Assembly: GCA_017441295.1 (NCBI GenBank) | Contig: JAFRYA010000012.1 | Location: 13,714 to 77,713, forward strand | DNA length: 64,000 nucleotides | Direction: 5' to 3' | Source of the DNA: Lachnospiraceae bacterium | Lineage (GTDB): Bacteria; Bacillota; Clostridia; Lachnospirales; Lachnospiraceae | In this document: positions 1 to 64,000 of the stretch, piece by piece | Position numbering within the stretch: position 1 is the stretch's first letter | Layout of the letters: the number at the start of each line of letters is the position of its first letter | Position numbers and translations under genes: made by a program | The notes under the pieces: model-generated | What the model saw: only the letters and a program-made list of their open reading frames with translations | Database searches by the model: none | What the model was told of the DNA's origin: nothing

Positions 1-455
1 GCCGCGAATGCGCATACGCTGCCGTCTTCAACCTTGTCTGTTACGTTCAGCTCTGCTCCTACTGTTGAGAATGCTCTGGTACGCTGTGTTTCCTTAACAT
101 ATCCTTTAACATGGCCTATAACAGCGCCCTCGCTGTTCAGCCACTCTTTAACGTTCTGTATTGACTGCTCCATTACAGCAGCTGCATCCTCATAGTGCAT
201 CTTGCTGTTTTTCTCAAATGAACATACAGTAGCGCCTTCGTGAACATGGCTTTCAAAAATCTTGTATCCAGGGATACTCTCTTCATGCTCATGATCATGG
301 TCATGATGATGGTGGTCATGGTGGTGGTCATGCTCATGATGATGCTCATGATGATGCTCATGCTCATGGTCATGGTCGTGATGATGATGCTCATGCTCGT
401 GCTCATGTTCATGTTCATGCTCGTGCTCGTGTTCGTGCTCGTGTAATTCGCTCAT
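1..455 (-). CDS. Histidine-rich putative metal-binding protein, partial (3' end beyond window). Possibly a detached CobW_C-like partner of the upstream GTPase.
   Basis: Hand translation of the reverse strand from ATG at 455-453. It is absent from the ORF track because there is no stop inside the window. Sequence is MSEL, then a 55-residue tract with 33 His alternating with Glu/Asp, then ESIPGYKIFESHVHEGATVCSF...AVIGHVKGYVKETQRT... A GGGAG RBS lies about 6 nt upstream. The start is 4 nt after the stop of 459..1082. Confidence 0.6.
   Translation of the reverse strand, partial: MSELHEHEHEHEHEHEHEHEHEHHHHDHDHEHEHHHEHHHEHDHHHDHHHHDHDHEHEESIPGYKIFESHVHEGATVCSFEKNSKMHYEDAAAVMEQSIQNVKEWLNSEGAVIGHVKGYVKETQRTRAFSTVGAELNVTDKVEDGSVCAFA
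279..443 (-). repeat. Low-complexity coding repeat (CAY-GAR/GAY codons) encoding the poly-His/acidic tract
   Basis: Direct reading: catgag/catgat/catcat units. Two off-frame ORFs in the track (173..418, 240..446) are artefacts of this repeat. Confidence 0.8.
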
Positions 456-458
456 AAT

Positions 459-1082
459 TTACTCCCAACTTAAAATTTCCTGAATGATTTCATCGCATGT
501 CTTTACGAGACCTTCAGGATCACTCTTGGCAGATACCTTATAAATCTGGCCTTCTGTATGGCTCTCAACATCCTTTACAGCTGCTTCCAGGTCTTCAGGT
601 TTAGCAATGTCAGTCTTGTTGATCAGGACGTAATTTGCGTTTGTGATCTGGTCATATACCAGCTCACCTGCTGCGCGGATCAGTCTGACCCAACGGCTGG
701 CATCAACAACTATGCAGGTGGTGATGTTCATGTTCTCATCGTAATAATCCCAGAGATTGGCTGCAATGTCATCCGGTCTGGCCAGTCCTGTGGCTTCGAG
801 GATAACCCAGTCAGGATTCTCGTTCTTCTCGATGTCGGCCAGGCACTCCATTAATGGTCCGACCAGTGAGCAGCATACGCATCCGTTAAACATTTCTTTG
901 GAAGAATATGAGCTGCCATCCAGGAAAACGTTGTCAACTCCTACCTGTCCGATCTCGTTCTCGATAATAACAAGTTTGGTAGTGTCTCCGCTTTCACAGG
1001 AATCAACGATCCTGCGTGCAAGAGGCATAAGAATGCTTGTTTTGCCGGCTCCAAGGAATCCGGCTAAAATAATTAATCTCAT
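459..1082 (-). CDS. G3E-family P-loop GTPase, COG0523/CobW-like metallochaperone, short form without a C-terminal domain
   Basis: Walker [10 protein letters not shown], the CxCC motif GCVCCS typical of COG0523, EATGLARP, and NKxD-like INKTD. Only 207 aa. Confidence 0.85.
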
Positions 1083-1099
1083 ATTTGCTCCTTATACTT

Positions 1100-2329
1100 T
1101 TATTTGACCATATCCGCGGTGACCGTGAATTTCTTAATGGAGTCATCTGACGGGATTTCATACATGATATCCATCATAATGCTTTCCATAATACTTCTTA
1201 ATCCACGGGCTCCTATCTTACGCTCGTTGGCCTTTCTGGCAATAGCCCTGACAGCTTCGTCTTCAAACTCCAGTTCTACGTCATCCAGTCCAAACAGCGC
1301 CTGGTACTGTTTGATCAGCGCGTTCTTAGGCTCCTTGAGGATCTTAACCATTGCCTCCTCATCCAGCGTCTGGAGAGATACAACTACAGGAACACGTCCT
1401 ACAAATTCAGGGATCAGACCATATTTAATAAGGTCCTGAGGCATAACCTGGCTGAACAGATCATCCACTTCCTGGTTTGATCCGACAGGTATGTCAGCGC
1501 CGAATCCCATGCCTTTCTTCTCCGTTCTGGATTCGATGATCTTCTCCAGTCCGGCAAACGCGCCTCCGCAGATAAATAAGATATTTGTTGTGTCGATGTG
1601 CAGCATATCCTGACCCGGATGCTTTCTGCCGCCCTGAGGCGGAACAGATGCCTGCGTACCCTCCAGGATCTTGAGCAGCGCCTGCTGAACGCCCTCACCT
1701 GAAACGTCTCTGGTGATGGATACGTTCTCACTCTTCTTAGTAATCTTATCTATCTCGTCAATATAAACTATGCCGAGCTCTGCCTTCGGAATGTCATAAT
1801 CCGCTGCCTGGATAAGCTTCAGGAGGATGTTCTCAACATCTTCTCCGACATATCCCGCCTCAGTCAGTGTAGTGGCGTCAGCGATAGCGAACGGAACATT
1901 GATGATCTTGGCCAGGGTCTGCGCAAGGAATGTCTTGCCCGAACCTGTAGGCCCGAGCATCAGGATATTGCTCTTCTGAAGCTCTACGTCCAGACTTCTG
2001 CCTGAAATGACCCTCTTGTAATGGTTGTAAACCTGAACAGCGAGGACCTTCTTGGCCTGGTCCTGCCCGATAACATATTCATCCAGGAAAGCCTTTATCT
2101 CCTTCGGCTTGCTGAGGTTAATGCTCTTGGCTGCTTCTGAATGGTCATGTTCTTCCATGTATGGTTCAGCTTCTTCGTTGTAAATATCCATGCAAGTGTC
2201 TACGCAGTCCCTGCAGATATATACTCCGTTCGGTCCGGCAATCAGCCTCTCACCTATCTCCTCAGCCGTGCGTCCGCAGAATGAGCATACCGGCATATTT
2301 CTTCTTTTGTTATTGTTCTTATCTGCCAT
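1100..2329 (-). CDS. clpX: ATP-dependent Clp protease ATP-binding subunit ClpX
   Basis: N-terminal zinc ribbon CSFCGR...CRDC, Walker A GPTGSGKT, conserved ClpX core, 409 aa. Confidence 0.97.
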
Positions 2330-2337
2330 GAATAATC

Positions 2338-2919
2338 TTAATGGTTGGTGATGACTGCGTCGATCAGACCATATTCCTTTGCTTCCTCAGCGCTCATCCA
2401 GTTGTCACGCTCTGTATCGATAGCGATAGTTTCAAGGGACTTGCCTGTATTGTCTGCTAAAATCTGATTCAGCTTGTCTCTGGTCTTCAGGATATGATCA
2501 GCTGTGATCTTGATATCTGAAGCCTGTCCCTGTGTGCCGCCTGATGGCTGATGGATCATGATTTCTGCGTTTGGCAGAGCAAATCTCTTGCCCTTGGTGC
2601 CTCCTGACAGAAGGAACGCTCCCATGCTGGCTGCCATACCGATGCAAGTGGTGCAGACGTCACATTTTACATACTGCATTGTGTCATAGATGGCAAAGCC
2701 TGCGGTTACACTGCCGCCAGGGCTGTTAATGTAAAAGTTGATATCTTTATTCGGATCTTCGGACTCAAGGAAAAGCATCTGTGCCACAACCAGACCGGCA
2801 GTAACATCATTAACTTCTTCGCCCAGGAAAATGATCCTCTCCTTCAAAAGTCTGGAATAAATATCATAGGCTCTTTCGCCTCTGCTTGTTGTTTCAATGA
2901 CTGTTGGAACTAAACTCAT
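2338..2919 (-). CDS. clpP: ATP-dependent Clp protease proteolytic subunit ClpP
   Basis: [25 protein letters not shown] and catalytic-Ser context [11 protein letters not shown]. Start moved to the ATG at 2919, which is preceded by AGGAGG. Confidence 0.96.
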
Positions 2920-2942
2920 TCTGATCCTCCTATACATAGTCG

Positions 2943-2969
2943 CAGAAAGCCGGCTTAACCGGCTTTCTG
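2943..2969 (-). promoter_or_regulatory. 11-bp stem-loop between tig and clpP, with no U-tract; possible attenuator or processing site
   Basis: cagaaagccgg/cttaa/ccggctttctg is a perfect inverted repeat located just 3' of the tig stop. Confidence 0.4.
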
Positions 2970-2976
2970 TAAGTAA

Positions 2977-4413
2977 TTATTCTTTCTCTTCAGCAGCTTT
3001 CTTGGTAGTCTTCTTGGCTGCAGGCTTCTTAGCCGGTTTTTCTTCGGTGTCTTCAGCCTTCTTCTCTGCAGGTTTCTTCTTGGCTGCAGGTTTCTTCTCT
3101 GCCGGTTTTTCTTCTTCAGGCTTCTTCTCTGCAGCAACGCCTAAGTCAACGAGCAGCTCGGATGCCTTGTTAACAGCGATATCTCTCTTCAGGCCTTCAT
3201 GCTCTTCAGGAGCCATGAACTCTTTGAATTTAGCAGGATCCATCTGGTATGCTTCAGCCATTCTCTTGATCTCTGCTTCGTATTCTTCATCAGATACTTC
3301 GATGTTCTCAGCCTTGGCAATAGCTTCAAGAACCAGTCTGGTCTGGATGGTCTTAAGAGCTACCGGCTCAACTTCCTTCATGAAGTCAGCCTCAGTCTGG
3401 CCTACCATTGCCAGATACTGATCGAACGGCAGTCCCTGGTATTCCATTCTCATCTTGAAATCCTGGGCTGTGTTCTCAGCCTGTGCCTGGATCATCGGTG
3501 TAGGAACGATCATCTTGGCATTCTCGATAACCTTAGCTACGAGCTCTTCCTTAGCTGCGCTTCTGGCTTCTTCTTTCTTGCGCTCTTCGATTCTCTTCTT
3601 GATGCTGGCCTTGTACTCTTTAAGAGTATCAAACTCAGATACTTCTGAAGCGAACTCGTCATCCAGCTCAGGCAGTTCCTTAGCCTTGATCTCGTTCAGC
3701 TTGCATTTGAATACTGCAGGCTTGCCGGCCAGATGCTCTGCCTGGTACTGCTCCGGGAATGTAACGTTAACGTCGAATTCATCGCCAGGATTGTGTCCTA
3801 CGATCTGATCTTCGAATCCAGGAATAAATGTCTGTGAACCAAGTGTCAGGTTGAAACCTTCATCCTTGCCGCCATCGAATCTCTTGCCATCAAGATATCC
3901 GTCATAATCAATATTGCAGATATCGCCTAGCTGTGCAGGTCTGTCTTCAACAGGAACCTGACGGCTGTTAAGCTCACGTGTTCTCTCTAAATCTGCGTCT
4001 ACTTCAGCCTTGGTAACCTTGACGTCAGCTGGTGTGTACTCAAGACCCTTGTACTGTCCGAGTTCAACCTCCGGTTTGGTAGCAACAAGTGCTGTATAAA
4101 TGAAAGACTTACCTCTTTCGATCTGTTCAACATCGATCTCAGGCATAGAAACAATCTCCAGATCGCAGTCAGCTACTTCATCACGGTAAGAATCATTGAT
4201 CAGGAAATTAGCAGCGTCCTCGTAGAATACTTCTACGCCGAACTGCTTCTCGATCATCTTCTGAGGAACCTTGCCCTTGCGGAAGCCAGGTAAGGAAACC
4301 TGATTCTTAACCTTGTGGTATGCTCTGGTGATAGCTTCCTCGAGTTTGTCTGCTCCTAACTCGATGGTAAGTTTAGCCATATTGCCTTCTAATTTTTCAA
4401 CCTTTAAGCTCAT
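2977..4413 (-). CDS. tig: Trigger factor with a Lys/Ala/Glu/Pro-rich C-terminal extension
   Basis: MSLKVEKLEGNMAKLTIEL..., FKBP-type PPIase core, 478 aa, tail AAEKKPEEEKPAEKKPAAKKKPAEKK... Confidence 0.95.
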   Translation of the reverse strand: MSLKVEKLEGNMAKLTIELGADKLEEAITRAYHKVKNQVSLPGFRKGKVPQKMIEKQFGVEVFYEDAANFLINDSYRDEVADCDLEIVSMPEIDVEQIERGKSFIYTALVATKPEVELGQYKGLEYTPADVKVTKAEVDADLERTRELNSRQVPVEDRPAQLGDICNIDYDGYLDGKRFDGGKDEGFNLTLGSQTFIPGFEDQIVGHNPGDEFDVNVTFPEQYQAEHLAGKPAVFKCKLNEIKAKELPELDDEFASEVSEFDTLKEYKASIKKRIEERKKEEARSAAKEELVAKVIENAKMIVPTPMIQAQAENTAQDFKMRMEYQGLPFDQYLAMVGQTEADFMKEVEPVALKTIQTRLVLEAIAKAENIEVSDEEYEAEIKRMAEAYQMDPAKFKEFMAPEEHEGLKRDIAVNKASELLVDLGVAAEKKPEEEKPAEKKPAAKKKPAEKKAEDTEEKPAKKPAAKKTTKKAAEEKE

Positions 4414-4473
4414 TACAAATACTCCTTTTGTGGATTAATATTAATAAAATAAATTTATGCTCAGCAACGATAA

Positions 4474-4502
4474 ATTATAGCATAGGATTTATAAATAATC
4501 AA
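4474..4502 (-). promoter_or_regulatory. Candidate sigma-A promoter for tig (extended -10)
   Basis: The minus strand reads TTGATT, 17 nt, then TGcTATAAT, about 60 nt upstream of the tig ATG. Confidence 0.45.
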
Positions 4503-5277
4503 TGCAAATAAGTGTTAATCCTCTGGCTGATGCCTTTGGAGCGGACAGCTGCCTGTCCCTGGACTCAAGTATCTCCTTTGCATACTCCGGAGGATAGATG
4601 CCCATGCCCACCTTTTCCAGCGTGCCTGCTATGATCCTGACCATGTTGTAGAGGAATCCATTGCCCTTTACAGTAATGTCTATCCTGGCGGGTCTGAAGC
4701 CTCCTTCGGCGTCTTCTGACGGGTCCGCGTCAGGATTCAGATATGTGCTGTCTATGTCAATCGAATAGATTGTTCTGACAGGGCTCTTCTGCTGTCCGCC
4801 AGCTGTGGAAAAAGCAGTGAAATCATGTTCTCCCAGCAGATACTTAGCAGCCTTACGCATTTTCTCAACGTCCAGCGGATAATAAACATAATCTGTATAC
4901 AGCCTCATTACAGGCAGATTGTACCTGCAGTTCAGGATGCTGTAGCGGTACGTCTTGGTGCAGTCCGCATGGCGCGGATGGAAATCCGGATCAACCTCTT
5001 CTGACTTCGCTATTTTGATATCATCCGGCAGGCTCTGGTTCAGCGCCAGGGAAATCTTGGTTGAAGGTATCCTCGTCTCAGTATCAAATACAGCAATATT
5101 GCCCATGGCATGCACACCGGAATCAGTTCGGCTGGCTCCGATGACCTTGATATCTTCACCAAGCAAAGCGCTCAGATGCTCATTCAGCACCTGTTCAATA
5201 GCTATGCCGTTCTTCTGCACCTGCCATCCGACATAGTTTGTCCCGTCATATGAAACTGTCAGTTTGATCCTCTTCAT
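4489..5277 (-). CDS. truA: tRNA pseudouridine(38-40) synthase TruA
   Basis: KLTVSYDGTNYVGWQ and the catalytic RTDSGVHA motif. Confidence 0.93.
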   Translation of the reverse strand: MKRIKLTVSYDGTNYVGWQVQKNGIAIEQVLNEHLSALLGEDIKVIGASRTDSGVHAMGNIAVFDTETRIPSTKISLALNQSLPDDIKIAKSEEVDPDFHPRHADCTKTYRYSILNCRYNLPVMRLYTDYVYYPLDVEKMRKAAKYLLGEHDFTAFSTAGGQQKSPVRTIYSIDIDSTYLNPDADPSEDAEGGFRPARIDITVKGNGFLYNMVRIIAGTLEKVGMGIYPPEYAKEILESRDRQLSAPKASARGLTLICIDYL

Positions 5278-5278
5278 A

Positions 5279-6106
5279 TTACATTCTTCCGTATGTTACA
5301 AACATGTCCAGGCAGATCCTTAAGCCTACAAACACCAATACATACGCCAGCAGCACGAAGTATGCCGCCTTGTCCCTCGCTGCGTATTTGAGCGGATGCA
5401 TCTTGGTCCTGCCCTCTCCGCCGTGATAGCATCTGGATTCCATGGCGTCGGCCAGATCTGATGCCCTCCTGAACGCGGATACGAACAGAGGAATGAGAAC
5501 AGGGATCATTCCCTTGGCCTTTGCGAATATTCCGCCTGAATCGAAGTCTGCGCCCCTGGCCAGCTGTGCCTGGATTATCTTGTTGACTTCGTCAGCAAGG
5601 ATCGGTATGAATCTCAGCGCAATGCTGAGCATCATTGCCATTTCGTGTGCAGGAAAATGTATGAATTTCAGCACTGAAAAGGCCTTTTCCATACCCGCAG
5701 TCAGCGTGGTAGGTGTCGTGGTATATGTGAGCATTGATGCTCCGATAATTATAAAGATCATGCGCAGCGCGAAGAACGCGGCGCGGATCATGCCTTCATA
5801 TGTCAGTTTCAGTATCCACCACTGCCAGATTATCTGTCCTGCAGAGAAAAACAGGTTGAAGAAAACTGCCAGCAGAACCAGGAGCCAGACAAACCTCAGG
5901 CCTTTGAGGATGTATTTCAAAGGAACCTTGGACATTACGACCAGCGCAATGGCTGATGCTCCCAGGAAAATCAGGCCGTATACGTTGTTAATGACAAACA
6001 TCGCGGCAATATAAACCACAACCCCTAAGAGTTTGACTCTCGGGTCCAGCCTGTGGAGTATGGAATTAACCGGGTAATACTGCCCTATTGTTATGTCTCT
6101 GAACAT
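5279..6106 (-). CDS. ecfT: ECF transporter transmembrane (T) component
   Basis: CbiQ-like polytopic membrane protein lying directly after two EcfA genes. Confidence 0.88.
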   Translation of the reverse strand: MFRDITIGQYYPVNSILHRLDPRVKLLGVVVYIAAMFVINNVYGLIFLGASAIALVVMSKVPLKYILKGLRFVWLLVLLAVFFNLFFSAGQIIWQWWILKLTYEGMIRAAFFALRMIFIIIGASMLTYTTTPTTLTAGMEKAFSVLKFIHFPAHEMAMMLSIALRFIPILADEVNKIIQAQLARGADFDSGGIFAKAKGMIPVLIPLFVSAFRRASDLADAMESRCYHGGEGRTKMHPLKYAARDKAAYFVLLAYVLVFVGLRICLDMFVTYGRM

Positions 6107-6958
6107 TTATATCAACGGAATAATCTGTTTAAGTGCTTCATCAATGGTTATTGCATTAGCGTTTACGGGGATTCCGGCCTGTGCCAGCTCCTCCATGAAA
6201 TATGTTACTTCAGGTGCCTTCAGACCTACCTCTTCCAGTTCTTTATAACGGCTGAAGACTTCATGTGTGCTGCCATCCATTATCACATGGCCGCTGCTTA
6301 ATACTATGACCCTGTCAGCGTATGAAGCGACTTCCTCCATGCTGTGAGATACCAGAATAACTGTAATATGCCTGCTCTGCTGAATGCTCTTCAGCTCATC
6401 CAGAATGTCTGTCTTGCCCTGCGGATCAAGTCCTGCCGTAGGCTCATCCAGAATGAGTATCTCAGGCTCCATCGCCAGAATGCCGGCTATGCCCGCCCTT
6501 CTCAGTTCTCCGCCTGACAGCTCGAACGGGGACTTCTCGTAATACTCAGGTCCGAGCCCGACTGCTGCCAATGCCTTCTTGGCTAATTCTTCACTCTCTT
6601 CTTTGGTATGTCCCTGATTCTTAGGTCCAAAGCTTACGTCCTTTAGAACTTCAGTCTCGAAGAACTGATGCTCAGGATACTGAAAAGCCATGCCCACGCT
6701 GCATCTGAGCAGGCGGATCCTCTTCTTGGAATCCTGAAGCGCGTAAATGTCTTCTCCATCCCAGAGAATTGTTCCTTCTGTAGGCTTCTGAAGCGCGTTC
6801 AGAAGCTGGATCAGCGTGGATTTGCCGGATCCTGTGGAACCGATGATGGCAATGAAGCTGTCTCCGCCAAAGGTCAGATTGATATCGCTCAGCGCTTCTA
6901 CCTGCTCTGCGGAGTCCTTGTTATATATGAAATTGACATTTTTAAGTTCAATCTGCAT
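6107..6958 (-). CDS. ecfA2: ECF transporter ATPase EcfA2
   Basis: Walker A GSTGSGKST, signature LSGGELRR, Walker B ILILDEP. Confidence 0.9.
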   Translation of the reverse strand: MQIELKNVNFIYNKDSAEQVEALSDINLTFGGDSFIAIIGSTGSGKSTLIQLLNALQKPTEGTILWDGEDIYALQDSKKRIRLLRCSVGMAFQYPEHQFFETEVLKDVSFGPKNQGHTKEESEELAKKALAAVGLGPEYYEKSPFELSGGELRRAGIAGILAMEPEILILDEPTAGLDPQGKTDILDELKSIQQSRHITVILVSHSMEEVASYADRVIVLSSGHVIMDGSTHEVFSRYKELEEVGLKAPEVTYFMEELAQAGIPVNANAITIDEALKQIIPLI

Positions 6959-7823
6959 TTTTCTGTACTGCTTTTACAACGGCTTCCTTCAGTTCATCAG
7001 CCGTCAATACACCTTTCGGAATATCCATGCCCGCCTTTCTGAGCTCGTGAGCCAGCTGGCAGATCTGCGGCAGCCTGAGGCCTGCCCTCTCGAGAATATC
7101 TTCTCTTTCAAACACTTCACCAGGAGTGCCCTGCATAGCAATCTGGCCGTCGATCATTACGAAAATATGGTCCGCCATCAGTGCCTCATCCATGTAGTGG
7201 GTAATGGTTATAACCGTAATCCCCTGCTCTTTATTGAGCTTTCTGACGGTTTCCATAACCTCTTCACGGCCCCTCGGGTCCAGCATAGCTGTGGATTCGT
7301 CGAGGACAATGCATTTCGGATTCATCGCCAGAATGCCTGCTACGGCAACTCTCTGTTTCTGGCCTCCGGAGAGCTTGTTGGGTGAAGACTTGGCGTATTT
7401 CGCTATGCCTACGTTCTCAAGTGACTGTGCCACCCTTCGCTGGATTTCTTCAGACGGAACGCCAATATTCTCAAGTCCGAAAGCCACATCCTCATCAACT
7501 ACCGAGCCGATAATCTGGTTGTCCGGATTCTGAAATACCATGCCGACGTTGCCGCGGATATCCCAGAGTTTCGATGCATCCTTGCTGTCCATGCCGTCGA
7601 TCCACAGCGTGCCTTCGTTAGGCACCAGCAGCGCGTTCAGATGTCTGGCAAGGGTGGATTTGCCCGAGCCGTTCCTTCCCAGGATGCAGATGAACTGGCC
7701 GGCTTCGACGTCAAAAGACACGTCTCTGAGGGCCGGTTTTATTTCAGCGGCCTTGCCTTCATCATTATCTTCCTGGTAGGTGGGATATGTGTATGAAATT
7801 TTCTCGGATTTAATGATATTCAT
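6948..7823 (-). CDS. ecfA1: ECF transporter ATPase EcfA1
   Basis: GRNGSGKST, LSGGQKQR, CIVLDES. Overlaps ecfA2 by 11 nt. Confidence 0.9.
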   Translation of the reverse strand: MNIIKSEKISYTYPTYQEDNDEGKAAEIKPALRDVSFDVEAGQFICILGRNGSGKSTLARHLNALLVPNEGTLWIDGMDSKDASKLWDIRGNVGMVFQNPDNQIIGSVVDEDVAFGLENIGVPSEEIQRRVAQSLENVGIAKYAKSSPNKLSGGQKQRVAVAGILAMNPKCIVLDESTAMLDPRGREEVMETVRKLNKEQGITVITITHYMDEALMADHIFVMIDGQIAMQGTPGEVFEREDILERAGLRLPQICQLAHELRKAGMDIPKGVLTADELKEAVVKAVQKNAD

Positions 7824-7953
7824 AACCGAATAATATTATCAAATCCATCCAATAAAGTAAAGAGCAACACAATTTATTGCAACTTTGGTGTTATTTGTTC
7901 CAAAAAGCCGTCTCGTTTATTTTTCTTTTTATACTTAACTCAAGGACATAATT

Positions 7954-8196
7954 ATGGATACAAATAGAAGAGTTAATGCTTATATCAACAGAATACGGGA
8001 GATACGTGAAGAGCATAACCTGACGCAGCGCGCTGTTGCTGCTTATCTGCATGTTGTTACCAGAACGTACTGTGATTATGAATCCGGGCGTATCAGAATG
8101 CCCATAGACAGAATGATCAGACTCGCCAAATATTATAACGTTTCAATGGACTATATTACCGGCCTGACAAACGTCAGGGGCCATTTCCCCGGGTGA
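7954..8196 (+). CDS. XRE-family helix-turn-helix transcriptional regulator (80 aa)
   Basis: IREIREEHNLTQRAVAAYLHVVTRTYCDYESG is a typical Cro/CI HTH. Confidence 0.8.
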   Translation: MDTNRRVNAYINRIREIREEHNLTQRAVAAYLHVVTRTYCDYESGRIRMPIDRMIRLAKYYNVSMDYITGLTNVRGHFPG

Positions 8197-8236
8197 TCGT
8201 CCGCAAAAAACCGGCTGCTTCTCACAACCGGCTTTC

Positions 8237-9184
8237 TTAATCCAATTCAGGCAGCGGGTGTCCCGCGAAGAATTCTTTTATAAAAACTATTGCCTCCTTC
8301 TCATGCGGCTTGAGGCTGGAATCCTGCCTCCTCAGCAGGCAGATCATCATTTCATTAGGTGTGCCCTTTCTGAGGCTGCTTATCTTCAATACCTTAAACC
8401 TGTCCAGATCGTCTCTTCCGTCATAGAAGATAGAATAACCGCTGAGGCATGTGGCCGCGTTGCTGCTGAGCACCGCGTCTTTGACCAATGACACCGTCGG
8501 GTAAATAGTATATGACGCAGGTCTGCTGCCCTTGCCTGCTCCTAAGATGGAACTCTCAGGTGCTGAAAAGTGTGACAGCAGAACGAGATGGTGTTCCCTC
8601 AGTTCATCCATCTCCACACTGTCCCGTAAAGCCAGCGGATGGTCTTTAGAAACCAATACGTAGATGCAGTCCCTGCCCAGGATTTCCATATCTATCTGGT
8701 ATCTGAGCGCAGCGGTCTTGTACCTTTCAATCTCTTTGGTATTAAAGTATGTGACACCAATATTACCGGCGCTCTGGATCATGCTCGGTGCTACCTGCTC
8801 TCCGCTGATCACCTTGAAATCCACCGTGGCATCTTTGTTCTTGCCCAGGTAAGACTTCATGAACGGCACCGCCATGGCACAGCCAATGCTCGGTGAAGTG
8901 TAGATGTTCAGGGTCTTGTTGATCGCCATATGCTTGTCACGCAGCTTATAGAGGCTTTCGAACTTCTCGTCGATTTCCTTCATCAGCCTGATGGCTTCCT
9001 TACCCTTCTCTGTCGTTACAACTCCGTTGCTGGTGCGGCTGAAGATTTCAAATCCGACTGTTTTCTCGACATTCTTAACAATGGCTGACAATGTTGTCTG
9101 CCCTATATACAGCGTTCTCGAGGCTGCGGAGATGGAATGCAGCCTGTCAATTTCAATCATATAATTAAAATGTTCAGATCTCAT
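8237..9184 (-). CDS. LysR-family transcriptional regulator
   Basis: N-terminal HTH LHSISAASRTLYIGQTTLSAIVKNVEKTVGFEIF plus a substrate-binding domain of typical length (315 aa). Confidence 0.9.
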   Translation of the reverse strand: MRSEHFNYMIEIDRLHSISAASRTLYIGQTTLSAIVKNVEKTVGFEIFSRTSNGVVTTEKGKEAIRLMKEIDEKFESLYKLRDKHMAINKTLNIYTSPSIGCAMAVPFMKSYLGKNKDATVDFKVISGEQVAPSMIQSAGNIGVTYFNTKEIERYKTAALRYQIDMEILGRDCIYVLVSKDHPLALRDSVEMDELREHHLVLLSHFSAPESSILGAGKGSRPASYTIYPTVSLVKDAVLSSNAATCLSGYSIFYDGRDDLDRFKVLKISSLRKGTPNEMMICLLRRQDSSLKPHEKEAIVFIKEFFAGHPLPELD

Positions 9185-10112
9185 CCTGCCTCTCCTGTCC
9201 CTTAAAGAACTCTCTGATCTCGCTGCAGATCAGTCTTTCCTGATAACACAGGTACTGGTTGTCCTTGTGTATCAGGCAAATGAAAATCTGCTCAGGCTGC
9301 TGCACCTTTACAGGCTTTACAACCAGATGCTCCTTTTCAAAATCACAGAGCATATCCGCCATCCTCATCGGGATAAATGCCAGATTCTCTGTCTGCGCGA
9401 TATATTTCTTAACTATCTCTATATCTCCGACTACAGAAGCGTGCGGGGCATCAATTCCCAGCCTGCCTGCTGCCTTGTCATGAGATTCTTTGTTTACCGA
9501 TATCGTTCCATATCCGTTAATGTCTTCCGGCACGATAAATGCTCCCGCGGCAAGCGGATGGTCAGCGGACATCAATATGCCTATATAATCACCTGCCAGA
9601 CGCTCTATCTGTATATTATTGTATGCGGGATTGGACTCAACTATTCTCTGGATATCATTATCAGACAGGTATCCCAGGCCAACATTGGCCTGATCCTGTG
9701 AAATCAGCTGGCATATCCTGTCGCTGGAGAATGCTTTGACCTGAATGCTTCCGCCGGGAACTCTCTGATAATAATCATTGGAGATTTTAACCGCTATGCC
9801 TGAAGAAATGATTTCGTTTGAAAGAACGATAATATCCCTTTTAGAGAAAAAGGCCTCATCCTCATTACCCAGCCACAGGAGTTCTTCATATTTGTTGATG
9901 ATTTCCTGCACATAGCCTATGAGGATCTTGCCTTCAGATGTGGTGGTGACTCCGGTAGGAATGCGCTTGAAAATGGTGAAGCCCAGCTCTTCTTCGATCG
10001 TTTTTATGGTAAAAGAAAGCGTTGTCTGCTTGAGGTTCAGATTCTTGGCCGCAGCAGATATAGAATGTGATCTATTTATTTCAAGAAGATATTGGAGCTT
10101 CTCTAATCTCAT
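9174..10112 (-). CDS. LysR-family transcriptional regulator (second tandem copy)
   Basis: HTH SHSISAAAKNLNLKQTTLSFTIKTIEEELGFTIF. Overlaps the next LysR gene by 11 nt. Confidence 0.9.
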   Translation of the reverse strand: MRLEKLQYLLEINRSHSISAAAKNLNLKQTTLSFTIKTIEEELGFTIFKRIPTGVTTTSEGKILIGYVQEIINKYEELLWLGNEDEAFFSKRDIIVLSNEIISSGIAVKISNDYYQRVPGGSIQVKAFSSDRICQLISQDQANVGLGYLSDNDIQRIVESNPAYNNIQIERLAGDYIGILMSADHPLAAGAFIVPEDINGYGTISVNKESHDKAAGRLGIDAPHASVVGDIEIVKKYIAQTENLAFIPMRMADMLCDFEKEHLVVKPVKVQQPEQIFICLIHKDNQYLCYQERLICSEIREFFKGQERQDEI

Positions 10113-10185
10113 CCAGCAACACTCCTATTTTAATTATATTATTTATATCACATTTTGTTCTTCTAATCAAATTTGCGGCAAAATT

Positions 10186-10216
10186 TAAGAGGCAGGACTT
10201 TTAATGTCCTGCCTCT
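10186..10216. terminator. Intrinsic terminator hairpin after the opine-DH-like gene
   Basis: aagaggcaggac/ttttaa/gtcctgcctctt, a 12-bp stem flanked by A/T runs on both sides. Confidence 0.6.
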
Positions 10217-10229
10217 TAAAACTGAGTGC

Positions 10230-11300
10230 TTATTCAACCTTCGCGAATATTTCTTCGATGGTCATGTCTTTAGTAAATCCCAGGTTCTCAAGGGTTCTGC
10301 CTTCTGCAAAGTAGTCTACTCCATTGATTACTCCCGCAATCTTAATGAATGCTTCCAGTGTCGGCATCTCAAGTCCGAGCTTCTTGGCCATTGATACAGC
10401 AAAAGCTCCGCCGCATCCGCAATCCTCATGCAGATATCTGTGATCCAGCGCGTTAGGGCCGTCCATGAATTCGTAGAAGATGCGAACTTCAGGATGCTCA
10501 TCGATGTGCGCGATCTTGTTAGCCATGCCTGTTGGCTCACCGTGAACCTGCCATCCAAGAGCTTCGATGACCGGCTTGCGCTCCTCAGCGATCTTCTCAA
10601 CGCACTTCATAACAGAAGGTGTGAAAGCGAATTTGAACAGTGAGAACGCATCGCCCGTCCTGTCGATCTGCGGTGCGGAAAGTGTGGTGGTTGCAACATG
10701 GTTTACAACATTGCCTGTATTCATTGCAGCTTCAAATACATTCTGGTTAGCAGCATACTCGAAGATGCCATTCAGTTTTTCAAGAACCTTGGCTGTGTCT
10801 CTGGCCGGAAGTGAGCAGACCTTGCCCTTTCTGTTCAGAGGATTGCCAACAGTAACTTCTGCAGGCATTGACAGTCTGCATGGTCCTAAGTTGCCTTCCT
10901 TCTCTGTAAGGGTGACCTTGGCGGTTACGCCCATCTCTTCGAAAACTTTCTTAAATACAAATGATCCGAGGTTGCCCGGGAACAGGATGATGTCCTGGCC
11001 GTCCTCAACGTAAGGCGCGATCCTTCTGGCAATCTCTTCCTGACGCATTGACGGAACATGAACGAAGATCAGCTCAACGCCCTTTACTGCCTCAGCGAAG
11101 TCAGTGGTAACCAGCTTAGGTGTGCCGGTTCCATGGTTGTTTCCGCGCAGTGTGATAAATCCAACTTTCTTAACTGCTTCCAGAGCGTCAGCAAAACGCT
11201 CGTCATCGCAGAAATTAACTTCTACACCATTCATTGCCAGCAGGCATGCCATATAGTGGCCTGTTGCGCCTGCGCCTAAAACTGCAGCTGTCTTAAACAT
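10230..11300 (-). CDS. NAD(P)-dependent opine (octopine/nopaline) dehydrogenase family protein
   Basis: Rossmann motif AAVLGAGATGH and C-terminal HRYLHEDCGCGGAFAVSMAKKLGLEMPTLEAFIKIAGVINGVDYFAEGRTLENLG, which matches my memory of the Octopine_DH helical domain. Confidence 0.78.
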   Translation of the reverse strand: MFKTAAVLGAGATGHYMACLLAMNGVEVNFCDDERFADALEAVKKVGFITLRGNNHGTGTPKLVTTDFAEAVKGVELIFVHVPSMRQEEIARRIAPYVEDGQDIILFPGNLGSFVFKKVFEEMGVTAKVTLTEKEGNLGPCRLSMPAEVTVGNPLNRKGKVCSLPARDTAKVLEKLNGIFEYAANQNVFEAAMNTGNVVNHVATTTLSAPQIDRTGDAFSLFKFAFTPSVMKCVEKIAEERKPVIEALGWQVHGEPTGMANKIAHIDEHPEVRIFYEFMDGPNALDHRYLHEDCGCGGAFAVSMAKKLGLEMPTLEAFIKIAGVINGVDYFAEGRTLENLGFTKDMTIEEIFAKVE

Positions 11301-11549
11301 ATGTCTACACTCCTTTTTTGATAAAAATCGGTATATTACTCTATGCTGATTATAGGTTTTCAGTGGTGCTCAAACAATACGCCATCCCCCAATTTGTTAA
11401 CGGAATAATTGGTATGTGTATTATCAAAATAAATAGTGTCTAATATTTTTGCTATCAGTATCAAAAAATACCATTTTTATCATAGCTGCTTATCAATGAT
11501 AATTATATTGATTTAATTTAATACTTTTTTGAGAAAGGAAGATCTGAAT
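11301..11549. promoter_or_regulatory. Divergent promoter/operator region with repeated TTATCA-type motifs and an ATCAAT-N9-ATTGAT palindrome
   Basis: GATAAAAATcGGTAT occurs at about 11320 and, inverted, at about 11466-11482. TTATCA occurs 4 times. The palindrome is at 11492-11512, 38 nt before the ATG at 11550. Confidence 0.35.
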
Positions 11550-12272
11550 ATGTACGGCTGGCGAGCAAAAATGGGCCTGATCACACCGATGAGCGAGAAC
11601 GCTGAGCATGCGTTCCACATTTACGCTCCTGAAGGCGTGAGCTTTGCCTCAATGAAAATCGTTTTCCCGGGACCTACCCCGGAAGGACTTATTGTCTTAA
11701 CCGATCAGTTAGAAGAAACTGCCGCGAAATACAAGGGCTATGACCTGGACCTTGTCATCTTCGGCTGCACCTCCGGTTCCTGCATTAAGGGCATCGGCTG
11801 GGATAAGGAGCTGATCGCAAAAATGGAGAAAGTTACAGGAGGCATTCCTGCCATCACAACCAGCACCGCTGTGCTCGAAGCTTTTGAAAAGCTGGGCACT
11901 AAAAAGGTAGCTGTACTGACACCATACCCGGAAGCAACAAACATTATCGAGAAGAAATTCCTGGAAGACAATGGCTACGAAGTAACCAACATCGTTGGAA
12001 TGGACATGAGTGAATGGACCGCCCAGGGCCACAAGTTCGAATGGGCCAGCGAGGACTTCCTCTACAAGATGGCGGTAAACATGGACCTGAAGGGTGCTGA
12101 CACATTCTTCCTCTCCTGCATGGGACTGACCACCATGGAAATCATCAAAGACCTTGAGACATACATGGAGATTCCTTGCGTAACAAGTCACCAGGCGACC
12201 TTATGGTCCGCCCTCAGGCACTGCAGAGTCGGCGCCAAAAGGGATGACCTCGGCAAGCTGTTCACACTGTAA
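11550..12272 (+). CDS. Asp/Glu/hydantoin-racemase superfamily protein, maleate cis-trans isomerase / arylmalonate decarboxylase-like
   Basis: YGWRAKMGLITP, FGCTSGS and FLSCMGL supply the two candidate catalytic Cys. Start set at the ATG after AAGGAAG rather than the upstream TTG. Confidence 0.75.
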   Translation: MYGWRAKMGLITPMSENAEHAFHIYAPEGVSFASMKIVFPGPTPEGLIVLTDQLEETAAKYKGYDLDLVIFGCTSGSCIKGIGWDKELIAKMEKVTGGIPAITTSTAVLEAFEKLGTKKVAVLTPYPEATNIIEKKFLEDNGYEVTNIVGMDMSEWTAQGHKFEWASEDFLYKMAVNMDLKGADTFFLSCMGLTTMEIIKDLETYMEIPCVTSHQATLWSALRHCRVGAKRDDLGKLFTL

Positions 12273-12284
12273 AGGAGGAGACCA

Positions 12285-12998
12285 ATGTATAGCAAAAGAG
12301 CAAGGATCGGAGTTATAGCTCCAATAGACGACCAGGTTGAATACGCTTTTAACAAATACGCGCCGGACGGTGTGTCATTTGATTCAACCAGACTGTGGTT
12401 CCCGGGACCTACTCCTGAAGGACTCATCTACCTCTCCAACCAGGTTGAGGAAGCTGCCAAGATGTATACCAAACTGCCGCACGACGTCATCCTCTTTGGA
12501 TGTACTTCAGGCAGCTGCATCAAAGGCTTTGGCTGGGACAAAGAACTCATTGCCCAGATTGAAAGGGCCAGCGGATGCAAGGGACTGACCACATCCACCT
12601 GCGTTCTGGACGCATATAAAGCACTCGGTGTTAACAAGACCGTCGTAATGACGCCTTACCCGGATGCTACAAATGAAGCTGAAAAGAAATTCATGGAAGA
12701 TAACGGCATCGAAGTGATATCCATCACCGGCGTCGGATTCAACCCAATGAAAACATACGGATACAAACATGCCGACACGACATTCCTGTACAGGGCCGCC
12801 AAGGCTCTGGACATGACAGGCGCGGATTCATTCTTCCTCTCCTGCATGGGATTGTCCACCATGGAGCTCTGCCGCATCTTCGAAGAAGATTTCGGCATCC
12901 CTGTTATCACCAGCCATCAGGCTTCCCTCTGGGGATGCCTCAGAGCGGCAGGCATCAAGGACAAGCTCGAAGGACTCGGCAAATTACTTACTATCTGA
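12285..12998 (+). CDS. Asp/Glu/hydantoin-racemase superfamily protein, paralog of the preceding gene
   Basis: Same motifs (ARIGVIAP, FGCTSGSCIKG, FLSCMGLSTME). Roughly half the residues are identical to 11550..12272 by eye. Confidence 0.75.
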   Translation: MYSKRARIGVIAPIDDQVEYAFNKYAPDGVSFDSTRLWFPGPTPEGLIYLSNQVEEAAKMYTKLPHDVILFGCTSGSCIKGFGWDKELIAQIERASGCKGLTTSTCVLDAYKALGVNKTVVMTPYPDATNEAEKKFMEDNGIEVISITGVGFNPMKTYGYKHADTTFLYRAAKALDMTGADSFFLSCMGLSTMELCRIFEEDFGIPVITSHQASLWGCLRAAGIKDKLEGLGKLLTI

Positions 12999-13010
12999 AA
13001 GGAGATATAA

Positions 13011-14390
13011 ATGGCTTTTTCACAGATCAAGTACGATACAGACTATACAAAGCAGATCGTAAGCTGGGTCAAAAACCTGAAGTATGAAGATATTCCTCCG
13101 ATGGTTGTTGACCGTGTAAAGATGTTTATGATCCATTGCTGCGGTGTTTCACTGTGTGCAAAGGATATTAAAGGAATGCAGAAAGCAATAGAAATTGCGA
13201 AAGAGATCTCTCCTGGCAAAGAGGGCGATGCGACCCTCTGGGGCGATGGTGCAAAGGTTAGCCCTGAGGCCGCCCTCTTTGCCGCTTCAGCTATGGCTGA
13301 CTGCCTGGACTGGGAAGACTGTGCCATCACCGGCCATCCGACAGCAGGTGTTATTCCTACCGCAGTAATTATGGGCGAAGCACTCCATAAGAGCGGCAAG
13401 GAAGTCCTGACAGCAGCAGTCGCAGCCTATGAAGCATATCTGCGCATTTCCCTCGCAGGCAGGAGCGGAATCTCCAGCTATAACATTTTCGGAAACCTGA
13501 CCCTTCTCATGAAGCTCATGGACCTCGATGAGGAGAAGATGAACCAGCTCTACGGCATCGGCTGCACAATGGCAAGCACCCCTGCCAACGTACATGAGCT
13601 CACAATGTCCGACTCCCTCAACTTCATTTACGGCCTGCGCGGAAATGAATGCGTTACCGCTCTCAGAATCGTAATGAGCGGCATTGAAAACCTCGAGGAC
13701 GGTTTTGACATTCCATACGTTTATTACAACCACTGCGCATATTACAAACCTGAGATCCTTACAATGGACCTCGGAACACGCTGGATGCTCATGGACAGCC
13801 TGCTGATGAAGCATCACCCGGGCAACATGTTCGTCCAGACATATGAAGAAATTGCTCACAGGCTGCTCGCCAAGTACCATTTCAAGGCGGAAGATATTGG
13901 AGAAGTCATCATCAGGCCTTCCATCGCTTTCAGAAACTGGTACACCAAGACAGGCTACAAATCAATTACTCAGGCACAGTTCTCTATCCCGTATACAGTA
14001 GCTGTAGCCCTGACATATGAAGAGCCTGGCGCTAAATGGTACAGTGATGAGACCATGAACGATCCTAAGATCATTGAACTGCTCAACAAGGTCAAGGCAG
14101 ACGGCTTCGTTGACGTCAAGGGCCTCGACGTGCTGAAAGACCTTATGGACGGCAAACATCCGGAGAAGCATATTATTGTCCGCATGAAGGACGGTACTGA
14201 ATATGAGGACAGCCTCTTCACCCATCCGGGACATCCTAACTATATGCTGACCCGCGAGGAAGTTGTTGAAAGATTCAAGCTTGAAACAAAGTATGTGCTG
14301 GCTCCTGAGACAGCTGACAAGTTTATTGAAACAGCTCTTAAATACGACCAGCTGGATGACGTGGCAGAACTGCCTAAATACATTTACTAA
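13011..14390 (+). CDS. MmgE/PrpD-family protein (2-methylcitrate dehydratase-like fold), paralog 1
   Basis: N-terminal YEDIPPMVVDRVKMFMIHCCGVSL, 459 aa, and a length and pattern typical of the PrpD family. Confidence 0.85.
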   Translation: MAFSQIKYDTDYTKQIVSWVKNLKYEDIPPMVVDRVKMFMIHCCGVSLCAKDIKGMQKAIEIAKEISPGKEGDATLWGDGAKVSPEAALFAASAMADCLDWEDCAITGHPTAGVIPTAVIMGEALHKSGKEVLTAAVAAYEAYLRISLAGRSGISSYNIFGNLTLLMKLMDLDEEKMNQLYGIGCTMASTPANVHELTMSDSLNFIYGLRGNECVTALRIVMSGIENLEDGFDIPYVYYNHCAYYKPEILTMDLGTRWMLMDSLLMKHHPGNMFVQTYEEIAHRLLAKYHFKAEDIGEVIIRPSIAFRNWYTKTGYKSITQAQFSIPYTVAVALTYEEPGAKWYSDETMNDPKIIELLNKVKADGFVDVKGLDVLKDLMDGKHPEKHIIVRMKDGTEYEDSLFTHPGHPNYMLTREEVVERFKLETKYVLAPETADKFIETALKYDQLDDVAELPKYIY

Positions 14391-14401
14391 GGAGGCCGGA
14401 C

Positions 14402-15880
14402 ATGAGATACAACAGATTATATCTTGATAACGATTTTTTAACTCCTACCACATATACACAGGATCTGAGCGAATATTCAGAGAATCTGAAGTTTGAAGAC
14501 CTTCCTGAAGAAGTAGTAGAAAGAGCCAAGAGGATCATGGTCCACTGCATCGGCGCGGCCATTGCGTCCGTAGGCACTGAAGTCCATAAAAAGGCTTTTG
14601 ACGCTGCAGTTAAGGCTAACGGCGGTGAAGGCGGTCCTGTAACCGTTTGGGGAACAGGCACCAAGCTCAGCGCTGTTAACGCCGGATTCCTCATGGGAGT
14701 CATGGCTGACGCTCTCGATTGGGAAGACTGCTCATGGACAGGCCATCCTTCAGCAGGCGCTGTACCTGATGCATGGGCAGCTGCTGAGGAAAAACACAGA
14801 TCAGGCCGGGAAATGCTGACCGCCATCGTTGACGCATATGAAATCTACCACCGAATTGCCATGTCAGTTCAGCCAAATCTGGAAAGACGCCAGAAAAACG
14901 GCTGGGGACTTACCAGCTGGCAGATCTTTGCTTCACTGATCCCATATGCCAAGCTGTATGGTTTTGACGCGCGTAAGACTAACCAGGCCATCAGCATGGC
15001 ATGCGAATGCGCCCCTGTTCCGTCAGATTTCCATCAGCTGACCATGTCAGACCATTATCATTATGAGCACGGCTACAGAAACCGCGACGGCGCAATCATC
15101 GCCAAGTCTGTTGAGGCAGGCATTAACAACTGCCGCGACGCTCTGGATGAGCCTAGATGCTATCTGGGCACAATGTGCGGCGATTCAGCTAAGAACGGCT
15201 CTTCTCTCAGAACTGAGCTGGAAGACAAGAAAGAATATGACATTACCTGGCTCACCAGAGACCTGGGCAAGAGATATTTCATCATGGATACACTGCTCAA
15301 GCACTGGCCTGCAAACATGTGGGTACAGACTCCGCTCGAGCTCCTGGATATCCTCCAGAAGAAATACGGTTTCGGTCCGGACGATATTGAATCCATCGTA
15401 CTCGACCCGCCTGTAAAGAGACGCATGTGGGCTTCACCGGATGGATTTGAATCCATTACACATGCGCAGTTCTCTATTCCTTACGTTCTTTCCAGAAGAC
15501 TCCTGGATCCTGTTCCGGGCGCTTACTGGTACACAAAGGACAAGATGAAAGATGCCAGGGCTGCTGAGCTGTCACTGAAGGTTAAAGGCGGTCCGTCACC
15601 TGAGGAATCACCATATGACGGATTCACGCTCTTCCAGCAGGGCAGCTATCCGATGAGAACCCTTACCGTTACTACTAAAGACGGTCATACATATACTGAA
15701 TCCATGGACTGCCATCCGGGTCATCCTGCCAATATGATGTCCCGCGAGGAGCTCTCAGACAGATTCAGGCTGCAGGCCAAAGGCATCCTGCCGGATGAAA
15801 AGATTGAGAAGGCACTGGACGCTCTTTGGAACATAGAAAAGGCTGAGGACATTGCAGCTGTTTCAGATCTCCTCTGCTGA
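14402..15880 (+). CDS. MmgE/PrpD-family protein, paralog 2
   Basis: FEDLPEEVVERAKRIMVHCIGAAIAS, DWEDCSWTGHPSAG, 492 aa. Confidence 0.85.
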   Translation: MRYNRLYLDNDFLTPTTYTQDLSEYSENLKFEDLPEEVVERAKRIMVHCIGAAIASVGTEVHKKAFDAAVKANGGEGGPVTVWGTGTKLSAVNAGFLMGVMADALDWEDCSWTGHPSAGAVPDAWAAAEEKHRSGREMLTAIVDAYEIYHRIAMSVQPNLERRQKNGWGLTSWQIFASLIPYAKLYGFDARKTNQAISMACECAPVPSDFHQLTMSDHYHYEHGYRNRDGAIIAKSVEAGINNCRDALDEPRCYLGTMCGDSAKNGSSLRTELEDKKEYDITWLTRDLGKRYFIMDTLLKHWPANMWVQTPLELLDILQKKYGFGPDDIESIVLDPPVKRRMWASPDGFESITHAQFSIPYVLSRRLLDPVPGAYWYTKDKMKDARAAELSLKVKGGPSPEESPYDGFTLFQQGSYPMRTLTVTTKDGHTYTESMDCHPGHPANMMSREELSDRFRLQAKGILPDEKIEKALDALWNIEKAEDIAAVSDLLC

Positions 15881-15896
15881 ACCGGAAAGGAAAGAC

Positions 15897-17174
15897 ATGA
15901 ATACTATTGCTATTATCGGATTCGGTGGCGCAGGCTACAACGCGGCCAGAGCAATACGTAAAAAGGACAGTGAGGCTCTCATCGATGTATATTCAGACTC
16001 CGCCAAAGGCCCATACTGCCCTATGCTGACCACCTATTTCGTTAAAGGTTCGATTCCTTTGGAAGCAATGTATCCGTTCGGAACAATTGACGAAATCCAA
16101 AAGGAACTGAACACTAATTTCTACAACAAAACAGTCACAGCCGTAAAGGGTGCCGAAAAGTGCATCGTTACCGATGACGGCACCGAAAAGGCATATGACA
16201 ATATAATTATCACAACAGGTTCATCGGCCATTATGCCTCCTATACCGGGGCTTGACCTGCCGGGAGTTTTCAAGATGCGCACAGACGCAGATGCCCTGTA
16301 CCTCAAAGAACTCCTGGATTCAGACAAAGCCCGGACCTGCCTGGTCATCGGTGCTTCCTGGGTAGGCATAAAAGTCGTTGAAGATACCGTCATGGCCGGT
16401 CTTGAGACAACTCTTGTGGACGGCGCTGACTGGATGTTCATAACAGCGGCATTTGAGGAGACTTCCTTAAGAGCCCAGAAATATCTTGAATCAAAAGGCG
16501 TCAGGGTTTCATGCGGCGAAATGCTGGATCATATTGAGCAGGAATATGACGGTTCTCTGACCGCTTTAATGAAAAGCGGTGACCGCTTTAATGCTGACTG
16601 CATCGCAATCTGCATAGGTGTCCGCATGAATACCGGGTTCCTTAAGGACAGCGGCATTGCCATGAACCGGGGCGTTATCGTTGACAAGAAGATGCAGACG
16701 AACATCCCCGGCATTTATGCCGCAGGCGACTGCTGCGAATCGATCGACAGCCAGTCCGGTACAAACATGAATATCGGAGTCTGGGCCAACGCCCAACAGC
16801 AGGGAGCTGTCGCAGGAGTAAATGCAGCAGGCGGCAATCAGGAATTTGACGCCAATATCCTCATCAATCTGGCACATTTCCTGGATTATGACTTCCTGGC
16901 CTATGGCAATATCAGACTCTGCTCTCCTGATGACGACTGGTATGAATATGAGGATGAGAAATACTACATCAAAGCCTGCAGGGGACAGGACGGAAGCATC
17001 AAATGCGTGAACATTACAGGTTCCGCTGATATTAACGGATTATTTAAGAATAACTTTATAAAGGGACTTATTGAGGGCGAAACATCATTTAATGTTAAAG
17101 CGGCATGTCAGATGCGTGACAAAGGCGTACCTCAAAGCTTTATAGACTTCTTGGGAGGAATAAAAATTGACTGA
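15897..17174 (+). CDS. FAD-dependent pyridine nucleotide-disulfide oxidoreductase (NADH oxidase / CoA-disulfide reductase-like)
   Basis: IAIIGFGGAGYNAA, redox-Cys context KGPYCPMLTTYF, second dinucleotide fold VIGASWVGIK, AAGDC. Start at ATG 15897 after GGAAAGGAAAG. Confidence 0.85.
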   Translation: MNTIAIIGFGGAGYNAARAIRKKDSEALIDVYSDSAKGPYCPMLTTYFVKGSIPLEAMYPFGTIDEIQKELNTNFYNKTVTAVKGAEKCIVTDDGTEKAYDNIIITTGSSAIMPPIPGLDLPGVFKMRTDADALYLKELLDSDKARTCLVIGASWVGIKVVEDTVMAGLETTLVDGADWMFITAAFEETSLRAQKYLESKGVRVSCGEMLDHIEQEYDGSLTALMKSGDRFNADCIAICIGVRMNTGFLKDSGIAMNRGVIVDKKMQTNIPGIYAAGDCCESIDSQSGTNMNIGVWANAQQQGAVAGVNAAGGNQEFDANILINLAHFLDYDFLAYGNIRLCSPDDDWYEYEDEKYYIKACRGQDGSIKCVNITGSADINGLFKNNFIKGLIEGETSFNVKAACQMRDKGVPQSFIDFLGGIKID

Positions 17175-19329
17175 TTTAGAGAAAAAAATTAAAGCCAAAA
17201 TTCCTGGAGAAGACACAGGAATCGAAGTAAAGCACGCCATGTGCTCCATCTGCAGTCCCGGTATGCATTGCGGTGTGGACTGCTACGTAAAGGACGGCCG
17301 GATCATAAAAGTTGAAGGTATGGAATCCCATCCCTGGAGCAAAGGCAAAATCTGCGTAAAAGGCCAGTCAGGCCGTGATTATGTCTACAGGGAAGACAGG
17401 ATCAAAACCCCTCTTAAGCGCGTTGGCGCAAGAGGTGAAGGCAAGTTCGAGCCTATCAGCTGGGACGAAGCCATCGCTATGATCGCGGAAAACCTTAATA
17501 AAGTCAAAGCCGAGTACGGCCCTGAAAGCGTTATGTTCCTGTCAGGCTACTGCAAATGGTACAGACCATGGCTACACAGGATGGCACATGTTTTCGGCAC
17601 ACCGAACTTCGGAACCGATGACTGCAACTGCTCTGCCGCAATGGTTGTTGCCAACAAGTGCACATCAGGCACAGGCGGCGGCGCAGACTTCGGAAAATGC
17701 AATACATTCTTTGGCTGGAACTACGACGGTTATTATTCAAACCACATGAACGTAGCTTCTGTTAAAGGAGTAAAGAAAAGGGGCGGCAAGGTGATCATTA
17801 TTGACATCCGCGAAACCCCTGCAGTAAAGAACCTCGCAGATATCTTCGTTCAGATCAATCCCGGAACTGATGGTGCCCTGGCACTCGGAATGGCCAACGA
17901 GATCATAAAGAACGGTTGGGAAGACAAAGAATATGTTGAGAAATATACTCACGGTTTCGCGCAGTATAAGGCTCTCTGCGCTGAATATGACCTGGACAAG
18001 GTTGAAGCCATTACAGGCGTTTCAAAAGACATGATCAAAGAGCTCGCAAGACTCTACGCCTGCGAAGGCCCTACAGCCTGCAACTACTCTGCTTCAGCGC
18101 TCGTTCATCATATTAACGGCTTTAACGCTCACAGGGCTGTTCTCTGCCTCTCAGCGTTAACCGGCAATTTTGACAGGGCCGGCGGACAGGTTCCGGTACC
18201 TGTCACTTACCTTCACAAGAGCGCAGGCTTCAGTACCAGAGAAGCTGAATTCCGTTCAAGCGCGGATCCAAGAAAGACCAATCCGGACTGCAAGAGGATC
18301 CTGGGTGCAGACAGATTCCCGTTATGGGAAGAAAAGTTTGATGAGACCCAGACAATGGACCTGCTGCACCAGCTCACCACGGATGAGCCTTATCCGATCA
18401 GAGCCATTTACGCTCACGGCATGAATGTCAAGATGTATCCGGAGAGCGACAATCTGGCCAGGGCAATGGCTGAGAAACTGGACTTCTTCGTTCTCACCGA
18501 TCTCTTCATGACATATACGGCCAAGTGGGCTGACCTCGTGCTGCCTGCATGCTCCAGTTTCGAAAGATCAGAGATCAAATGCTACGCCGGCGGATACGCT
18601 GTGTTTACAGAACCTGTCATCCAGCCTCTGTATGAGTCCAGATCAGACGTTGATATCATTTACGATGTTTACCATGCGCTGGGCCTCAAAGACGAATTAA
18701 TGGACCTCGGATATGAGGGTTCGATAGATTGGATGTTTGACGGCTGCGGAACATGCGTTTCTGAGCTCAAAAATGGCCATAATATGCCTCTTAAGGTTCC
18801 GAATGCAAAATGGCCCGTTGCTCCGGGAAAACAGCTGGAAAACGGATTTAAGACGCCTACAGGCAAGTTCGAATTCTATTCAGAGTCAATTGCCAAGGTT
18901 GATAAGAAGTACGGCCTCGATCCGCTGCCTGTATACTACGATTCCCTGGCTGACGAGCCGGATCCTGAAGGCAGATATCCATATTACCTCTGCACCGGCG
19001 CCAGATTGTCTATCTCACTTCACAGCAGGGTCCATGAGGTACCATACCTCAGGCAGCTGAGAAAGCATCCTATGTGTGAAGTCAACATGGAAGACATGAA
19101 GGCTCTCGGCCTCAAAGACGGCGACGACGTGGTGCTTTACAGCCCTCATGGCGAGATCACCGTCAAAGTACACGGCACATTTAAGATCAAACCGGGTGTG
19201 ATACTCATGCTCCACGGATATACAGAAGCAAATGTCAACCTGCTCGAAGGCAGAGACCATCTGGATCCGTATTCAGGATATCCGGGACACAAGGGAATGC
19301 GCTGCAACATTCGCAAGGAGGTGAAATAA
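17167..19329 (+). CDS. Molybdopterin (bis-MGD) oxidoreductase catalytic subunit, DMSO-reductase superfamily, no Tat signal
   Basis: N-terminal 4Fe-4S motif CSICSPGMHCGVDC...IKVEG. 720 aa, uninterrupted (no in-frame TGA). TTG start is preceded by GGGAGGA and overlaps the upstream gene by 8 nt. Confidence 0.85.
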   Translation: MTDLEKKIKAKIPGEDTGIEVKHAMCSICSPGMHCGVDCYVKDGRIIKVEGMESHPWSKGKICVKGQSGRDYVYREDRIKTPLKRVGARGEGKFEPISWDEAIAMIAENLNKVKAEYGPESVMFLSGYCKWYRPWLHRMAHVFGTPNFGTDDCNCSAAMVVANKCTSGTGGGADFGKCNTFFGWNYDGYYSNHMNVASVKGVKKRGGKVIIIDIRETPAVKNLADIFVQINPGTDGALALGMANEIIKNGWEDKEYVEKYTHGFAQYKALCAEYDLDKVEAITGVSKDMIKELARLYACEGPTACNYSASALVHHINGFNAHRAVLCLSALTGNFDRAGGQVPVPVTYLHKSAGFSTREAEFRSSADPRKTNPDCKRILGADRFPLWEEKFDETQTMDLLHQLTTDEPYPIRAIYAHGMNVKMYPESDNLARAMAEKLDFFVLTDLFMTYTAKWADLVLPACSSFERSEIKCYAGGYAVFTEPVIQPLYESRSDVDIIYDVYHALGLKDELMDLGYEGSIDWMFDGCGTCVSELKNGHNMPLKVPNAKWPVAPGKQLENGFKTPTGKFEFYSESIAKVDKKYGLDPLPVYYDSLADEPDPEGRYPYYLCTGARLSISLHSRVHEVPYLRQLRKHPMCEVNMEDMKALGLKDGDDVVLYSPHGEITVKVHGTFKIKPGVILMLHGYTEANVNLLEGRDHLDPYSGYPGHKGMRCNIRKEVK

Positions 19330-19847
19330 TGAAAAAGGTATTTACTTTTGATCAGGACCAGTGCTGTGCCTGTGGATGCTGCGTTGTGGCATGCACAGAC
19401 CAGAACGACATAGATTTAAGATGCGGAGACATTCCGTTCAGAAAGACTTTCGATGACGAATTTGCCACAGCAGACGGCCACTACAGCGCATACATTTCAG
19501 CTGCATGCATGCACTGCGTTGACGCTCCGTGCATCACTGCATGCCCTGTTGGCTGCATTTCCAAGGATCCTGAAACAGGATTCACCATCTACGACAATAC
19601 CAACTGCATCGGCTGCAAGTCCTGCGCAATGGCCTGCCCGTTCGGCGCGCCGAGATACAGACACTCAGACGGCAAGATGGTAAAATGCGACGGATGCAAC
19701 GAAAGAGTCAAAGCCGGCCTCAGACCGGCATGCGTCAAGGCATGTCCGTTTGGAGCCCTGGATTGTGTGGATGAAGAAGAATATCTCGCTTCAGGCTCAA
19801 ACAAAGCATGCAATGTGCTGATCCACAATCTTGATTTAAGATTCTGA
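19329..19847 (+). CDS. 4Fe-4S dicluster ferredoxin-type electron-transfer subunit (DmsB-like)
   Basis: Four Cys clusters: CCACGCCVVAC, CMHCVDAPCITACP, CIGCKSCAMACP, CDGC...CVKACP. TAATG overlap with the catalytic subunit. Confidence 0.87.
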   Translation: MKKVFTFDQDQCCACGCCVVACTDQNDIDLRCGDIPFRKTFDDEFATADGHYSAYISAACMHCVDAPCITACPVGCISKDPETGFTIYDNTNCIGCKSCAMACPFGAPRYRHSDGKMVKCDGCNERVKAGLRPACVKACPFGALDCVDEEEYLASGSNKACNVLIHNLDLRF

Positions 19848-19863
19848 TCCGCAGTTGATTACG

Positions 19864-19888
19864 GCCCTCCCTTCGGGGAGGGCTTTTT
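19864..19888 (+). terminator. Rho-independent terminator of the + strand cluster
   Basis: gccctccc/ttcg/gggagggc followed by TTTTT. Confidence 0.85.
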
Positions 19889-19940
19889 ATTTGTTCCTCC
19901 TGACCGGACACATGTGCTATACTCTTTTCAGGAGGACGCA

Positions 19941-20711
19941 ATGCTTATCAAAGATATAAATGATCCTGTATTGACAGTTTATAAAGATCTGAAGGAATCT
20001 CAACTGAAGCATTATTACGAGCCTGAGGCAGGCCTTTTCATCTGCGAAAGCCCGAGGCTGATAAAGAGGGCTCTGGATGCGGGCTATCTGCCTGAATCAT
20101 TCCTGGCAGACCCTGATGCACTGAGTGAAGATGACCTGAATCTTCTTAATGGAGCTCCGGTCTATACCGCGCCGGTTGAAATACTTACCACAATCACCGG
20201 CTACCATCTCACTGAGGGCATGCTCTGCGCAATGCGCAGAAAGCCCCTGCCCGCTCCTGAACAGGTGCTTACAGGCAGGCGCGTTGTGGTTCTCGAGGAC
20301 ATTGAAAACCCAACGAATGTTGGCGCTATCTTCCGCTCTGCAGCTGCTTTGGGAATGGACGCAGTCCTTTTGACAGAAGGATGCGCAGACCCGCTATACC
20401 GGCGCGCAGCCAGGGTCAGCATGGGCGGCGTATTTCAGATTCCATGGACCTATATCCCATCACTGGATATCTTGAAAGCATTGGGTTATAAAATGGCTTC
20501 CATGGCACTGTCTGACCATACAGTCTCCATAGACGATCCGTTGCTGATGGCAGAAGAACATCTTGCTATTCTGCTCGGAAATGAAAACAATGGTCTCCTC
20601 CCGGAAACCATTGCTGCGAGTGACTATATAATTAAGATTCCAATGGCGAATGATGTTGATTCGCTGAATGTGGCAGCTGCCGCCGCGATCGCATTCTGGC
20701 AGCTCAGATAA
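19941..20711 (+). CDS. TrmH/SpoU-family RNA 2'-O-methyltransferase
   Basis: NPTNVGAIFRSAAALG, LLGNENNGL, IPMANDVDSLNVAAAAAIAFW. ATG at 19941 follows AGGAGG. Confidence 0.85.
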   Translation: MLIKDINDPVLTVYKDLKESQLKHYYEPEAGLFICESPRLIKRALDAGYLPESFLADPDALSEDDLNLLNGAPVYTAPVEILTTITGYHLTEGMLCAMRRKPLPAPEQVLTGRRVVVLEDIENPTNVGAIFRSAAALGMDAVLLTEGCADPLYRRAARVSMGGVFQIPWTYIPSLDILKALGYKMASMALSDHTVSIDDPLLMAEEHLAILLGNENNGLLPETIAASDYIIKIPMANDVDSLNVAAAAAIAFWQLR

Positions 20712-20746
20712 AAAAGGATCCGCCCGAAAGCGGATCCATTTTTTAT
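20711..20746. terminator. Bidirectional intrinsic terminator
   Basis: aaaaa ggatccgc/ccgaaa/gcggatcc atttttt, lying between convergent genes. Confidence 0.8.
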
Positions 20747-21948
20747 TTCTCTTTCTTTACATCTTTGATAGTTAAGTTGATCACCAGTCCGATCAGTGAC
20801 AGGGCCATCAGGATGATGAACGGGATCAGGTATCCGCCTGTCTTCTCAGCGATGACACTGCACAGTGTAGCAATCAGGGATGCTACCAGCAGGTTGCAGG
20901 AGCAGATGCTGAGGTTTGTCGGGAAGTATTTGTCGCCAAAGAACATTCTGGTTGCAACAGCTGTACCGGTCGGGCATGTACCAAGTGTGGCACCTGACAG
21001 GCAGAGTGCAACGATACAGATCGGCAGTGACTGTGTAATAGGTGTAAGGATGCAGAATCCGGAAGCGATGATTGCCAGGATGCTGCTTATGATCATGGAT
21101 TTACGTCTGCCCAGGCTGTCGAAGAGGAATCCGATAATGATTCTGCTGAGTCCGTTGCAGACTGCGAACATACCAACCATTGTGGTCGCCAGTGAATCAG
21201 AGCCGCCTGCACCGATAGTCATATCCTTTGCAACGCTGGCAACAACATTGCCGACTGCTGTAAGGAATACCAGCAGAATGAAAACACGCCAGAAGACAGA
21301 AGTCTTGACCATTTCCTTAACAGTGTAATCCCTGGCTGCTGAGTTGGCTGCCTGCTTCTGAGGAACTGCAGGGATTTCTTCAGGCTTAGGAGCCCTGATA
21401 ATAAGGCCTGCAATGATCAGGATCACGCCGATAGCGATGCCGAGGATCATGAAGGTTGTTCTCCAACCGATAATTCCGAAAAGTGAATTGGAAACATTGC
21501 CGATAATAAGTGTGCTGGCGCCGAATCCCATCATAAGGATGCCTGAGCACAGTCCCTTCTTATCAGGGAACCATGCATTAATGGTGGAAACCAGTACATT
21601 GTACGCAATACCGATGCCAATGCCTGAAATTATTCCGTAGAAAATATAAAGTGCTGCAATAGCTGTTCCTGACAGTGCGAAAGAAGTTACTACGAATCCG
21701 CCGCCGCCGAGGATCGCCGCGATGATAACAGTCAGCGTAACGCCGAGCTTTTTGGATATCAGACTGCCGATGATACCGCCCACGCAGAAGAATACCATCG
21801 TAAGTGTGAAGTTAACAGTAAGCTGTGAATTGCTCCAGCCAAATTCCTGGCCGAGAGGCATTTTGAGTACGGACCATGTATAAATAACGCCTGCGAACAG
21901 CATGGCAATGGTTCCGACTACCAGATATACCCATCTTTTAGCTTTCAT
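20743..21948 (-). CDS. MFS transporter, oxalate/formate antiporter (OFA)-like
   Basis: 12-TM-like hydrophobic profile, 401 aa, N-terminus KRWVYLVVGTIAMLFAGVIYTWSV typical of OFA-family MFS proteins. Confidence 0.8.
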   Translation of the reverse strand: MKAKRWVYLVVGTIAMLFAGVIYTWSVLKMPLGQEFGWSNSQLTVNFTLTMVFFCVGGIIGSLISKKLGVTLTVIIAAILGGGGFVVTSFALSGTAIAALYIFYGIISGIGIGIAYNVLVSTINAWFPDKKGLCSGILMMGFGASTLIIGNVSNSLFGIIGWRTTFMILGIAIGVILIIAGLIIRAPKPEEIPAVPQKQAANSAARDYTVKEMVKTSVFWRVFILLVFLTAVGNVVASVAKDMTIGAGGSDSLATTMVGMFAVCNGLSRIIIGFLFDSLGRRKSMIISSILAIIASGFCILTPITQSLPICIVALCLSGATLGTCPTGTAVATRMFFGDKYFPTNLSICSCNLLVASLIATLCSVIAEKTGGYLIPFIILMALSLIGLVINLTIKDVKKEK

Positions 21949-22093
21949 TTTTTAAGTCTCCCCTTTTTGTATAATTCTCAACCATTATAAACAACTCCGC
22001 ATAAAAAAGTAAATGTGTATGGTTATTGATTTTTTGGTGTCTATATCAATTTTTTTTATACATTTTGCTTTGTTTTTCCCTCTTTAGGGCTAA

Positions 22094-22256
22094 GTTTAAT
22101 TCTGATTTTATAATTCGAGCTGTTTTACTACTGTGCTGCTCTTTTATTATACAGCTGAATATTCGACTAAACCGACGTGGAGAATATTCGGCTGTATAAT
22201 AAAAGAGCTGTTACACAGCAGTGCAACAGCTCTCATTAATAAAATCAGAATTAAAC
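22094..22256. repeat. 163-bp near-perfect palindrome with a conserved 19-nt apical loop (copy 1 of 2)
   Basis: Core: 22139-22163 pairs with 22183-22207 (25 bp, one T-G); loop CGACTAAACCGACGTGGAG at 22164-22182. Outer arms 22094-22110 and 22240-22256 are perfectly complementary (17/17). Confidence 0.7.
22196..22232 (-). terminator. rplQ intrinsic terminator, embedded in the right arm of the palindrome
   Basis: The minus strand reads GAGCTGTTgcac-tgct-gtgtAACAGCTC followed by TTTTATTAT. Confidence 0.6.
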
Positions 22257-22787
22257 AAGCTCGATAAGTACTTCCATTGCGCCATCACCTTTGCGTTGGC
22301 CAATCTTTACGATTCTTGTGTATCCGCCGTTACGGTTAACATACTTCGGAGCAACATTGTCGAACATATGTGCAACCATATCAACATCTTCAGTATTTCT
22401 CTTCCTGCCGGCTGCCTTCTCAGGAACCTTCTTTACAGGATAGAACACCTTCAGCATCTCTCTTCTTGCATGAAGACGGGATGGAGCATCTTTCTTGATC
22501 TTCTTGTCAACTTCGTCAAAAACTGTTACCTTCTTGCCGTCAACAACTTCTTTGATGCGCTTGCCGTCTTTGTCCTTACGGGCAACTTTAGCTTTAACAG
22601 TTACTTCTTCAAAATTATCTTTTTCCTTAACAGCAAGGGTGATAAGGTGCTCAGCTACTCTGCGGATCTCCTTAGCCTTTGCTTCTGTAGTTGTAATTTT
22701 GCCATTGTATAATAAAGCAGTAACCTGGTTACGGATCAAAGCCTTTCTCTGACTAGATGTTCTTGACAGTTTTCTATATCCGGCCAT
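22251..22787 (-). CDS. rplQ: 50S ribosomal protein L17 (long form, 178 aa)
   Basis: N-terminal GYRKLSRTSSQRKALIRNQ and C-terminal NGGYTRIVKIGQRKGDGAMEVLIELV. Lys-rich insertions lie between them. Confidence 0.92.
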   Translation of the reverse strand: MAGYRKLSRTSSQRKALIRNQVTALLYNGKITTTEAKAKEIRRVAEHLITLAVKEKDNFEEVTVKAKVARKDKDGKRIKEVVDGKKVTVFDEVDKKIKKDAPSRLHARREMLKVFYPVKKVPEKAAGRKRNTEDVDMVAHMFDNVAPKYVNRNGGYTRIVKIGQRKGDGAMEVLIELV

Positions 22788-22807
22788 AACCTATATGCCT
22801 CCTTTAA

Positions 22808-23770
22808 TTATTCTTCAATTGAGCTCTTAAGCTCTAATCCTAACTCCTTGAGTTTAGCCAGTACTTCGTCCAGGGACTTGCGTCCAAGGTTACGGACTTT
22901 CATCATTTCTTCAGGAGTTCTACTAATTAATTCCTCAACGGTATTGATTCCGGCTCTCTTAAGGCAATTGAATGAACGAACAGAAAGTTCAAGCTCATCA
23001 ATATTCATCTCGAGTACCTTTTCCTTGCCATCCGGCTCTTTCTCTACCATAACTTCTGCAGTTCTGGCATTCTCTGAAAGATTGATGAACAGGCTTAAGT
23101 GCTCGCTGAGTACCTTAGCCGCCAGGCTGATTGCTTCATCAGGACCGAGTGCTCCGTTGGTATATACTTCAACTGTCAGCTTGTCATAGTCAGTGATCTG
23201 ACCAACACGGGTATTTTCAACCTGGATATTTACACGCTCAACCGGTGTGTAAATAGAGTCGATCGGGATAACACCTACTGCAAGATTATCTGAAGTGTTC
23301 TTCTCAGAACTTACATAACCTCTGCCCTTAGTAATAATTAATTCCATGTAAAGCTTGCTGTCAGCGCCGCCGTCCAGTGTTGCGATAACAAGGTCTTTGT
23401 TGATGATCTCGATATCCTGGTCAACCTGGATGTCTGCTGCTGTAACAACGCCTTCACCTGCGAAATCGATGTAAGCAATCTTAGGCTCATCTGTCTGGCT
23501 GTTATTTCTGATAGCCAGCTCTTTAATATTCATAACGATCTCAGTAACGTCTTCCTTGACGCCCGGGATTGTTGTAAATTCATGCAATACTCCAGCGATC
23601 TTTATCTGGCTTACTGCTGCACCCGGTAAAGATGAGAGCATGATTCTTCTTAAAGAGTTTCCGAGAGTGGTTCCATAACCTCTTTCCAAAGGTTCTAATG
23701 TGAATCTGCCGTATTTCTTATCTTCTGAGATCTCAGCAACCTCAATCTTTGGTTTTTCGAATTCGAACAT
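22808..23770 (-). CDS. rpoA: DNA-directed RNA polymerase subunit alpha
   Basis: [30 protein letters not shown]; C-terminal-domain motif [15 protein letters not shown]. Confidence 0.97.
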
Positions 23771-23806
23771 GGGCCCTCCTTCTTAATAAAATCAGCTTAT
23801 GATATC

Positions 23807-24409
23807 TTACTTGGAGTACAACTCGACGATAAGCATCTCATCAACCGGTACATCAATTTCGCTTCTGTTAGGTAATTCTTTAACAACTACCTTGAAGTTC
23901 TCAAGATCTGCATCCAGCCAGCTTGGTACCAGTCTGCCAGCGGTAACTTCCGTGATCTGCTCGTATCTTGCTGATGCTCTGCATTTTTCTTTAACTTCGA
24001 TAACATCGCCGGCATTGCAAAGATATGACGGGATGTTAACATTCTTGCCGTTTACAAGAAGCTGCTTGTGGTCAACTATCTGACGAGCCTCTTTCCTGGT
24101 GCGGGCAAAGCCTGCGCGGAAAACGATGTTGTCCAGTCTTCTCTCCAGCAGAACCATCAGGTTCTCACCGGTCTGGCCTTTCATCTGTTTTGCCTTAAGA
24201 TAATAGTTATGGAAAGGTTTCTCCAGAACGCCGTAGATGAATTTAGCTTTCTGCTTTTCTCTCAGCTGAAGGCCGTACTCACTAAGCTTCTTGCCCTGGC
24301 GTCTGCCGTTAGCAGCGCCTCTTCTTGATTTCTTATCTATTCCTAAATAAATTGGATCTAATCCAAGTGATCTGCATCTTTTAAGAACAGGAACTCTATT
24401 AACTGCCAT
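23807..24409 (-). CDS. rpsD: 30S ribosomal protein S4
   Basis: Conserved S4 sequence and S4 RNA-binding domain; position in the alpha operon. Confidence 0.96.
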   Translation of the reverse strand: MAVNRVPVLKRCRSLGLDPIYLGIDKKSRRGAANGRRQGKKLSEYGLQLREKQKAKFIYGVLEKPFHNYYLKAKQMKGQTGENLMVLLERRLDNIVFRAGFARTRKEARQIVDHKQLLVNGKNVNIPSYLCNAGDVIEVKEKCRASARYEQITEVTAGRLVPSWLDADLENFKVVVKELPNRSEIDVPVDEMLIVELYSK

Positions 24410-24427
24410 TATTCTTGCACCTCCTAA

Positions 24428-24826
24428 TCAGACTCTTCTACGTTTTGGCGGACGACATCCGTTATGTGGAACAGGTGTCACGTCACTAATACTTGTTACC
24501 TGAAGTCCGTTAGCTGCTAATGCACGGATTGCTGCTTCCCTTCCTGAGCCCGGACCTTTTACAAATACGTCAACATACTTGAGTCCATGTACTAAAGCTG
24601 CCTTTGTTGCAGTTTCAGCTGCCATTTGAGCTGCATAAGGTGTAGATTTCCTTGAACCTCTAAAACCCAGACCACCAGCGCTTGCCCATGAAAGAGCGTT
24701 GCCTTCAGTATCAGTTAAGGTAACAATGGTGTTGTTAAATGATGACTGAATATGCGCCTGTCCTCGTTCAACGTTTTTCTTAACGCGCTTTTTTGTCACT
24801 TTTTTCGTAACTTTTTTTGCTGCCAT
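24428..24826 (-). CDS. rpsK: 30S ribosomal protein S11
   Basis: [18 protein letters not shown]...[13 protein letters not shown]. Confidence 0.97.
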
Positions 24827-24871
24827 TTTCTAAACTAACCTCCACTTATGGGTTCCCGTTACGGGTAAAAA

Positions 24872-25240
24872 TTATTTCTTCTTGTTTGCTACTGTTCTCT
24901 TAGGTCCCTTGCGTGTTCTGGAATTGTTCTTTGTATTCTGTCCACGAACAGGCAGGCCCTTACGATGACGGATGCCTCTGTAGCATCCAATCTCCTGAAG
25001 TCGCTTAATGTTCATAGCGACATCTCTTCTTAATTCACCTTCAACTGTGTAGTGCTCCTCAACAACGACGCTGATCTTTCTAACTTCTTCGTCGGTAAGG
25101 TCTCTAACTCTTGTATCTGGATTAACTCCGGCTGCTTCGAGTATCTTGCCAGCGCTTGTTCTGCCAATGCCGTAAATGTAAGTTAAGCCAATCTCGATAC
25201 GTTTGTCCTTTGGTAAATCAACTCCGGAAATACGAGCCAT
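24872..25240 (-). CDS. rpsM: 30S ribosomal protein S13
   Basis: [26 protein letters not shown]. Confidence 0.97.
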
Positions 25241-25272
25241 TTAATTCTACCTCCATTAAAATTCTGAGAATA

Positions 25273-25386
25273 TTAACCCTGAACCTGTTTATGTTTAGGG
25301 TTCTCACAAATGATTCTGATTTTACCTTTTCTTTTAATAACTTTGCACTTTTCACAAATCGGTTTAACTGATGCTCTAACCTTCAT
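25273..25386 (-). CDS. rpmJ: 50S ribosomal protein L36
   Basis: Hand translation gives [37 protein letters not shown] (37 aa, below the ORF-track cutoff). It lies between infA and rpsM as expected. Confidence 0.93.
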
Positions 25387-25466
25387 GTCAAACTGCTCCT
25401 TTCAAAAAAAAGTCCGTCGTCCATAGTATCATAAATGCTTTCCCCTTGCAAGGAAAAACTTTTTAA

Positions 25467-25685
25467 TTATTTGTCTCTCCAAATAATCCTGCCCTTGGTC
25501 AAGTCATATGGAGACATTTCCAAGGTAACTTTATCACCGGGAAGTATCCTGATGTAGTTCATTCTGAGCTTGCCGCTGATGTGTGCCAGTACTACATGTC
25601 CATTTTCAAGTTCAACCTGGAACATGGCATTTGGGAGCTTCTCAACTACTTTGCCTTCGATTTCAATAACATCTGCCTTAGACAT
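25467..25685 (-). CDS. infA: Translation initiation factor IF-1
   Basis: [30 protein letters not shown]..., 72 aa. Confidence 0.97.
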
Positions 25686-25694
25686 TCTTACCTC

Positions 25695-26447
25695 CTATAA
25701 TGAGAGAATTTCCGGTTCACCTTCTGTGATCAGAATGGTGTTCTCATAATGTGCTGAAAGTGTTCCGTCAGCTGTGGTGACGGTCCAGCCATCATCCGAA
25801 AAATCCACATCTGCCCTGCCAATGTTTATCATCGGCTCAATTGCCAGTGTCATTCCCGCGCACAGCAGGATTCCCTTTCTCTTCTGTGGGAAGTTCGGGA
25901 TCTGCGGCGGTTCATGCATTTCCCGGCCAATACCATGGCCTACCAAATCTCTGACCACTCCATATCCCCTGCTGATACAGTAATTACCGATCGCATTTGA
26001 GATATCAAAGAGGTGGTTTCCTGCGACAGCATATTTAATGCCTTCGAAGAAGCTTTCCTCTGTTACCTTGATAAGTGCCAGAGCTTCCTCTGATACCTGT
26101 CCGACAGCGTGGGTTCTGGCTGCGTCTGACTGGTATCCATTGTGGATCAGTCCTATATCAAGACTTACAATGTCGCCTTCCTTGATGATCCTGTCTGCTC
26201 TTGGGATTCCGTGCACTACCTCATCATTAATGGATACACACACCGATGCAGGATATCCCTCGTAGTTAAGGAATGAAGGAATAGAACCTGATTTCCTGAT
26301 TAGTTCTTCTCCCAGTCTGTCAAGATCCAAAGTCGAAATGCCCGGAGCGATTTCTTCACCTAAGCGGTTATGAACTTCCGCAAGCAGCTTGCCTGCATCC
26401 CTCATCAGCTCTATTTCTCTTTTGGATTTAATTGTTACTCCTGACAT
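25695..26447 (-). CDS. map: Type I methionine aminopeptidase
   Basis: Metal-ligand contexts DIVSLDIG, GHGIG, LAIEP; 250 aa. Confidence 0.95.
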   Translation of the reverse strand: MSGVTIKSKREIELMRDAGKLLAEVHNRLGEEIAPGISTLDLDRLGEELIRKSGSIPSFLNYEGYPASVCVSINDEVVHGIPRADRIIKEGDIVSLDIGLIHNGYQSDAARTHAVGQVSEEALALIKVTEESFFEGIKYAVAGNHLFDISNAIGNYCISRGYGVVRDLVGHGIGREMHEPPQIPNFPQKRKGILLCAGMTLAIEPMINIGRADVDFSDDGWTVTTADGTLSAHYENTILITEGEPEILSL

Positions 26448-26448
26448 A

Positions 26449-27093
26449 CTATTCTCCTAAAATTTGAACAATTGCTCCAAATACGTCCATCATGTCAACT
26501 GTTCCGTCAACATCCTTCAGCACGCCCTCTTTGGTGTAGTAGTCAATAAGCGGCTGTGTCTGCTCGTGATAAACATCCAGTCTCTTACGAACTGTCTCGG
26601 GCTTGTCGTCATCTCTAAGAATCAACTCGGAACCGCATTTATCACAAACGCCTTCCTTCTTAGGTGGAATGTTGACTATATGGTATGTAGCTCCGCATGT
26701 TACACATGCTCTTCTACCGCCCATTCTTTCGATGATATTCTCATCCGGAATATCAATGTTGATCGCGAAATCAACTTTTTCTCCTCTGGCTGCGAGAGCC
26801 TTGGTAAGTGCCTCTGCCTGAGGAATGGTTCTTGGGAAGCCGTCCAGAACGTATCCGTTCTTTGTGTCATCCCATGTGAGTCTGTCGACTACCAGATCAA
26901 CAACTAACTCGTCCGGAACCAGAAGACCTTTGTCCATGTACTCCTTAGCTTTCTTGCCAAGGTCGGTTCCTTCCTTAATGTTGGCTCTGAAAATATCTCC
27001 TGTTGAGATATGTGGAATGCTGTACTTCTCAGCTATCATTTTTGCCTGTGTGCCCTTGCCTGCACCAGGTGCGCCTAACATGATTATTTTCAT
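26449..27093 (-). CDS. adk: Adenylate kinase (zinc-lid type)
   Basis: [17 protein letters not shown]; lid CVTCG...CDKCG. Start set at the internal ATG at 27093. Confidence 0.95.
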
Positions 27094-27159
27094 TGTCGTA
27101 CCTTTCATCAAACACACAACCAACATGTGCCGAATTGGCACATGCCGGTTGGATTTAAT

Positions 27160-28485
27160 TTACTCTTTAGCCAGAAATCCTGTGTAATTTCTTACCAGCA
27201 TCATGGACTCGATCTTCTTGGCAGTTTCAATGATAACACCTACAACGATGATCAGTGATGTGCCGGCGAAGGATAATGACGCTTTGAATACTCCTGATAC
27301 AATGATAGGAATAATCGCTACGATGATGAGTCCTACTGCGCCGATAAAGATGAGATATTTCAGTACTCTGGAGAAATACTCCTCGGTCGGCTTGCCCGGT
27401 CTGATGCCCGGAACAAATCCGCCCTGCTTCTTGATATTGTTTGATACCTCTGTAGGATTGAAAGTAATCTGTGTGTAGAAGTATGCAAAGAATATGATCA
27501 AAGCGATGTAAAGTAAAAGTCCCAGTGAATAAATCGGGTAAGATGGATTACACCAATATGTTGATGTAAAGAATCTTGTCCATGTGCCCGGGTTGTAATT
27601 CGTTGCAAAGTTTGCAATGATCACAGGGAACTGGAAAATGGATGAAGCGAAGATAATTGGGATAACGCCTGCTGTATTAACCTTAAGAGGAATATGTGAA
27701 GCGCTGCCGCCATATGATCTGCCGCCTGCAACCATCTTTCTGGAATACTGCACATTGATCCTGCGCTCGCCATCGTTCAGGTAAACGATGAAGGTGATGA
27801 CGAAGATTACCAGTGCAATGATGATGATCGCGCTTACGAAAGCCATACCAACGTTTGGTGCACCCTTTACGAACTGATCGTACAGATTTGAGAAATCTGC
27901 CGGCATTGTTGAAACAATGTTGATCAGCAGGATCAGGGAAATACCGTTTCCAACTCCTTTGTCGGTGATCTGCTCACCCATCCACATTACAAGCATAGCG
28001 CCTGCAGTGAGTACTAAAATACTGCAGATAACAGTCCATGTGTACATGCTGCCTGTCTTTGGTCCGTAGATACCCTGATTACCGAAACCGATGCTCATTG
28101 CAGTACTTTCGATAAGAGCCAGTGCCAAGGTCAGGTAACGTGTAATGTTTGCTATCTTCTGACGTCCGTCTTCTCCGTCTTTCTGCAGCTCTTCCAGTTT
28201 AGGAATAGCTATTGTGAGCAGCTGCATGATAATGGACGCTGTAATGTATACGGTGATATTCAGAGCAAATATTGACATGCTCGTGAATGATGAACCGGTC
28301 AATGCATTAAAGAATCCAAAACCTTCTGCGCTCAGCTTGCCAAGTACTTCGGCGATAACTGTCGGATCTGTACCCGGAACAGGAAGCTGACATCCAATTC
28401 TGACAATTATAAGCACAACAATCGTATAAATTAATCTCGTACGGATCTCTTTAATTTTGAATGCATTAATAATTGTTTTGAACAT
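27160..28485 (-). CDS. secY: Preprotein translocase subunit SecY
   Basis: 10-TM profile; position between rplO and adk. Confidence 0.96.
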   Translation of the reverse strand: MFKTIINAFKIKEIRTRLIYTIVVLIIVRIGCQLPVPGTDPTVIAEVLGKLSAEGFGFFNALTGSSFTSMSIFALNITVYITASIIMQLLTIAIPKLEELQKDGEDGRQKIANITRYLTLALALIESTAMSIGFGNQGIYGPKTGSMYTWTVICSILVLTAGAMLVMWMGEQITDKGVGNGISLILLINIVSTMPADFSNLYDQFVKGAPNVGMAFVSAIIIIALVIFVITFIVYLNDGERRINVQYSRKMVAGGRSYGGSASHIPLKVNTAGVIPIIFASSIFQFPVIIANFATNYNPGTWTRFFTSTYWCNPSYPIYSLGLLLYIALIIFFAYFYTQITFNPTEVSNNIKKQGGFVPGIRPGKPTEEYFSRVLKYLIFIGAVGLIIVAIIPIIVSGVFKASLSFAGTSLIIVVGVIIETAKKIESMMLVRNYTGFLAKE

Positions 28486-28925
28486 TATTCTACCTCGCAG
28501 GTGCCTCCTGCAGCTTCAATCTTAGCCTTTGCAGACTCGCTGAATGCTGTAGCCTTTACATTGAGTTTCTTTGTGAGGTTGCCGTTGCCGAGTACCTTTA
28601 CTCCGTCTTTAACAGCGCTGATTATTCCGCACTCAAGCAGGCTTTCTGCTGTAACAACTGCACCATCTTCTAATTTGTCCAAAGTTGATACGTTAACATA
28701 AGCGTATTCCTTGGTATTGACGTTTGTGAAGCCTCTCTTAGGGAGTCTTCTGAATAATGGCATCTGGCCGCCTTCGAATCCGATTCTCGGTGCTCCAGAA
28801 CGTGCCTTCTGACCTTTATGTCCTTTACCTGCTGTCTTGCCATTTCCTGAACCATGGCCGCGGCCACGACGGAAGTTGTCATTGTGCCTGGACCCTTCAG
28901 CAGGACGTAAATTAGATAAATTCAT
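28485..28925 (-). CDS. rplO: 50S ribosomal protein L15
   Basis: [12 protein letters not shown]...[23 protein letters not shown] lies before ATG 28925. Confidence 0.95.
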
Positions 28926-28938
28926 TTTTGACTCCTCC

Positions 28939-29124
28939 TTAAGCTTCCTCAACTTTTACTAAATGTCTTACATGCCAAATCATTCCGCGAACAGCTTCGT
29001 TGTCAGGCAGTGTCTTGGTCTGATGAAGTTTGTGAAGACCAAGTGCCTCAACAGTTGCTCTGTGCTTTGGAATAGCACTGATAGGAGATTTGACTAATGT
29101 TACTTTAAGAGTTTTCTCTGCCAT
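28939..29124 (-). CDS. rpmD: 50S ribosomal protein L30
   Basis: KVTLVKSPI...TVEALGL, 61 aa. Confidence 0.94.
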
Positions 29125-29139
29125 TTTATTTTCCTCCTA

Positions 29140-29655
29140 TTATGCTGTAACTTCTTCTACTGATTTGCCACGAAGGCGTGCTACTTCCTCAGGTGTCTTA
29201 AGCTGCTTAAGACCTTCGATAGTTGCGAGAACAACGTTCTGCTTATTGTTGGATCCTAAGGATTTGGTACGGATGTTCTTAACGCCTGCAAGCTCGAGTA
29301 CGTTACGTGCCGGGCCACCAGCGATAACACCAGTACCTTCAGGAGCTCTCTTTAATAATACAGATGCTCCGCCATATCCGCCGAGTACATCGTGCGGGAT
29401 GCTGTTAGCAGCATCAACAGGGACATTGATAAGTCTCTTCATGGCATCTTCTTTGCCTTTGCGGATTGCTTCAGGAATTTCAATGGCTTTGCCCAGGCCT
29501 ACGCCTACACGGCCTTTGCCATTTCCTACAACAACAAGTGCTGAGAATCTGAAGTTACGACCGCCCTTAACAACCTTTGTTACACGCTTGATAGTTACGA
29601 CCTTCTCTTCGAATTCAGGTGCTTCACCATTTGCGTGGAGTTCATCTTTTCTCAT
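29140..29655 (-). CDS. rpsE: 30S ribosomal protein S5
   Basis: [27 protein letters not shown]. Confidence 0.96.
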
Positions 29656-29670
29656 TTGCGTATCCTCCTT

Positions 29671-30039
29671 CTAGAATTCTAAGCCAGCTTCTCTTGCTGC
29701 TTCAGCTAAGGCTTTAACTTTACCATGGTAAATATATCCGCCTCTGTCAAAAACTACTTCAGTGATACCTTTTTCTTTAGCTCTCTCAGCGATAACTTTG
29801 CCCAGGTATGCAGCTGCTGCTACATCGTTTGTCTTCTCTAATTCAGCCTTAACTTCTTTCTGAACTGTTGAAGCTGATACTAAAGTTGTATGGGTATCGT
29901 CATCAATGATCTGAGCGTACATATGCATATTGCTTCTGAACACTGCAAGACGTGGTCTTTCAGCTGTGCCTGCGAAGCGATTGCGTAATCTCATGTGTTT
30001 CTTTTCGCGAACCTGCGCTCTTGACTTTTTACTAATCAT
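29671..30039 (-). CDS. rplR: 50S ribosomal protein L18
   Basis: [20 protein letters not shown]...[27 protein letters not shown]. Confidence 0.96.
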
Positions 30040-30056
30040 CTTCTTACACTCCTTTT

Positions 30057-30596
30057 TTATTTACCAGTCTTGCCAACTTTACGAATAATGTGCTCATTTT
30101 CGTATTTGATACCTTTGCCCTTGTATGGCTCAGGTGGTCTGAAACCTCTGATCTCAGCTGCGAGCTGACCAACCTTTTCCTTGTTGATGCCCTTAATGAT
30201 GATCTTTGTTGCATCAGGAACTTCGATTTCAAGTCCTTCAGGTGTCTCAACATTGATAGGGTGTGAATAACCAAGTGCCAGGTTCAGTGTCTTACCCTGC
30301 ATTGCAGCTTTGTAACCAACACCGGTGATGATAAGTGTCTTCTGGAAGCCATCTGTTACGCCAACAACCATGTTGTGCAGCAGGGCTCTTGTTAATCCGT
30401 GCAGTGACTTGTTCTTCTTTAAGTCATTTGGTCTGGATACAACAAGCTCAGCTCCCTCTAACTTAATTTCCATCTCGGCCGGAAGTACTCTGGTGAGTTC
30501 TCCCTTAGGTCCTTTTACAGTCACTTTATTATTTTCTGCTATATCTACAGTTACGCCTGCAGGTACAGCGATAGGCATTCTTCCAACTCGTGACAT
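30057..30596 (-). CDS. rplF: 50S ribosomal protein L6
   Basis: [20 protein letters not shown] 30596 follows AAAGGAGG. Confidence 0.95.
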
Positions 30597-30724
30597 GCCG
30601 TGTCCTCCTTTACTATTTACCGATCTGCTTTGTGGTGGTGTCACAAGCATTTACATCGGCTTATTATAATTTTGTTAGTGTTAACGCAAATGCTTCGCTT
30701 TGCTCCCGCATTTGCCCTCACTGT

Positions 30725-31129
30725 TTACCACACGTATGCTAATACTTCGCCGCCTACGTTAAGCTTTCTAGCTTCTTTGTCTGTGATAACTCCGTTATTA
30801 GTTGAGATAATCGCAACACCCAGTCCGCCCAGAACTCTTGGGAGTTCTTCTTTGCTGGCGTAAACACGAAGACCCGGTTTGGAGATTCTCTTAAGACCTG
30901 TCAGGATCTTCTCGTTCTTGTCTTTGCCATACTTAAGATCGATACGGATTACATCAAAGCCATTTTTGTCCTTTACGATGTTGTATGCTGCAATATATCC
31001 TTCATCTAATAATATTTTTGCAATCGCAAGCTTCATTTTAGATGACGGAACATCTACGGAGTCATGTTTAGCTGTATTTGCGTTACGGATTCTTGTAAGC
31101 ATATCAGCAATTGGATCGCTCATTGTCAT
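30725..31129 (-). CDS. rpsH: 30S ribosomal protein S8
   Basis: [15 protein letters not shown]. Confidence 0.97.
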
Positions 31130-31152
31130 AGTATTTTCCTCCTTCTAAAATC

Positions 31153-31338
31153 TTACCATGAAGCTTTCTTTACTCCAGGAATTTCTCCCTTGTATGCTAA
31201 TTCGCGGAAGCAAATTCTGCAGATGCCATATTTTCTGAGGTAAGCATGTGGACGTCCGCAAATTCTACATCTGTTGTATTCCTGTGTAGAGAACTTTGCT
31301 TTGCGCTGCTGTTTTACTTTCATAGCTGTTTTAGCCAT
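31153..31338 (-). CDS. rpsZ: 30S ribosomal protein S14 type Z (zinc-binding, 61 aa)
   Basis: [61 protein letters not shown]. Confidence 0.95.
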
Positions 31339-31351
31339 TGTAAATCCTCCT

Positions 31352-31891
31352 TTATTTCTCAAACGGCATATTGAACATTCTCAATAATTCACGGGCTTCT
31401 TCATCGGTCTTGGCAGTGGTAACGATAATGATATCCATGCCTCTTACCTTGTCGATCTTATCAAACTCGATCTCCGGGAAAATCAACTGTTCTTTGATGC
31501 CAAGTGCGTAGTTGCCTCTGCCGTCAAATGCGTTTGCGTTTACTCCTCTGAAGTCACGTACACGCGGCAGTGCCAGGTTGATGAGTCTGTCAAGGAAGTT
31601 ATACATCTTGTCGCCTCTTAAGGTTGTCTTGCATCCGATCTGCATGCCTTCACGAACCTTGAAGTTAGCAACTGACTTTTTAGCCTTTGTTGTAACAGCT
31701 TTCTGACCAGTGATGATCTGCATGTCGTTAACAGCTGCTTCGAGTGCCTTAGCATTCTCTTTAGCTTCGCCAACACCCATGTTGACTACGACCTTAGCGA
31801 TCTTTGGTACTTCCATAATGTTTTTGTATTCGAATTTCTTCATCATAGCCGGAACTATTTCTGAATCGTACATTTCTTTAAGTCTATTCAA
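31352..31891 (-). CDS. rplE: 50S ribosomal protein L5
   Basis: Conserved L5 sequence; operon position. Confidence 0.96.
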
Positions 31892-31913
31892 CTTACTCAG
31901 CCTCCTTCCTCAA

Positions 31914-32228
31914 TTAATCGATTGCTTCTTTTGTTGATTTCGCATAACGTACTTTCTTGCCGTTTTCGTCAACGTGGAAGCCGATTCTGGTAGGCTGTCC
32001 CTTATGAACGTACATTACGTTAGAAATATGGATTGGGCCTTCTACTGTAATGATTCCGCCTTCCTGGTTGTCCTTGTTAGGTTTGGAATGCTTCTTGATC
32101 ATGTTTACGCCTTCAACAATGAGTGTGCCGGCCTTAACGTTTACAGAGAGAACCTTTCCTTCTTTATCTTTGTCTCTTCCAGCGATAACCTTAACTGTAT
32201 CGCCCTTCTTAATCTTTAATGTTGCCAT
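31914..32228 (-). CDS. rplX: 50S ribosomal protein L24
   Basis: [23 protein letters not shown] (KOW motif). Confidence 0.96.
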
Positions 32229-32239
32229 TATCGCACCTC

Positions 32240-32608
32240 CTACAGTACTTCAGGAGCTAAAGAAACGATCTTCATGAACTGTTTCTCTCTCAGCTCTCTG
32301 GCTACCGGCCCGAAGATACGTGTTCCCTGAGGAGTCTTATCTTCTTTGATGATTACGGCAGCATTCTCGTCAAACTTAATGTAAGATCCGTCTTTACGAC
32401 GTGCACCCTTCTTGGTGCGGACTACTACGGCCTTAACAACATCGCCCTTCTTAACTACGCCGCCAGGGGTGGCATCTTTAACTGTAGCAACGATGATGTC
32501 GCCAATGTTGGCATACTTTCTAGTAGAACCACCAAGAACTCTTATGCAAAGTATCTCTTTAGCGCCAGTGTTGTCAGCAACTCTAAGTCTACTTTCCTGT
32601 TGTATCAT
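32240..32608 (-). CDS. rplN: 50S ribosomal protein L14
   Basis: [18 protein letters not shown]. Confidence 0.97.
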
Positions 32609-32625
32609 AACTGTTCTCCTTTCTA

Positions 32626-32880
32626 CTATTTAGCCTTCTCGATAATTTCAACCAGACGCCATCTCTTATCCTTGGAGAGAGGTCTTGTTTCCATTACTTT
32701 AACGGTATCGCCTGTATTGCATTCGTTATTCTCGTCATGTGCCTTTAATTTGTAGGTTCTCTTAACGATTTTCTTATATAAAGGATGCTTAACATTGTCT
32801 ACTACTGCAACAACGATGGTCTTGTCCATCTTATCGCTTACAACTTTACCCACGCGGGTTTTTCTTAAATTTCTTTCCAC
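32626..32880 (-). CDS. rpsQ: 30S ribosomal protein S17
   Basis: [19 protein letters not shown]. Confidence 0.96.
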
Positions 32881-32903
32881 AACAATATCCTCCTTCCTTC
32901 AAA

Positions 32904-33122
32904 TTACTCGGCAGCGTTAGTCTTCTGAGTGATGACTGTCTGAATCCTTGCAATATTGCGTCTAACTTCTTTGATTCTGCCGGTATTCTCCAGCTGGTTT
33001 GTTGCGTTCTGGAACCTCAAGTTGAAAAGCTCCTTCTTAGCTGCGGTAAGTTCGTTATTTAACTCTGCAACTGATTTAGTTTTTAAATCTTCTAAATATT
33101 TCTTAGTTTTCACTTGATTCAC
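32904..33122 (-). CDS. rpmC: 50S ribosomal protein L29
   Basis: [20 protein letters not shown]. The start is uncertain: GTG at 33122 or GTG at 33113. It overlaps the rplP 3' end. Confidence 0.9.
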
Positions 33123-33540
33123 CGCCTTCCAGATCTGCCTTGGAAGCTATCTTGCACTTGATAGGTAATTTATGTGTTGCAAGACGCAGTGCTTCCTTTG
33201 CTGTGTTTTCAGGTACACCAGCGATTTCGAACATTACTCTGCCCGGTTTAACAACTGCAACCCAGTACTCAAGAGTACCTTTACCGGAACCCATACGTGT
33301 TTCAGCAGGTTTTGCTGTAACAGGCTTGTCAGGGAAGATCTTAATCCATACACGGCCGCCACGTTTTACGTATCTGGTCATAGCGACACGGGCTGCTTCG
33401 ATCTGATTTGATGTAATCCATCCCGGTTCTGTAGCAACGATACCGAACTCGCCGTATGCGATGGTGTTGCCTCTTAAGGCCTTGCCTCTCATAGAACCAC
33501 GGAACTGTTTACGATGTTTTGATCTCTTTGGCATTAACAT
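33103..33540 (-). CDS. rplP: 50S ribosomal protein L16
   Basis: [15 protein letters not shown]. Confidence 0.97.
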
Positions 33541-33542
33541 GA

Positions 33543-34202
33543 TTATTTATCGCTCCCTTCCTTACGTTCTTTTGTTGGAAGCACTTCACCTTTGTAAATC
33601 CAAACTTTAACGCCTACTTTACCATAGGTTGTGTCTGCTTCTGCAAATCCATAGTCGATATCAGCACGGAGTGTCTGCAGTGGAATAGTACCATCTGAGT
33701 AGAACTCTGTACGTGCCATATCTGCGCCGCCCAGGCGGCCTGATGCGCTGGTCTTGATACCCAGAGCGCCTGCCTTAAGGCTTCTTGACATTGCTGACTT
33801 CATAGCTCGTCTGAATGAAACACGGTTCTCGAGCTGCTGAGCGATGTTCTCTGCTACGAGCTGAGCGTCTTTATCAGATCTCTTAACTTCTACGATATCC
33901 AGTGCAACGTCCTTGCCGATTAATTTCTTAACCTGAGCCTTAACTTTCTCGATCTCGTTTCCGCCCTTACCGATAACTACGCCCGGCTTAGCTGCGAAAA
34001 CCTTAACTTTGATATTCTTGTTTGATGCTCTCTCGATCTCAATCTTTGAGATGCCGGCATTGTATAACTTATTCTTAAGGAATTTTCTGATCTGGTAATC
34101 TTCAACCAGGTTGTCTGCGAAATCTTCTTCTGCGTACCACATTGAATCCCAGTTCTTGATAACTCCTACTCTCAAACCATGAGGATTAACTTTTTGTCCC
34201 AT
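33543..34202 (-). CDS. rpsC: 30S ribosomal protein S3
   Basis: [13 protein letters not shown] (KH domain). Confidence 0.97.
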
Positions 34203-34210
34203 ACTCCCTC

Positions 34211-34597
34211 CTATCTTTCGTCAAGCACGATAGTAATATTGCTTAAGCGATGCTCGATCCTGTAAGCTCTACCCTGTGCTCTCGGTCTAATTCTCTTCAT
34301 TGTCGGACCTTTGTCTGCGTAGCATTCTGCGATATAAAGGTCATCCGGATTCATACCATTATTGTTCTGTGCGTTAGCGATTGCTGACTTGAGCAGCTTC
34401 TCAATAATAGTTGCGCCGTATCTAGGGCTGTATGCAAGGATTCCAAGTGCCTCATCAACGTTTTTGCCTCTGATTCCATCAAGCACGAAGCATGCTTTCT
34501 GTACGGAAATTCTGGCAAGTGAGAGTTTTGCACTAGGTCTGTTATCCTTATTTGCATTTCTTTCTCTTTTAATCTGTGATCTGTGTCCTTTTGCCAT
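34211..34597 (-). CDS. rplV: 50S ribosomal protein L22
   Basis: Conserved L22 sequence; operon position. Confidence 0.95.
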
Positions 34598-34623
34598 GGA
34601 TTAAACCTCCTTTCGAAATATGC

Positions 34624-34899
34624 TTATCTTGATTTCTTCTCGTCCTTACCATGTCCTCTGTAAGTTCTGGTTGCTACGAACTCGCCGAGCTTGTGGCCAA
34701 CCATATCTTCTGTAACATATACAGGAACATGTCTTCTGCCGTCATGAACTGCAATAGTGTGGCCTACCATAATCGGGAAGATTGTGGAACGGCGTGACCA
34801 GGTCTTAACTACCTGCTTGTCATCTTTTTCATTCAGTGCCTCTATTTTCTTCATGAGACTTTCGTCTGCGAATGGGCCTTTTTTAAGTGATCTTGCCAT
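34624..34899 (-). CDS. rpsS: 30S ribosomal protein S19
   Basis: [10 protein letters not shown]...[16 protein letters not shown]. Confidence 0.97.
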
Positions 34900-34909
34900 T
34901 GGTTCCTCC

Positions 34910-35752
34910 TTACTTCATGTTACGTCCATCTCTACGACGGATGATGAGTTTGTTAGACTGCTTGTTTTTCTTTCTGGTCTTTAAGCCCAGTGCCGGCTTG
35001 CCCCAAGGTGTGCTTGGACCCGGACGGCCGATACCAGTCTTGCCTTCACCACCACCATGTGGATGGTCGTTAGGGTTCATTACGGAACCACGTACTGTAG
35101 GTCTGATGCCCATGTTTCTGGTACGTCCTGCTTTACCAATATTTACCAGGTCATGCTCAACGTTTCCTACCTGACCGATTGTTGCTCTGCATCCCAGAGG
35201 AACGAGTCTCATTTCGCCTGAAGGAAGTCTTAAGGTTGCGTACTTGCCTTCTTTAGCAATCAGCTGTGCAGAGTTGCCTGCGCTTCTTACTAACTGTCCG
35301 CCTTTGCCCGGGTACAGCTCGATGTTGTGGATCTCTGTACCGATTGGAATATTCTCCAGTGGGAGGCAGTTGCCTACTCTTACTTCTGCTGTAGGTCCGT
35401 TCATGACTGTCATGCCGTCTGTCAGACCTAATGGAGCGATGATGTATGCCTTCTCGCCGTCAGCGTATTTGAGCAGTGCGATGTTGGCTGTTCTGTTCGG
35501 ATCGTATTCGATACCTGCTACTACTGCAGGAACTCCATCTTTTCTTCTCTTGAAATCAATGATTCTGTATTGTCTTCTAGTGCCGCCGCCATGATGTCTG
35601 ACGGTGATCTTGCCCTGATTGTTTCTGCCTGAGCTCTTCTTGTTAACCTCGAGGAGTGATCTTTCAGGTGTGTTCTTGGTGATCTCTTTCTTGTCAAGGG
35701 CAGTCATCTGCCTTCTAGAAGGTGTATATGGGTTAAATGTTTTAATGCCCAT
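34910..35752 (-). CDS. rplB: 50S ribosomal protein L2
   Basis: [16 protein letters not shown]...[13 protein letters not shown]. Confidence 0.97.
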
Positions 35753-35810
35753 TTCTGTCTCCTTTCAAATTACGTTTGTCATCACGCTTTTCTGCGTATA
35801 ATCGGGCCTC

Positions 35811-36110
35811 TTACAGTCCCTCGAAAATCTCGATGTCCTTGCTGTCAGCTGTCAGCTTAACAACTGCCTTCTTGCTTTCAGGAGCCTTGCCAACGATTCT
35901 GCCACGTCTTCTTACCTTTGGATGACGGTTCATAGTGTTGACGCTTTCAACCTTTGTGCCTGCGAACATCTTCTCAACAGCTTCTCTGATCTGGATCTTG
36001 GTAGCATCCACATGAACCAGGAATGTATATTTCTTGTCAGCCATCTGATTCATACTCTTCTCAGAAATAACCGGTTTAAGGATTACATCATAATATTTAA
36101 GATCTGCCAT
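35811..36110 (-). CDS. rplW: 50S ribosomal protein L23
   Basis: Conserved L23 sequence; operon position. Confidence 0.95.
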   Translation of the reverse strand: MADLKYYDVILKPVISEKSMNQMADKKYTFLVHVDATKIQIREAVEKMFAGTKVESVNTMNRHPKVRRRGRIVGKAPESKKAVVKLTADSKDIEIFEGL

Positions 36111-36730
36111 TATGCGTACACCTCCTCGATTGTCTTTAATGCTGCCTTGTCAATAACAATTGTGTCATACTTCAGAATATCGAATACATTAATTGTATTG
36201 GTAAGAGCTGTCTTTACGTCCGGAATGTTTCTTGTTGATAAGAAAACATTCTCATCATTCTCGTTAAGTACTACTAAAGCTTTCTTAACGTCCAGAGCCT
36301 TAAGAAGGTTAACCATTGTCTTGGTTCTTACTTCTTCGCACTTCAGTTCGTCGATAACGTAGAACTTCTCTTCGTTAACTCTTGAAGTTAAAGCGCCTTT
36401 AAGAGCGGCTCTCTTCTCTTTCTTGTTAAGTCTGATTTCATAATCACGTGGCTTCGGAGCGAAGATTACGCCGCCGCCTGTCCACTGTGCAGCCCTGATG
36501 GAACCCTGACGTGCATGTCCTGTTCCCTTCTGTCTCCAAGGCTTTCTGCCGCCGCCGGAAACTTCGCTGCGGGTCTTGGCACTCTGTGTGCCCTGACGCT
36601 TGTTAGCCAGCTGAGCAACAACTGCCTGATGTACGAGATGCTCTTTGATCTCAACACCGAAGATCTCGTCGTTTAATTCAACTTCGCCGACCTTAGCGCC
36701 TTCCATATTATAAACAGATACTTTTGACAT
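36110..36730 (-). CDS. rplD: 50S ribosomal protein L4
   Basis: SGGGRKPWRQKGTGHARQGS. Confidence 0.96.
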   Translation of the reverse strand: MSKVSVYNMEGAKVGEVELNDEIFGVEIKEHLVHQAVVAQLANKRQGTQSAKTRSEVSGGGRKPWRQKGTGHARQGSIRAAQWTGGGVIFAPKPRDYEIRLNKKEKRAALKGALTSRVNEEKFYVIDELKCEEVRTKTMVNLLKALDVKKALVVLNENDENVFLSTRNIPDVKTALTNTINVFDILKYDTIVIDKAALKTIEEVYA

Positions 36731-36753
36731 CTGAATTTCCTCCTTTCCAAATC

Positions 36754-37386
36754 CTACTGAGCTTTAACTGCGTTGCGAATCTCTACTAAAGCTTTTCTTG
36801 GTCCCGGAACTGCGCCCTTGACCAGGATCAGGTTATCTTCAGCATCAACTCTTACTACTTCAAGGTTTTGGACGGTAACTCTCTTTGCTCCCATATGGCC
36901 AGGCATATGTTTTCCCTTGAAAACTCTGCTCGGATCGGATGCTGAGCCGTTGGAACCTGCATGACGGTGATACTTGGAACCGTGCTTCATAGGTCCTCTG
37001 TGCTGACCGAATCTCTTGATGGCACCCTGGTAGCCTTTACCTTTTGAAATTGCACTGACATCAATCTTGTCACCAGCTTCAAAAATCTCTGCCTTGATCT
37101 CATCTTTAACTGAATACTCAGAAGCGTTGTCTAATCTGAATTCTCTAACGAATCTCTTATAAGGAATCTCAGCCTTATCGAATTTGCCTCTGTCCGGAGA
37201 GTTAACTAATGTTTCTCTCTTGTCCATAAAACCAACCTGGACTGCTTCGTAGCCGTCCTTCTCCATTGTCTTAACCTGTGTAACTACACATGGGCCTGCC
37301 TGGAGAACTGTGACCGGTGTGAGAACGCCGTCTTCATTGAAGATCTGAGTCATACCGATCTTTTGTGCTAAAATCGCTTTCTTCAT
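36754..37386 (-). CDS. rplC: 50S ribosomal protein L3
   Basis: [12 protein letters not shown]...[11 protein letters not shown]. Confidence 0.96.
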
Positions 37387-37471
37387 TAATATTATCCTCC
37401 TGTTAAACTACAGCGGAACGTTAACCGTAATGTGATCCGTCATTAACGTTCATACTAGAACAGTTGCTGTC

Positions 37472-37789
37472 TTACTGCTCTTTCATTTTAAGGTTTACAT
37501 ATACACCGGCTGGAACGTCGAGCTTCTGCAGCGCTTCCATTGTCTTCTGTGTCGGTGCAATTACATCGATGAGCCTCTTGTGGGTCTTCTGCTCAAACTG
37601 CTCGCGGGAGTCCTTATATTTGTGAACAGCTCTTAAGATGGTAATAACTTCCTTTTTAGTAGGAAGAGGAACCGGGCCGCTCACCTGGGCACCTGTCTTC
37701 TTTACAGTCTCGATGATTTTCTGGGCTGACTGATCAATAAGTTTGTGATCATAAGCCTTAAGTGTAATTCTCATTACTTGATTTGCCAT
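37472..37789 (-). CDS. rpsJ: 30S ribosomal protein S10
   Basis: [16 protein letters not shown]. Confidence 0.97.
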
Positions 37790-38071
37790 TAAAAAAGTCG
37801 CCTCCTATTTGTACTTTTTGGTCCGTACAACAAGTGGTGACTGTACACTCTCCCGTGTGTGTCACGCTTTTTCCTTAAAATAAATTGGCTCTGAGGCCAA
37901 TTTCCAGAAAACGCGCACCTCTCACGTCGTTTCCGCCTCACATGGCGGACAGTTGATTGTATACAGTGACTTGTCGCCAGTTTTTTACAACTTGACATTC
38001 GCTCCGCGGAATGACCTGCACAGCCTTTCGGCCCGCAGCAACCTCACGTTTCATAGCTATCATGTCACAGC
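37790..38071 (-). promoter_or_regulatory. Long (about 280 nt) structured 5' leader of the S10 operon, with an internal terminator-like hairpin
   Basis: Several hairpins read by eye. On the minus strand, aaattggc/ctcaga/gccaattt (37882-37903) is followed by ATTTTA. Confidence 0.45.
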
Positions 38072-38077
38072 GTCTGC

Positions 38078-38106
38078 TATTATATACGAGGGATTTTTAA
38101 AATGCA
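38078..38106 (-). promoter_or_regulatory. Sigma-A promoter of the S10-spc-alpha cluster
   Basis: The minus strand reads TTGCAT, 17 nt, TATAAT, with an A/T-rich UP-like region upstream (38107-38150). Confidence 0.65.
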
Positions 38107-38182
38107 AGAAAAATTTTAGAAAAATTGTAAGAAATTTTTATGCCGTTTTTGTGCATATTTTGGGCATCATATACAACTGCCC

Positions 38183-38983
38183 TTATGCCCTTCCGGGCCT
38201 CCTTCTTATTATAAAGAAGTATATCAGGAACACCCCTGCCAGGCTTCCGATCATTACCAGTACATATATTAATATGGAAGAATAATTCAGCTTGACCAGC
38301 TCAATCACAACAGATAGTAGGTTGGCAGATGCATGCAGCACTATAGGTGCCAAAAGGTTCCTGAACCGGTCATATACCAGACAGAGCACGATTCCGAACA
38401 GGAAGGCATAAACGCCCTGCGCCAGATTCAGGTGATAAATGCCAAAAAGTGCCGATGCAATGAGCGCAGACGGCCAGAATCCAATGTATTTATTCAGGCG
38501 GTTAAATACCAGTCCCCTGAAAACCAATTCCTCTGTAATGGCCGAAAGTATGACTACCCTTATTATAATAATGATAATTCCGCCCGAGAACAGATCCTCT
38601 GACGTGGATTCATAATTGCCTATTATACCATCTATATTGATCAGCGATACCAGAATGCTGAGTCCGTGAGACGCCAGGCAGCTAATGAGGATCACCGGAA
38701 TGAAATAATATGGTTTCTTAAATATCTCGTTGGAGTATGGCGCGTGTTCCTTTTTGAACAGAACAGAAAAAATAACAGCACTGGCAATCAGCGCAGCAAT
38801 GCTGATCAGGCTGTTATTCCTGTACATGAATGCATCCATCGGCTCTGTTCCGCCAGCGAAAAATGTGGAGTAAACTGCCATTGCTCCCAGATAGAACAGC
38901 AAGCTGACAGCGTACATAACTATTATCGGCAGTAATACGCTGACGATTATTCTGATAACGCTTGGTCTGCTATTCATGATCAA
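38183..38983 (-). CDS. CPBP-family intramembrane glutamic endopeptidase (CAAX protease-like)
   Basis: Motifs TEELVFRG, FGIYH, HASANL within a polytopic membrane protein. Confidence 0.85.
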   Translation of the reverse strand: MIMNSRPSVIRIIVSVLLPIIVMYAVSLLFYLGAMAVYSTFFAGGTEPMDAFMYRNNSLISIAALIASAVIFSVLFKKEHAPYSNEIFKKPYYFIPVILISCLASHGLSILVSLINIDGIIGNYESTSEDLFSGGIIIIIIRVVILSAITEELVFRGLVFNRLNKYIGFWPSALIASALFGIYHLNLAQGVYAFLFGIVLCLVYDRFRNLLAPIVLHASANLLSVVIELVKLNYSSILIYVLVMIGSLAGVFLIYFFIIRRRPGRA

Positions 38984-39144
38984 ACGACTCTATTAATAAT
39001 GGAAAAAACAATAAACAGTATCAGTGCTACAACAAGAGCGAGGGCCACAACAGTAATGATGATCCTCTTGGTCTTCTCTCTTCTTAAAATAGATTTCCTG
39101 TTTTTCTTTTCTTCTTTATATCTGTTTACTTTTTCCTGACTCAT
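38980..39144 (-). CDS. Small single-pass membrane protein (54 aa), hypothetical
   Basis: Hand translation gives MSQEKVNRYKEEKKNRKSILRREKTKRIIITVVALALVVALILFIVFSIINRVV. Its stop overlaps the start of the CPBP gene. It is below the ORF-track cutoff. Confidence 0.45.
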   Translation of the reverse strand: MSQEKVNRYKEEKKNRKSILRREKTKRIIITVVALALVVALILFIVFSIINRVV

Positions 39145-39198
39145 GTTACAAACTCCAATGCTGATGATATTAATATAATATCATTTTATCCGCCGAAA

Positions 39199-40452
39199 TC
39201 AAGGATTCAGGGCATGTGTTCTGATAATGTCATATTCATCCAGATCCTGTCCCAGATCCACATAGAAGTGCTGCTTCGGATGCGGACAGCTCTCAATGCG
39301 CGCGCCTTCATCATCCCTCATATCCAGAGCCTTCAGCTCCAGATTCTCTCCGCCCGGCTTCATTACTTCTACTATGTCACCGACGCTGAATTTGTTCTTC
39401 TGCTCGAGGCCCACATATTCCCTGCCTTCGAATGTCTTCTTGTCAGTCGTGGCCATGCCCAGATATACCCATTCTTTATTATAGGTATTGTCTGTATATA
39501 TCTGCGCGGAGTCATTAGGCTTGCCGAAGAAAAATCCGGTAGTATATTCCCTGAATGTGCACTTGGAAATTTCCTGCTTGTAGAAATCCACGCGGCTCCT
39601 GTACAGCTCCGGCGACTGGAAGTAATCGTCAATAGCCATCCTGTAAGTCCTGCCTACGCTGGCAACATAGAGTGCGCTCTTCATTCGGCCTTCGACCTTC
39701 AGCGAATCAATGCCCGCCTCGATCATCTCAGGCAGATGCTCTATCATGCAAAGGTCCTTGGAATTGAAGATATATGTACCCCTGTCATTCTCCTCAACAG
39801 GGAAATACTCTCCCGGTCTGGTCTCCTCCATCAGGCTGTATTTCCATCTGCACGGATGCGTGCAGTCGCCCATGTTGGCTGACCTGCCTGTCATATACGC
39901 GCTGAGCAGGCACCTGCCGGAATATGAAATGCACATCGCGCCATGAACGAAGGTCTCAATCTCCATATCTTCAGGTATTTCTTTCCTGAGCTGAGCGATC
40001 TCCGCCAGTGAAAGCTCCCTGGCGCTGACCACCCTCTTGGCTCCCAATGCATGCCAGAATTTATATGTTCCGTAATTAGTATTATTTGCCTGTGTGCTGA
40101 TATGGATATCAACCTCAGGCAGAATTTCCTTCGCCAGTTCGAAAATGCCCGGATCGGAAATGATCAGAGCGTCCACGCCAATTCCTTTCAGGTCATTGAA
40201 ATAAGCCCTGGCGCTCTCCAGGTCCTCATTATGCGCAAGAATATTGGCGGTAACATATACCTTAACGCCGTGCGCATGCGCGAATTCAATGCCCTCCTTC
40301 ATCTCAGGCAGGCTGAAGTTGTGCGCGTTGGCCCTGAGGGAGAATGCTTCTCCGCCGATGTAAACCGCGTCAGCTCCATATATAACAGCCACTTTGAGTA
40401 CCGGAAGCGATCCGGCCGGCATTAACAGTTCAGGTTTCTTTGATACGTTCAT
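39199..40452 (-). CDS. Peptidase U32-family protein (TrhP/YrrO-like; likely an RNA hydroxylation factor rather than a protease)
   Basis: U32 signature ETFVHGAMCISYSGRCLLS. It lies next to a YrrM-like methyltransferase, as in the B. subtilis yrrMNO region. Confidence 0.85.
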   Translation of the reverse strand: MNVSKKPELLMPAGSLPVLKVAVIYGADAVYIGGEAFSLRANAHNFSLPEMKEGIEFAHAHGVKVYVTANILAHNEDLESARAYFNDLKGIGVDALIISDPGIFELAKEILPEVDIHISTQANNTNYGTYKFWHALGAKRVVSARELSLAEIAQLRKEIPEDMEIETFVHGAMCISYSGRCLLSAYMTGRSANMGDCTHPCRWKYSLMEETRPGEYFPVEENDRGTYIFNSKDLCMIEHLPEMIEAGIDSLKVEGRMKSALYVASVGRTYRMAIDDYFQSPELYRSRVDFYKQEISKCTFREYTTGFFFGKPNDSAQIYTDNTYNKEWVYLGMATTDKKTFEGREYVGLEQKNKFSVGDIVEVMKPGGENLELKALDMRDDEGARIESCPHPKQHFYVDLGQDLDEYDIIRTHALNP

Positions 40453-40467
40453 TTTAATCTCCGATAA

Positions 40468-41103
40468 TTATTTCTTTATGCTGAGTGTGACTCCGTCGCC
40501 AATGGTTATTACCGTCGTATCCAGCGCCGGATTGTGCTTGACTTCCCAGATATACTCCCTCATCCTCTCGTGAATGGTCCTCTGCCTCCTGGCGGTAATG
40601 TATCTGGATTCGATCAGGTCGCCGTCCTGCAGCACATTGTCCGAGAGCAGCAGGCCTCCCTTTGGCATGAGACGGATTATCTCCGGCAGGAAGGAAATGT
40701 ACTGGCCCTTCGCAGCATCCATGAATACAAACTCATAAGGTCCTGCCAGGAACGGCATAGCGCTGCCTGCATCTCCTTCAATGAGCGTGATACGGTCAGC
40801 CAGGCCGTTCTTCAGGATATTACTTCCAGCCAGTTTAAGCCTCTTGGGGCTCTTCTCTATGGTGGTTATATGCGCCTTGCTGCAGCTGGCCATAAAGATG
40901 GCAGAAAAGGCTGTGCCCGTCCCGATCTCCAGAATGTGCTTAGGCTTCTTTATCTCCAGCAGCACTCTCAGGAAACTCTCCATCTCCCTGCGGATGATGG
41001 GGACTCCTGTTTTCTCTGCCGTGGCCCTGAGCTTCTCCAGATATTCCGGATTGTCGGACTCCAGCGAATGGATATATGTTGTAATGCGTTCGTTAACTAT
41101 CAT
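40468..41103 (-). CDS. SAM-dependent O-methyltransferase, class I (YrrM/TrmR-like)
   Basis: ILEIGTGTAFSAIFMA and FVFMDAAKGQY match the caffeoyl-CoA O-methyltransferase-like fold. Start set at ATG 41103 because the upstream TTG extension overlaps a terminator hairpin. Confidence 0.8.
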   Translation of the reverse strand: MIVNERITTYIHSLESDNPEYLEKLRATAEKTGVPIIRREMESFLRVLLEIKKPKHILEIGTGTAFSAIFMASCSKAHITTIEKSPKRLKLAGSNILKNGLADRITLIEGDAGSAMPFLAGPYEFVFMDAAKGQYISFLPEIIRLMPKGGLLLSDNVLQDGDLIESRYITARRQRTIHERMREYIWEVKHNPALDTTVITIGDGVTLSIKK

Positions 41104-41106
41104 TTC

Positions 41107-41137
41107 AATAAAAAGGCCGCAGGACAACCCGCGGCCC
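41107..41137 (-). terminator. Intrinsic terminator or attenuator between the mltG-like gene and the methyltransferase
   Basis: The minus strand reads ggccgc/gggttgtcct/gcggcc followed by TTTTTATT. Confidence 0.55.
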
Positions 41138-41150
41138 GCTTATTCACTTG

Positions 41151-42023
41151 CTACTCGTCTTCCATCGTTCCATCGGAGTAATCATATCCCGAAATGATGT
41201 TTATGATCTTCTCCGTATTGTAAGACGGACTGACTTTGTATTTGCCTGCAACAGTCTTGAGATCGAAAAGCTTGCACCTGATCTTGAAAACGAAGGAGTC
41301 ATTCGCTATGAGATCCTTGTCGACCAGGATATTGAATACCTGATCTACTGACATATCGTCTGTAATGGTGAGCTCATAAACTTCAGTGCTCTCCGGATGC
41401 AGCGGCATATCATAGAAGATATTGTATGTCGTGAAGAATCCGATAGCGCAGATGCCTGCAACGATCAGGAATACAATAATACCGATGATCCATCTGATCG
41501 CTCTCTGCTTCGGTGTCAGGATTTCTTTCTGTTTCTTTTTCTTCTTGCCCTTTTTGACCGGCTCCGGTTCAGGCTCAGGCCTGCTGCCGCGGCGGGCTTT
41601 CCTAAGCTCTTCCCTGCTGACGGCCTGTGTCAGACCAGCTTCAGCTCCCTCAGCGGCTTCCTGTATATCTTCGGCCTCTGCTGCAGTTCCGAAATCAATG
41701 TCGTCCAGATTGTACCCTGCATCCCTGAGGGCTGATTCCTTGATGAAAACAGTATCCTCCATTACAGGCTCTTCAGGCTGTGAGGTCTGCTCCTGAACGG
41801 CTTTCGCCAGGCTGGCCTCCAGAGCGTTCTCTTCCTGCTGGACAACCTCATCCAGAGTCGGCTTGGAAGCAGCTGCCTTAAGCTCTGCTTCAGCCTCTCT
41901 CTTAGCCTGGAGATTCTGTGAGCGCATACCCTGGCTTCTCTTATCAGTTCTGCCTGCGCTGCCGCTCTGGCCGCTTCTCATGGACTGGCTTCTTCGGGTC
42001 GATCTGTTGTTATTATTATCCAT
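41151..42023 (-). CDS. Membrane protein with a disordered N-terminus and only the N-terminal (LysM-like) part of a YceG/MltG domain
   Basis: One TM segment (IIGIIVFLIVAGICAIGFF), then ELTITDDMSVDQVFNILVDKDLI...AGKYKV...IINIISG. The protein ends about 100 aa after the TM. Confidence 0.55.
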   Translation of the reverse strand: MDNNNNRSTRRSQSMRSGQSGSAGRTDKRSQGMRSQNLQAKREAEAELKAAASKPTLDEVVQQEENALEASLAKAVQEQTSQPEEPVMEDTVFIKESALRDAGYNLDDIDFGTAAEAEDIQEAAEGAEAGLTQAVSREELRKARRGSRPEPEPEPVKKGKKKKKQKEILTPKQRAIRWIIGIIVFLIVAGICAIGFFTTYNIFYDMPLHPESTEVYELTITDDMSVDQVFNILVDKDLIANDSFVFKIRCKLFDLKTVAGKYKVSPSYNTEKIINIISGYDYSDGTMEDE

Positions 42024-42041
42024 TATTACTCCCTGCGGCTT

Positions 42042-43757
42042 TTATTCTATTTCCAGAATAAACGGCAAGATCATAGGGCCCTTGTTGCCCCGCACCTTAG
42101 TGTACTTGCGTACCGCGTCGGCTATGATCATCTTTGCCTTGCCTCTGTTGTAATGATTGTACATTAAGTAGTTATCCAAGGAATTATATATTATTTCCCT
42201 GATTTCTTCAATAAGTATTTCCACGTCGCCCTCGTAGACCCATCCTCTGGTGAATACTTCCGGTCCTGAAACTATGAGCCTGGTGGACGCATTAATGCAT
42301 ACTGTGACGATCAGCACGCCTCTCTCGGACAGGTCTCTTCTGTCCTGAACGATCGTGCGGCCTACGTCAGCGACACCTGAATTGTCCACATAAATACCAC
42401 CTGCCTGCACGTGGTCAACGATTTCTGCTTTCCTGCCGCCAATCTCCAGCACGTCGCCGGTTTCCATCATGATAACGTTCTTGGAATTGTAGCCCATATC
42501 ATATGCCAGCTCTGCATTGGCCTGACGGTGTCTGTATTCTCCATGGAAAGGAATGATGAACTTAGGCTTAAGCAGCGCATACAGCATCTTGATCTCCTCC
42601 TGGCAGGCATGTCCGGAAACGTGTGTCTGCTCAAAGATAACCTCCGCACCCATCTGAGCCAGCTCGTTCTGTACGTTCGAGACAGCCTTTTCATTGCCTG
42701 GAATCGGGTTTGAAGAGAAAATAATTATATCGCCGGACTTTATGTCCACCTTCTTGTGGTTCTTGGCTGCCATCCTGGAAAGCGCCGCCATATCCTCTCC
42801 CTGGCTGCCGGTAGTGATGATAACTATCTTGTTGTCAGGGTAGTTCTTCATCTCATCAATCGAGATCAGCGTGTTCTTAGGCATTTTGATATAGCCCAGT
42901 TCTGTCGCCGCCTCAATTACATTCACCATTGAGCGGCCCTCGAGGATTACCTTGCGTTTGTATTTGTATGCTGAGTTGATGACCTGCTGTACCCTGTCAA
43001 CATTTGACGCGAATGTGGCAATGATGATCCTCTGCTTGTTGTATTCAGCAAACAGGGCATCGAAGGTGCTGCCAACCGTGGTCTCCGACATGGTATAGCC
43101 AGGTCTCATGGCGTTAGTGGAATCACACAGAACTGCCAGTACACCCTGCTTGCCCAGGTCAGCGAATCTCCAGAGATCTATGGCATCGCCGTACACAGGC
43201 GTATAGTCAACCTTGAAATCGCCTGTATGCACTATAGTGCCTGCCGGTGAAGTGATTGCCAGAGCAGCAGCATCAGAGATGCTGTGATTGGTCCTGACAA
43301 ATTCAATGCTGAACTGCCCTGCCTGTATAGGCTGGCCATAATCTACCACATTGAGGTTAGCAATGTCTGTGAGCTTGTGTTCGGCTACTTTCCTCTTGAT
43401 CAGCGCTATAGACAGCTTGGTGCCGTAAATAGGCGCGTTTACTTCTTTGATAATGTACGGAACTGCACCGATATGGTCTTCATGTCCGTGAGTAATGAAA
43501 AATCCTTTAACTTTGTTCTTATTCTGCTTTAAGTATGTAATGTCCGGAATAATCAGGTCGATGCCGAGCAGTGTGTCGTCAGCAAAGGCCATGCCGCAGT
43601 CAACTACGATAATTGAGTCTCCATATTCAATCGCGGTCATATTCATTCCAATCTGCTCAAGACCTCCAAGCGGGATGATCCTGAGTTTGGACGTCTTCTT
43701 ACGGGCAGTTGCCTTATTGGCAGCCCTGCCCGAATTCTTTTTCTTTTCTTTTGCCAA
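42042..43757 (-). CDS. rnj: Ribonuclease J
   Basis: Metallo-beta-lactamase motif ITHGHEDHIG, beta-CASP domain, 571 aa. TTG start follows AGGAGG. Confidence 0.93.
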   Translation of the reverse strand: MAKEKKKNSGRAANKATARKKTSKLRIIPLGGLEQIGMNMTAIEYGDSIIVVDCGMAFADDTLLGIDLIIPDITYLKQNKNKVKGFFITHGHEDHIGAVPYIIKEVNAPIYGTKLSIALIKRKVAEHKLTDIANLNVVDYGQPIQAGQFSIEFVRTNHSISDAAALAITSPAGTIVHTGDFKVDYTPVYGDAIDLWRFADLGKQGVLAVLCDSTNAMRPGYTMSETTVGSTFDALFAEYNKQRIIIATFASNVDRVQQVINSAYKYKRKVILEGRSMVNVIEAATELGYIKMPKNTLISIDEMKNYPDNKIVIITTGSQGEDMAALSRMAAKNHKKVDIKSGDIIIFSSNPIPGNEKAVSNVQNELAQMGAEVIFEQTHVSGHACQEEIKMLYALLKPKFIIPFHGEYRHRQANAELAYDMGYNSKNVIMMETGDVLEIGGRKAEIVDHVQAGGIYVDNSGVADVGRTIVQDRRDLSERGVLIVTVCINASTRLIVSGPEVFTRGWVYEGDVEILIEEIREIIYNSLDNYLMYNHYNRGKAKMIIADAVRKYTKVRGNKGPMILPFILEIE

Positions 43758-43873
43758 AATTTCCTCCTACACAAAAATCACAAACCACGCAGCGAATAAA
43801 CCCTGCCCGGTCTGTAATCTATTTATATATGCGCGCAGTCCTGTTCGCCGGTGCTGCACAATTAAAATCAAAA

Positions 43874-44137
43874 TTATTCTTCGTCTCCATAAAGGAGTTC
43901 TTCAAAGATCCTGCCTACTGCTTCCAGTTCCTCACCATCTTCAAGGAACTCATAGACAGCCTCTTTGTCTTCAGGAGCTGACATATCCTTCATGATATAT
44001 GCAGTCCATTCTTCGTCATAATTATCTGTATCAGAAACCATCAGGTAGCTGACTCCGCCGACCATGGTCTCTTCAACAACATATAATTCAACTTCTTCAC
44101 CGTTATCACCGGTGACCGTTATCTTCCAATCTTCCAT
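43874..44137 (-). CDS. DUF1292 (YrzB-like) protein
   Basis: Small acidic protein lying after ruvX, as in the Bacillus yrzL-yrrK-yrzB arrangement. Confidence 0.75.
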   Translation of the reverse strand: MEDWKITVTGDNGEEVELYVVEETMVGGVSYLMVSDTDNYDEEWTAYIMKDMSAPEDKEAVYEFLEDGEELEAVGRIFEELLYGDEE

Positions 44138-44543
44138 TCAAATAATCCTGTAATATATACGCGGCAGCTATCTTATCTACATATTTCTTAAGATCTCTGC
44201 CCTTAACTCCCATCTCTGTCAGCGTGTCCTTGGCCTCTATGGTGCTCAGCCGCTCGTCCTGCATTATTATCTCCAGTCCGGTGCGTTTGGCCAGTTTGTC
44301 TTTGAATTCTATGGCACGCTGCGCGCGCTCTCCGACAGAATCGTCCATATTAAGAGGAAGCCCTACCACGATCAGGCTGACCTGATACTCCTGTATCAGC
44401 TCTTCGATCCTGGCCAAGGTCCTCCTTAATTTACTCTCAGAATCTCTGGTTATGGTCTCCACAGGCTGCGCAGTCAATAGCAGGTCGTCGCTGATAGCCA
44501 CGCCAACCGTCTTTGAGCCATAATCCAGACCCATTATCCTCAT
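44106..44543 (-). CDS. ruvX: Putative pre-16S rRNA nuclease / Holliday junction resolvase-like YqgF
   Basis: MRIMGLDYGSKTVGVAISD. Confidence 0.92.
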   Translation of the reverse strand: MRIMGLDYGSKTVGVAISDDLLLTAQPVETITRDSESKLRRTLARIEELIQEYQVSLIVVGLPLNMDDSVGERAQRAIEFKDKLAKRTGLEIIMQDERLSTIEAKDTLTEMGVKGRDLKKYVDKIAAAYILQDYLNGRLEDNGHR

Positions 44544-44551
44544 TTTGATAC

Positions 44552-44818
44552 CTATTTCAGTTTGTTGTCGATATAGAACCTGACAGCCTCTTCAATGAGC
44601 TCGTCACGCTCTACCTTGCCGATGATGCTGCGGGCATTCTTATGGCTGGTGATATAGGTAGGATCACCGGACATAATATAACCAACGATCTGATTGACCG
44701 GATCGTAGCCTTTCTCCGCCAGAGCATCATAAACACGCTCAAACACCTGATCAACCGTAAGGAAATCGTCCTTCTGGAACTTATAATGTTGTGTATAATC
44801 TAAATTATTTTCCATCAT
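44552..44818 (-). CDS. IreB-family (UPF0297/YrzL) regulatory phosphoprotein
   Basis: EKGYDPVNQIVGYIMSGDPTYITSHKNAR. Confidence 0.85.
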   Translation of the reverse strand: MMENNLDYTQHYKFQKDDFLTVDQVFERVYDALAEKGYDPVNQIVGYIMSGDPTYITSHKNARSIIGKVERDELIEEAVRFYIDNKLK

Positions 44819-44850
44819 AGTGTATATTTTAGCTTAAACGAACACCAGTT

Positions 44851-46155
44851 TCAAGTGTCCAATACTGCTTTTAGGCTCTTTTCACCCCCCGCGAGGGTGA
44901 TTACCCGCTCCGGAATGACTGAAATAATCTGATTTATCATGTTTTCCGGGGCCTTCGCCACCACTTTTACATATTCCGGCGTAAAGCCTGAAACGTAAGA
45001 TTCTCCGTCGATTTCAATGTTTTCCTCGACCAGTATTTTCTGTGGCTTTCCTATGTGACTCTCCAGAAACTCAAGGTGTGTCCTGTCGGTTATCCCCATC
45101 ATGCGGTCCACCCTTTCAGCCTTCTCTTTCTTAGAAAGCTGTCCGGGCATTTTGTCTGCTGCCGTGCCCTTTCTTCTGGAATATGGGAAGATGTGCGCCT
45201 GAGAGAAAGCTGCTTTCCGAGCAAACGCCAGGCTCTCTTCGAACTCCTCTTCCGTCTCTCCCGCGAATCCGACAATGATATCCGTGGTTATGCCCGGATC
45301 ATCAAAGTTCGCGCGGATATATTCCAGCGTCTGATAGAACTCATCGGCAGTATATTTGCGGTTCATCCTCTTAAGCGTCGCGTCACAACCGCTCTGCAGT
45401 GAGAGGTGGAAATGCGGGCAGAATTTATCTATCGACCTGAGCGTTTCTATAAGGCTCTCATTTATAATGCCTGCTTCTAAGGAACCCAGGCGGATCCTCT
45501 CCACTCCCTGTATCCGGTCGATCTCTCTTAAGAGTTCTCCGAAACCTTTATCGTAAGAGCTGATATCAATACCGGTGATCACCAGCTCTTTATATCCATT
45601 CTGTACAAGCGTCCTGACCTCATCCAAAACGTCACTGATCTCGCGGCTTCTGGAGCGTCCGCGTACATACGGGATAATGCAGTATGAACAGAATCTGTCG
45701 CAGCCGTCCTGGATTTTGACATAGGCTCTGACATTCTTTCCCTGGTTGGAGATCTTCTGCTCTTCATAATCCCTGCAGTGAGTGAGGTCTGCCACCTCGG
45801 CCTGTTCTGCGCGGCTTTCAAGTGTCTCCTGCGCCAGCTCAGCTATTCTGCTCTTCAGGTTGTTGCCGATGACCATGTCAATGCTCTCGTCAGAGAGGAG
45901 TTTCTCTCCCTCTTCCTGGGCATAGCAGCCCGTCGCGATCACAATCGCTTCAGGGTTCAAACGTTTCGCGCGGTGCAGCATCTGTCTGGATTTCTGCTCA
46001 GCCACCTGCGTAACAGAGCATGTGTTGATCACATACACATCAGCTGCCTGATTAAAGGGTACAATCTCAAAGCCCAGGCCCGTGAACTGTTCCAGTATGG
46101 CCTGGGTTTCGTATGAATTAACCTTGCAACCTAATGTATGAAATGCCGCCTTCAT
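44851..46155 (-). CDS. mtaB: tRNA threonylcarbamoyladenosine methylthiotransferase MtaB (radical SAM)
   Basis: AFHTLGCKVNSYETQ; radical-SAM motif CDRFCSYC; C-terminal TRAM domain. Confidence 0.88.
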   Translation of the reverse strand: MKAAFHTLGCKVNSYETQAILEQFTGLGFEIVPFNQAADVYVINTCSVTQVAEQKSRQMLHRAKRLNPEAIVIATGCYAQEEGEKLLSDESIDMVIGNNLKSRIAELAQETLESRAEQAEVADLTHCRDYEEQKISNQGKNVRAYVKIQDGCDRFCSYCIIPYVRGRSRSREISDVLDEVRTLVQNGYKELVITGIDISSYDKGFGELLREIDRIQGVERIRLGSLEAGIINESLIETLRSIDKFCPHFHLSLQSGCDATLKRMNRKYTADEFYQTLEYIRANFDDPGITTDIIVGFAGETEEEFEESLAFARKAAFSQAHIFPYSRRKGTAADKMPGQLSKKEKAERVDRMMGITDRTHLEFLESHIGKPQKILVEENIEIDGESYVSGFTPEYVKVVAKAPENMINQIISVIPERVITLAGGEKSLKAVLDT

Positions 46156-46162
46156 GTCTCTC

Positions 46163-47344
46163 CTAGTTGATATTAATTATTTCCACGCTGTCGATAGCCT
46201 TCTGATAGAGCTCCTCAATGGTGCCCTCCAGCAGCCTTTCCGAACGATGGATCTTATCCAGCCTCGGCTTGGTTACAGGGTGCTTGGCCACAAATATCGT
46301 GCAGCAGTCTTCGTACGGCAGGATGGACGTCTCGTAAGCATCTATCTTCTCAGAGATTGCCACGATATCCAGCTTGTCAAAAGCGCACAGCGGCCTGTAA
46401 ACAGGGATGGTGCATGGCTCTCCAGTTACCAGCATTGACTGCATGGTCTGGCTGGCCACCTGCCCGATTGACTCGCCTGTAACGAGGCCCAGCGCTCCGC
46501 TCTCCAGAGCGAAATGCTCCGCGATCTTCATCATGTAGCGTCTCATGATGATGGTCAGTTCTTCATGCGGACACTTCTCATAGATAGCCATCTGAATGTC
46601 TGTGAAATTCACGACATGCAGCCTGATCGGGCCAGAGTATCTGGATACGATCTTCGCCAGGTCCACTACCTTCTGCTTAGCTCTCTCTGATGTGTATGGA
46701 GGCGCATGGAAATAGATCGCGTCAATGCTCACGCCCCTCTTGGCCACCATATATCCTGCGACAGGGCTGTCGATACCGCCCGAAAGCAGCAGCATTGCCT
46801 TGCCGGCAGAGCCTACAGGCATTCCGCCGAGGCCCGGAATAATCTTTGAATAAATATTAATGTCATAAGGACGGATCTCGATCATCAGCATGACATCCGG
46901 CTCGTGCACATCCACGCTTAAACCCTCAAACGCATCCAGCAATGCTTCGCCCATCAGCTCGTTCACTTCTACTGATGTCATCGGGAAGGCTTTATCAACA
47001 CGTCTGGTGTTAACCTTGAATGTGAAATCCTTATCCTCGAAAGTCTCATCGATGTATTTTATTACCTGCGGTTTGAGTTCTTCAAATGAACACGGCTCGA
47101 TCTGTGTGACCTCAGCGATGCCGGCAATGCCGAACACCTTGGTCAGAGCGCCAACTGTTTCTTCAGCGCATTCCTCGTCAACTGTCACATATATACGACC
47201 CTGGGCCTTCCTGACCTGGTATCTGCCGCTCACGCCGCCGCGCAGCGCGCTCTTTATATTTTTTACAAGCATATCTTCAAAGATATAGCGGTTCTTGCCC
47301 TTTACGCCTATCTCTGAATATTTGATCAAAAACATCTTGTCCAT
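46163..47344 (-). CDS. thiI: tRNA 4-thiouridine synthase ThiI (no rhodanese domain)
   Basis: THUMP region plus PP-loop LLSGGIDSPVA. Confidence 0.92.
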   Translation of the reverse strand: MDKMFLIKYSEIGVKGKNRYIFEDMLVKNIKSALRGGVSGRYQVRKAQGRIYVTVDEECAEETVGALTKVFGIAGIAEVTQIEPCSFEELKPQVIKYIDETFEDKDFTFKVNTRRVDKAFPMTSVEVNELMGEALLDAFEGLSVDVHEPDVMLMIEIRPYDINIYSKIIPGLGGMPVGSAGKAMLLLSGGIDSPVAGYMVAKRGVSIDAIYFHAPPYTSERAKQKVVDLAKIVSRYSGPIRLHVVNFTDIQMAIYEKCPHEELTIIMRRYMMKIAEHFALESGALGLVTGESIGQVASQTMQSMLVTGEPCTIPVYRPLCAFDKLDIVAISEKIDAYETSILPYEDCCTIFVAKHPVTKPRLDKIHRSERLLEGTIEELYQKAIDSVEIININ

Positions 47345-47353
47345 TCTGTACCT

Positions 47354-48511
47354 CTATTTGGAAACAAATTTTGAAAGCACCGGCAGGAGTTCCTGTAATG
47401 CTTTGAGTGTTTCTCTAACGTCTTCTTCTGTATTGTATTTCGAAAAGCTGAATCTGAGCGTGCAGTCAGCCTGTTTCTTGTCCAGTCCAATGGCGATCAG
47501 CGTATCGCTGGCCGCGGCAGTCTTTTTATTGGAGGAGCATGCGCTTCCCGCAGATACATATATGCCTTTATCCTCCAGTGCATGCAGCAGCACTTCGCTC
47601 TTAACAGGCGCAAATGTGGCACTTACTATGTTCGGCGCTGACAGCTCTCCCTTCTGGCTGTTGACCTTTACACCCATCTCCGTTAAACCATCAGTCAGCG
47701 TATCTTTAAGCCGGCTCAAGTATTCTCTGCCTGCTGCCAGATCTTTATAAGCATTCTCTGCTGCCAGGCCCAGGCCTGCAGCTCCCGGAACATTGTCAGT
47801 GCCTGAACGCATTCCCTTTTGCTGGCCGCCGCCCAGGATGAGCGGTTTGATCTTTGTTCCATTTTTGATATATAAGAATCCTATGCCCTTCGGGCCGTGA
47901 ATCTTATGTGCCGAAACACTTAAGAGATCAATATTCATGCGGACCGGATTAATCTCGTACTTGCCATATGCCTGCACTGCGTCCACATGGAAAATAGTCT
48001 TAGGGTTATCTGCCTTTACAGCCTTGCCTATGGCTGAGATATCCTGAACTGCACCGATCTCGTTATTAACAAACATAATCGAAACCAGGATGGTGTCAGG
48101 TCTGAGCTTTGACTTTAATTCTTCGATATCTATGTGTCCATAGCCGTCCACTTTCAGCCTGGTTATTTCAAAGCCCTGCTCTTCCAGGAAGTCTGCTGCC
48201 TTTTCAACCGAAGGATGTTCAAAGCAAGTCGTGATTATGTGCATGCCGGCCCTTTTATTGGCCGTTGCCGTTCCGATCAGAGCCATATTATTAGACTCTG
48301 TACCGCCTGATGTGAAAAGGATCTCTTTCTCAGAACATTTAAGAGTCTTAGCTATTCTCTCTCTCGCCTCTCTCAGGTACTTTTCTGAATTCACTCCCAG
48401 CATATGCTTGGAAGAGGGATTGCCGTAGTCCTCCCTCATCACTTTTTCGATCAGCTCTATTACGTTGTCATCCACCCTCGTGGTGGCGCTGTTATCTAAA
48501 TAAATCTCCAT
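47354..48511 (-). CDS. Cysteine desulfurase (NifS/IscS-like)
   Basis: PLP-Lys context SAHKIHGPKG; active-site context SAGSACSS. Confidence 0.92.
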   Translation of the reverse strand: MEIYLDNSATTRVDDNVIELIEKVMREDYGNPSSKHMLGVNSEKYLREARERIAKTLKCSEKEILFTSGGTESNNMALIGTATANKRAGMHIITTCFEHPSVEKAADFLEEQGFEITRLKVDGYGHIDIEELKSKLRPDTILVSIMFVNNEIGAVQDISAIGKAVKADNPKTIFHVDAVQAYGKYEINPVRMNIDLLSVSAHKIHGPKGIGFLYIKNGTKIKPLILGGGQQKGMRSGTDNVPGAAGLGLAAENAYKDLAAGREYLSRLKDTLTDGLTEMGVKVNSQKGELSAPNIVSATFAPVKSEVLLHALEDKGIYVSAGSACSSNKKTAAASDTLIAIGLDKKQADCTLRFSFSKYNTEEDVRETLKALQELLPVLSKFVSK

Positions 48512-48513
48512 TA

Positions 48514-49254
48514 TTATCCTTCAAGCATGAATGTAAGTACGCTAAGCAGCATTAAAGGCGCAGTCTCTGTACGCAGAATGCGGTTTCCAAGAGTGATGAG
48601 CCTGGCATCAGCCTGCTCCGCCATCTCAATCTCCTTCTCAGCAAAGCCTCCTTCAGGTCCTATGAAAATGGCCACGGACATGCCCGGCTTTATCTCAGCC
48701 AGAATTTCTTTGGTTTCCTTCATGCCTTTATGATTCTCATAAGGAACCAGGATCATGTCACACTTTTCCTTAGCATATTTAAGAGCCTCAGAATAATTCA
48801 TGACAGGCTTCACCTCAGGGATCACTCCGCGGTGCGACTGCTTAGCTGCGCTTTCAGCAATGCCCTGCCACCTGGACAGCTTATTCTTCAGCTTCTTGTC
48901 ATCATATTTAACGATGCAGCGGGACATATTCGTCGGGATGATCTCATAAACTCCCAGTTCCACAGACTTCTGGATCACATGCTCCAATTTGTCGGACTTT
49001 GGAAGCCCCTGGAACAGATAGAATTTCACGCTGCACTCGGAGCTTGAGACTTCTTTGCTCAAAATATTGCAGACAACTTCCTGCTCAGTCATGGACTCAA
49101 TTTCGCACAGGTAATCAGAGCCCTCTCCGTCGCTGACCATTATCTGCTCGCCGGTCTGCATCCTGAGAACGTTCTTTATGTGGTTTACGTCTCCGCCTTC
49201 GATATAGACTTTTTCGCCCGAAATATTGCCGGGATCAATAAAAAAATGATACAT
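48514..49254 (-). CDS. rsmE: 16S rRNA (uracil1498-N3)-methyltransferase RsmE
   Basis: MYHFFIDP...; C-terminal IGPEGGF...LGNRILRTETA. Confidence 0.9.
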   Translation of the reverse strand: MYHFFIDPGNISGEKVYIEGGDVNHIKNVLRMQTGEQIMVSDGEGSDYLCEIESMTEQEVVCNILSKEVSSSECSVKFYLFQGLPKSDKLEHVIQKSVELGVYEIIPTNMSRCIVKYDDKKLKNKLSRWQGIAESAAKQSHRGVIPEVKPVMNYSEALKYAKEKCDMILVPYENHKGMKETKEILAEIKPGMSVAIFIGPEGGFAEKEIEMAEQADARLITLGNRILRTETAPLMLLSVLTFMLEG

Positions 49255-49384
49255 AATTAATTAAGTATACATTATTTTCGGCAGAAAATAAAACAATTAA
49301 TCTTGCAATATATTATTGGTATTCTCTTAAAAAACATATATAATTATATGGTTAACAAGTCACACCACCGAAAAGGAGAACACA

Positions 49385-50260
49385 ATGAAGGAATATACCC
49401 CGATCAAAGAAGGCAAAGTTAGAGAAATTTATGACGTTGGAGAGCACCTGATCCTCGTTGCAACAGACCGTATCAGCTGCTTCGACGTTATCCTTAATAA
49501 CACCGTTTCCAAGAAAGGTACCGTCCTTACTCAGATGTCCAAGTTCTGGTTTGATCTGACCAGCGACATCGTTGGAAACCATATGATTTCCGTTGACGTA
49601 AATGACATGCCTGAATTCTTCAGACAGGACAGATTCAATGGCAACAGCATGCTTGTTAAAAAGCTTACCATGCTCCCTGTTGAGTGCATCGTAAGAGGAT
49701 ACATCACCGGTTCTGGCTGGGCCAGCTATCAGGAGAACGGCACAGTCTGCGGTATCAAGCTTCCGGAAGGTCTTAAGGAGTCTGAGAAGCTCCCTGAGCC
49801 TATCTACACACCATCCACCAAGGCCGAGATCGGTGATCACGATGAGAATATTTCCTTCGAGCAGTCAGTTGATTATCTTGAGAAGAGATTCCCGGGCAAA
49901 GGCAAAGAATACGCTGAGAAGCTCCGCGACTACTCCATCGCCCTTTACAAGAAATGTGCAGACTACGCTCTTACCAAGGGCATCATCATTGCGGATACCA
50001 AATTCGAGTTTGGTCTGAATGAAAACGGCGAAGTTGTTATCGGTGATGAAATGCTGACACCTGACTCATCCAGATTCTGGCCATTAGATAAATATGAAGT
50101 CGGACATTCAGAGCCTTCATTTGACAAGCAGTTCGCACGTGACTGGCTCAAGGCTAACCCACACGACGACTGGACACTTCCTCAGGAGATCGTTGACAAG
50201 ACTATTGCCAACTATATCGAAGGATATGAGATGCTGACCGGCAAGAAATTTGATTTTTAG
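49385..50260 (+). CDS. purC: Phosphoribosylaminoimidazole-succinocarboxamide (SAICAR) synthase
   Basis: EGKVREIYD...[11 protein letters not shown]. Confidence 0.95.
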
Positions 50261-50272
50261 ATAGGAGCTGCA

Positions 50273-51724
50273 ATGAGTAAAGATAATTATTCAAGCCCGT
50301 TTTCAGAAAGATATGCCTCCAAGGAGATGCAGTACATCTTCAGCCAGGACAAGAAGTTCAGCACCTGGCGCAAACTCTGGATCGCTCTGGCTGAGACTGA
50401 GATGGAGCTGGGCCTGTCCCAGGACGGTCAGCCTGTCATCACTCAGGAAATGATCGATGAGATGAAGGAGCACATATACGACATTAATTACGAAGAGGCC
50501 CAGGCCCGCGAGAAGCTCGTACGTCACGATGTTATGAGCCATGTTTACGCGTACGGTCTGCTCTGCCCTAAAGCTGCCGGCATCATTCACCTGGGTGCTA
50601 CCAGCTGCTACGTAGGTGACAATACAGACATCATCCTGATGCGCGAGGCACTGGAGCTGGTCAGGAAGAAGCTGATCAATGTAATCGATAAACTGGGCCG
50701 CTTCGCTGAGCAGTACAAAGCCCAGCCGACACTGGCATTTACACATTTCCAGCCTGCCCAGCCGACCACAGTCGGCAAGCGTGCCACCCTGTGGATCAAC
50801 GAGTTTATGATCGATCTCGAGGATGTAGACTACGTACTTTCCACATTGAAACTCCTCGGCTGCAAGGGCACGACAGGCACACAGGCTTCATTCAAGGAGC
50901 TGTTCAACAATGATCAGGAAAAGCTTAACCGCATCGATCCGATGATTGCTGAAAAGATGGGCTTTAAGGCATGCTATCCGGTATCCGGCCAGACCTATTC
51001 CCGCAAGGTTGACACCCGCGTGATGAACGTGGTCGCAGGTATTGCCGCATCCGCCCACAAGATGTCCAACGACATCCGTCTGCTCCAGCACCTGAAAGAA
51101 GTTGAAGAGCCGTTCGAGAAGAACCAGATCGGTTCATCCGCGATGGCTTACAAGAGAAACCCGATGCGTTCAGAGCGTATCGCATCCCTGTCCAGATATG
51201 TCATCGTTGATGCCTTGAACCCAGCCATCACATCAGCCACACAGTGGTTTGAGAGGACCCTGGATGACTCCGCAAATAAGCGCATCTCCATTTCAGAAGG
51301 TTTCCTCGCTATCGACGGCATCCTGGATCTGTGCGCAAACGTAACCGACGGACTGGTTGTAAATGAAAAGGTTATCGAGAGGCATATGCGCGAGGAACTC
51401 CCGTTCATGGCCACTGAGAATATCATGATGGACGCAGTTAAGGAAGGCGGCAACCGCCAGGAACTCCACGAGGAGATCAGAAAGCTCTCCATGGAAGCCG
51501 GCGCAAACGTTAAGCAGAAAGGCCTTTCCAACAATCTGCTCGAGCTCATAGCAGATTCAAGCGCATTCAACGTTACCCTTGAAGAGCTGGAAACCTATAT
51601 GGTTCCTGAAAACTATGTCGGCCGCTCCGTCGAGCAGGTAGAAGCGTATATCAGAGACTTCGTTCAGCCTGTCCGCGAAGCCAACAAAGACATCCTCGGC
51701 TTCACAAGCGAAATAAATGTCTAA
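50273..51724 (+). CDS. purB: Adenylosuccinate lyase
   Basis: SPFSERYASKEM; lyase signature GSSAMAYKRNP. Confidence 0.95.
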   Translation: MSKDNYSSPFSERYASKEMQYIFSQDKKFSTWRKLWIALAETEMELGLSQDGQPVITQEMIDEMKEHIYDINYEEAQAREKLVRHDVMSHVYAYGLLCPKAAGIIHLGATSCYVGDNTDIILMREALELVRKKLINVIDKLGRFAEQYKAQPTLAFTHFQPAQPTTVGKRATLWINEFMIDLEDVDYVLSTLKLLGCKGTTGTQASFKELFNNDQEKLNRIDPMIAEKMGFKACYPVSGQTYSRKVDTRVMNVVAGIAASAHKMSNDIRLLQHLKEVEEPFEKNQIGSSAMAYKRNPMRSERIASLSRYVIVDALNPAITSATQWFERTLDDSANKRISISEGFLAIDGILDLCANVTDGLVVNEKVIERHMREELPFMATENIMMDAVKEGGNRQELHEEIRKLSMEAGANVKQKGLSNNLLELIADSSAFNVTLEELETYMVPENYVGRSVEQVEAYIRDFVQPVREANKDILGFTSEINV

Positions 51725-51742
51725 CTAATAATTGTATTTTTT

Positions 51743-51773
51743 GAACCGCCACGTTTTTGTGGCGGTTCTTTTT
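51743..51773 (+). terminator. purB rho-independent terminator
   Basis: gaaccgccac/gttttt/gtggcggttc followed by TTTTT. Confidence 0.85.
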
Positions 51774-51838
51774 ATGTGGGATGGCCGCATGTCCGACTAA
51801 ACTGACGTGGAGGGCAGGCGGCCATTCCTGCATAAAAA
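51769..51838. repeat. Hairpin with the conserved 19-nt apical loop (copy 2 of 2)
   Basis: About 25-bp stem (3 T-G/G-T pairs, 1 mismatch, 1 bulge). Loop CGACTAAACTGACGTGGAG at 51794-51812 matches copy 1 at 18 of 19 positions. The stem sequence is unrelated to copy 1. Confidence 0.7.
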
Positions 51839-51868
51839 AGGACCGCCACACAAAAAGTGTGACGGCCC
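51834..51868 (-). terminator. Rho-independent terminator of the FAD-oxidoreductase gene
   Basis: The minus strand reads gggccgtcacac/ttttt/gtgtggcggtcc followed by TTTTTT. Confidence 0.8.
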
Positions 51869-51880
51869 ATAAAAATATTA

Positions 51881-53416
51881 TTAATTTTTCAGAGATTCAT
51901 TCTCACCTGTCTTGTAGTTTGTATCCTGACGGAATCCCTTTACGTATTCCTCACCTTCAGCCTTTGCCTTCTTAGCTGCATCGGTGTACAGACCATACTC
52001 AAACTCTTCAACCAGGTCGGTGTAGCTCTTGTCGGTATGTTCGTTTCTTGGCAGAGGAACGTCCTGCTCGCCAGCCAGAATATCCTGAACCTTCTTAACA
52101 TTTACGTGGTGGATATCTGTGCCGTCCAGAACTGCAACTGCTGCTGCAACACCTGCTGCCTGGCCTGTGCCTGTGCACTGCGGAATCAGGTTCAGCCAGT
52201 CAATAGCGATATTGTCAGCTGACAGATGACGTCCCGGAGCCAGGAGGTTCTCGCAGCCTTTAGCTGTGATAGCGCCTAGAGGTATCTCAACAGGACCGCA
52301 GTCATTAATCTGGCAGATAGTTGAATGCCATGCGATTACATCGTCATGCTTCTTAGCGAAAGCGAAGTCGTCTGTATGCATAATATACTCACCCTGAAGT
52401 CTTCTGGAGCACCTTACGCCTGCCTGCGGAGCAATGTCGTAGAGGTATGCATTCCTGAATGCTACAGGTACAGCTTCTCTCATGTACTGGATAACCTTGT
52501 CGATCGTCAGTCTGGTGTTGACCTCGGTATCTGTCAGATCTTTAACATTGGAGCAGTCTCTGTTTGTATGCCAGTTGTTCATCCAGCATACTGTATTGTC
52601 ATTGGTCGGCAGAGGCAGGATTCTGAATCCGGCAACCTTCATAAGGCCTTCCTTGAATGCAGGAACTACATCCGGATGAGCCAGCTGCCACTCATAATAG
52701 TTATCCCAGTTAATGCCGCCGATCCTGTAGACCAGGGATGTTGTTGAGGATCTGCATACAGCGTCTGCCAGTGTCTGGAACTCAGCGCCTGACTGGCAGT
52801 AGATGTCGCCGTCGCCTGTTGCATCGATTACCTGTTTAGCCAGGATAGCCTTGCGGCCTTCCTTGGACTCGAAAATAACGCCCTTGATAACTTTGTTCTC
52901 AACGATAGGAGTTACGCCCCAGGAATGATATAACAGCTGGATGCGGTCTCTCTCTTCGTAGATCATCTCGTCAAATACTATGCGCATGTACTGTGGGTCG
53001 AAGTACGGTGCCCTAACGAGCATGGATTCCTTGCATCCGCCGAATGTACCGCGGCTGACACAGTCATGGATAGCTCTCCAGCGATGCAGAAGTGCCGGAT
53101 CTGTTGAGCCGATCTCGTCAAGTGACGGAGCCAGAACTGAGCCCGGGAACTCTTTGGCTGAACGTGTGAACCACTCTTCCTGGATGCCCCTTACGAAGCT
53201 TTTGTTCCTCCATGAGAGGTTCGGGAGCATTACTACATAACCGCCGGTTGCGTCACCGCCCATGTAACCGTAACGCTCTAAAAGGATTATATTCTTTGCG
53301 CCTGCACGGGCTGCTGCTAATGCAGCTGCCTGGCCTGCTGCACCTGCGCCTACAACCAGTATGTCGCACTCTGCATATACAGGTATGTCGCGGGCTGCCT
53401 CATGATAAACTGCCAT
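51881..53416 (-). CDS. FAD-dependent oxidoreductase (FAD_oxidored/pfam12831-like)
   Basis: CDILVVGAGAAGQAAALAAARAG...LLERYGYMGG, 511 aa. Confidence 0.8.
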   Translation of the reverse strand: MAVYHEAARDIPVYAECDILVVGAGAAGQAAALAAARAGAKNIILLERYGYMGGDATGGYVVMLPNLSWRNKSFVRGIQEEWFTRSAKEFPGSVLAPSLDEIGSTDPALLHRWRAIHDCVSRGTFGGCKESMLVRAPYFDPQYMRIVFDEMIYEERDRIQLLYHSWGVTPIVENKVIKGVIFESKEGRKAILAKQVIDATGDGDIYCQSGAEFQTLADAVCRSSTTSLVYRIGGINWDNYYEWQLAHPDVVPAFKEGLMKVAGFRILPLPTNDNTVCWMNNWHTNRDCSNVKDLTDTEVNTRLTIDKVIQYMREAVPVAFRNAYLYDIAPQAGVRCSRRLQGEYIMHTDDFAFAKKHDDVIAWHSTICQINDCGPVEIPLGAITAKGCENLLAPGRHLSADNIAIDWLNLIPQCTGTGQAAGVAAAVAVLDGTDIHHVNVKKVQDILAGEQDVPLPRNEHTDKSYTDLVEEFEYGLYTDAAKKAKAEGEEYVKGFRQDTNYKTGENESLKN

Positions 53417-53468
53417 TGTTTTTCCCCTTTCAAAATGAAATACTGAATTTATATTAGCAAATATTGCA

Positions 53469-54887
53469 TTAAAGTACCAGTAAATCTGTATACTCTCTCA
53501 TATCGTCAAGATTATCGATCCTGTCAGCGAGCTCTATTATCTTCTCTCCTCTGGATTTCGGAAGCTTGTCGAATGTGTTGAACTGATCCCAGAATTTGCT
53601 GATCAGGAACTCGCGTGTCGGATAAGCATGCATTGATGAAGCGTAATCTTCAATATCTTCAAATACATTGCCGTCCTTCATCTCAACTACCATCTTCATC
53701 AGCTTGGCTCCGCCTTCCGCCTCGAAGGTATCCATTGTAGAGCCCTCTGTCAGCGGGATCAGATACGGATCAGCCTGGATAGCAGGTGTCTGGACGTAAG
53801 CTATGCTGACATTGCCATTGAGCATTGCGCAGCATGCCGCGAACTGGAAGCTGAACAGCGCATTTATATGATTCCTGAGAGTAAACGGATTGGAATAATA
53901 GTTATGCGGGATGCTTGTGCTCCTGTACAGATGGAACTGCTTGATCTGTGACGGGTCAAACTTGCCGTAGTACTCTTCTATCTTCTTACGGATGCCCTTT
54001 CCGCAGTTGGCTGCGGATGAGGTAGGAATGCCTCCCGGTCCGCGCTTGAAGCTGCCTTCTGTATAATAAACCTTGCCCACATCATCGAAAGCCGCGTCAT
54101 ACAGGTCAGGCAGCTCGCTGCCGTCCTTCTTGGCCAGCTGCATTGAGATCAGTCCCCAGTGTCCGTAGAAAGGATCCTCCAGGCCTCTCCAGCCGCCTTT
54201 TGCCAGCTCACATGCAATGATGCCCATCTGAGCGCCTGCGCCGTTGTGATATTTGAAATCCTGGCAATAATCGAAATATGAATTAGCCGGATCAGTGGAA
54301 TTCAGCGCCGCATAGCTCAGCGCAGCCTTGGTCTGTACCTCATCCAGTCCGTAGTAACGTGAAGCCAGCGCAGCTGCCGCTGATGAAACCATCAGCATAT
54401 CGGTCGGCCATCTGACCGGCAGTGTATACAGAATCCTGGCTGTAACGTCTTCGGCTGCGATGTTGTTGGTTATGAACTGCTTGCCGGATGTCGGCTGCGC
54501 AGCAGCCATAGTCAGTCCCATAGGAATCAGCGTCTCGCCTGCGTGTGAAGCGATTTTATCATTTTTGATATGGAAGAACATGTTGCCATAGTCGTTGGCC
54601 CTGGCAGTGATGCAGTTGGCCATCGCGGCATTCGGCAGCGGGAGCTTGCCGCTTCTGGCGAAAAGAGGTGCCTCTTCCCTGCCTCCCCATTCGATCAGCT
54701 TCTGCACAAAGAACTGGTCTTCAGGAACAACAGCGCCGCCGAAAATGCATCCTGTCATATCCAGGAGCCTGTCCTTGAATATGCGCACATTGTCCTCGCT
54801 GAGGTCTTCAAATTTAGTGTTTACAAGGTTGCTGCAAAGCAGCTCTGTCGCCTTGGGTGGTCTGAGTTTTGCTTCTTCAACCTTCAT
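53469..54887 (-). CDS. MmgE/PrpD-family protein, paralog 3
   Basis: FEDLSEDNVRIFKDRLLDMTGCIFGG, 472 aa. Confidence 0.83.
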   Translation of the reverse strand: MKVEEAKLRPPKATELLCSNLVNTKFEDLSEDNVRIFKDRLLDMTGCIFGGAVVPEDQFFVQKLIEWGGREEAPLFARSGKLPLPNAAMANCITARANDYGNMFFHIKNDKIASHAGETLIPMGLTMAAAQPTSGKQFITNNIAAEDVTARILYTLPVRWPTDMLMVSSAAAALASRYYGLDEVQTKAALSYAALNSTDPANSYFDYCQDFKYHNGAGAQMGIIACELAKGGWRGLEDPFYGHWGLISMQLAKKDGSELPDLYDAAFDDVGKVYYTEGSFKRGPGGIPTSSAANCGKGIRKKIEEYYGKFDPSQIKQFHLYRSTSIPHNYYSNPFTLRNHINALFSFQFAACCAMLNGNVSIAYVQTPAIQADPYLIPLTEGSTMDTFEAEGGAKLMKMVVEMKDGNVFEDIEDYASSMHAYPTREFLISKFWDQFNTFDKLPKSRGEKIIELADRIDNLDDMREYTDLLVL

Positions 54888-55050
54888 CAGTATTCCCTCC
54901 GTGTTAATGTTTTTATTTATTAAATTTTAACTTTCTTAAATAATCAATGCAAGTGCAAAGCGTGTATCAGCTCATTCAAAATATTATCTTTGAAAAACTC
55001 AGAAATTCATTTATTATTATATTGATCATCGGATTATGAAAGGAGAAAAA

Positions 55051-56463
55051 ATGGCTGAAAATAAAGTAAATGTAACTGACGCCCTTCTGGATTTCGTTGA
55101 AGCGCACCGCACATATGACACACTTCCGCAGGAAGTGATCGATATAACCAAGACATTGCTGTTCGACGCAGTGAGCAACACTCTCGGGGGCCTGGCGTCC
55201 GACAAGGGCAAGATCGGCATACAGTTCGCCAAGATGACCGGCGGCTTCCCTGAGGCCACAGTCCTCGGCACGGGCCAGAAGGTCAGCGCTGCCGCTGCCG
55301 CACTGGCTAACGGCGAACTGCAGAACGGTCTGGATTATGATCCCGTTCCGCATATCCCGCCTATCCTGATGCCGTCTGTCATGGCTATCGCTGAGCAGCA
55401 GCATTCCACAGGCAAAGAGCTCATCACTGCTCTCGCAGTAGGCGGCGAAGTTGCCATCAGGCTCTCAGACGTCCTCATGAACGCCATGAGAAGGAGCCTC
55501 GCGGAAACAGGCAAGACCCCTGATGTCTTCGGCAATTCAAATGAGCACGTTATCGGTGCTGCAGTCGCATGCGGCATGCTGCTCGGGCTTAACCGCGAAC
55601 AACTCGGCCAGTGCATCGGCATCTCAGCAGGCCTCTGCTCTCTGCCGATCTGCAGGGATTGGGAGAGCACCATGCCTAAGACCATGATCAAATACTTCCC
55701 TGCCGCATGGCTCGCCCATACCGCTGTATGCTCAGCCCAGCTGGCTTCCCTCGGATATACAGGCAACGCATATACTCTGGACAGCGAGTACGGCTTCCCG
55801 GCAATCTACTGCAGAGTTCCGGGCGTATGGGATCCTGAGGAAGTCATCAGGGATATCGGTAAGACATGGAAATGGCTGAAAATGGGTCTTAAACCTTACC
55901 CGGCCTGCAGATATCTGCACTCCGATCTGGACTGCTTCTATCAGCTCCTGAATGAGCACCATTTCGGACCTGACGAGATTGACGAGATCCGCTGCTACAG
56001 CGCTACCTTCGTGGCACATCCTGACCAGATGGCCGTCAGCAACCAGATTGACGCCCAGTTCTCAGGACCATATTCACTGGCAATGATACTGTACGGATAT
56101 GAAGTAGGTCCGGCATGGCAGAACAAGGCCGCGCTCAATGATCCGCGCATCCGCAGCTTCATGAGCAAGGTTAAAATGCTGACATCTGAGCATCATTATG
56201 AGCTCAAGAAGAAAGACCCGCTGTCATGGTATGCAAAGGTTGAGATCGATGCCCGCGGACAGACATACACCGCTGAATGCGATTATTCAACAGGCACCAA
56301 CAGAGACGGTTTCCGCATCACTCAGGAAGACCTGGACAAGAGATTCCTCAATAACGCGCTGATAATCCTGCCTACAGAAAAGATTGAGAAGGCGATCGAC
56401 CAACTCAAACACATTGAAGAATATGATGACCTGCAGGAGGTCATGAAAAACCTGGTATTATAA
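55051..56463 (+). CDS. MmgE/PrpD-family protein, paralog 4
   Basis: YDTLPQEVIDITKTLLFDAVSNTLGG. ATG 55051 follows AAAGGAG. Confidence 0.83.
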   Translation: MAENKVNVTDALLDFVEAHRTYDTLPQEVIDITKTLLFDAVSNTLGGLASDKGKIGIQFAKMTGGFPEATVLGTGQKVSAAAAALANGELQNGLDYDPVPHIPPILMPSVMAIAEQQHSTGKELITALAVGGEVAIRLSDVLMNAMRRSLAETGKTPDVFGNSNEHVIGAAVACGMLLGLNREQLGQCIGISAGLCSLPICRDWESTMPKTMIKYFPAAWLAHTAVCSAQLASLGYTGNAYTLDSEYGFPAIYCRVPGVWDPEEVIRDIGKTWKWLKMGLKPYPACRYLHSDLDCFYQLLNEHHFGPDEIDEIRCYSATFVAHPDQMAVSNQIDAQFSGPYSLAMILYGYEVGPAWQNKAALNDPRIRSFMSKVKMLTSEHHYELKKKDPLSWYAKVEIDARGQTYTAECDYSTGTNRDGFRITQEDLDKRFLNNALIILPTEKIEKAIDQLKHIEEYDDLQEVMKNLVL

Positions 56464-56465
56464 GA

Positions 56466-56498
56466 AAAGAAAAGGGCCGCATCTGCGGCCCCTTTTTT
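56466..56498. terminator. Bidirectional intrinsic terminator between PrpD paralog 4 and pyk
   Basis: aaaa gggccgc/atct/gcggccc cttttttat. Confidence 0.85.
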
Positions 56499-57912
56499 AT
56501 TTCACTGTTTCTACTTTGATAATGTTTGTATTGCCCGGCTTTCCGTTCATGTCACCGCCCGTGAGCACTATCTTATCTCCCGGCTGCAGGCTGAGTTCCC
56601 TGATGGCATCGTTGACGCCGTCATCAAACATTTCCTTAAGGTTCTCAAAATGCTCGTTAAGCACCGGCTTAACGCCCCAGCTCATGTTCAGCTGGCGCCA
56701 TGTATCCACATCGGTCGTATTTCCGATAATGACTGCCGGACAGCGGAATCTGCTGACCATTCTGGCGGTCTGGCCTGTAAGTGAATGTACGACAATGCAC
56801 TTCGCGCCGACGTCAATAGCCATTGAACATGCCGAATGTGAAATGGCGTCCAGATCGTTGTGTATCTCATATTCAGTGGTTGCGAACCATCTGGTGTAAT
56901 CGATCTGCTGCTCAGTGTATTCACAGATCTGAGCCATAGTGCGTACAGCCTCGACCGGATGATCGCCTGATGCGCTCTCTCCGGAAAGCATTACGCAGGA
57001 AGCGCCTTCATAAACAGCGTTTGCAACGTCTGAAATCTCTGCTCTGGTAGGACGCGGATTCCTGATCATGGACTCCAGCATCTCTGTAGCTGTAACGACG
57101 CGTCTGCCCATGAGCCTGCAGTGGTTTGTGAGCTTCTTCTGGACAGCAGGCACCTCAATGAAAGGGATCTCCACGCCCAGGTCGCCTCTGGCTACCATGA
57201 TGCCGTCCACATATTTGCAGATATCGTCTATATTCTCAACGCCGCTCCTGTTCTCTATCTTGGCAATGATGCAGATCCTCTCACCGCCGTTCTCGTCCAG
57301 CAGTTTCCTGATGGATGCTGCGTCGTCACCGGTGGAAACGAATGAAGCAGCCACAAAGTCAATGCCGTTCTTAACACCGAACAGGATATCGTCAATGTCC
57401 GTCTGGCTCAGGAATTCGTGATGCATCAGCTTGCCCGGGAAGTTCATACTCTTCCTGTCTGAGAGCTTACCGCCTTCAATAACCTTGCAGATGACATCCG
57501 CGCCGTCCAGGTCGATGACAACGAACTTCATCATGCCATCGCACAGAAGGATCTCATCGCCCTCCTTAAGGTTCTCAGCCAGGTGCTTGAATGTCACGCT
57601 GACCCTCTCCTGATTGCCCACTACATCGTCAGCAGTGAGTGTGAAAATATCGCCTTCCTTCAGCTCGATGCTGTGATTCTCAAATGTGCCTACGCGGTAC
57701 TCAGGGCCCTTTGTATCCAGCATGATCGGGATTGGCATATTCAGCTTTTCACGGACAGCCTTGATGAGGTTTATCGTCTCCAGATGTGACTCATGGGTTC
57801 CGTGTGAAAAGTTCAGTCTGGCAACATCCATTCCTGCCTGCATCATCTCTGTGAGAGTCTCTTCATTGGAACTGGCAGGTCCTATGGTGCATATGATCTT
57901 CGTTTTACGCAT
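56497..57912 (-). CDS. pyk: Pyruvate kinase
   Basis: MRKTKIICTIGPAS...MDVARLNFSHG...MVARGDLGVEIP. Confidence 0.96.
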   Translation of the reverse strand: MRKTKIICTIGPASSNEETLTEMMQAGMDVARLNFSHGTHESHLETINLIKAVREKLNMPIPIMLDTKGPEYRVGTFENHSIELKEGDIFTLTADDVVGNQERVSVTFKHLAENLKEGDEILLCDGMMKFVVIDLDGADVICKVIEGGKLSDRKSMNFPGKLMHHEFLSQTDIDDILFGVKNGIDFVAASFVSTGDDAASIRKLLDENGGERICIIAKIENRSGVENIDDICKYVDGIMVARGDLGVEIPFIEVPAVQKKLTNHCRLMGRRVVTATEMLESMIRNPRPTRAEISDVANAVYEGASCVMLSGESASGDHPVEAVRTMAQICEYTEQQIDYTRWFATTEYEIHNDLDAISHSACSMAIDVGAKCIVVHSLTGQTARMVSRFRCPAVIIGNTTDVDTWRQLNMSWGVKPVLNEHFENLKEMFDDGVNDAIRELSLQPGDKIVLTGGDMNGKPGNTNIIKVETVK

Positions 57913-58020
57913 GATATCTCCTTAATAAAAAAACATTTGCTTGATTATATATCTTTTTTTGTATTTTCGTCCATACATTTTCATTCTTCTTTCACATTTA
58001 TATGTAGTATAATAATTTGT

Positions 58021-61000
58021 ATGTTACAGATAGTTGATATCAGAAAAGAATACCGCACCGGAGAGCTGGTCCAGAAGGCGCTGGACGGGGTCAGCCTGGC
58101 ACTCAGGGACTGCGAATTTGTTTCCATACTCGGTCCTTCAGGCTCAGGCAAGACTACTCTCTTAAACATCATCGGCGGCCTCGACCGGTATGATTCCGGC
58201 GATCTGATCATTAACGGCACATCTACCAAGGAATACAAAGAGCGCGATTGGGACACCTACCGCAACCACTCCATAGGATTCATTTTCCAGAGCTATAACT
58301 TAATCCCCCATCAGACTGTACTGGCGAATGTTGAACTGGCGCTCACTATTGCCGGTCTTTCTCCTGCTGAGAGGAAAGCTCGCGCAGCCAAAGCACTGGA
58401 AGATGTTGGTCTGGGAGATCAGCTCCACAAGAAGCCAAATCAGATGTCCGGCGGACAGATGCAGCGCGTTGCCATTGCTCGTGCTCTGGTTAACGACCCT
58501 GAAATCCTGCTGGCTGACGAGCCTACCGGCGCTCTGGATACTGAGACCAGCATTCAGGTAATGGAGCTTTTAAAGACGGTGGCCTCTGACCGCCTGGTTG
58601 TCATGGTTACACATAATCCGGAGCTGGCCAATGAATATTCATCCAGGATAGTCAGGCTCAGGGACGGTCGCGTTATTGATGATACCAATCCATTCGTTCC
58701 GGATGAAGAGACAGCCGGCGCTGCAGTACACAACGCTCCTGCCAGACGCGCCCGCATGTCTTTCGGCACTTCTCTGGCACTCAGTTTCAACAACCTGCTC
58801 ACCAAGAAGGGACGTACGATCCTGACCGGTCTGGCCGGCTCTATCGGCATTATCGGCATCGCTCTGATATTGTCATTATCCACAGGCGCGAACAGATATA
58901 TTGAACAGATTCAGAAGGATACGATGACATCATATCCTATCACCATCAATGCCAAAAGTTTCGACATGGCCAGCATGATGATGGGCAATGCGGAGACATT
59001 CCAGAACTTTGCCAACGAGCCCGGCACTCGGGATGAGGATACTCTTTCCGTTGATTTTGCGGACCTGCATATCAGCAATAATATTTCTTCCAGTATCAAA
59101 GAAAACAATCTGTCCGATTTCAAGAAATACCTGGACGATCCTAACAGTGAGATCCAGCAGTATATCGGTGAAAACGGTGTAATGTATTCATATAACGTTA
59201 ACTTCAAAGTTTATTCATATGACAAGAACGGCGTTCTGATCGACACAGACACCGATGTCACCAGAGAGCTTGAAAGCACAAACTCGACATATAATGAAAT
59301 GCTGGACGTCGCGTCAATAATGCGCAGCAATATGCAGACATTTATGGGCGGAGGTTCATCCGGTGCATCCAACTTCTCCGAAATGATCGCAGGCCCAAAT
59401 GGCGAGATTGTCAGCGATATAATCAAAGACCAATATACTCTTTTATACGGCACCTGGCCTAATGACTACGATGAAGTGGTAATGGTCATCAGCCGCCGCA
59501 GCATTATGTCCTCAAACACTGCTTACCAGCTGGGTTTGATCCCCCGCAAGGAATTCAGGGCCGCCATCGATGCAATTGATGCCGGCGGAGAGCCTGAGCC
59601 TTTTGCCCTGGATTACGCTGCAATCTGCAGGCACACTTATTACGTTGTGCCGGCGTATGCTAACTATGTTGAGAACCAGAATGGTACTTTCACATATGTG
59701 GCGGACGATCCGGATGAGCTTAAGAATGTTGTGGACAACTCCCTCAAGCTTAAAGTAGTGGGTGTGATCAGGGCTAATGACGGTGTTGACAATCCTCCTT
59801 TAACCACTAATGTTGCGTACACTACCCTGCTCACTGATTACATCGTTGACCAATGTAATTCCAGCAAGATTGTTACTGCTCAGGAAGCGGACCCGACCAC
59901 TAATGTACTCACAGGACTCAAATTCCAGGACAGCAATGAAGTGCCTGACGACGTCAAAAAGTCAGACATTCTGGAATATATAAACAATCTCGATGAAGAA
60001 GACAAATCTGACATGTTCACATCCATCATGATGTACGATTATGAGGGCGGCACTGCTGCTCTGATGGCTGTGCAGATGGATGCTTTGGACGAGCAGATGA
60101 CCGCAGCTGGCAATGAGATGTCAGGACGCATCAGCTGGGCTATCCGCAATGCCATGAACCAGGCTGTGGATTCCACAATGACACAGCTGAGAGACCGCAT
60201 CAGGGACGCCATAAAGGAATTTGTTTCGAATGGCAGCATTTCCCTGCCGGAAGGCTTTGAAATACCGGTGATCAATCCGGAAGATCTGCCATCTGCTGAG
60301 GACCTGCCATCTGCAGATGAGCTGCCATCTGCAGATGAGCTGCCAAGTGTAGATGAAATAGACTGGGATGCAATTATTGACCAGTTTGATACAGACGCAC
60401 TCGCCCGTCTGCTGGAAGGCATTAATATTGTGCCTGACTTCAATCTGAATCTGGACCTGAGCGGCATTTTCAGTGCCGACAGTTTTGATATGGACTTCGC
60501 CATGGATGACCAGGCAATGTGTGATATCGTAGATTATTGGTGCGAAAATGAGCCTAAGGACGATGCCCTCTACAAGCTCTACGACCAGTATATCGGCAGC
60601 GCAGACTACGACACAAACATGTCGGATTTCGGCAAGGTTAACTTCGACGCGCCTTCATCCATCAGCATATATACTGATTCCTTCGAAGGTAAGGACGGCA
60701 TCGCAGCCAGCATCCAGCATTATAATGAAGGACAGGAAGAGGAAAACCAGATTACTTATACTGATTACGTTTCACTCCTTACTTCTTCCATAACAACAAT
60801 CATTAACGCCATCACCTACGTGCTGATAGCGTTTGTAGCCATTTCCCTGCTCGTATCGAGCATTATGATCGGTATCATAACAAATATATCAGTACTGGAA
60901 AGAACTAAGGAAATCGGCATTTTAAGGGCTCTGGGAGCATCCAGGAGAAACATATCTCAGGTATTCAACGCTGAGACCTTCATCATCGGCGCACTGTCCG

Positions 61001-61215
61001 GTGTTCTGGGCATTGCCATATCCTATCTGCTGCTGATACCGATCAACGCGATCATCCACTCTCTTGCGGGCTCAACTGACCTGAACGCTGTCATCCCGTG
61101 GCAGAGCGGAATCATTCTGATCATTATAAGTATAGTGATCACCATCATAGGCGGTCTGTCACCTGCGGGCAAAGCAGCCCGTCAGGATCCGGTAGCCGCG
61201 CTTCGTACGGAGTAA
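58021..61215 (+). CDS. Fused ABC transporter ATPase plus FtsX/MacB-type permease, with a very large extracytoplasmic domain
   Basis: [37 protein letters not shown]1 is [16 protein letters not shown]. About 630 aa of soluble sequence follow, then an FtsX-type 3-TM end ([19 protein letters not shown]). Start set at ATG 58021 ([11 protein letters not shown]). Confidence 0.85.
60280..60351 (+). repeat. 4 x 18-bp in-frame tandem repeat encoding (E/D)(D/E)LPS(A/V)
   Basis: gaagatctgccatctgct / gaggacctgccatctgca / gatgagctgccatctgca / gatgagctgccaagtgta. Confidence 0.9.
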
Positions 61216-61218
61216 TTC

Positions 61219-61779
61219 ATGGAAATAAGAATAGCCGCGCCATCTGACGCGCCTGCGATACTGGCTATTTACAAGCCGTTTATAGAGAACACAGCCATTA
61301 CTTTTGAATTAGATGTGCCCACGTCTGACGAATTCCGTGCGCGCATTGAAAACACGCTGAAGACCTATCCGTATATCGTGGCCGTTGATAACGGAGCGAT
61401 ATGCGGCTATGCGTACGCTTCCGCTTTCCGCTCAAGGAAGGCATATATCCATACTGCTGAGACATCAATCTACGTACGCCCTGATTATCAAGGCCGCGGC
61501 ATCGGCCTCGCTCTGTATGCTGAGCTCGAGAAATATCTGCGCATGCAGAGTGTGAATATGGCCTACGCCTGCATCACATCTTCAGAAATCCCGGATGAGC
61601 AGCTGCCTGAAGGCAGTGTAGCCTTCCACGAAAAGGCCGGCTACAGATACGTGGGCGGTTTTACTAAATGCGGTTATAAATTTGATAAGTGGTACGGTAT
61701 CGTCTGGATGGAAAAAGAATTACTCCCCCGCGACGGTGCGCCAGGGGAGTTTGTGCCTTTCAAAGAACTTAATATCTGA
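61219..61779 (+). CDS. GNAT-family N-acetyltransferase (phosphinothricin/methionine-sulfoximine acetyltransferase-like)
   Basis: IRIAAPSDAPAILAIYKPFIENTAITFE...YQGRGIGLALY. Starts 3 nt after the ABC gene stop. Confidence 0.8.
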   Translation: MEIRIAAPSDAPAILAIYKPFIENTAITFELDVPTSDEFRARIENTLKTYPYIVAVDNGAICGYAYASAFRSRKAYIHTAETSIYVRPDYQGRGIGLALYAELEKYLRMQSVNMAYACITSSEIPDEQLPEGSVAFHEKAGYRYVGGFTKCGYKFDKWYGIVWMEKELLPRDGAPGEFVPFKELNI

Positions 61780-61783
61780 GAAA

Positions 61784-62005
61784 TCATTTCTGAGGTTTCT
61801 TGTTTTCTAAATAATCATTATCGTTTGTTAGATTCTGTTCTAACCAGATATGCTCCTTTGTGCAGTTTGGAGCTTCATTTTCCTGCCAGATCGGGTTTAG
61901 CCCTTTATGCTGTATGTTATACATATAATCAGAATAGTTTGGATTATTTGGTCCCATTTCTATCACCATCCTTTTTTTAAGTATACTATCTACCCTGCCG
62001 GTCAA
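61784..62005 (-). CDS. Hypothetical small protein (73 aa or shorter), A+T-rich
   Basis: ORF with an ATGA overlap to the upstream gene. I recognise no motif. Confidence 0.4.
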   Translation of the reverse strand: MTGRVDSILKKRMVIEMGPNNPNYSDYMYNIQHKGLNPIWQENEAPNCTKEHIWLEQNLTNDNDYLENKKPQK

Positions 62006-62838
62006 TTCTCATTTTCAAGATAATCAACCAGATAAACATGGTTTTCATTCTTAAATTGTTCCAATTCAGCCTTTAGTTTATCAAGCGCTATTTTTTCATC
62101 GTGATATTTCACAATTTTTTTATTATTTCTGCTTTTCCATATTTGTAATGCCACGAACAATTCCCAGAATACCAAGGTAGCTATACCAAACACTATTTTT
62201 AAAGATGCTTCAACTCGAGAAATAAGAACCAGTATAAAAATAGCCGACAAGACCATAGCAGTTGCTAATGCTCCGATGCTAAATCCATATATAACAGCAA
62301 CTCCTGATTTTCCTCTCAGTGCTTTTAATTCTGTCTGTTTCTTGGATACTTTGTCCTGTAGTTCCTTCAGTTCCCTCTCGGCAGCAATTTTTTTAGTTTC
62401 ATATGCATTTTGAACTTCGTCCTCAATTGCCAGCCATTTGCTGCGTTCTTCTTCCGGAGCGCACTGCATTGCTTTGTTAAAACTGTTATCCCAAGTCAAG
62501 GGAATTGTGCTGGATCTGATACTGTCAATAGTGTTATACCTGCGGCTGCACATAAGTTTACCCATATAAGCTTTCCAGTTCCTGGGGTCTGCATCAAGAG
62601 CTCTTTCTAACAAACTGTCAGCTTCCGCAAACTGGCCGTACTCCATTTCTATATAGGCTCGCTCAATAAGGGAGTCTGGTGTAGCAATACCCTTTACATC
62701 CACGCTTCCTGATATTTCAATATACTTTTTATCCTTGATAACCCTTGTCCCGCAATAATTGCAGTACCATTCATTACAGGATGTATCAACATCCAGCTTG
62801 CCACCACAATTTGGGCAGGTTAATGAAATAATGCCCAT
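62002..62838 (-). CDS. Zinc-ribbon / TPR-like / coiled-coil membrane protein, hypothetical
   Basis: CPNCGG...CNYCG zinc ribbon; TPR-like segment AYIEMEYGQFAEADSLLERALDADPRNWKAYMGK; coiled coil; two TM segments. Start set at the ATG (62838) that follows GGGGAG. Confidence 0.6.
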   Translation of the reverse strand: MGIISLTCPNCGGKLDVDTSCNEWYCNYCGTRVIKDKKYIEISGSVDVKGIATPDSLIERAYIEMEYGQFAEADSLLERALDADPRNWKAYMGKLMCSRRYNTIDSIRSSTIPLTWDNSFNKAMQCAPEEERSKWLAIEDEVQNAYETKKIAAERELKELQDKVSKKQTELKALRGKSGVAVIYGFSIGALATAMVLSAIFILVLISRVEASLKIVFGIATLVFWELFVALQIWKSRNNKKIVKYHDEKIALDKLKAELEQFKNENHVYLVDYLENEN

Positions 62839-62918
62839 TATCCGCTTACTCCCCATGAGATGAGCACAGTTTTGGTCTCGTCTCTATATTTGTACGTTGC
62901 TCTGTTTCTTTTAATAAT

Positions 62919-62927
62919 ATTATAACA
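62919..62927 (-). promoter_or_regulatory. Candidate extended -10 element (TGTTATAAT) for the zinc-ribbon operon
   Basis: The minus strand reads TGTTATAAT about 80 nt upstream of ATG 62838. No good -35 element. Confidence 0.3.
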
Positions 62928-62949
62928 CAGATCAGATTAAACAGCACTC

Positions 62950-63024
62950 TCAGCATGCCGCAGGCGAGAACACCAACAGCATTATCGCCAGCCATCCGGC
63001 GGTTACCAATAAATATTTCAGCAT
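62950..63024 (-). CDS. 24-aa hydrophobic mini-ORF (MLKYLLVTAGWLAIMLLVFSPAAC); either a small peptide or a remnant signal peptide
   Basis: Strong RBS AAAGGGGTGA about 5 nt before the ATG. Signal-peptide-like sequence ending at a Cys, then a stop. Confidence 0.2.
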   Translation of the reverse strand: MLKYLLVTAGWLAIMLLVFSPAAC

Positions 63025-63144
63025 ACTATCACCCCTTTCTGCCTGTTACACCTGAATGATAACAATTACACTGTCCAAAAAACTTCCCAAGATTATTTTT
63101 TTATGTATAATGGATATAAGAACATTTTCAATGGAGAAGGAAAT

Positions 63145-64000
63145 ATGGCTAAGGGTACGAATCAAAAGCTCAAGCAGCTTTATTTAGTTAAGATTTTTAC
63201 AGAAGAGACGGACGATCAGCACGGCCTGACGCTGCCGGAGATTATCTCCAGGCTTAATGCATACGGCGTCAACGCTGACCGCAAGACACTTTACCAGGAT
63301 TTCGAGGAACTCAGGGTGTTCGGCTTTGATATCATCGGCGAGCAAAACGGCCGCAGCTACTACTATTATCTGGGACAGCGCGAGTTCGAGCTGCCGGAGC
63401 TGAAACTCCTGGTGGATTCGGTCCAATCCGCCAAATTTATCACGGATAAGAAGTCTAAAGAACTTATCAAGAAGCTCGAAAATATGGTCAGCAAATATCA
63501 GGCTAAACAGCTGCAGCGCCAGGTATTCATCACAGGCCGTGTTAAGACCATGAATGAAAGCATTTACTATAACATTGATAAACTCCATGATGCCATAAAC
63601 ACAGGGCGCAAGATACGTTTCAAGTACTTCCAGTGGAATACAAAGAAAGAGATGGAGTTAAGACGGGATGGTGAATGGTACGAGACCAGCCCATGGGGCC
63701 TGATGTGGGACGACGAGAATTATTATCTGGTCGCATACGACTCCGCTGACGATATCATCAAGCATTACCGCGTCGACAAAATGCTGAAAATAGTGGTGAG
63801 TGATGAACCACGTGAGGGTCAGAAGCAGTTTAAAGCATTTAATATGCCCCACTACACCCGCAGCCTGTTCGGTATGTTCGGCGGTGAAGAATACCATGTT
63901 ACCATCGAAGCCGACAACTCCATGGCAGGCATAATGATCGACCGTTTCGGCAAGGACATTTTCATTGTCCCTGTCGGCACTGACCGCTTCAAAACTACTG
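63145..64000 (+). CDS. WYL-domain transcriptional regulator (wHTH + WYL), partial; continues beyond the window
   Basis: Hand translation: MAKGTNQKLKQLYLVKIFTEETDDQHGLTLPEIISRLNAYGVNADRKTLYQDFEELRVFGFDI...IRFKYFQWNTKKEMELRRDGEWYETSPWGLMWDDENYYLVAYD...HYRVDKM. GGAGAAGG RBS. Absent from the ORF track because there is no stop in the window. Confidence 0.8.
   Translation, partial: MAKGTNQKLKQLYLVKIFTEETDDQHGLTLPEIISRLNAYGVNADRKTLYQDFEELRVFGFDIIGEQNGRSYYYYLGQREFELPELKLLVDSVQSAKFITDKKSKELIKKLENMVSKYQAKQLQRQVFITGRVKTMNESIYYNIDKLHDAINTGRKIRFKYFQWNTKKEMELRRDGEWYETSPWGLMWDDENYYLVAYDSADDIIKHYRVDKMLKIVVSDEPREGQKQFKAFNMPHYTRSLFGMFGGEEYHVTIEADNSMAGIMIDRFGKDIFIVPVGTDRFKTT

Follow-up and report, generated by a model that had tools for sequence, protein, structure and literature searches.

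The gene cluster studied here lies in a window of 64 kb, which is the whole stretch of DNA that was analysed; its features are listed in Table 1. The two LysR genes overlapped by 11 nt, and a 249-bp AT-rich divergent region separated the opine-dehydrogenase (opine-DH)-like gene from seven plus-strand genes. The first five of these were spaced by 12, 12, 11 and 16 nt in order. The flavoprotein and Mo genes overlapped by 8 nt at 17167/17174 (TTGACTGA), and the Mo and Fe-S genes shared TAATG at 19327-19331, both overlaps being directly readable. For the flavoprotein, the ATG at 15897 was the preferred start because the resulting 425 residues equal the orthologue length. The terminator consisted of GGCCCTCCC-TTCG-GGGAGGGCT followed by TTTTTATTTGT, with a 9-bp stem containing 7 G-C pairs and a T-run after it. 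When re-read, the ORFs, spacings, overlaps and terminator were all as an earlier sequence-only reading had given them. The seven genes were read as one unit because of the 11-16 nt gaps, the two start/stop overlaps, the single terminator and the conserved upstream palindrome.

Table 1. Positions of the genes and other features of the cluster within the window.
Feature	Position	Strand	Details
LysR-type regulator 1	8237..9184	-	315 aa; HTH_1 41 bits, LysR_substrate 37 bits, both above Pfam cut-offs
LysR-type regulator 2	9174..10112	-	312 aa; HTH_1 56 bits, LysR_substrate 38.5 bits
Opine-dehydrogenase-family NAD(P) oxidoreductase	10230..11300	-	356 aa; Octopine_DH 81.7 bits; divergent from operon
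Palindromic candidate operator TGCTA-N4-TATCAA	11450..11464	+	inside divergent promoter region 11301-11549
Two-thiol racemase/isomerase-like protein 1 (Amdase/Asp_Glu_race superfamily)	11550..12272	+	240 aa; Amdase 102 bits
Two-thiol racemase/isomerase-like protein 2 (Amdase/Asp_Glu_race)	12285..12998	+	237 aa; Amdase 104 bits
MmgE/PrpD-fold protein 1, divergent subfamily	13011..14390	+	459 aa; MmgE_PrpD_N and _C above cut-off
MmgE/PrpD-fold protein 2, divergent subfamily	14402..15880	+	492 aa; Pfam domains above cut-off
FAD/NAD(P)H flavoprotein, ferredoxin-reductase type	15897..17174	+	425 aa; Pyr_redox_2 169.5 bits
Cytoplasmic Mo/W-bisPGD subunit (predicted)	17167..19329	+	720 aa; Molybdop_Fe4S4, Molybdopterin, Molydop_binding (Pfam)
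Four-cluster ferredoxin-like electron-transfer subunit, DmsB/PsrB type	19329..19847	+	172 aa; Fer4_11 83.7 bits
Intrinsic terminator, operon end	19863..19884	+	stem-loop then T-run
MFS monocarboxylate/oxalate-formate-like carrier	20743..21948	-	MFS_1 114 bits

The conservation of the cluster was studied in 32 species-level genomes (Oscillospiraceae, Lachnospiraceae and Anaerotruncus) whose Mo enzyme had an identity of 56% or more. The gene set recurred outside its source genome: PrpD-like genes stood beside the Mo enzyme in 30/32 genomes, racemase-like genes in 26/32 and opine-DH-like genes in 25/32. Furthermore, a CitMHS-like carrier ("T6") was found there in 22/32 genomes and an OCD/mu-crystallin gene in 16/32. 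The set was also present in metagenome contigs of Flavonifractor, Oscillibacter and Enterocloster, and it occurred with Mo paralogues of 42-49% identity once among 45 genomes. Since it recurs beside an orthologous Mo enzyme in dozens of species, the arrangement exceeds a chance neighbourhood. The gene set first described was incomplete, as the Fe-S subunit, the T6 carrier and the OCD protein also belong to the conserved system. No CitMHS-like carrier, OCD/mu-crystallin or Moco/MGD biosynthesis gene was present anywhere in the 64-kb window; such genes are present at most orthologous loci. As had been supposed, no characterised pathway with this gene set was found in full-text searches of the literature or in NCBIfam, where every equivalog match of the cluster proteins was far below its cut-off.

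The FAD, Mo and Fe-S genes formed an invariant, translationally coupled trio across the loci. Of 87 loci, 73 had the Pyr_redox_2 flavoprotein gene next to the Mo gene, with an overlap of mostly 8 or 4 nt that recurs throughout the Mo enzyme family, and in 85 the Fe-S gene came after the Mo gene. The flavoprotein and cytoplasmic molybdoenzyme noted earlier were borne out, with the Fe-S subunit as an addition. The best NCBIfam matches of the flavoprotein were PadH, CoADR, NorW and HcaD, all below cut-off; the Fe-S subunit, in whose translation four Cys motifs were visible, scored 124.6 bits with the DMSO_dmsB model (cut-off 214). The Mo subunit possessed an N-terminal [4Fe-4S] site and a Cys ligand, Cys155, which aligned with Cys141 of acetylene hydratase (AH) and Cys173 of PsrA and was invariant in 83/83 members. 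No twin-arginine motif was seen in its translation, no membrane-anchor gene accompanied the trio, and genes for MGD synthesis (MobA, MobB and MoeA) adjoined the Mo enzyme in orthologous loci. Because of the missing Tat signal and anchor, the invariant FAD and Fe-S partners, the invariant ligand Cys and the adjacent MGD-synthesis genes, the Mo enzyme is predicted to be soluble, cytoplasmic and NAD(P)H-linked.

The best PDB matches of the Mo subunit were AH (E = 1e-66) and PsrA (1e-59). AH from Pelobacter acetylenicus (PDB 2e7z) has the same three-domain architecture and N-terminal [4Fe-4S] site and was also the top Foldseek match of the model, which was poor (pLDDT 64), yet the identity was just 27%. 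At the position of the essential Asp13 of AH, the window protein had Ser, and every one of the 83 family members had Ser, Cys, Ala or Thr. In addition, AH works without redox partners, but the FAD and four-cluster Fe-S partners of the present enzyme are invariant. The ligand Cys was shared with the Cys-ligated branch of the DMSO-reductase (Mo/W-bisPGD) superfamily (PsrA/PhsA, FdhF and NapA/NasA), and the cytoplasmic location with AH, FdhF and Nas. However, the residue after the ligand Cys was Ser, not His, so that the Cys-His dyad of formate dehydrogenase (FDH) was absent, and there was neither the Tat signal nor the NrfD anchor that Psr/Phs have. The Mo subunit therefore lacked the signatures of both acetylene hydratase and formate dehydrogenase. 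The top NCBIfam matches, Fdh-alpha (309 bits), PhsA (263) and DmsA/YnfE (257), would suit a respiratory or housekeeping enzyme of an ordinary kind (formate dehydrogenase, polysulfide/thiosulfate or DMSO reductase) with unrelated neighbours, but no score came near its cut-off (666, 694 and 778, respectively). This explanation is scarcely credible, given also the lack of Tat signal, anchor and FDH dyad, the translational coupling of the trio to the upstream genes and the 30/32 co-occurrence with PrpD-like genes, which oppose chance adjacency.

In the assimilatory NADH-nitrate reductase of the NasBC type, which is cytoplasmic and has no energy-conserving membrane part, a flavoprotein feeds a Cys-ligated bisPGD subunit. 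The cluster would share with this enzyme a soluble path from NAD(P)H through a Pyr_redox_2-type flavoprotein to Mo-bisPGD. However, the Mo subunit scored 191 bits with the NasC model against a cut-off of 1100, and the cluster has a separate DmsB-like four-cluster subunit and a context of organic- or amino-acid catabolism instead of nitrogen assimilation.

The best solved relative of the opine-DH-like protein was CENDH from Arthrobacter (1bg6, E = 1e-37). The Octopine_DH domain and the catalytic His/Arg/Asp were common to it, CENDH and octopine dehydrogenase, and equivalents of CENDH His202, Arg292 and Asp297 were present in the window protein and in 32/32 orthologues. Unlike those enzymes, it is embedded in a multi-enzyme operon of an anaerobe. 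Classical bacterial opine catabolism employs membrane flavoprotein opine oxidases. For the OCD/mu-crystallin protein of the orthologous clusters, the nearest matches were archaeal AlaDH and SbnB, the latter an enzyme that cleaves an opine-like compound. Moreover, at one Synergistaceae MAG locus (L090) a HEQRo (His/Glu/Gln/Arg/opine) ABC importer was embedded in a module of racemase-like, opine-DH and two PrpD genes. The complete CENDH set, the OCD protein near AlaDH/SbnB and this importer therefore suggest an amino-acid or opine substrate. Opine dehydrogenases thermodynamically favour synthesis, and MatE and MFS genes lay near several loci, as might be expected of a cluster that makes and exports an opine-type metallophore, or of a fermentative opine end product formed by reductive condensation as an electron sink. 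Such a role is very improbable: there was no nicotianamine-synthase-like or SbnA-like gene, the SBP-dependent ABC and TRAP systems serving the module are for import only, the divergent layout with LysR or CdaR regulators is typical of catabolic operons, and the known routes to opine metallophores make no use of racemase-like and PrpD-like pairs.

The two racemase-like proteins were 53% identical to each other, and 52 of the 53 family members had a Cys at each of the two catalytic positions, which points to a role in stereo-inversion. In protein 2, Cys73 aligned with Gly74 of arylmalonate decarboxylase (AMDase) and Cys187 with its Cys188, and the best PDB match was 3ixm, the G74C variant. Both genes previously called maleate-isomerase-like were confirmed; from the two Cys positions, the label was corrected to the two-thiol racemase/isomerase type. 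AMDase itself was ruled out for the pair, both being two-thiol proteins. The two MmgE/PrpD genes were also upheld by Pfam, with the correction that the family-invariant Lys207, common to all three characterised PrpD-family activities, was Asp in both (Asp217 in protein 2). The two proteins were 37% identical. Protein 2 matched cis-aconitate decarboxylase best in the PDB (E = 1e-17); it retained the equivalents of Asp93 and His103 and carried Cys110 in place of Thr97, and no equivalent of His159 was present in the alignment.

Iminodisuccinate (IDS) catabolism in Agrobacterium relies on an IDS epimerase of the MmgE/PrpD family and a C-N lyase. That pathway and the route proposed here would have in common a PrpD-fold enzyme, an N-(carboxyalkyl)amino-dicarboxylate and the interconversion of stereoisomers before C-N cleavage, and IDS epimerase was among the few solved relatives of the PrpD-like proteins (E = 1e-8 to 1e-10). 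However, IDS epimerase keeps Lys207, the IDS pathway has no Mo enzyme, and the cluster has no aspartase/fumarase-type lyase; here, C-N cleavage would be oxidative through the opine-DH-like enzyme. EutA (Amdase superfamily) and EutC (OCD family) of the hydroxyectoine EutABC system were among the best NCBIfam matches, with scores far below the cut-offs (98 vs 318 and 71 vs 472, respectively).

The T6 carrier, of about 490 aa, was found at most orthologous loci, and each partner carrier belonged to an organic-acid or a polar-amino-acid/opine type (CitMHS-like, TRAP DctP and HEQRo ABC). An acidic substrate is suggested because of the CitMHS-like or TRAP DctP carriers and the CdaR-type regulators of variant clusters. 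The copy in the window was without T6 and OCD, which counts against the reading preferred below. The window MFS gene was real, its earlier description as OFA-type merely approximate (179 bits vs a curated cut-off of 375; 245 vs 320 for L-lactate MFS, SfMCT), and its suggested link to the cluster weak. A SpoU methylase gene sits between it and the operon. At another locus (L036), an MFS protein 30% identical to it comes after the Fe-S gene, and the window MFS is a possible stand-in for the missing T6. Of the regulators, LysR 1 fell far below the cut-offs of all NCBIfam equivalogs, and LysR 2 was 26-33% identical to the LysR gene flanking orthologous clusters. Upstream of the operon, at a distance of 50-350 bp from its first gene, the motif TGsTA-N4-6-TAsCAA was found at 14 or more orthologous loci; it has only 63 occurrences in 1.65 Mb, both strands counted. 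No riboswitch or other Rfam match was found in the divergent promoter region, and the conserved palindrome appears compatible with LysR control.

The carboxylate-type carriers and regulators (CitMHS-like, TRAP DctP and CdaR "sugar diacid" regulators) would also agree with a pathway in which no nitrogen takes part and the substrates are di- or tricarboxylates, either hydroxylated or unsaturated, like tartrate, aconitate or hydroxycitrate. Such a scheme would be redox-neutral. The opine-DH-like enzyme would then be a 2-hydroxy/2-oxo-acid dehydrogenase, the PrpD-like proteins dehydratases or decarboxylases, the racemase-like proteins epimerases or cis-trans isomerases, and the Mo enzyme a reductive dehydroxylase of an α-ketol or enediol. 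The known substrates of the PrpD family and of maleate isomerase are nitrogen-free polycarboxylates, AH is the nearest solved Mo relative and its clade also includes reductive dehydroxylases, and enoate-reductase-like genes (Oxidored_FMN and Pyr_redox_2) flank several loci. Nevertheless, this pathway is decidedly unlikely, for opine-DH and OCD, both conserved in the cluster, are distinct families of amine/imine oxidoreductases, the Synergistaceae module is served by a polar-amino-acid/opine ABC importer, and Lys207 is missing from the PrpD-like proteins.

The paralogous trios of 42-49% identity adjoin PatB-family C-S lyases instead (TIGR04350, 385-420 bits vs a cut-off of 340), as well as amino-acid permeases, EamA and RidA. 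This would suit a pathway whose substrates are amino-dicarboxylates with a sulfur substituent, for example thioethers like S-(2-succino)cysteine (2SC), their sulfoxides or cyclic thia-imino acids. In it, the Mo enzyme would act at sulfur or the sulfur-bearing carbon as an anaerobic substitute for O2-dependent C-S monooxygenases of the YxeK/CmoJ type, and the PrpD-fold proteins would epimerise the heteroatom-bearing succinyl carbon. The Mo ligand is Cys, with PsrA/PhsA among the nearest relatives, and M20 amidohydrolase genes flank three orthologous loci. At locus L057 a PatB gene lies between the racemase-like/opine-DH/PrpD module and the trio; the Synergistaceae module has Rrf2, PALP and Cys_Met_Meta_PP genes as neighbours and includes a permease that most resembled the cystine permease. 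The yxe operon of B. subtilis, for 2SC disposal, likewise comprises a polar-amino-acid ABC importer, an M20-type deacetylase and the uncharacterised protein YxeQ, and cleaves a heteroatom-succinyl bond; its monooxygenase needs O2 to work (PMC9706529). Unlike the cluster, that operon uses an O2-dependent monooxygenase or lyase and has neither opine-DH nor Mo enzyme. Sulfur chemistry is unlikely, since the intact opine-DH catalytic set and the OCD/SbnB-like enzyme indicate C-N rather than C-S chemistry, and the focal clusters have no C-S lyase (nearby in 1/34 loci). Also against it, the PrpD-like proteins matched B. subtilis "IRG1" (7bra) only weakly (1e-5 to 1e-7). YxeQ itself is probably a member of the PrpD family.

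The tentatively preferred reading, at a little under an even chance, is a single substrate-inducible catabolic system for an imported anionic amino-acid derivative, spread horizontally among gut Clostridia. The most likely substrate would be an "opine-like" iminodiacid or aminopolycarboxylate, in other words an N-(carboxyalkyl)amino acid. The sequence-only reading had proposed an inducible, uncharacterised pathway that includes a redox Mo step and has as its substrate an opine-like compound, an aminopolycarboxylate or a polycarboxylate; the intact opine-DH His/Arg/Asp, the carrier types and the LysR-compatible palindrome lend this proposal support at the level of sequence. Several points count against the preferred system. 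In Synergistaceae and Christensenellales, the racemase-like/opine-DH/PrpD module has no Mo trio next to it, so the Mo step is not intrinsic to this module. In CdaR-type variants the trio is 59-69% identical while the PrpD and opine-DH partners fall to 31-36%, and the trio could be a generic redox module shuffled between pathways. Cys-ligated bisPGD enzymes act on nitrate, formate, polysulfide/thiosulfate, arsenate and acetylene, and we know of none for classical S- or N-oxide reduction. In addition, the opine-DH fold could also work as a plain 2-oxo-acid reductase, and NAD+-dependent opine cleavage is thermodynamically uphill.

Starting from which genes are present, how they are ordered and coupled, how far they are conserved and which catalytic residues they retain, we infer each step of the following working of the preferred system. 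The divergent LysR regulator(s) would turn on the operon via the conserved palindrome, and the substrate would be taken up by T6 in most genomes, by TRAP, SSF or ABC carriers elsewhere, and perhaps by the MFS protein in the window. The racemase-like and PrpD-fold pairs would act at carbons next to carboxylates, epimerising (cf. iminodisuccinate epimerase) or dehydrating so that all stereoisomers reach a cleavable form. The opine-DH-family enzyme would use NAD(P)+ to split the secondary amine, giving an amino acid and a 2-oxo acid, and in most genomes the OCD/SbnB-like enzyme would also take part. Electrons would pass from NAD(P)H through the FAD flavoprotein, the four-cluster ferredoxin subunit and the [4Fe-4S] cluster to the Cys-ligated Mo/W-bisPGD, where a heteroatom function, in the substrate or in an intermediate, would undergo a two-electron step. 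This step may be a deoxygenation, a dehydroxylation or a cleavage at sulfur, and a reductive direction is modestly favoured over an oxidative one. Thus, a cluster conserved in many gut Clostridia joins a Mo enzyme, predicted to be soluble and NAD(P)H-linked, to opine-DH-, racemase- and PrpD-like enzymes.

Seven genes on the forward strand form a tightly packed operon, divergent from an opine-dehydrogenase-like gene and two LysR genes. The intergenic gaps were 12, 12, 11 and 16 nt, the stop of the flavoprotein gene overlapped the start of the Mo subunit gene by 8 nt, and the Mo and Fe-S genes were joined by TAATG. The ORF map, the domain scans and the junction sequences all agreed with the genes, gaps, overlaps and terminator described in the sequence-only reading. 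The two Amdase/Asp_Glu_race proteins shared 53% identity with each other, and the two MmgE/PrpD proteins 37%. The exact proteins of the window were on record solely as generically named products of Lachnospiraceae MAGs. The Rfam scan within and upstream of the operon found no element, and a riboswitch at this place, including the Moco riboswitch, was rejected. In addition, T6 (a CitMHS-like carrier of about 490 aa), OCD (OCD/mu-crystallin), Moco, PatB, M20 and OYE genes were sought elsewhere in the window and none was found. The operon terminator is separated from the MFS gene by a gene for a SpoU/TrmH-family RNA methylase (19914-20737), whose end is a bidirectional hairpin (20716-20737) common to the convergent MFS gene.

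Features of the operon and its divergent genes (window positions)
Feature	Position	Strand	Evidence
LysR gene 1	8237-9184	-	domain scan, ORF map
LysR gene 2	9174-10112	-	domain scan, ORF map
Octopine_DH-domain gene, divergent from the seven-gene row	10230-11300	-	domain scan
Amdase/Asp_Glu_race gene 1	11550-12272	+	domain scan
Amdase/Asp_Glu_race gene 2	12285-12998	+	domain scan
MmgE/PrpD gene 1	13011-14390	+	domain scan
MmgE/PrpD gene 2	14402-15880	+	domain scan
Pyr_redox_2 flavoprotein	15897-17174	+	domain scan
Mo-bisPGD subunit	17167-19329	+	domain scan
Four-cluster ferredoxin-like subunit	19329-19847	+	domain scan
Strong hairpin with T-run, closing the seven-gene row	19863-19884	+	

The block at 7824-22250, consisting of the two LysR genes, the opine-dehydrogenase-like gene, the operon, the SpoU methylase and MFS genes, sits between ecfA and rplQ and interrupts an otherwise housekeeping rpoA-rplQ-ecfAA'T-truA row (flanks at 4489-7823 and 22251-23770). 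Its G+C content is about 0.50, compared with 0.41-0.47 around it, which gives the block the look of an acquired island. Neither an integrase nor a tRNA gene was seen adjoining it, and no plasmid-borne copy above 31% identity was found in PLSDB. The stretch that separates the MFS promoter region from the end of rplQ contains a near-perfect palindrome of about 120 nt (22114-22235). On both strands it matched miRNA-precursor models with scores far under the threshold, and a terminator-like hairpin (22203-22234) lies within it.

The distribution of the cluster was investigated by a scan with one genome per species, which returned 80 loci, all from Clostridia. Genes were called with a self-trained codon model that reproduced the deposited calls, and the products were grouped by BLAST. 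For the Mo subunit, over 100 orthologue clusters showed 60-69% identity. The gene cluster is common, a single one of these orthologue clusters representing as many as 318 member sequences or as many as 380 contigs. The flavoprotein, Mo and Fe-S genes formed an invariant unit (87 Mo, 85 Fe-S and 73 FAD genes in 87 loci), and in most of these loci a FAD/Mo overlap of 8 nt or 4 nt was conserved. Conservation of the neighbourhood in other gut Clostridia had been proposed as a check on the sequence-only reading, and it was borne out. In the 32 genomes with a Mo subunit at least 56% identical to that of the window, many of them on incomplete contigs, the adjacent genes included PrpD-like (30/32), racemase-like (26/32), opine-dehydrogenase-like (25/32), T6 (22/32) and OCD (16/32) genes. 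By comparison, this gene set appeared in only one of the 45 genomes whose Mo paralogues are 42-49% identical, and 24 of the 45 had PatB-family C-S lyases instead. Therefore, the association holds across Oscillospiraceae, Lachnospiraceae and Anaerotruncus.

The contigs of Flavonifractor and Oscillibacter had the order LysR< OpDH< transporter< Amd> Amd> PrpD> PrpD> FAD> Mo> FeS>, with the divergence point after the transporter, and additionally held OCD/mu-crystallin and Moco/MGD biosynthesis genes. Enterocloster asparagiformis possessed a shorter version (CdaR> PrpD> OpDH> transporter> FAD> Mo> FeS>). The cultured human, mouse and chicken gut species with the cluster include Flavonifractor (among them the strains An306 and An92), Pseudoflavonifractor, Oscillibacter, Anaerotruncus colihominis and, in Enterocloster, E. 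aldenensis, E. asparagiformis, E. lavalensis and E. hominis. In A. colihominis DSM 17241 the locus is at 230,778-252,907 of NZ_CP102255.1. The identities are out of step with taxonomy (window versus Flavonifractor 68%, versus E. aldenensis 65%), which we take as a sign of horizontal spread. In the CdaR-regulated variants (loci L003/L004, L022, L026-L030, L088 and L089), the trio was 59-64% identical to that of the window, and the PrpD-like and opine-dehydrogenase-like partners merely 30-36%. The redox module and the carbon-skeleton module differ in their histories. At a locus from a roe-deer rectum Oscillospiraceae MAG (L081, about 7000-15000), a tandem Mo-FeS-FAD-Mo-FeS arrangement was observed, in which one flavoprotein gene is shared or flanked by two paralogous Mo enzymes.

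Across the loci, the regulators belonged to the LysR, CdaR ("sugar diacid") or PucR types, the CdaR-type variants relying on a different regulator than LysR. In the window, the LysR proteins contained HTH_1 and LysR_substrate domains. LysR-regulated divergent operons are recognised by such a protein together with a palindromic T-N11-A-like site near the -35. In at least 14 orthologous loci of different genera, a palindrome, TGsTA-N4-6-TAsCAA, preceded the first operon gene by 50-350 bp, and in the window it was found at 11450-11464. Its frequency was 63 in 1.65 Mb on both strands. The palindrome fits a candidate site for control by the divergent LysR.

The Mo subunit matched the Pfam domains Molybdopterin (132 bits), Molydop_binding (76.5 bits) and Molybdop_Fe4S4 (49 bits), all above the cut-offs. 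The best 50 Foldseek matches of its model all belonged to the DMSO-reductase (Mo/W-bisPGD) superfamily; the AlphaFold model, built on an alignment of 11 sequences, was of low quality (pLDDT 64), and Foldseek gave nothing beyond the sequence search. The best solved relatives were acetylene hydratase (AH; E = 1e-66, 27% identity), PsrA, formate dehydrogenases and Nap. The metal ligand position is Cys155, which aligned with AH Cys141 and PsrA Cys173 and was invariant in the family (83/83). The NCBIfam equivalogs all scored far below their cut-offs. AH has a catalytic Asp13 beside the second cluster Cys and no redox partners, whereas the subunit here has Ser, never Asp in 83 members, and is accompanied by FAD and Fe-S partners; identity with this stand-alone, non-redox enzyme was rejected on both counts. 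Formate dehydrogenase (FdhF/Fdh-alpha) was likewise rejected, because the ligand Cys is followed by Ser, not His, so that the (Se)Cys-His dyad is absent, and because TIGR01591 gave 309 bits against a cut-off of 666. The Psr, Phs and Dms enzymes have a Tat-exported subunit and an NrfD/DmsC anchor, with a Ser ligand in DmsA. In contrast, the Mo subunit here has a Cys ligand and no RR motif at its N-terminus, and no membrane-anchor gene was present at any locus. PsrABC, PhsABC and DmsABC were rejected on the missing Tat motif and anchor, and Phs and Dms also on scores (PhsA 263 versus 694, DmsA 257 versus 778).

Genes for MobA, MobB, MoeA, MoaA and MoaC adjoin orthologous loci, and a Mo/W bis-MGD cofactor is predicted from this genomic context. 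The flavoprotein was ferredoxin-reductase-like, with best matches to PadH, NorW and HcaD, and the Fe-S subunit was DmsB-like. Together with the Mo subunit, they make up a soluble, NAD(P)(H)-linked three-component enzyme. Furthermore, 26 positions separated the focal Mo enzymes from the PatB-type ones, such as Asp-Asp versus Glu-Ser just ahead of the ligand Cys, and no readable substrate signal was found at these positions.

The opine-dehydrogenase-like protein contained the Octopine_DH helical domain (PF02317, 81.7 bits) and matched the opine dehydrogenase CENDH (1bg6) at E = 1e-37. The equivalents of His202, Arg292 and Asp297 aligned and were kept in all orthologues (32/32). The protein is a member of the PF02317 family, and it is predicted to use NAD(P) to interconvert an N-(carboxyalkyl)amino acid with an amino acid plus a 2-oxo acid. 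The two racemase-like proteins had Cys at both arylmalonate decarboxylase (AMDase) positions 74 and 188, as did 52 of the 53 cluster-associated members, whereas AMDase possesses Gly74 and the single catalytic Cys188. AMDase identity was rejected on the Cys at position 74, the best PDB match being the G74C variant, and on the NF052327 score (97-100 bits versus a cut-off of 225). This corrects the earlier "maleate-isomerase-like" label. These proteins are two-thiol racemase, epimerase or isomerase types, not decarboxylases, in the branch of the Asp/Glu-racemase superfamily that includes maleate isomerase; they may act as racemases, epimerases or cis-trans isomerases.

Both PrpD-like paralogues carried the MmgE/PrpD N- and C-terminal domains above the Pfam cut-offs. 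In previous work, Asp93, His103, Lys207 and Lys272 were strictly conserved across the three characterised MmgE/PrpD activities, namely 2-methylcitrate dehydratase, cis-aconitate decarboxylase (CAD) and IDS epimerase (PMC6789909). The equivalents of Asp93 and His103 were kept here. At the Lys207 equivalent, 57 of 58 members had Asp and the remaining one Glu. Cys occupied the Thr97 position, the Lys272 equivalent was not conserved and the His159 equivalent was absent. A canonical PrpD, CAD or IDS-epimerase function was rejected because the Lys207 equivalent is Asp. PrpD equivalog models gave 37 bits against a cut-off of 950. The PrpD-like proteins belong to the fold family as a catalytically distinct subfamily.

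Several genes around the orthologous loci bear on the substrate. Two of six T6 members reached the CitMHS threshold, and T6 showed a weak match to a DASS carrier; at other loci, TRAP DctPQM, an SSF carrier or an MFS carrier took its place or accompanied it. The co-clustered OCD protein scored best against archaeal alanine dehydrogenase and SbnB. SbnB oxidatively cleaves an opine-like intermediate. In a Synergistaceae MAG (L090, 3642-12346), racemase-like, opine-dehydrogenase and two PrpD genes occurred with a polar-amino-acid ABC importer, whose permease passed the His/Glu/Gln/Arg/opine domain model, and the Mo trio was not found nearby. This locus additionally holds an arylamine N-acetyltransferase-like gene and adjoins Rrf2, PALP and Cys_Met_Meta_PP genes. 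A Christensenellales genome also had two PrpD, TRAP and opine-dehydrogenase genes and lacked the trio. At a Christensenellales locus (L087, 75-2202), a DDE transposase insertion splits the TRAP DctP gene of a cluster with two PrpD, DctQM and opine-dehydrogenase genes. M20 amidohydrolase and enoate-reductase-like genes flanked several loci. Taken together, the carrier, regulator, OCD, ABC-importer and M20/enoate-reductase-like clues point to an acidic, amino-acid-like substrate that has a secondary amine beside a carboxylate. The racemase-like/PrpD/opine-dehydrogenase module is taken as the core, to which Clostridia have joined the Mo trio. No sequence signal distinguished between the further candidates considered, namely trans-aconitate/tricarballylate, dipicolinate, tartrate, carboxymethyl-lysine, nicotianamine, and cycloalliin or other sulfoxides, and the carboxymethyl-lysine literature searched named no genes.

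From the observed architecture, coupling, conservation and residue status, we infer the whole chemistry, step order and direction as follows. After uptake, the racemase-like and PrpD-like pairs would invert stereocentres and/or dehydrate at carboxylate-adjacent carbons. Electrons would then pass from NAD(P)H through FAD, 4x[4Fe-4S] and [4Fe-4S] to Mo/W(Cys) for a two-electron step on a heteroatom function. Finally, NAD(P)+-dependent C-N cleavage by the opine-dehydrogenase-like enzyme, with OCD where present, would give an amino acid and a 2-oxo acid. The Mo enzyme may instead serve as an anaerobic "hydroxylase". The reductive direction is favoured, because the soluble flavoprotein-fed bisPGD enzymes known to us act as reductases, NAD+ serves poorly as the acceptor in most hydroxylations, and fermenters gain from electron sinks.

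A rival reading is a sulfur route, modelled on the Bacillus subtilis yxe pathway for S-(2-succino)cysteine. It is consistent with the PatB genes accompanying sister trios, the Rrf2 and cysteine genes beside the Synergistaceae module, and the Cys ligand of the Mo subunit and its kinship with Psr/Phs. The key monooxygenase of the yxe pathway needs O2 (PMC9706529). The sister trios formed a second cluster type (L041-L086), in which paralogous trios (42-49% identical) occurred beside a C-S lyase of the PatB family whose TIGR04350 score exceeded the cut-off. These loci also hold an amino-acid permease, DUF554, EamA, a GntR-FCD regulator and RidA (for example, L047, 4911-14348; L059, 279-13779; and L051 from Faecalibacterium prausnitzii). 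The PatB-type arrangement points to S-substituted cysteines as the substrates of a soluble Mo enzyme. In further copies, the paralogous trio is accompanied by Opp-type permeases, an M24 peptidase and a LysR gene.

The sequence-only reading knew of no characterised pathway with this combination of genes. In agreement with it, the curated models and a full-text literature search, with most subscription journals outside its coverage, assigned the gene set to no pathway. Each protein belongs to a known fold family. The clade of three-component soluble Mo enzymes, its fusion with the racemase-like/PrpD/opine-dehydrogenase module, and the altered PrpD active site appear to be new. A joint reading is put forward tentatively, as a possibility that we consider rather doubtful. 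Gut Clostridia would possess a class of Mo/W-bisPGD enzymes that has so far gone unrecognised. Its members would be soluble, linked to NAD(P)H and composed of three components, a flavoprotein, a four-cluster ferredoxin subunit and a Cys-ligated catalytic subunit, and they would act on amino-acid-derived organic acids, not on inorganic oxyanions. The branch in the window would serve an anaerobic route for an opine-like aminopolycarboxylate, and the sister branch would act with PatB C-S lyases on S-substituted cysteines. The PrpD fold would carry a new catalytic set, with Asp replacing Lys207 and Cys replacing Thr97. The substrate would be widespread, with nicotianamine and phytosiderophores from plants, N-carboxyalkyl amino acids from Maillard reactions, opine metallophores of microbes and succinated amino acids as candidates.

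Direct tests of the system are feasible, since the cluster is present in cultured strains whose genomes are complete. To our knowledge, the gut roles of the DMSO-reductase superfamily are those of Tat-exported respiratory reductases and of the catechol dehydroxylases of Actinobacteria. If the joint reading is true, the cluster would represent an as yet unassigned anaerobic pathway that degrades an amino-polycarboxylate from the diet or the host, and it would provide a new reaction for the DMSO-reductase superfamily, and functions for divergent PrpD-fold and racemase-fold subfamilies.

What the first reader, a model, noticed from the sequence alone, without database searches (positions are those of the whole stretch)
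22094..22256. 163-bp palindrome capped by a conserved 19-nt loop at the 3' end of the ribosomal protein cluster (element copy 1)
A 25-bp stem (22139-22163 paired with 22183-22207) has a single T-G pair. It carries the loop CGACTAAACCGACGTGGAG. The inverted symmetry continues outward to perfectly complementary 17-nt arms at 22094-22110 and 22240-22256. The right arm contains the rplQ stop codon and the rplQ terminator hairpin. The left arm therefore looks like an inverted copy of the gene's own 3' flank. The same loop, with a different stem, occurs at 51794-51812. There is no coding capacity, and this is not a canonical terminator because the T and A runs are paired inside the stem. It could be a structured ncRNA, a protein-recognised DNA or RNA hairpin, or a miniature palindromic mobile element that targets terminator regions.
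Basis: seen in the sequence. Interest (0 to 1): 0.65.

Follow-up and report, generated by a model that had tools for sequence, protein, structure and literature searches.

The report
Terminator-side palindromes sharing one conserved centre
Two long DNA palindromes in this rumen/gut Lachnospiraceae genome belong to a small, undescribed repeat family: a conserved ~39-base hairpin centre sits just after a gene's terminator, and its long arms are a mirror-image copy of that gene's own 3' end.

Summary
Both window copies (22094-22256 and about 51726-51880) are the only long palindromes in 64 kb, and both centre on CGACTAAAC[C/T]GACGTGGAG.

More copies occur in metagenome contigs, giving six loci in all. 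Both window copies are present in all 17 further contigs of the same species that cover their sites, from ENA and NCBI assemblies.

Only about 39 nt is shared between loci: GCYG-N2-T-N3, the 19-20-nt loop, then N3-A-N2-CGGC. The outer arms are locus-specific. One arm is the native stop codon, terminator and last codons of the adjacent gene. The other arm is its inverted copy. A sister species with the same rplQ-MFS gene order has a 100-nt spacer with a plain terminator (empty site).

The arms stay paired through double changes (19 of 26 pairs). A sister species carries a different loop type at both orthologous loci.

There is no match in Rfam, in 185,579 representative genomes, or in the plasmid and viral collections. 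It is not a classical MITE, a REP element or an attC site.

Best reading (moderate confidence): a DNA-level hairpin element whose arms were built and are kept matched by fold-back template switching during replication. Some mirror arms now serve as terminators. The enzyme and any host function are unknown.

The parts
22251..22787 (-). rplQ (ribosomal protein L17), the source gene of copy 1. Its last codon and stop codon (GTT TAA) lie inside the palindrome.
   Evidence: ORF. PF01196 assignment. The native C-terminus ...IELV* and the sequence after the stop codon are shared with sister species L154.
22183..22256 (-). Native arm of copy 1. It holds the rplQ stop codon, the 3' spacer, the intrinsic terminator (22203-22234), the T-run and the inner stem half (22183-22208).
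   Evidence: The stretch is 99.8% identical in L001 up to the end of the T-run. It is homologous to the L154 3' flank.
22164..22182 (+). Conserved asymmetric centre (loop) of copy 1: CGACTAAACCGACGTGGAG.
   Evidence: The sites of the loop that vary among copies are 8, 10 and 11 in the window's loop type. The model R1 scores this copy at 73.9 bits.
22154..22192 (+). Family-defining core of copy 1 (about 39 nt): GCTG-AA-T-ATT, the loop, then AAT-A-TT-CGGC.
   Evidence: Invariant columns of alignments A2 and A4.
22094..22163 (+). Mirror arm of copy 1, an inverted duplicate of the rplQ 3' flank. It comprises the mirrored stop codon (22094-22111, perfect), a decayed mirrored terminator (about 22113-22145), and the inner stem half (22138-22163).
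   Evidence: The arm is absent from the sister species, whose rplQ-MFS spacer is 100 nt against 302 nt here.
51794..51812 (+). Conserved centre (loop) of copy 2: CGACTAAACTGACGTGGAG.
   Evidence: R1 score 71.9 bits.
51813..51883 (-). Native arm of copy 2. It holds the inner stem half, the A-run, the terminator (about 51840-51868) and the stop codon (51881-51883) of the FAD-dependent oxidoreductase gene 51881-53416.
   Evidence: The native C-terminus GENESLKN* is conserved in orthologues from other species that lack the element.
51725..51793 (+). Mirror arm of copy 2. It starts right after the purB stop codon (51722-51724) and contains a hairpin plus T-run (about 51743-51773) that now acts as the purB terminator.
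   Evidence: In other strains (L054, L136) this arm still carries GAATGAATCTCTGAAAAATTAA, the mirror of the oxidoreductase's last codons and stop. The window has a 10-nt deletion there.

Best explanation
This is a lineage-restricted, DNA-level palindromic repeat.

The unit shared between loci is a hairpin of about 39 nt. It has a GCYG/CGGC box, a 2-nt internal mismatch, four more base pairs, and a 19-20-nt asymmetric loop with fixed ends (CGACTAA ... TGGAG). It lies a few bases beyond the T-run of an intrinsic terminator.

Proposed mechanism:
1. The hairpin lets a newly made DNA strand fold back on itself during replication. The strand then copies the sequence it has just made. This adds an inverted duplicate of the gene's T-run, terminator, stop codon and last 1-20 codons on the far side of the hairpin.
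2. The same intrastrand template switching later carries changes from one arm to the other, so the arms stay complementary while their sequences drift.
3. The result is a palindrome of 150-225 bp whose two halves both end in terminator hairpins. Where a convergent gene is present, the mirror terminator has been taken over as that gene's terminator (purB at copy 2).

Shown: the anatomy, the host origin of the arms, an empty site, paired double changes, and a strand bias of wobble pairs.

Inferred: that the core arrives by insertion, that fold-back synthesis makes the arms, and that the loop is kept because a protein reads it.
For: 1. The arms are host sequence.
- The L002b right arm encodes the conserved HKWLKENG of a YgjP-like peptidase, and the left arm is its mirror.
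- The L156 mirror 2870-2902 copies coding bases 2682-2714.
- The mirror arm of copy 2 in L054 and L136 contains the last codons and stop of the oxidoreductase gene.
- The outer arm of copy 1 contains the GTT TAA of rplQ.

2. There is an empty site. Sister species L154 has rplQ followed by 100 nt with a plain terminator and then the MFS gene. The window has 302 nt. Other relatives also have plain terminators after rplQ.

3. Only the centre is shared between loci.
- 19 of 26 stem pairs change on both sides.
- 89% of cells are paired, against 68% after shuffling and about 45% with partners slid.

4. Within the species, copy 1 has two haplotypes that differ by a mirrored 2-bp block, ACAG/CTGT against ATCG/CGAT. 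A recombinant haplotype (L152) carries the mismatch.

5. Non-Watson-Crick pairs are strand-biased. There are 10 G.T cells against 2 A.C cells on the strand that reads CGACTAA... The 2 A.C cells lie in the rows whose outer-stem register is disturbed by indels, W2 and L005.

6. The centre is bracketed by terminators on both sides. No mobile-element gene or conserved promoter lies near it.

7. Template switching is known to create, extend and maintain hairpins (PMC8794818, PMC13100816, PMC5941160).
Against: - No insertion event, target duplication or cognate enzyme was seen, so mobility of the core is inferred only from its presence at six unrelated loci.
- Fold-back copying of 70-110 nt is much longer than typical quasipalindrome corrections.
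- Decay along the copy 1 arms is uneven. The outer 18 nt are perfect and the inner 27 nt are 96% matched, but the mirrored terminator is only about 77% matched. Simple neutral decay after a single event does not predict this.
- The side on which the mirror lies, relative to loop orientation, is the same at 5 of 6 loci. At the sixth (L004) the mirror lies on the opposite side, because the FAH domain reaches residue 275 of 277 and so marks that arm as native.
- L155 has a palindrome with no core, and a different centre (X) inside the same arms at a second site. The arms could therefore predate the centres.
Confidence: 0.45

Rival explanations
1. The palindrome centres are landing pads. The mirror-image arms (bidirectional-terminator-like palindromes) arise first. 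Their single-stranded hairpin tips are then hit repeatedly by small, structure-targeting mobile inserts. The 19-20-nt loop with its GCYG box is one such insert and the ~143-nt element X is another.
For: - L155 carries a core-less palindrome at the YgjP 3' end.
- At the position of L002a, and within the same outer arms (GCGCGATGGCTTTTTT / AAAAAAGAGAGCCATCGCGC), L155 has X instead of the core.
- L001 is 99.8% identical to the window through rplQ but has X-type sequence directly after the terminator T-run.
- The sister species L156 has its own loop type (AATGRGGR in place of AMCYRACG) at both orthologous loci. Independent insertion by a species-specific element explains this easily.
Against: - In the window, the only long palindromes are the two that contain the core.
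- The sister-species site L154 has neither arms nor core, so arms without a core are not seen at the window's loci.
- L002b has two complete terminator hairpins flanking the core. That is not what insertion into the loop of a single terminator would give. L155 is explained more simply as a central deletion between the two terminator copies.
Confidence: 0.2
2. It is a structured RNA element in 3' untranslated regions, or an antisense RNA. In this view the hairpin with a protein- or RNA-binding loop is kept by selection, for example as a stabiliser, an RNase III site or a regulator. Template switching merely supplied the stems.
For: - Pairing is maintained strongly while the stem sequences differ.
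- The loop ends and an inner box are invariant while the stems drift.
- G.U-compatible pairs occur on one strand only, and tandem A.G mismatches recur at a fixed place.
- Folding energy is far below that of shuffled sequence.
Against: - The strand that tolerates wobble pairs is antisense to the source gene at 5 of 6 loci. At copy 1 it has no upstream gene and no detected promoter.
- In both directions, transcription meets a terminator before the centre.
- There is no Rfam match.
- The family is confined to a few close species.
- The arms include mirrored coding sequence of arbitrary genes, which points to a mutational origin rather than a designed RNA.
Confidence: 0.17
3. It is a classical non-autonomous transposon (a MITE, or a REP/REPIN-type repeat) carrying its own terminal inverted repeats and moved by a transposase encoded elsewhere in the genome.
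For: - It is repeated, palindromic, intergenic and sits next to terminators, like Correia, RUP, ERIC and REP elements.
- Weak resemblance between loci extends about 10-15 nt beyond the 39-nt core (..TG.GGGA..).
Against: - The arms beyond the core differ between loci and demonstrably derive from local genes.
- I saw no direct-repeat target duplication at the boundaries when reading the sequence.
- There is no transposase or RAYT gene in the window.
- Copy number is low: 2 per 64 kb, and none in a further 1.3 Mb of relatives.
Confidence: 0.08
4. It is a chance palindrome, a strain-specific duplication or an assembly artefact.
For: None beyond the general tendency of assemblers to produce fold-back chimeras.
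Against: - The same structures occur in 17 further contigs from different studies, with strain variants.
- Shuffles give 0.03 expected motif matches.
- Folding z-scores are below -8.
Confidence: 0.01

Closest known systems
Hairpins created and maintained by template-switch mutations (quasipalindrome correction and inverted-repeat arm expansion; PMC8794818, PMC13100816, PMC5941160)
   Same: - One arm is an inverted copy of adjacent sequence.
- The arms change together in multi-nucleotide blocks.
- The palindrome extends outward from a seed hairpin.
   Different: - Here the same asymmetric ~39-nt centre recurs at six unrelated loci. Generic template switching does not predict that.
- The copied tracts are long (70-110 nt).
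- The palindromes always start at an intrinsic terminator.
REP/BIME and REPIN elements mobilised by RAYT (TnpA-REP) transposases
   Same: - Intergenic hairpin repeats just downstream of genes.
- Action as single-stranded DNA is suspected.
- They may affect termination or mRNA ends.
   Different: - In REP and REPIN elements the arms are the conserved part and the spacer varies. Here it is the reverse.
- There is no GTAG-type foot motif.
- No RAYT gene was seen.
- Copy number is low.
Integron attC sites
   Same: - Imperfect palindromes directly after a gene's stop codon.
- Structure is conserved more than sequence.
- One strand is functional.
- The internal bubble here is loosely reminiscent of the unpaired central spacer.
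   Different: - attC conserves the outer R''/R' boxes (RYYYAAC ... GTTRRRY) and varies in the centre. Here the centre is conserved and the outer ends are host sequence.
- There is no integrase gene and no cassette array in the window.
Bacterial MITEs (Correia/NEMIS, RUP, ERIC, bcr1)
   Same: - Short, non-coding, palindromic and repeated.
- Often located at terminators, where they can supply terminator or promoter activity.
   Different: - MITE copies share their terminal inverted repeats and have target-site duplications. These copies share only the centre and show no duplication.
Bidirectional intrinsic terminators between convergent genes
   Same: - Copy 2 lies between convergent genes.
- Each arm ends in a G+C-rich hairpin followed by a T-run on its own strand.
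   Different: - The central hairpin has a T-run on its 5' side and an A-run on its 3' side on both strands, so it is not itself a terminator.
- Copy 1 has no convergent gene, and its mirror terminator is decaying.

Membership tests
Any Rfam 15 RNA family | A score at or above the family's gathering threshold against its covariance model. | tested here: not met
   At gathering thresholds the window matches only the S10 leader at 37971-38062. An E-value scan of 21950-22300 gives only generic long-hairpin matches to miRNA and snoRNA models, far below their thresholds. Related loci give the same result.
Classical MITE | Terminal inverted repeats that are homologous between copies. | tested here: not met
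   Beyond about 39 central bases the arms differ between loci and match the local gene's 3' end instead.
Classical MITE | A direct target-site duplication flanking each copy. | tested here: inconclusive
   Reading the boundaries of copy 1 (..ttttatt|ataca.. and ..gaattaaac|ttagcc..) shows no direct repeat of 4 nt or more. The true insertion boundaries are uncertain.
REP / REPIN (RAYT-mobilised) | Conserved REP arms of about 20-25 nt in inverted pairs with a variable spacer, plus a RAYT gene in the genome. | tested here: not met
   Conservation is in the centre, not in the arms. No Y1/HUH transposase is among the window's genes scanned with Pfam. The rest of the genome could not be examined.
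Integron attC | R'' (RYYYAAC) and R' (GTTRRRY) boxes at the base of the hairpin, and a nearby intI/attI or a cassette array. | tested here: not met
   The base of each palindrome is host coding or spacer sequence that differs between loci. The outer ends of copy 1 (GTTTAAT...ATTAAAC) are in the wrong order and each fail one position. There is no integrase in the window.
Intrinsic (Rho-independent) terminator | A G+C-rich hairpin followed directly by a T-run on the transcribed strand. | tested here: not met
   The central hairpin has its T-run 5' and its A-run 3' on both strands, and the runs pair with each other. The scan calls only the native rplQ terminator at 22203-22234. The flanking arm hairpins do meet the definition.
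Template-switch-generated inverted repeat | One arm is the reverse complement of sequence that is native next to the other arm, and an outgroup lacks the copy. | tested here: met
   The native 3' flank of rplQ is conserved in L154, which lacks the mirror. Mirror arms copy conserved coding sequence of YgjP-like, oxidoreductase and FAH-family genes.
Template-switch-generated inverted repeat | Multi-nucleotide changes that appear simultaneously on both arms. | tested here: met
   The copy 1 haplotypes ACAG/CTGT and ATCG/CGAT occur within one species.
Site-specific recombination (att) site of an integrative element | The element integrates within the conserved core and splits it into attL and attR. 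| tested here: not met
   The 7.6-kb integrase- and relaxase-bearing element in L135 is inserted in the outer mirror arm of copy 2 (..AATTTTAATTT | TTCAGAGATTC..). The core is left intact.

The most novel reading that the evidence does not exclude
The most novel reading not excluded is a new kind of bacterial repeat: a self-templating mobile hairpin.
- A centre of about 40 nt would be read as single-stranded DNA by an unknown enzyme.
- It would settle just past intrinsic terminators and build its own long arms by fold-back copying of the host gene's 3' end, donating a second terminator.
- Its loop would be rewritten in concert across all copies of a genome. This would account for the species-specific loop types at orthologous loci, perhaps through a multicopy single-stranded DNA or a master copy.
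- It would compete with a second centre type (X) for the same palindrome tips.
Probability: 0.2. Interest if true: 0.8.

Novelty: new variant of a known kind. Interest (0 to 1): 0.6.

Why it matters
If the reading is right, a tiny conserved hairpin can remodel the 3' ends of ordinary genes. It duplicates stop codons, terminators and even C-terminal codons in mirror image, supplies terminators to neighbouring genes, and may give a neighbouring gene a new C-terminal tail (L004).

That would be a concrete, datable natural case of replication template switching producing palindromes of 150-225 bp in bacteria, seeded by one specific sequence.

Two features are not explained by known repeat families and could lead to an unrecognised enzyme that acts on single-stranded DNA:
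- The loop type is species-specific at orthologous loci.
- A second centre type (X) alternates with the core at the same sites.

On the practical side, such palindromes break short-read assemblies and can be mistaken for ncRNA genes or miRNA-like hairpins.

Tried and rejected
Searches that found nothing useful:
- The exact 19-mer against one genome for each of 185,579 species gave 0 hits.
- A 14-base core against viral contigs gave 47 hits, none with a hairpin, so all are chance.
- The sister-species loop type against viral contigs gave 0 hits.
- Of 5 metagenome hits, 2 (L003 and L006) are chance matches in G+C-rich sequence with no stem.
- A covariance model of the core found no further members. 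It was run on the window with filters off and on 1.3 Mb from 80 related Lachnospiraceae and other loci.
- BLAST of the core and of X against plasmids gave nothing.

Ideas considered and dropped:
- A group II intron (class C, which targets terminators) as the sequence after the rplQ terminator in L001, because it contains GTGCG. Rfam gives no intron match, and the sequence turned out to be the palindromic repeat X.
- The core as an attachment site for the integrative element in L135. The element sits in the outer arm, not in the core.
- Homology between X and the core. They share a GCCGAA.G box and ACTAA, but local alignment is no better than shuffles (p about 0.1-0.7).
- Solo half-sites of the inner box in the window. 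The excess over shuffles is mild, and every extra match is coding-sequence noise.
- A strict rule that the native arm always lies 3' of the loop as written. It holds at 5 of 6 loci and fails at L004.

Data I could not get:
- The DNA of the GCA_016648615.1 contig with identical RplQ and a 388-nt rplQ-MFS spacer could not be fetched.

Full report
**1. The observation**

Copy 1 is as described.
- The inner arms 22138-22164 and 22182-22208 are 27 nt long and 96% complementary, with one T.G pair. They close the loop CGACTAAACCGACGTGGAG at 22164-22182.
- The symmetry continues outward, weaker across 22106-22135 and 22214-22243 (77%), to perfect 18-nt arms at 22094-22111 and 22239-22256.
- rplQ is on the minus strand at 22251-22787, so its last codon and stop codon lie in the right outer arm.
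- The rplQ intrinsic terminator is at 22203-22234.
- The same loop, with one base changed, lies at 51794-51812.

The pattern is more than chance.
- The motif is expected 0.03 times by chance.
- Both regions fold 9-15 standard deviations below shuffled sequence.
- They are the only long interrupted palindromes in the window.

**2. Organism and surroundings**

- The window encodes housekeeping genes: the S10-spc-alpha ribosomal cluster, ecfA-ecfA-ecfT-truA, clpXP, tig, purC-purB, thiI, RNase J and others. It also has two blocks of MmgE/PrpD-type metabolic genes. Among the 40 larger ORFs outside the ribosomal cluster that were scanned with Pfam, none is a transposase, integrase or reverse transcriptase.
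- The nearest named genomes are Parasporobacterium MAGs from sheep gut, with RplQ 88% identical. Same-species contigs come from ruminant-gut MAGs labelled Lachnospiraceae bacterium.
- GC skew is negative on the plus strand throughout, so the minus strand is the leading strand.

**3. More copies**

- The exact loop has no match in one genome for each of 185,579 species. It also has no real match in viral contigs.
- Metagenome contigs gave three real loci, L002, L004 and L005. L002 holds a second copy with one loop change.
- Together with the window this makes six loci: W1, W2, L002a, L002b, L004 and L005.
- Copy 2 is present at the orthologous site in seven contigs of the same species. Copy 1 is present in ten.
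- A covariance model built on ten sequences finds nothing else in the window (filters off) or in 1.3 Mb from related Lachnospiraceae.
- The family is real, low in copy number, and confined to a few close species.

**4. What is shared and what is not**

Aligned on the loop, all copies share the following.
- A GCYG/CGGC box.
- A two-base position that is often an A.G mismatch.
- A T-A pair, then three variable pairs.
- A loop with fixed ends, CGACTAA...(A/G)TGGAG.

Loop positions 8, 10 and 11 vary within the window's loop type. Everything outside these roughly 39 bases differs between loci yet remains paired.
- 19 of 26 stem pairs show changes on both sides.
- 89% of cells pair, against 68% after shuffling and about 45% when partners are slid.

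**5. The arms are host sequence**

This is the main result.
- L002b: the right arm 387-410 encodes HKWLKENG near the C-terminus of a YgjP-like metallopeptidase (PF01863), and the left arm 186-209 is its mirror.
- L156: the orthologous locus in a sister species has a mirror at 2870-2902 that copies coding bases 2682-2714.
- Copy 2: in strains L054 and L136 the purB-side arm contains GAATGAATCTCTGAAAAATTAA. This is the mirror of the last codons and stop of the FAD-dependent oxidoreductase gene. Its C-terminus GENESLKN* is conserved in orthologues that lack the element. The window has lost 10 nt of that mirror.
- L004: the arms reach about 30 nt into two convergent genes. The FAH domain runs to residue 275 of 277, so that side is the native one.
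- Copy 1: the sister species L154 has the same gene order, rplQ then MFS. It shares the native GTTTAATTC.GATT..ATTAATG after the stop codon, but its spacer is 100 nt with a plain terminator, against 302 nt here. Other relatives also have plain terminators.

The right arm of copy 1 is therefore native. The core plus the left arm are an insertion that arose in this lineage.

**6. Signs of an ongoing DNA-level process**

- Within the species, copy 1 has two haplotypes that differ by a mirrored two-base block (ACAG/CTGT against ATCG/CGAT), by one loop base and by a terminator indel. Contig L152 is a recombinant that carries the resulting mismatch.
- Non-Watson-Crick pairs are strand-biased. There are ten G.T cells against two A.C cells on the strand that reads CGACTAA... 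Both A.C cells lie in the rows W2 and L005, whose outer-stem register is disturbed by indels. The hairpin therefore matters on that strand.
- Where no convergent gene exists (W1, L002b, L005), the mirrored terminator is decaying. At copy 2 it remains a clean hairpin plus T-run directly after the purB stop codon. It differs between strains by compensated changes, so it has been taken over as the purB terminator.
- The centre is always bracketed by a terminator on each side. Little transcription should reach it.

**7. Sister-species comparisons that complicate the picture**

- L156 (YgjP-like protein 88% identical) has both L002-type elements in the same places, with homologous arms. Both loops are of another type, CGACTAAAATGGGGGTGGAG and CGACTAAAATGAGGATGGAG. 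Seven parallel differences at two loci cannot be independent point mutations. Either the loops are homogenised within a genome, or each species' own element inserted separately into the same sites.
- L155 (94% identical) has a palindrome with no core at the YgjP 3' end.
- At the L002a position, within the same outer arms, L155 has a different centre of about 143 nt, called X here.
- X also follows the rplQ terminator in L001, which is 99.8% identical to the window up to the T-run. X also lies about 170 nt from the core in L005.
- X is not in Rfam, plasmids or viral contigs. Its similarity to the core is not significant.

**8. Mechanism**

I favour a DNA-level hairpin element, in three steps.
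1. The ~39-nt core comes to lie just past a terminator's T-run.
2. Once synthesised, its two halves let the nascent strand fold back and copy itself. This adds the inverted flank. The plus strand of the window runs against the leading strand, and in both window copies the mirror lies downstream in the direction of fork movement.
3. Later switches keep the arms matched.

The literature documents such creation, extension and maintenance of hairpins by template switching (PMC8794818, PMC13100816, PMC5941160).

What remains inferred:
- How the core moves.
- What reads the loop.
- Whether the arms or the centres come first.

The landing-pad rival and the RNA-element rival remain open. A classical MITE, a REP element, an attC site, an att site, a terminator and an artefact each fail specific tests (see the membership table).

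**9. Novelty and verdict**

- The ingredients are known: palindromic intergenic repeats and template-switch hairpins.
- The combination matches no family I could identify. It consists of a conserved asymmetric centre, arms made from the host gene's own 3' end, species-specific loops at orthologous loci, and alternation with a second centre type.
- I rate it a new variant of a known kind, of moderate to good interest. There is about a one-in-five chance that it marks a new class of self-templating mobile hairpin.

Noticed in passing
L155:1527-1669; L001:1190-1287 (inverted); L005:2376-2471: A second palindromic repeat family, called X here. Its centre is about 143 nt with two small hairpins and sits inside long arms. 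It occupies the same palindrome centres as the 19-nt core in other strains: after the rplQ terminator in L001, and at the L002a position in L155. It has no match in Rfam, plasmids or viral contigs.
   Followed up: partly
L135:11690-19150: A 7.6-kb integrative mobilisable element carrying TnpV, PadR, FtsW/RodA, a MobA/MobL relaxase, an HTH_17 excisionase-like protein and a tyrosine integrase. In one strain it is inserted in the outer mirror arm of copy 2, between ..AATTTTAATTT and TTCAGAGATTC.., next to the purB stop codon. The core is intact.
   Followed up: partly
window 8237-21948: A block of about 14 kb lies between rplQ and ecfA-ecfA-ecfT-truA. It encodes two LysR regulators, an octopine-type dehydrogenase, two Amdase-like proteins, two MmgE/PrpD proteins, a pyridine-nucleotide oxidoreductase, a molybdopterin oxidoreductase with a ferredoxin, a SpoU methylase and an MFS transporter. 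Relatives have rplQ followed directly by ecfA (L055), or by MFS, an HTH gene and ecfA (L154). Copy 1 sits at one edge of the block.
   Followed up: partly
L155:1328-1437: A palindrome with no conserved core at the 3' end of the YgjP-like gene. Its arms include about 45 nt of coding sequence and its centre is the terminator loop. It is probably a central deletion of an L002b-type element, or else an ancestral state.
   Followed up: partly
L004:1-300: The mirror arms overlap the last ~10 codons of two convergent genes, a FAH-family hydrolase and an unidentified gene ending ..TLEDLLKK*. One gene appears to have acquired its C-terminal tail from the mirror copy of the other gene's 3' end, read in another frame.
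   Followed up: partly
L152:1645-1950, compared with L144 and window 21949-22256: A recombinant haplotype of copy 1. The terminator and left stem half are of the window type. The loop and right stem half are of the L144 type. This leaves a 2-bp mismatch in the stem.
   Followed up: yes
NCBI GCA_016648615.1 contig: A contig encoding an RplQ identical to the window's has an rplQ-MFS spacer of 388 nt, against 302 nt here. That is 86 nt of extra sequence at the element's site. The DNA could not be fetched.
   Followed up: no
window 37971-38062 (-): The S10-Clostridia ribosomal protein leader (RF03136, 73 bits) lies upstream of the S10 operon. It is the only Rfam match in the window at gathering thresholds.
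   Followed up: no
window 22109-22114 (+): The mirror arm of copy 1 reads TATAAT where the native arm has the complement of TTAATG. This makes a perfect -10 hexamer, but there is no recognisable -35 element. It is probably coincidental.
   Followed up: no
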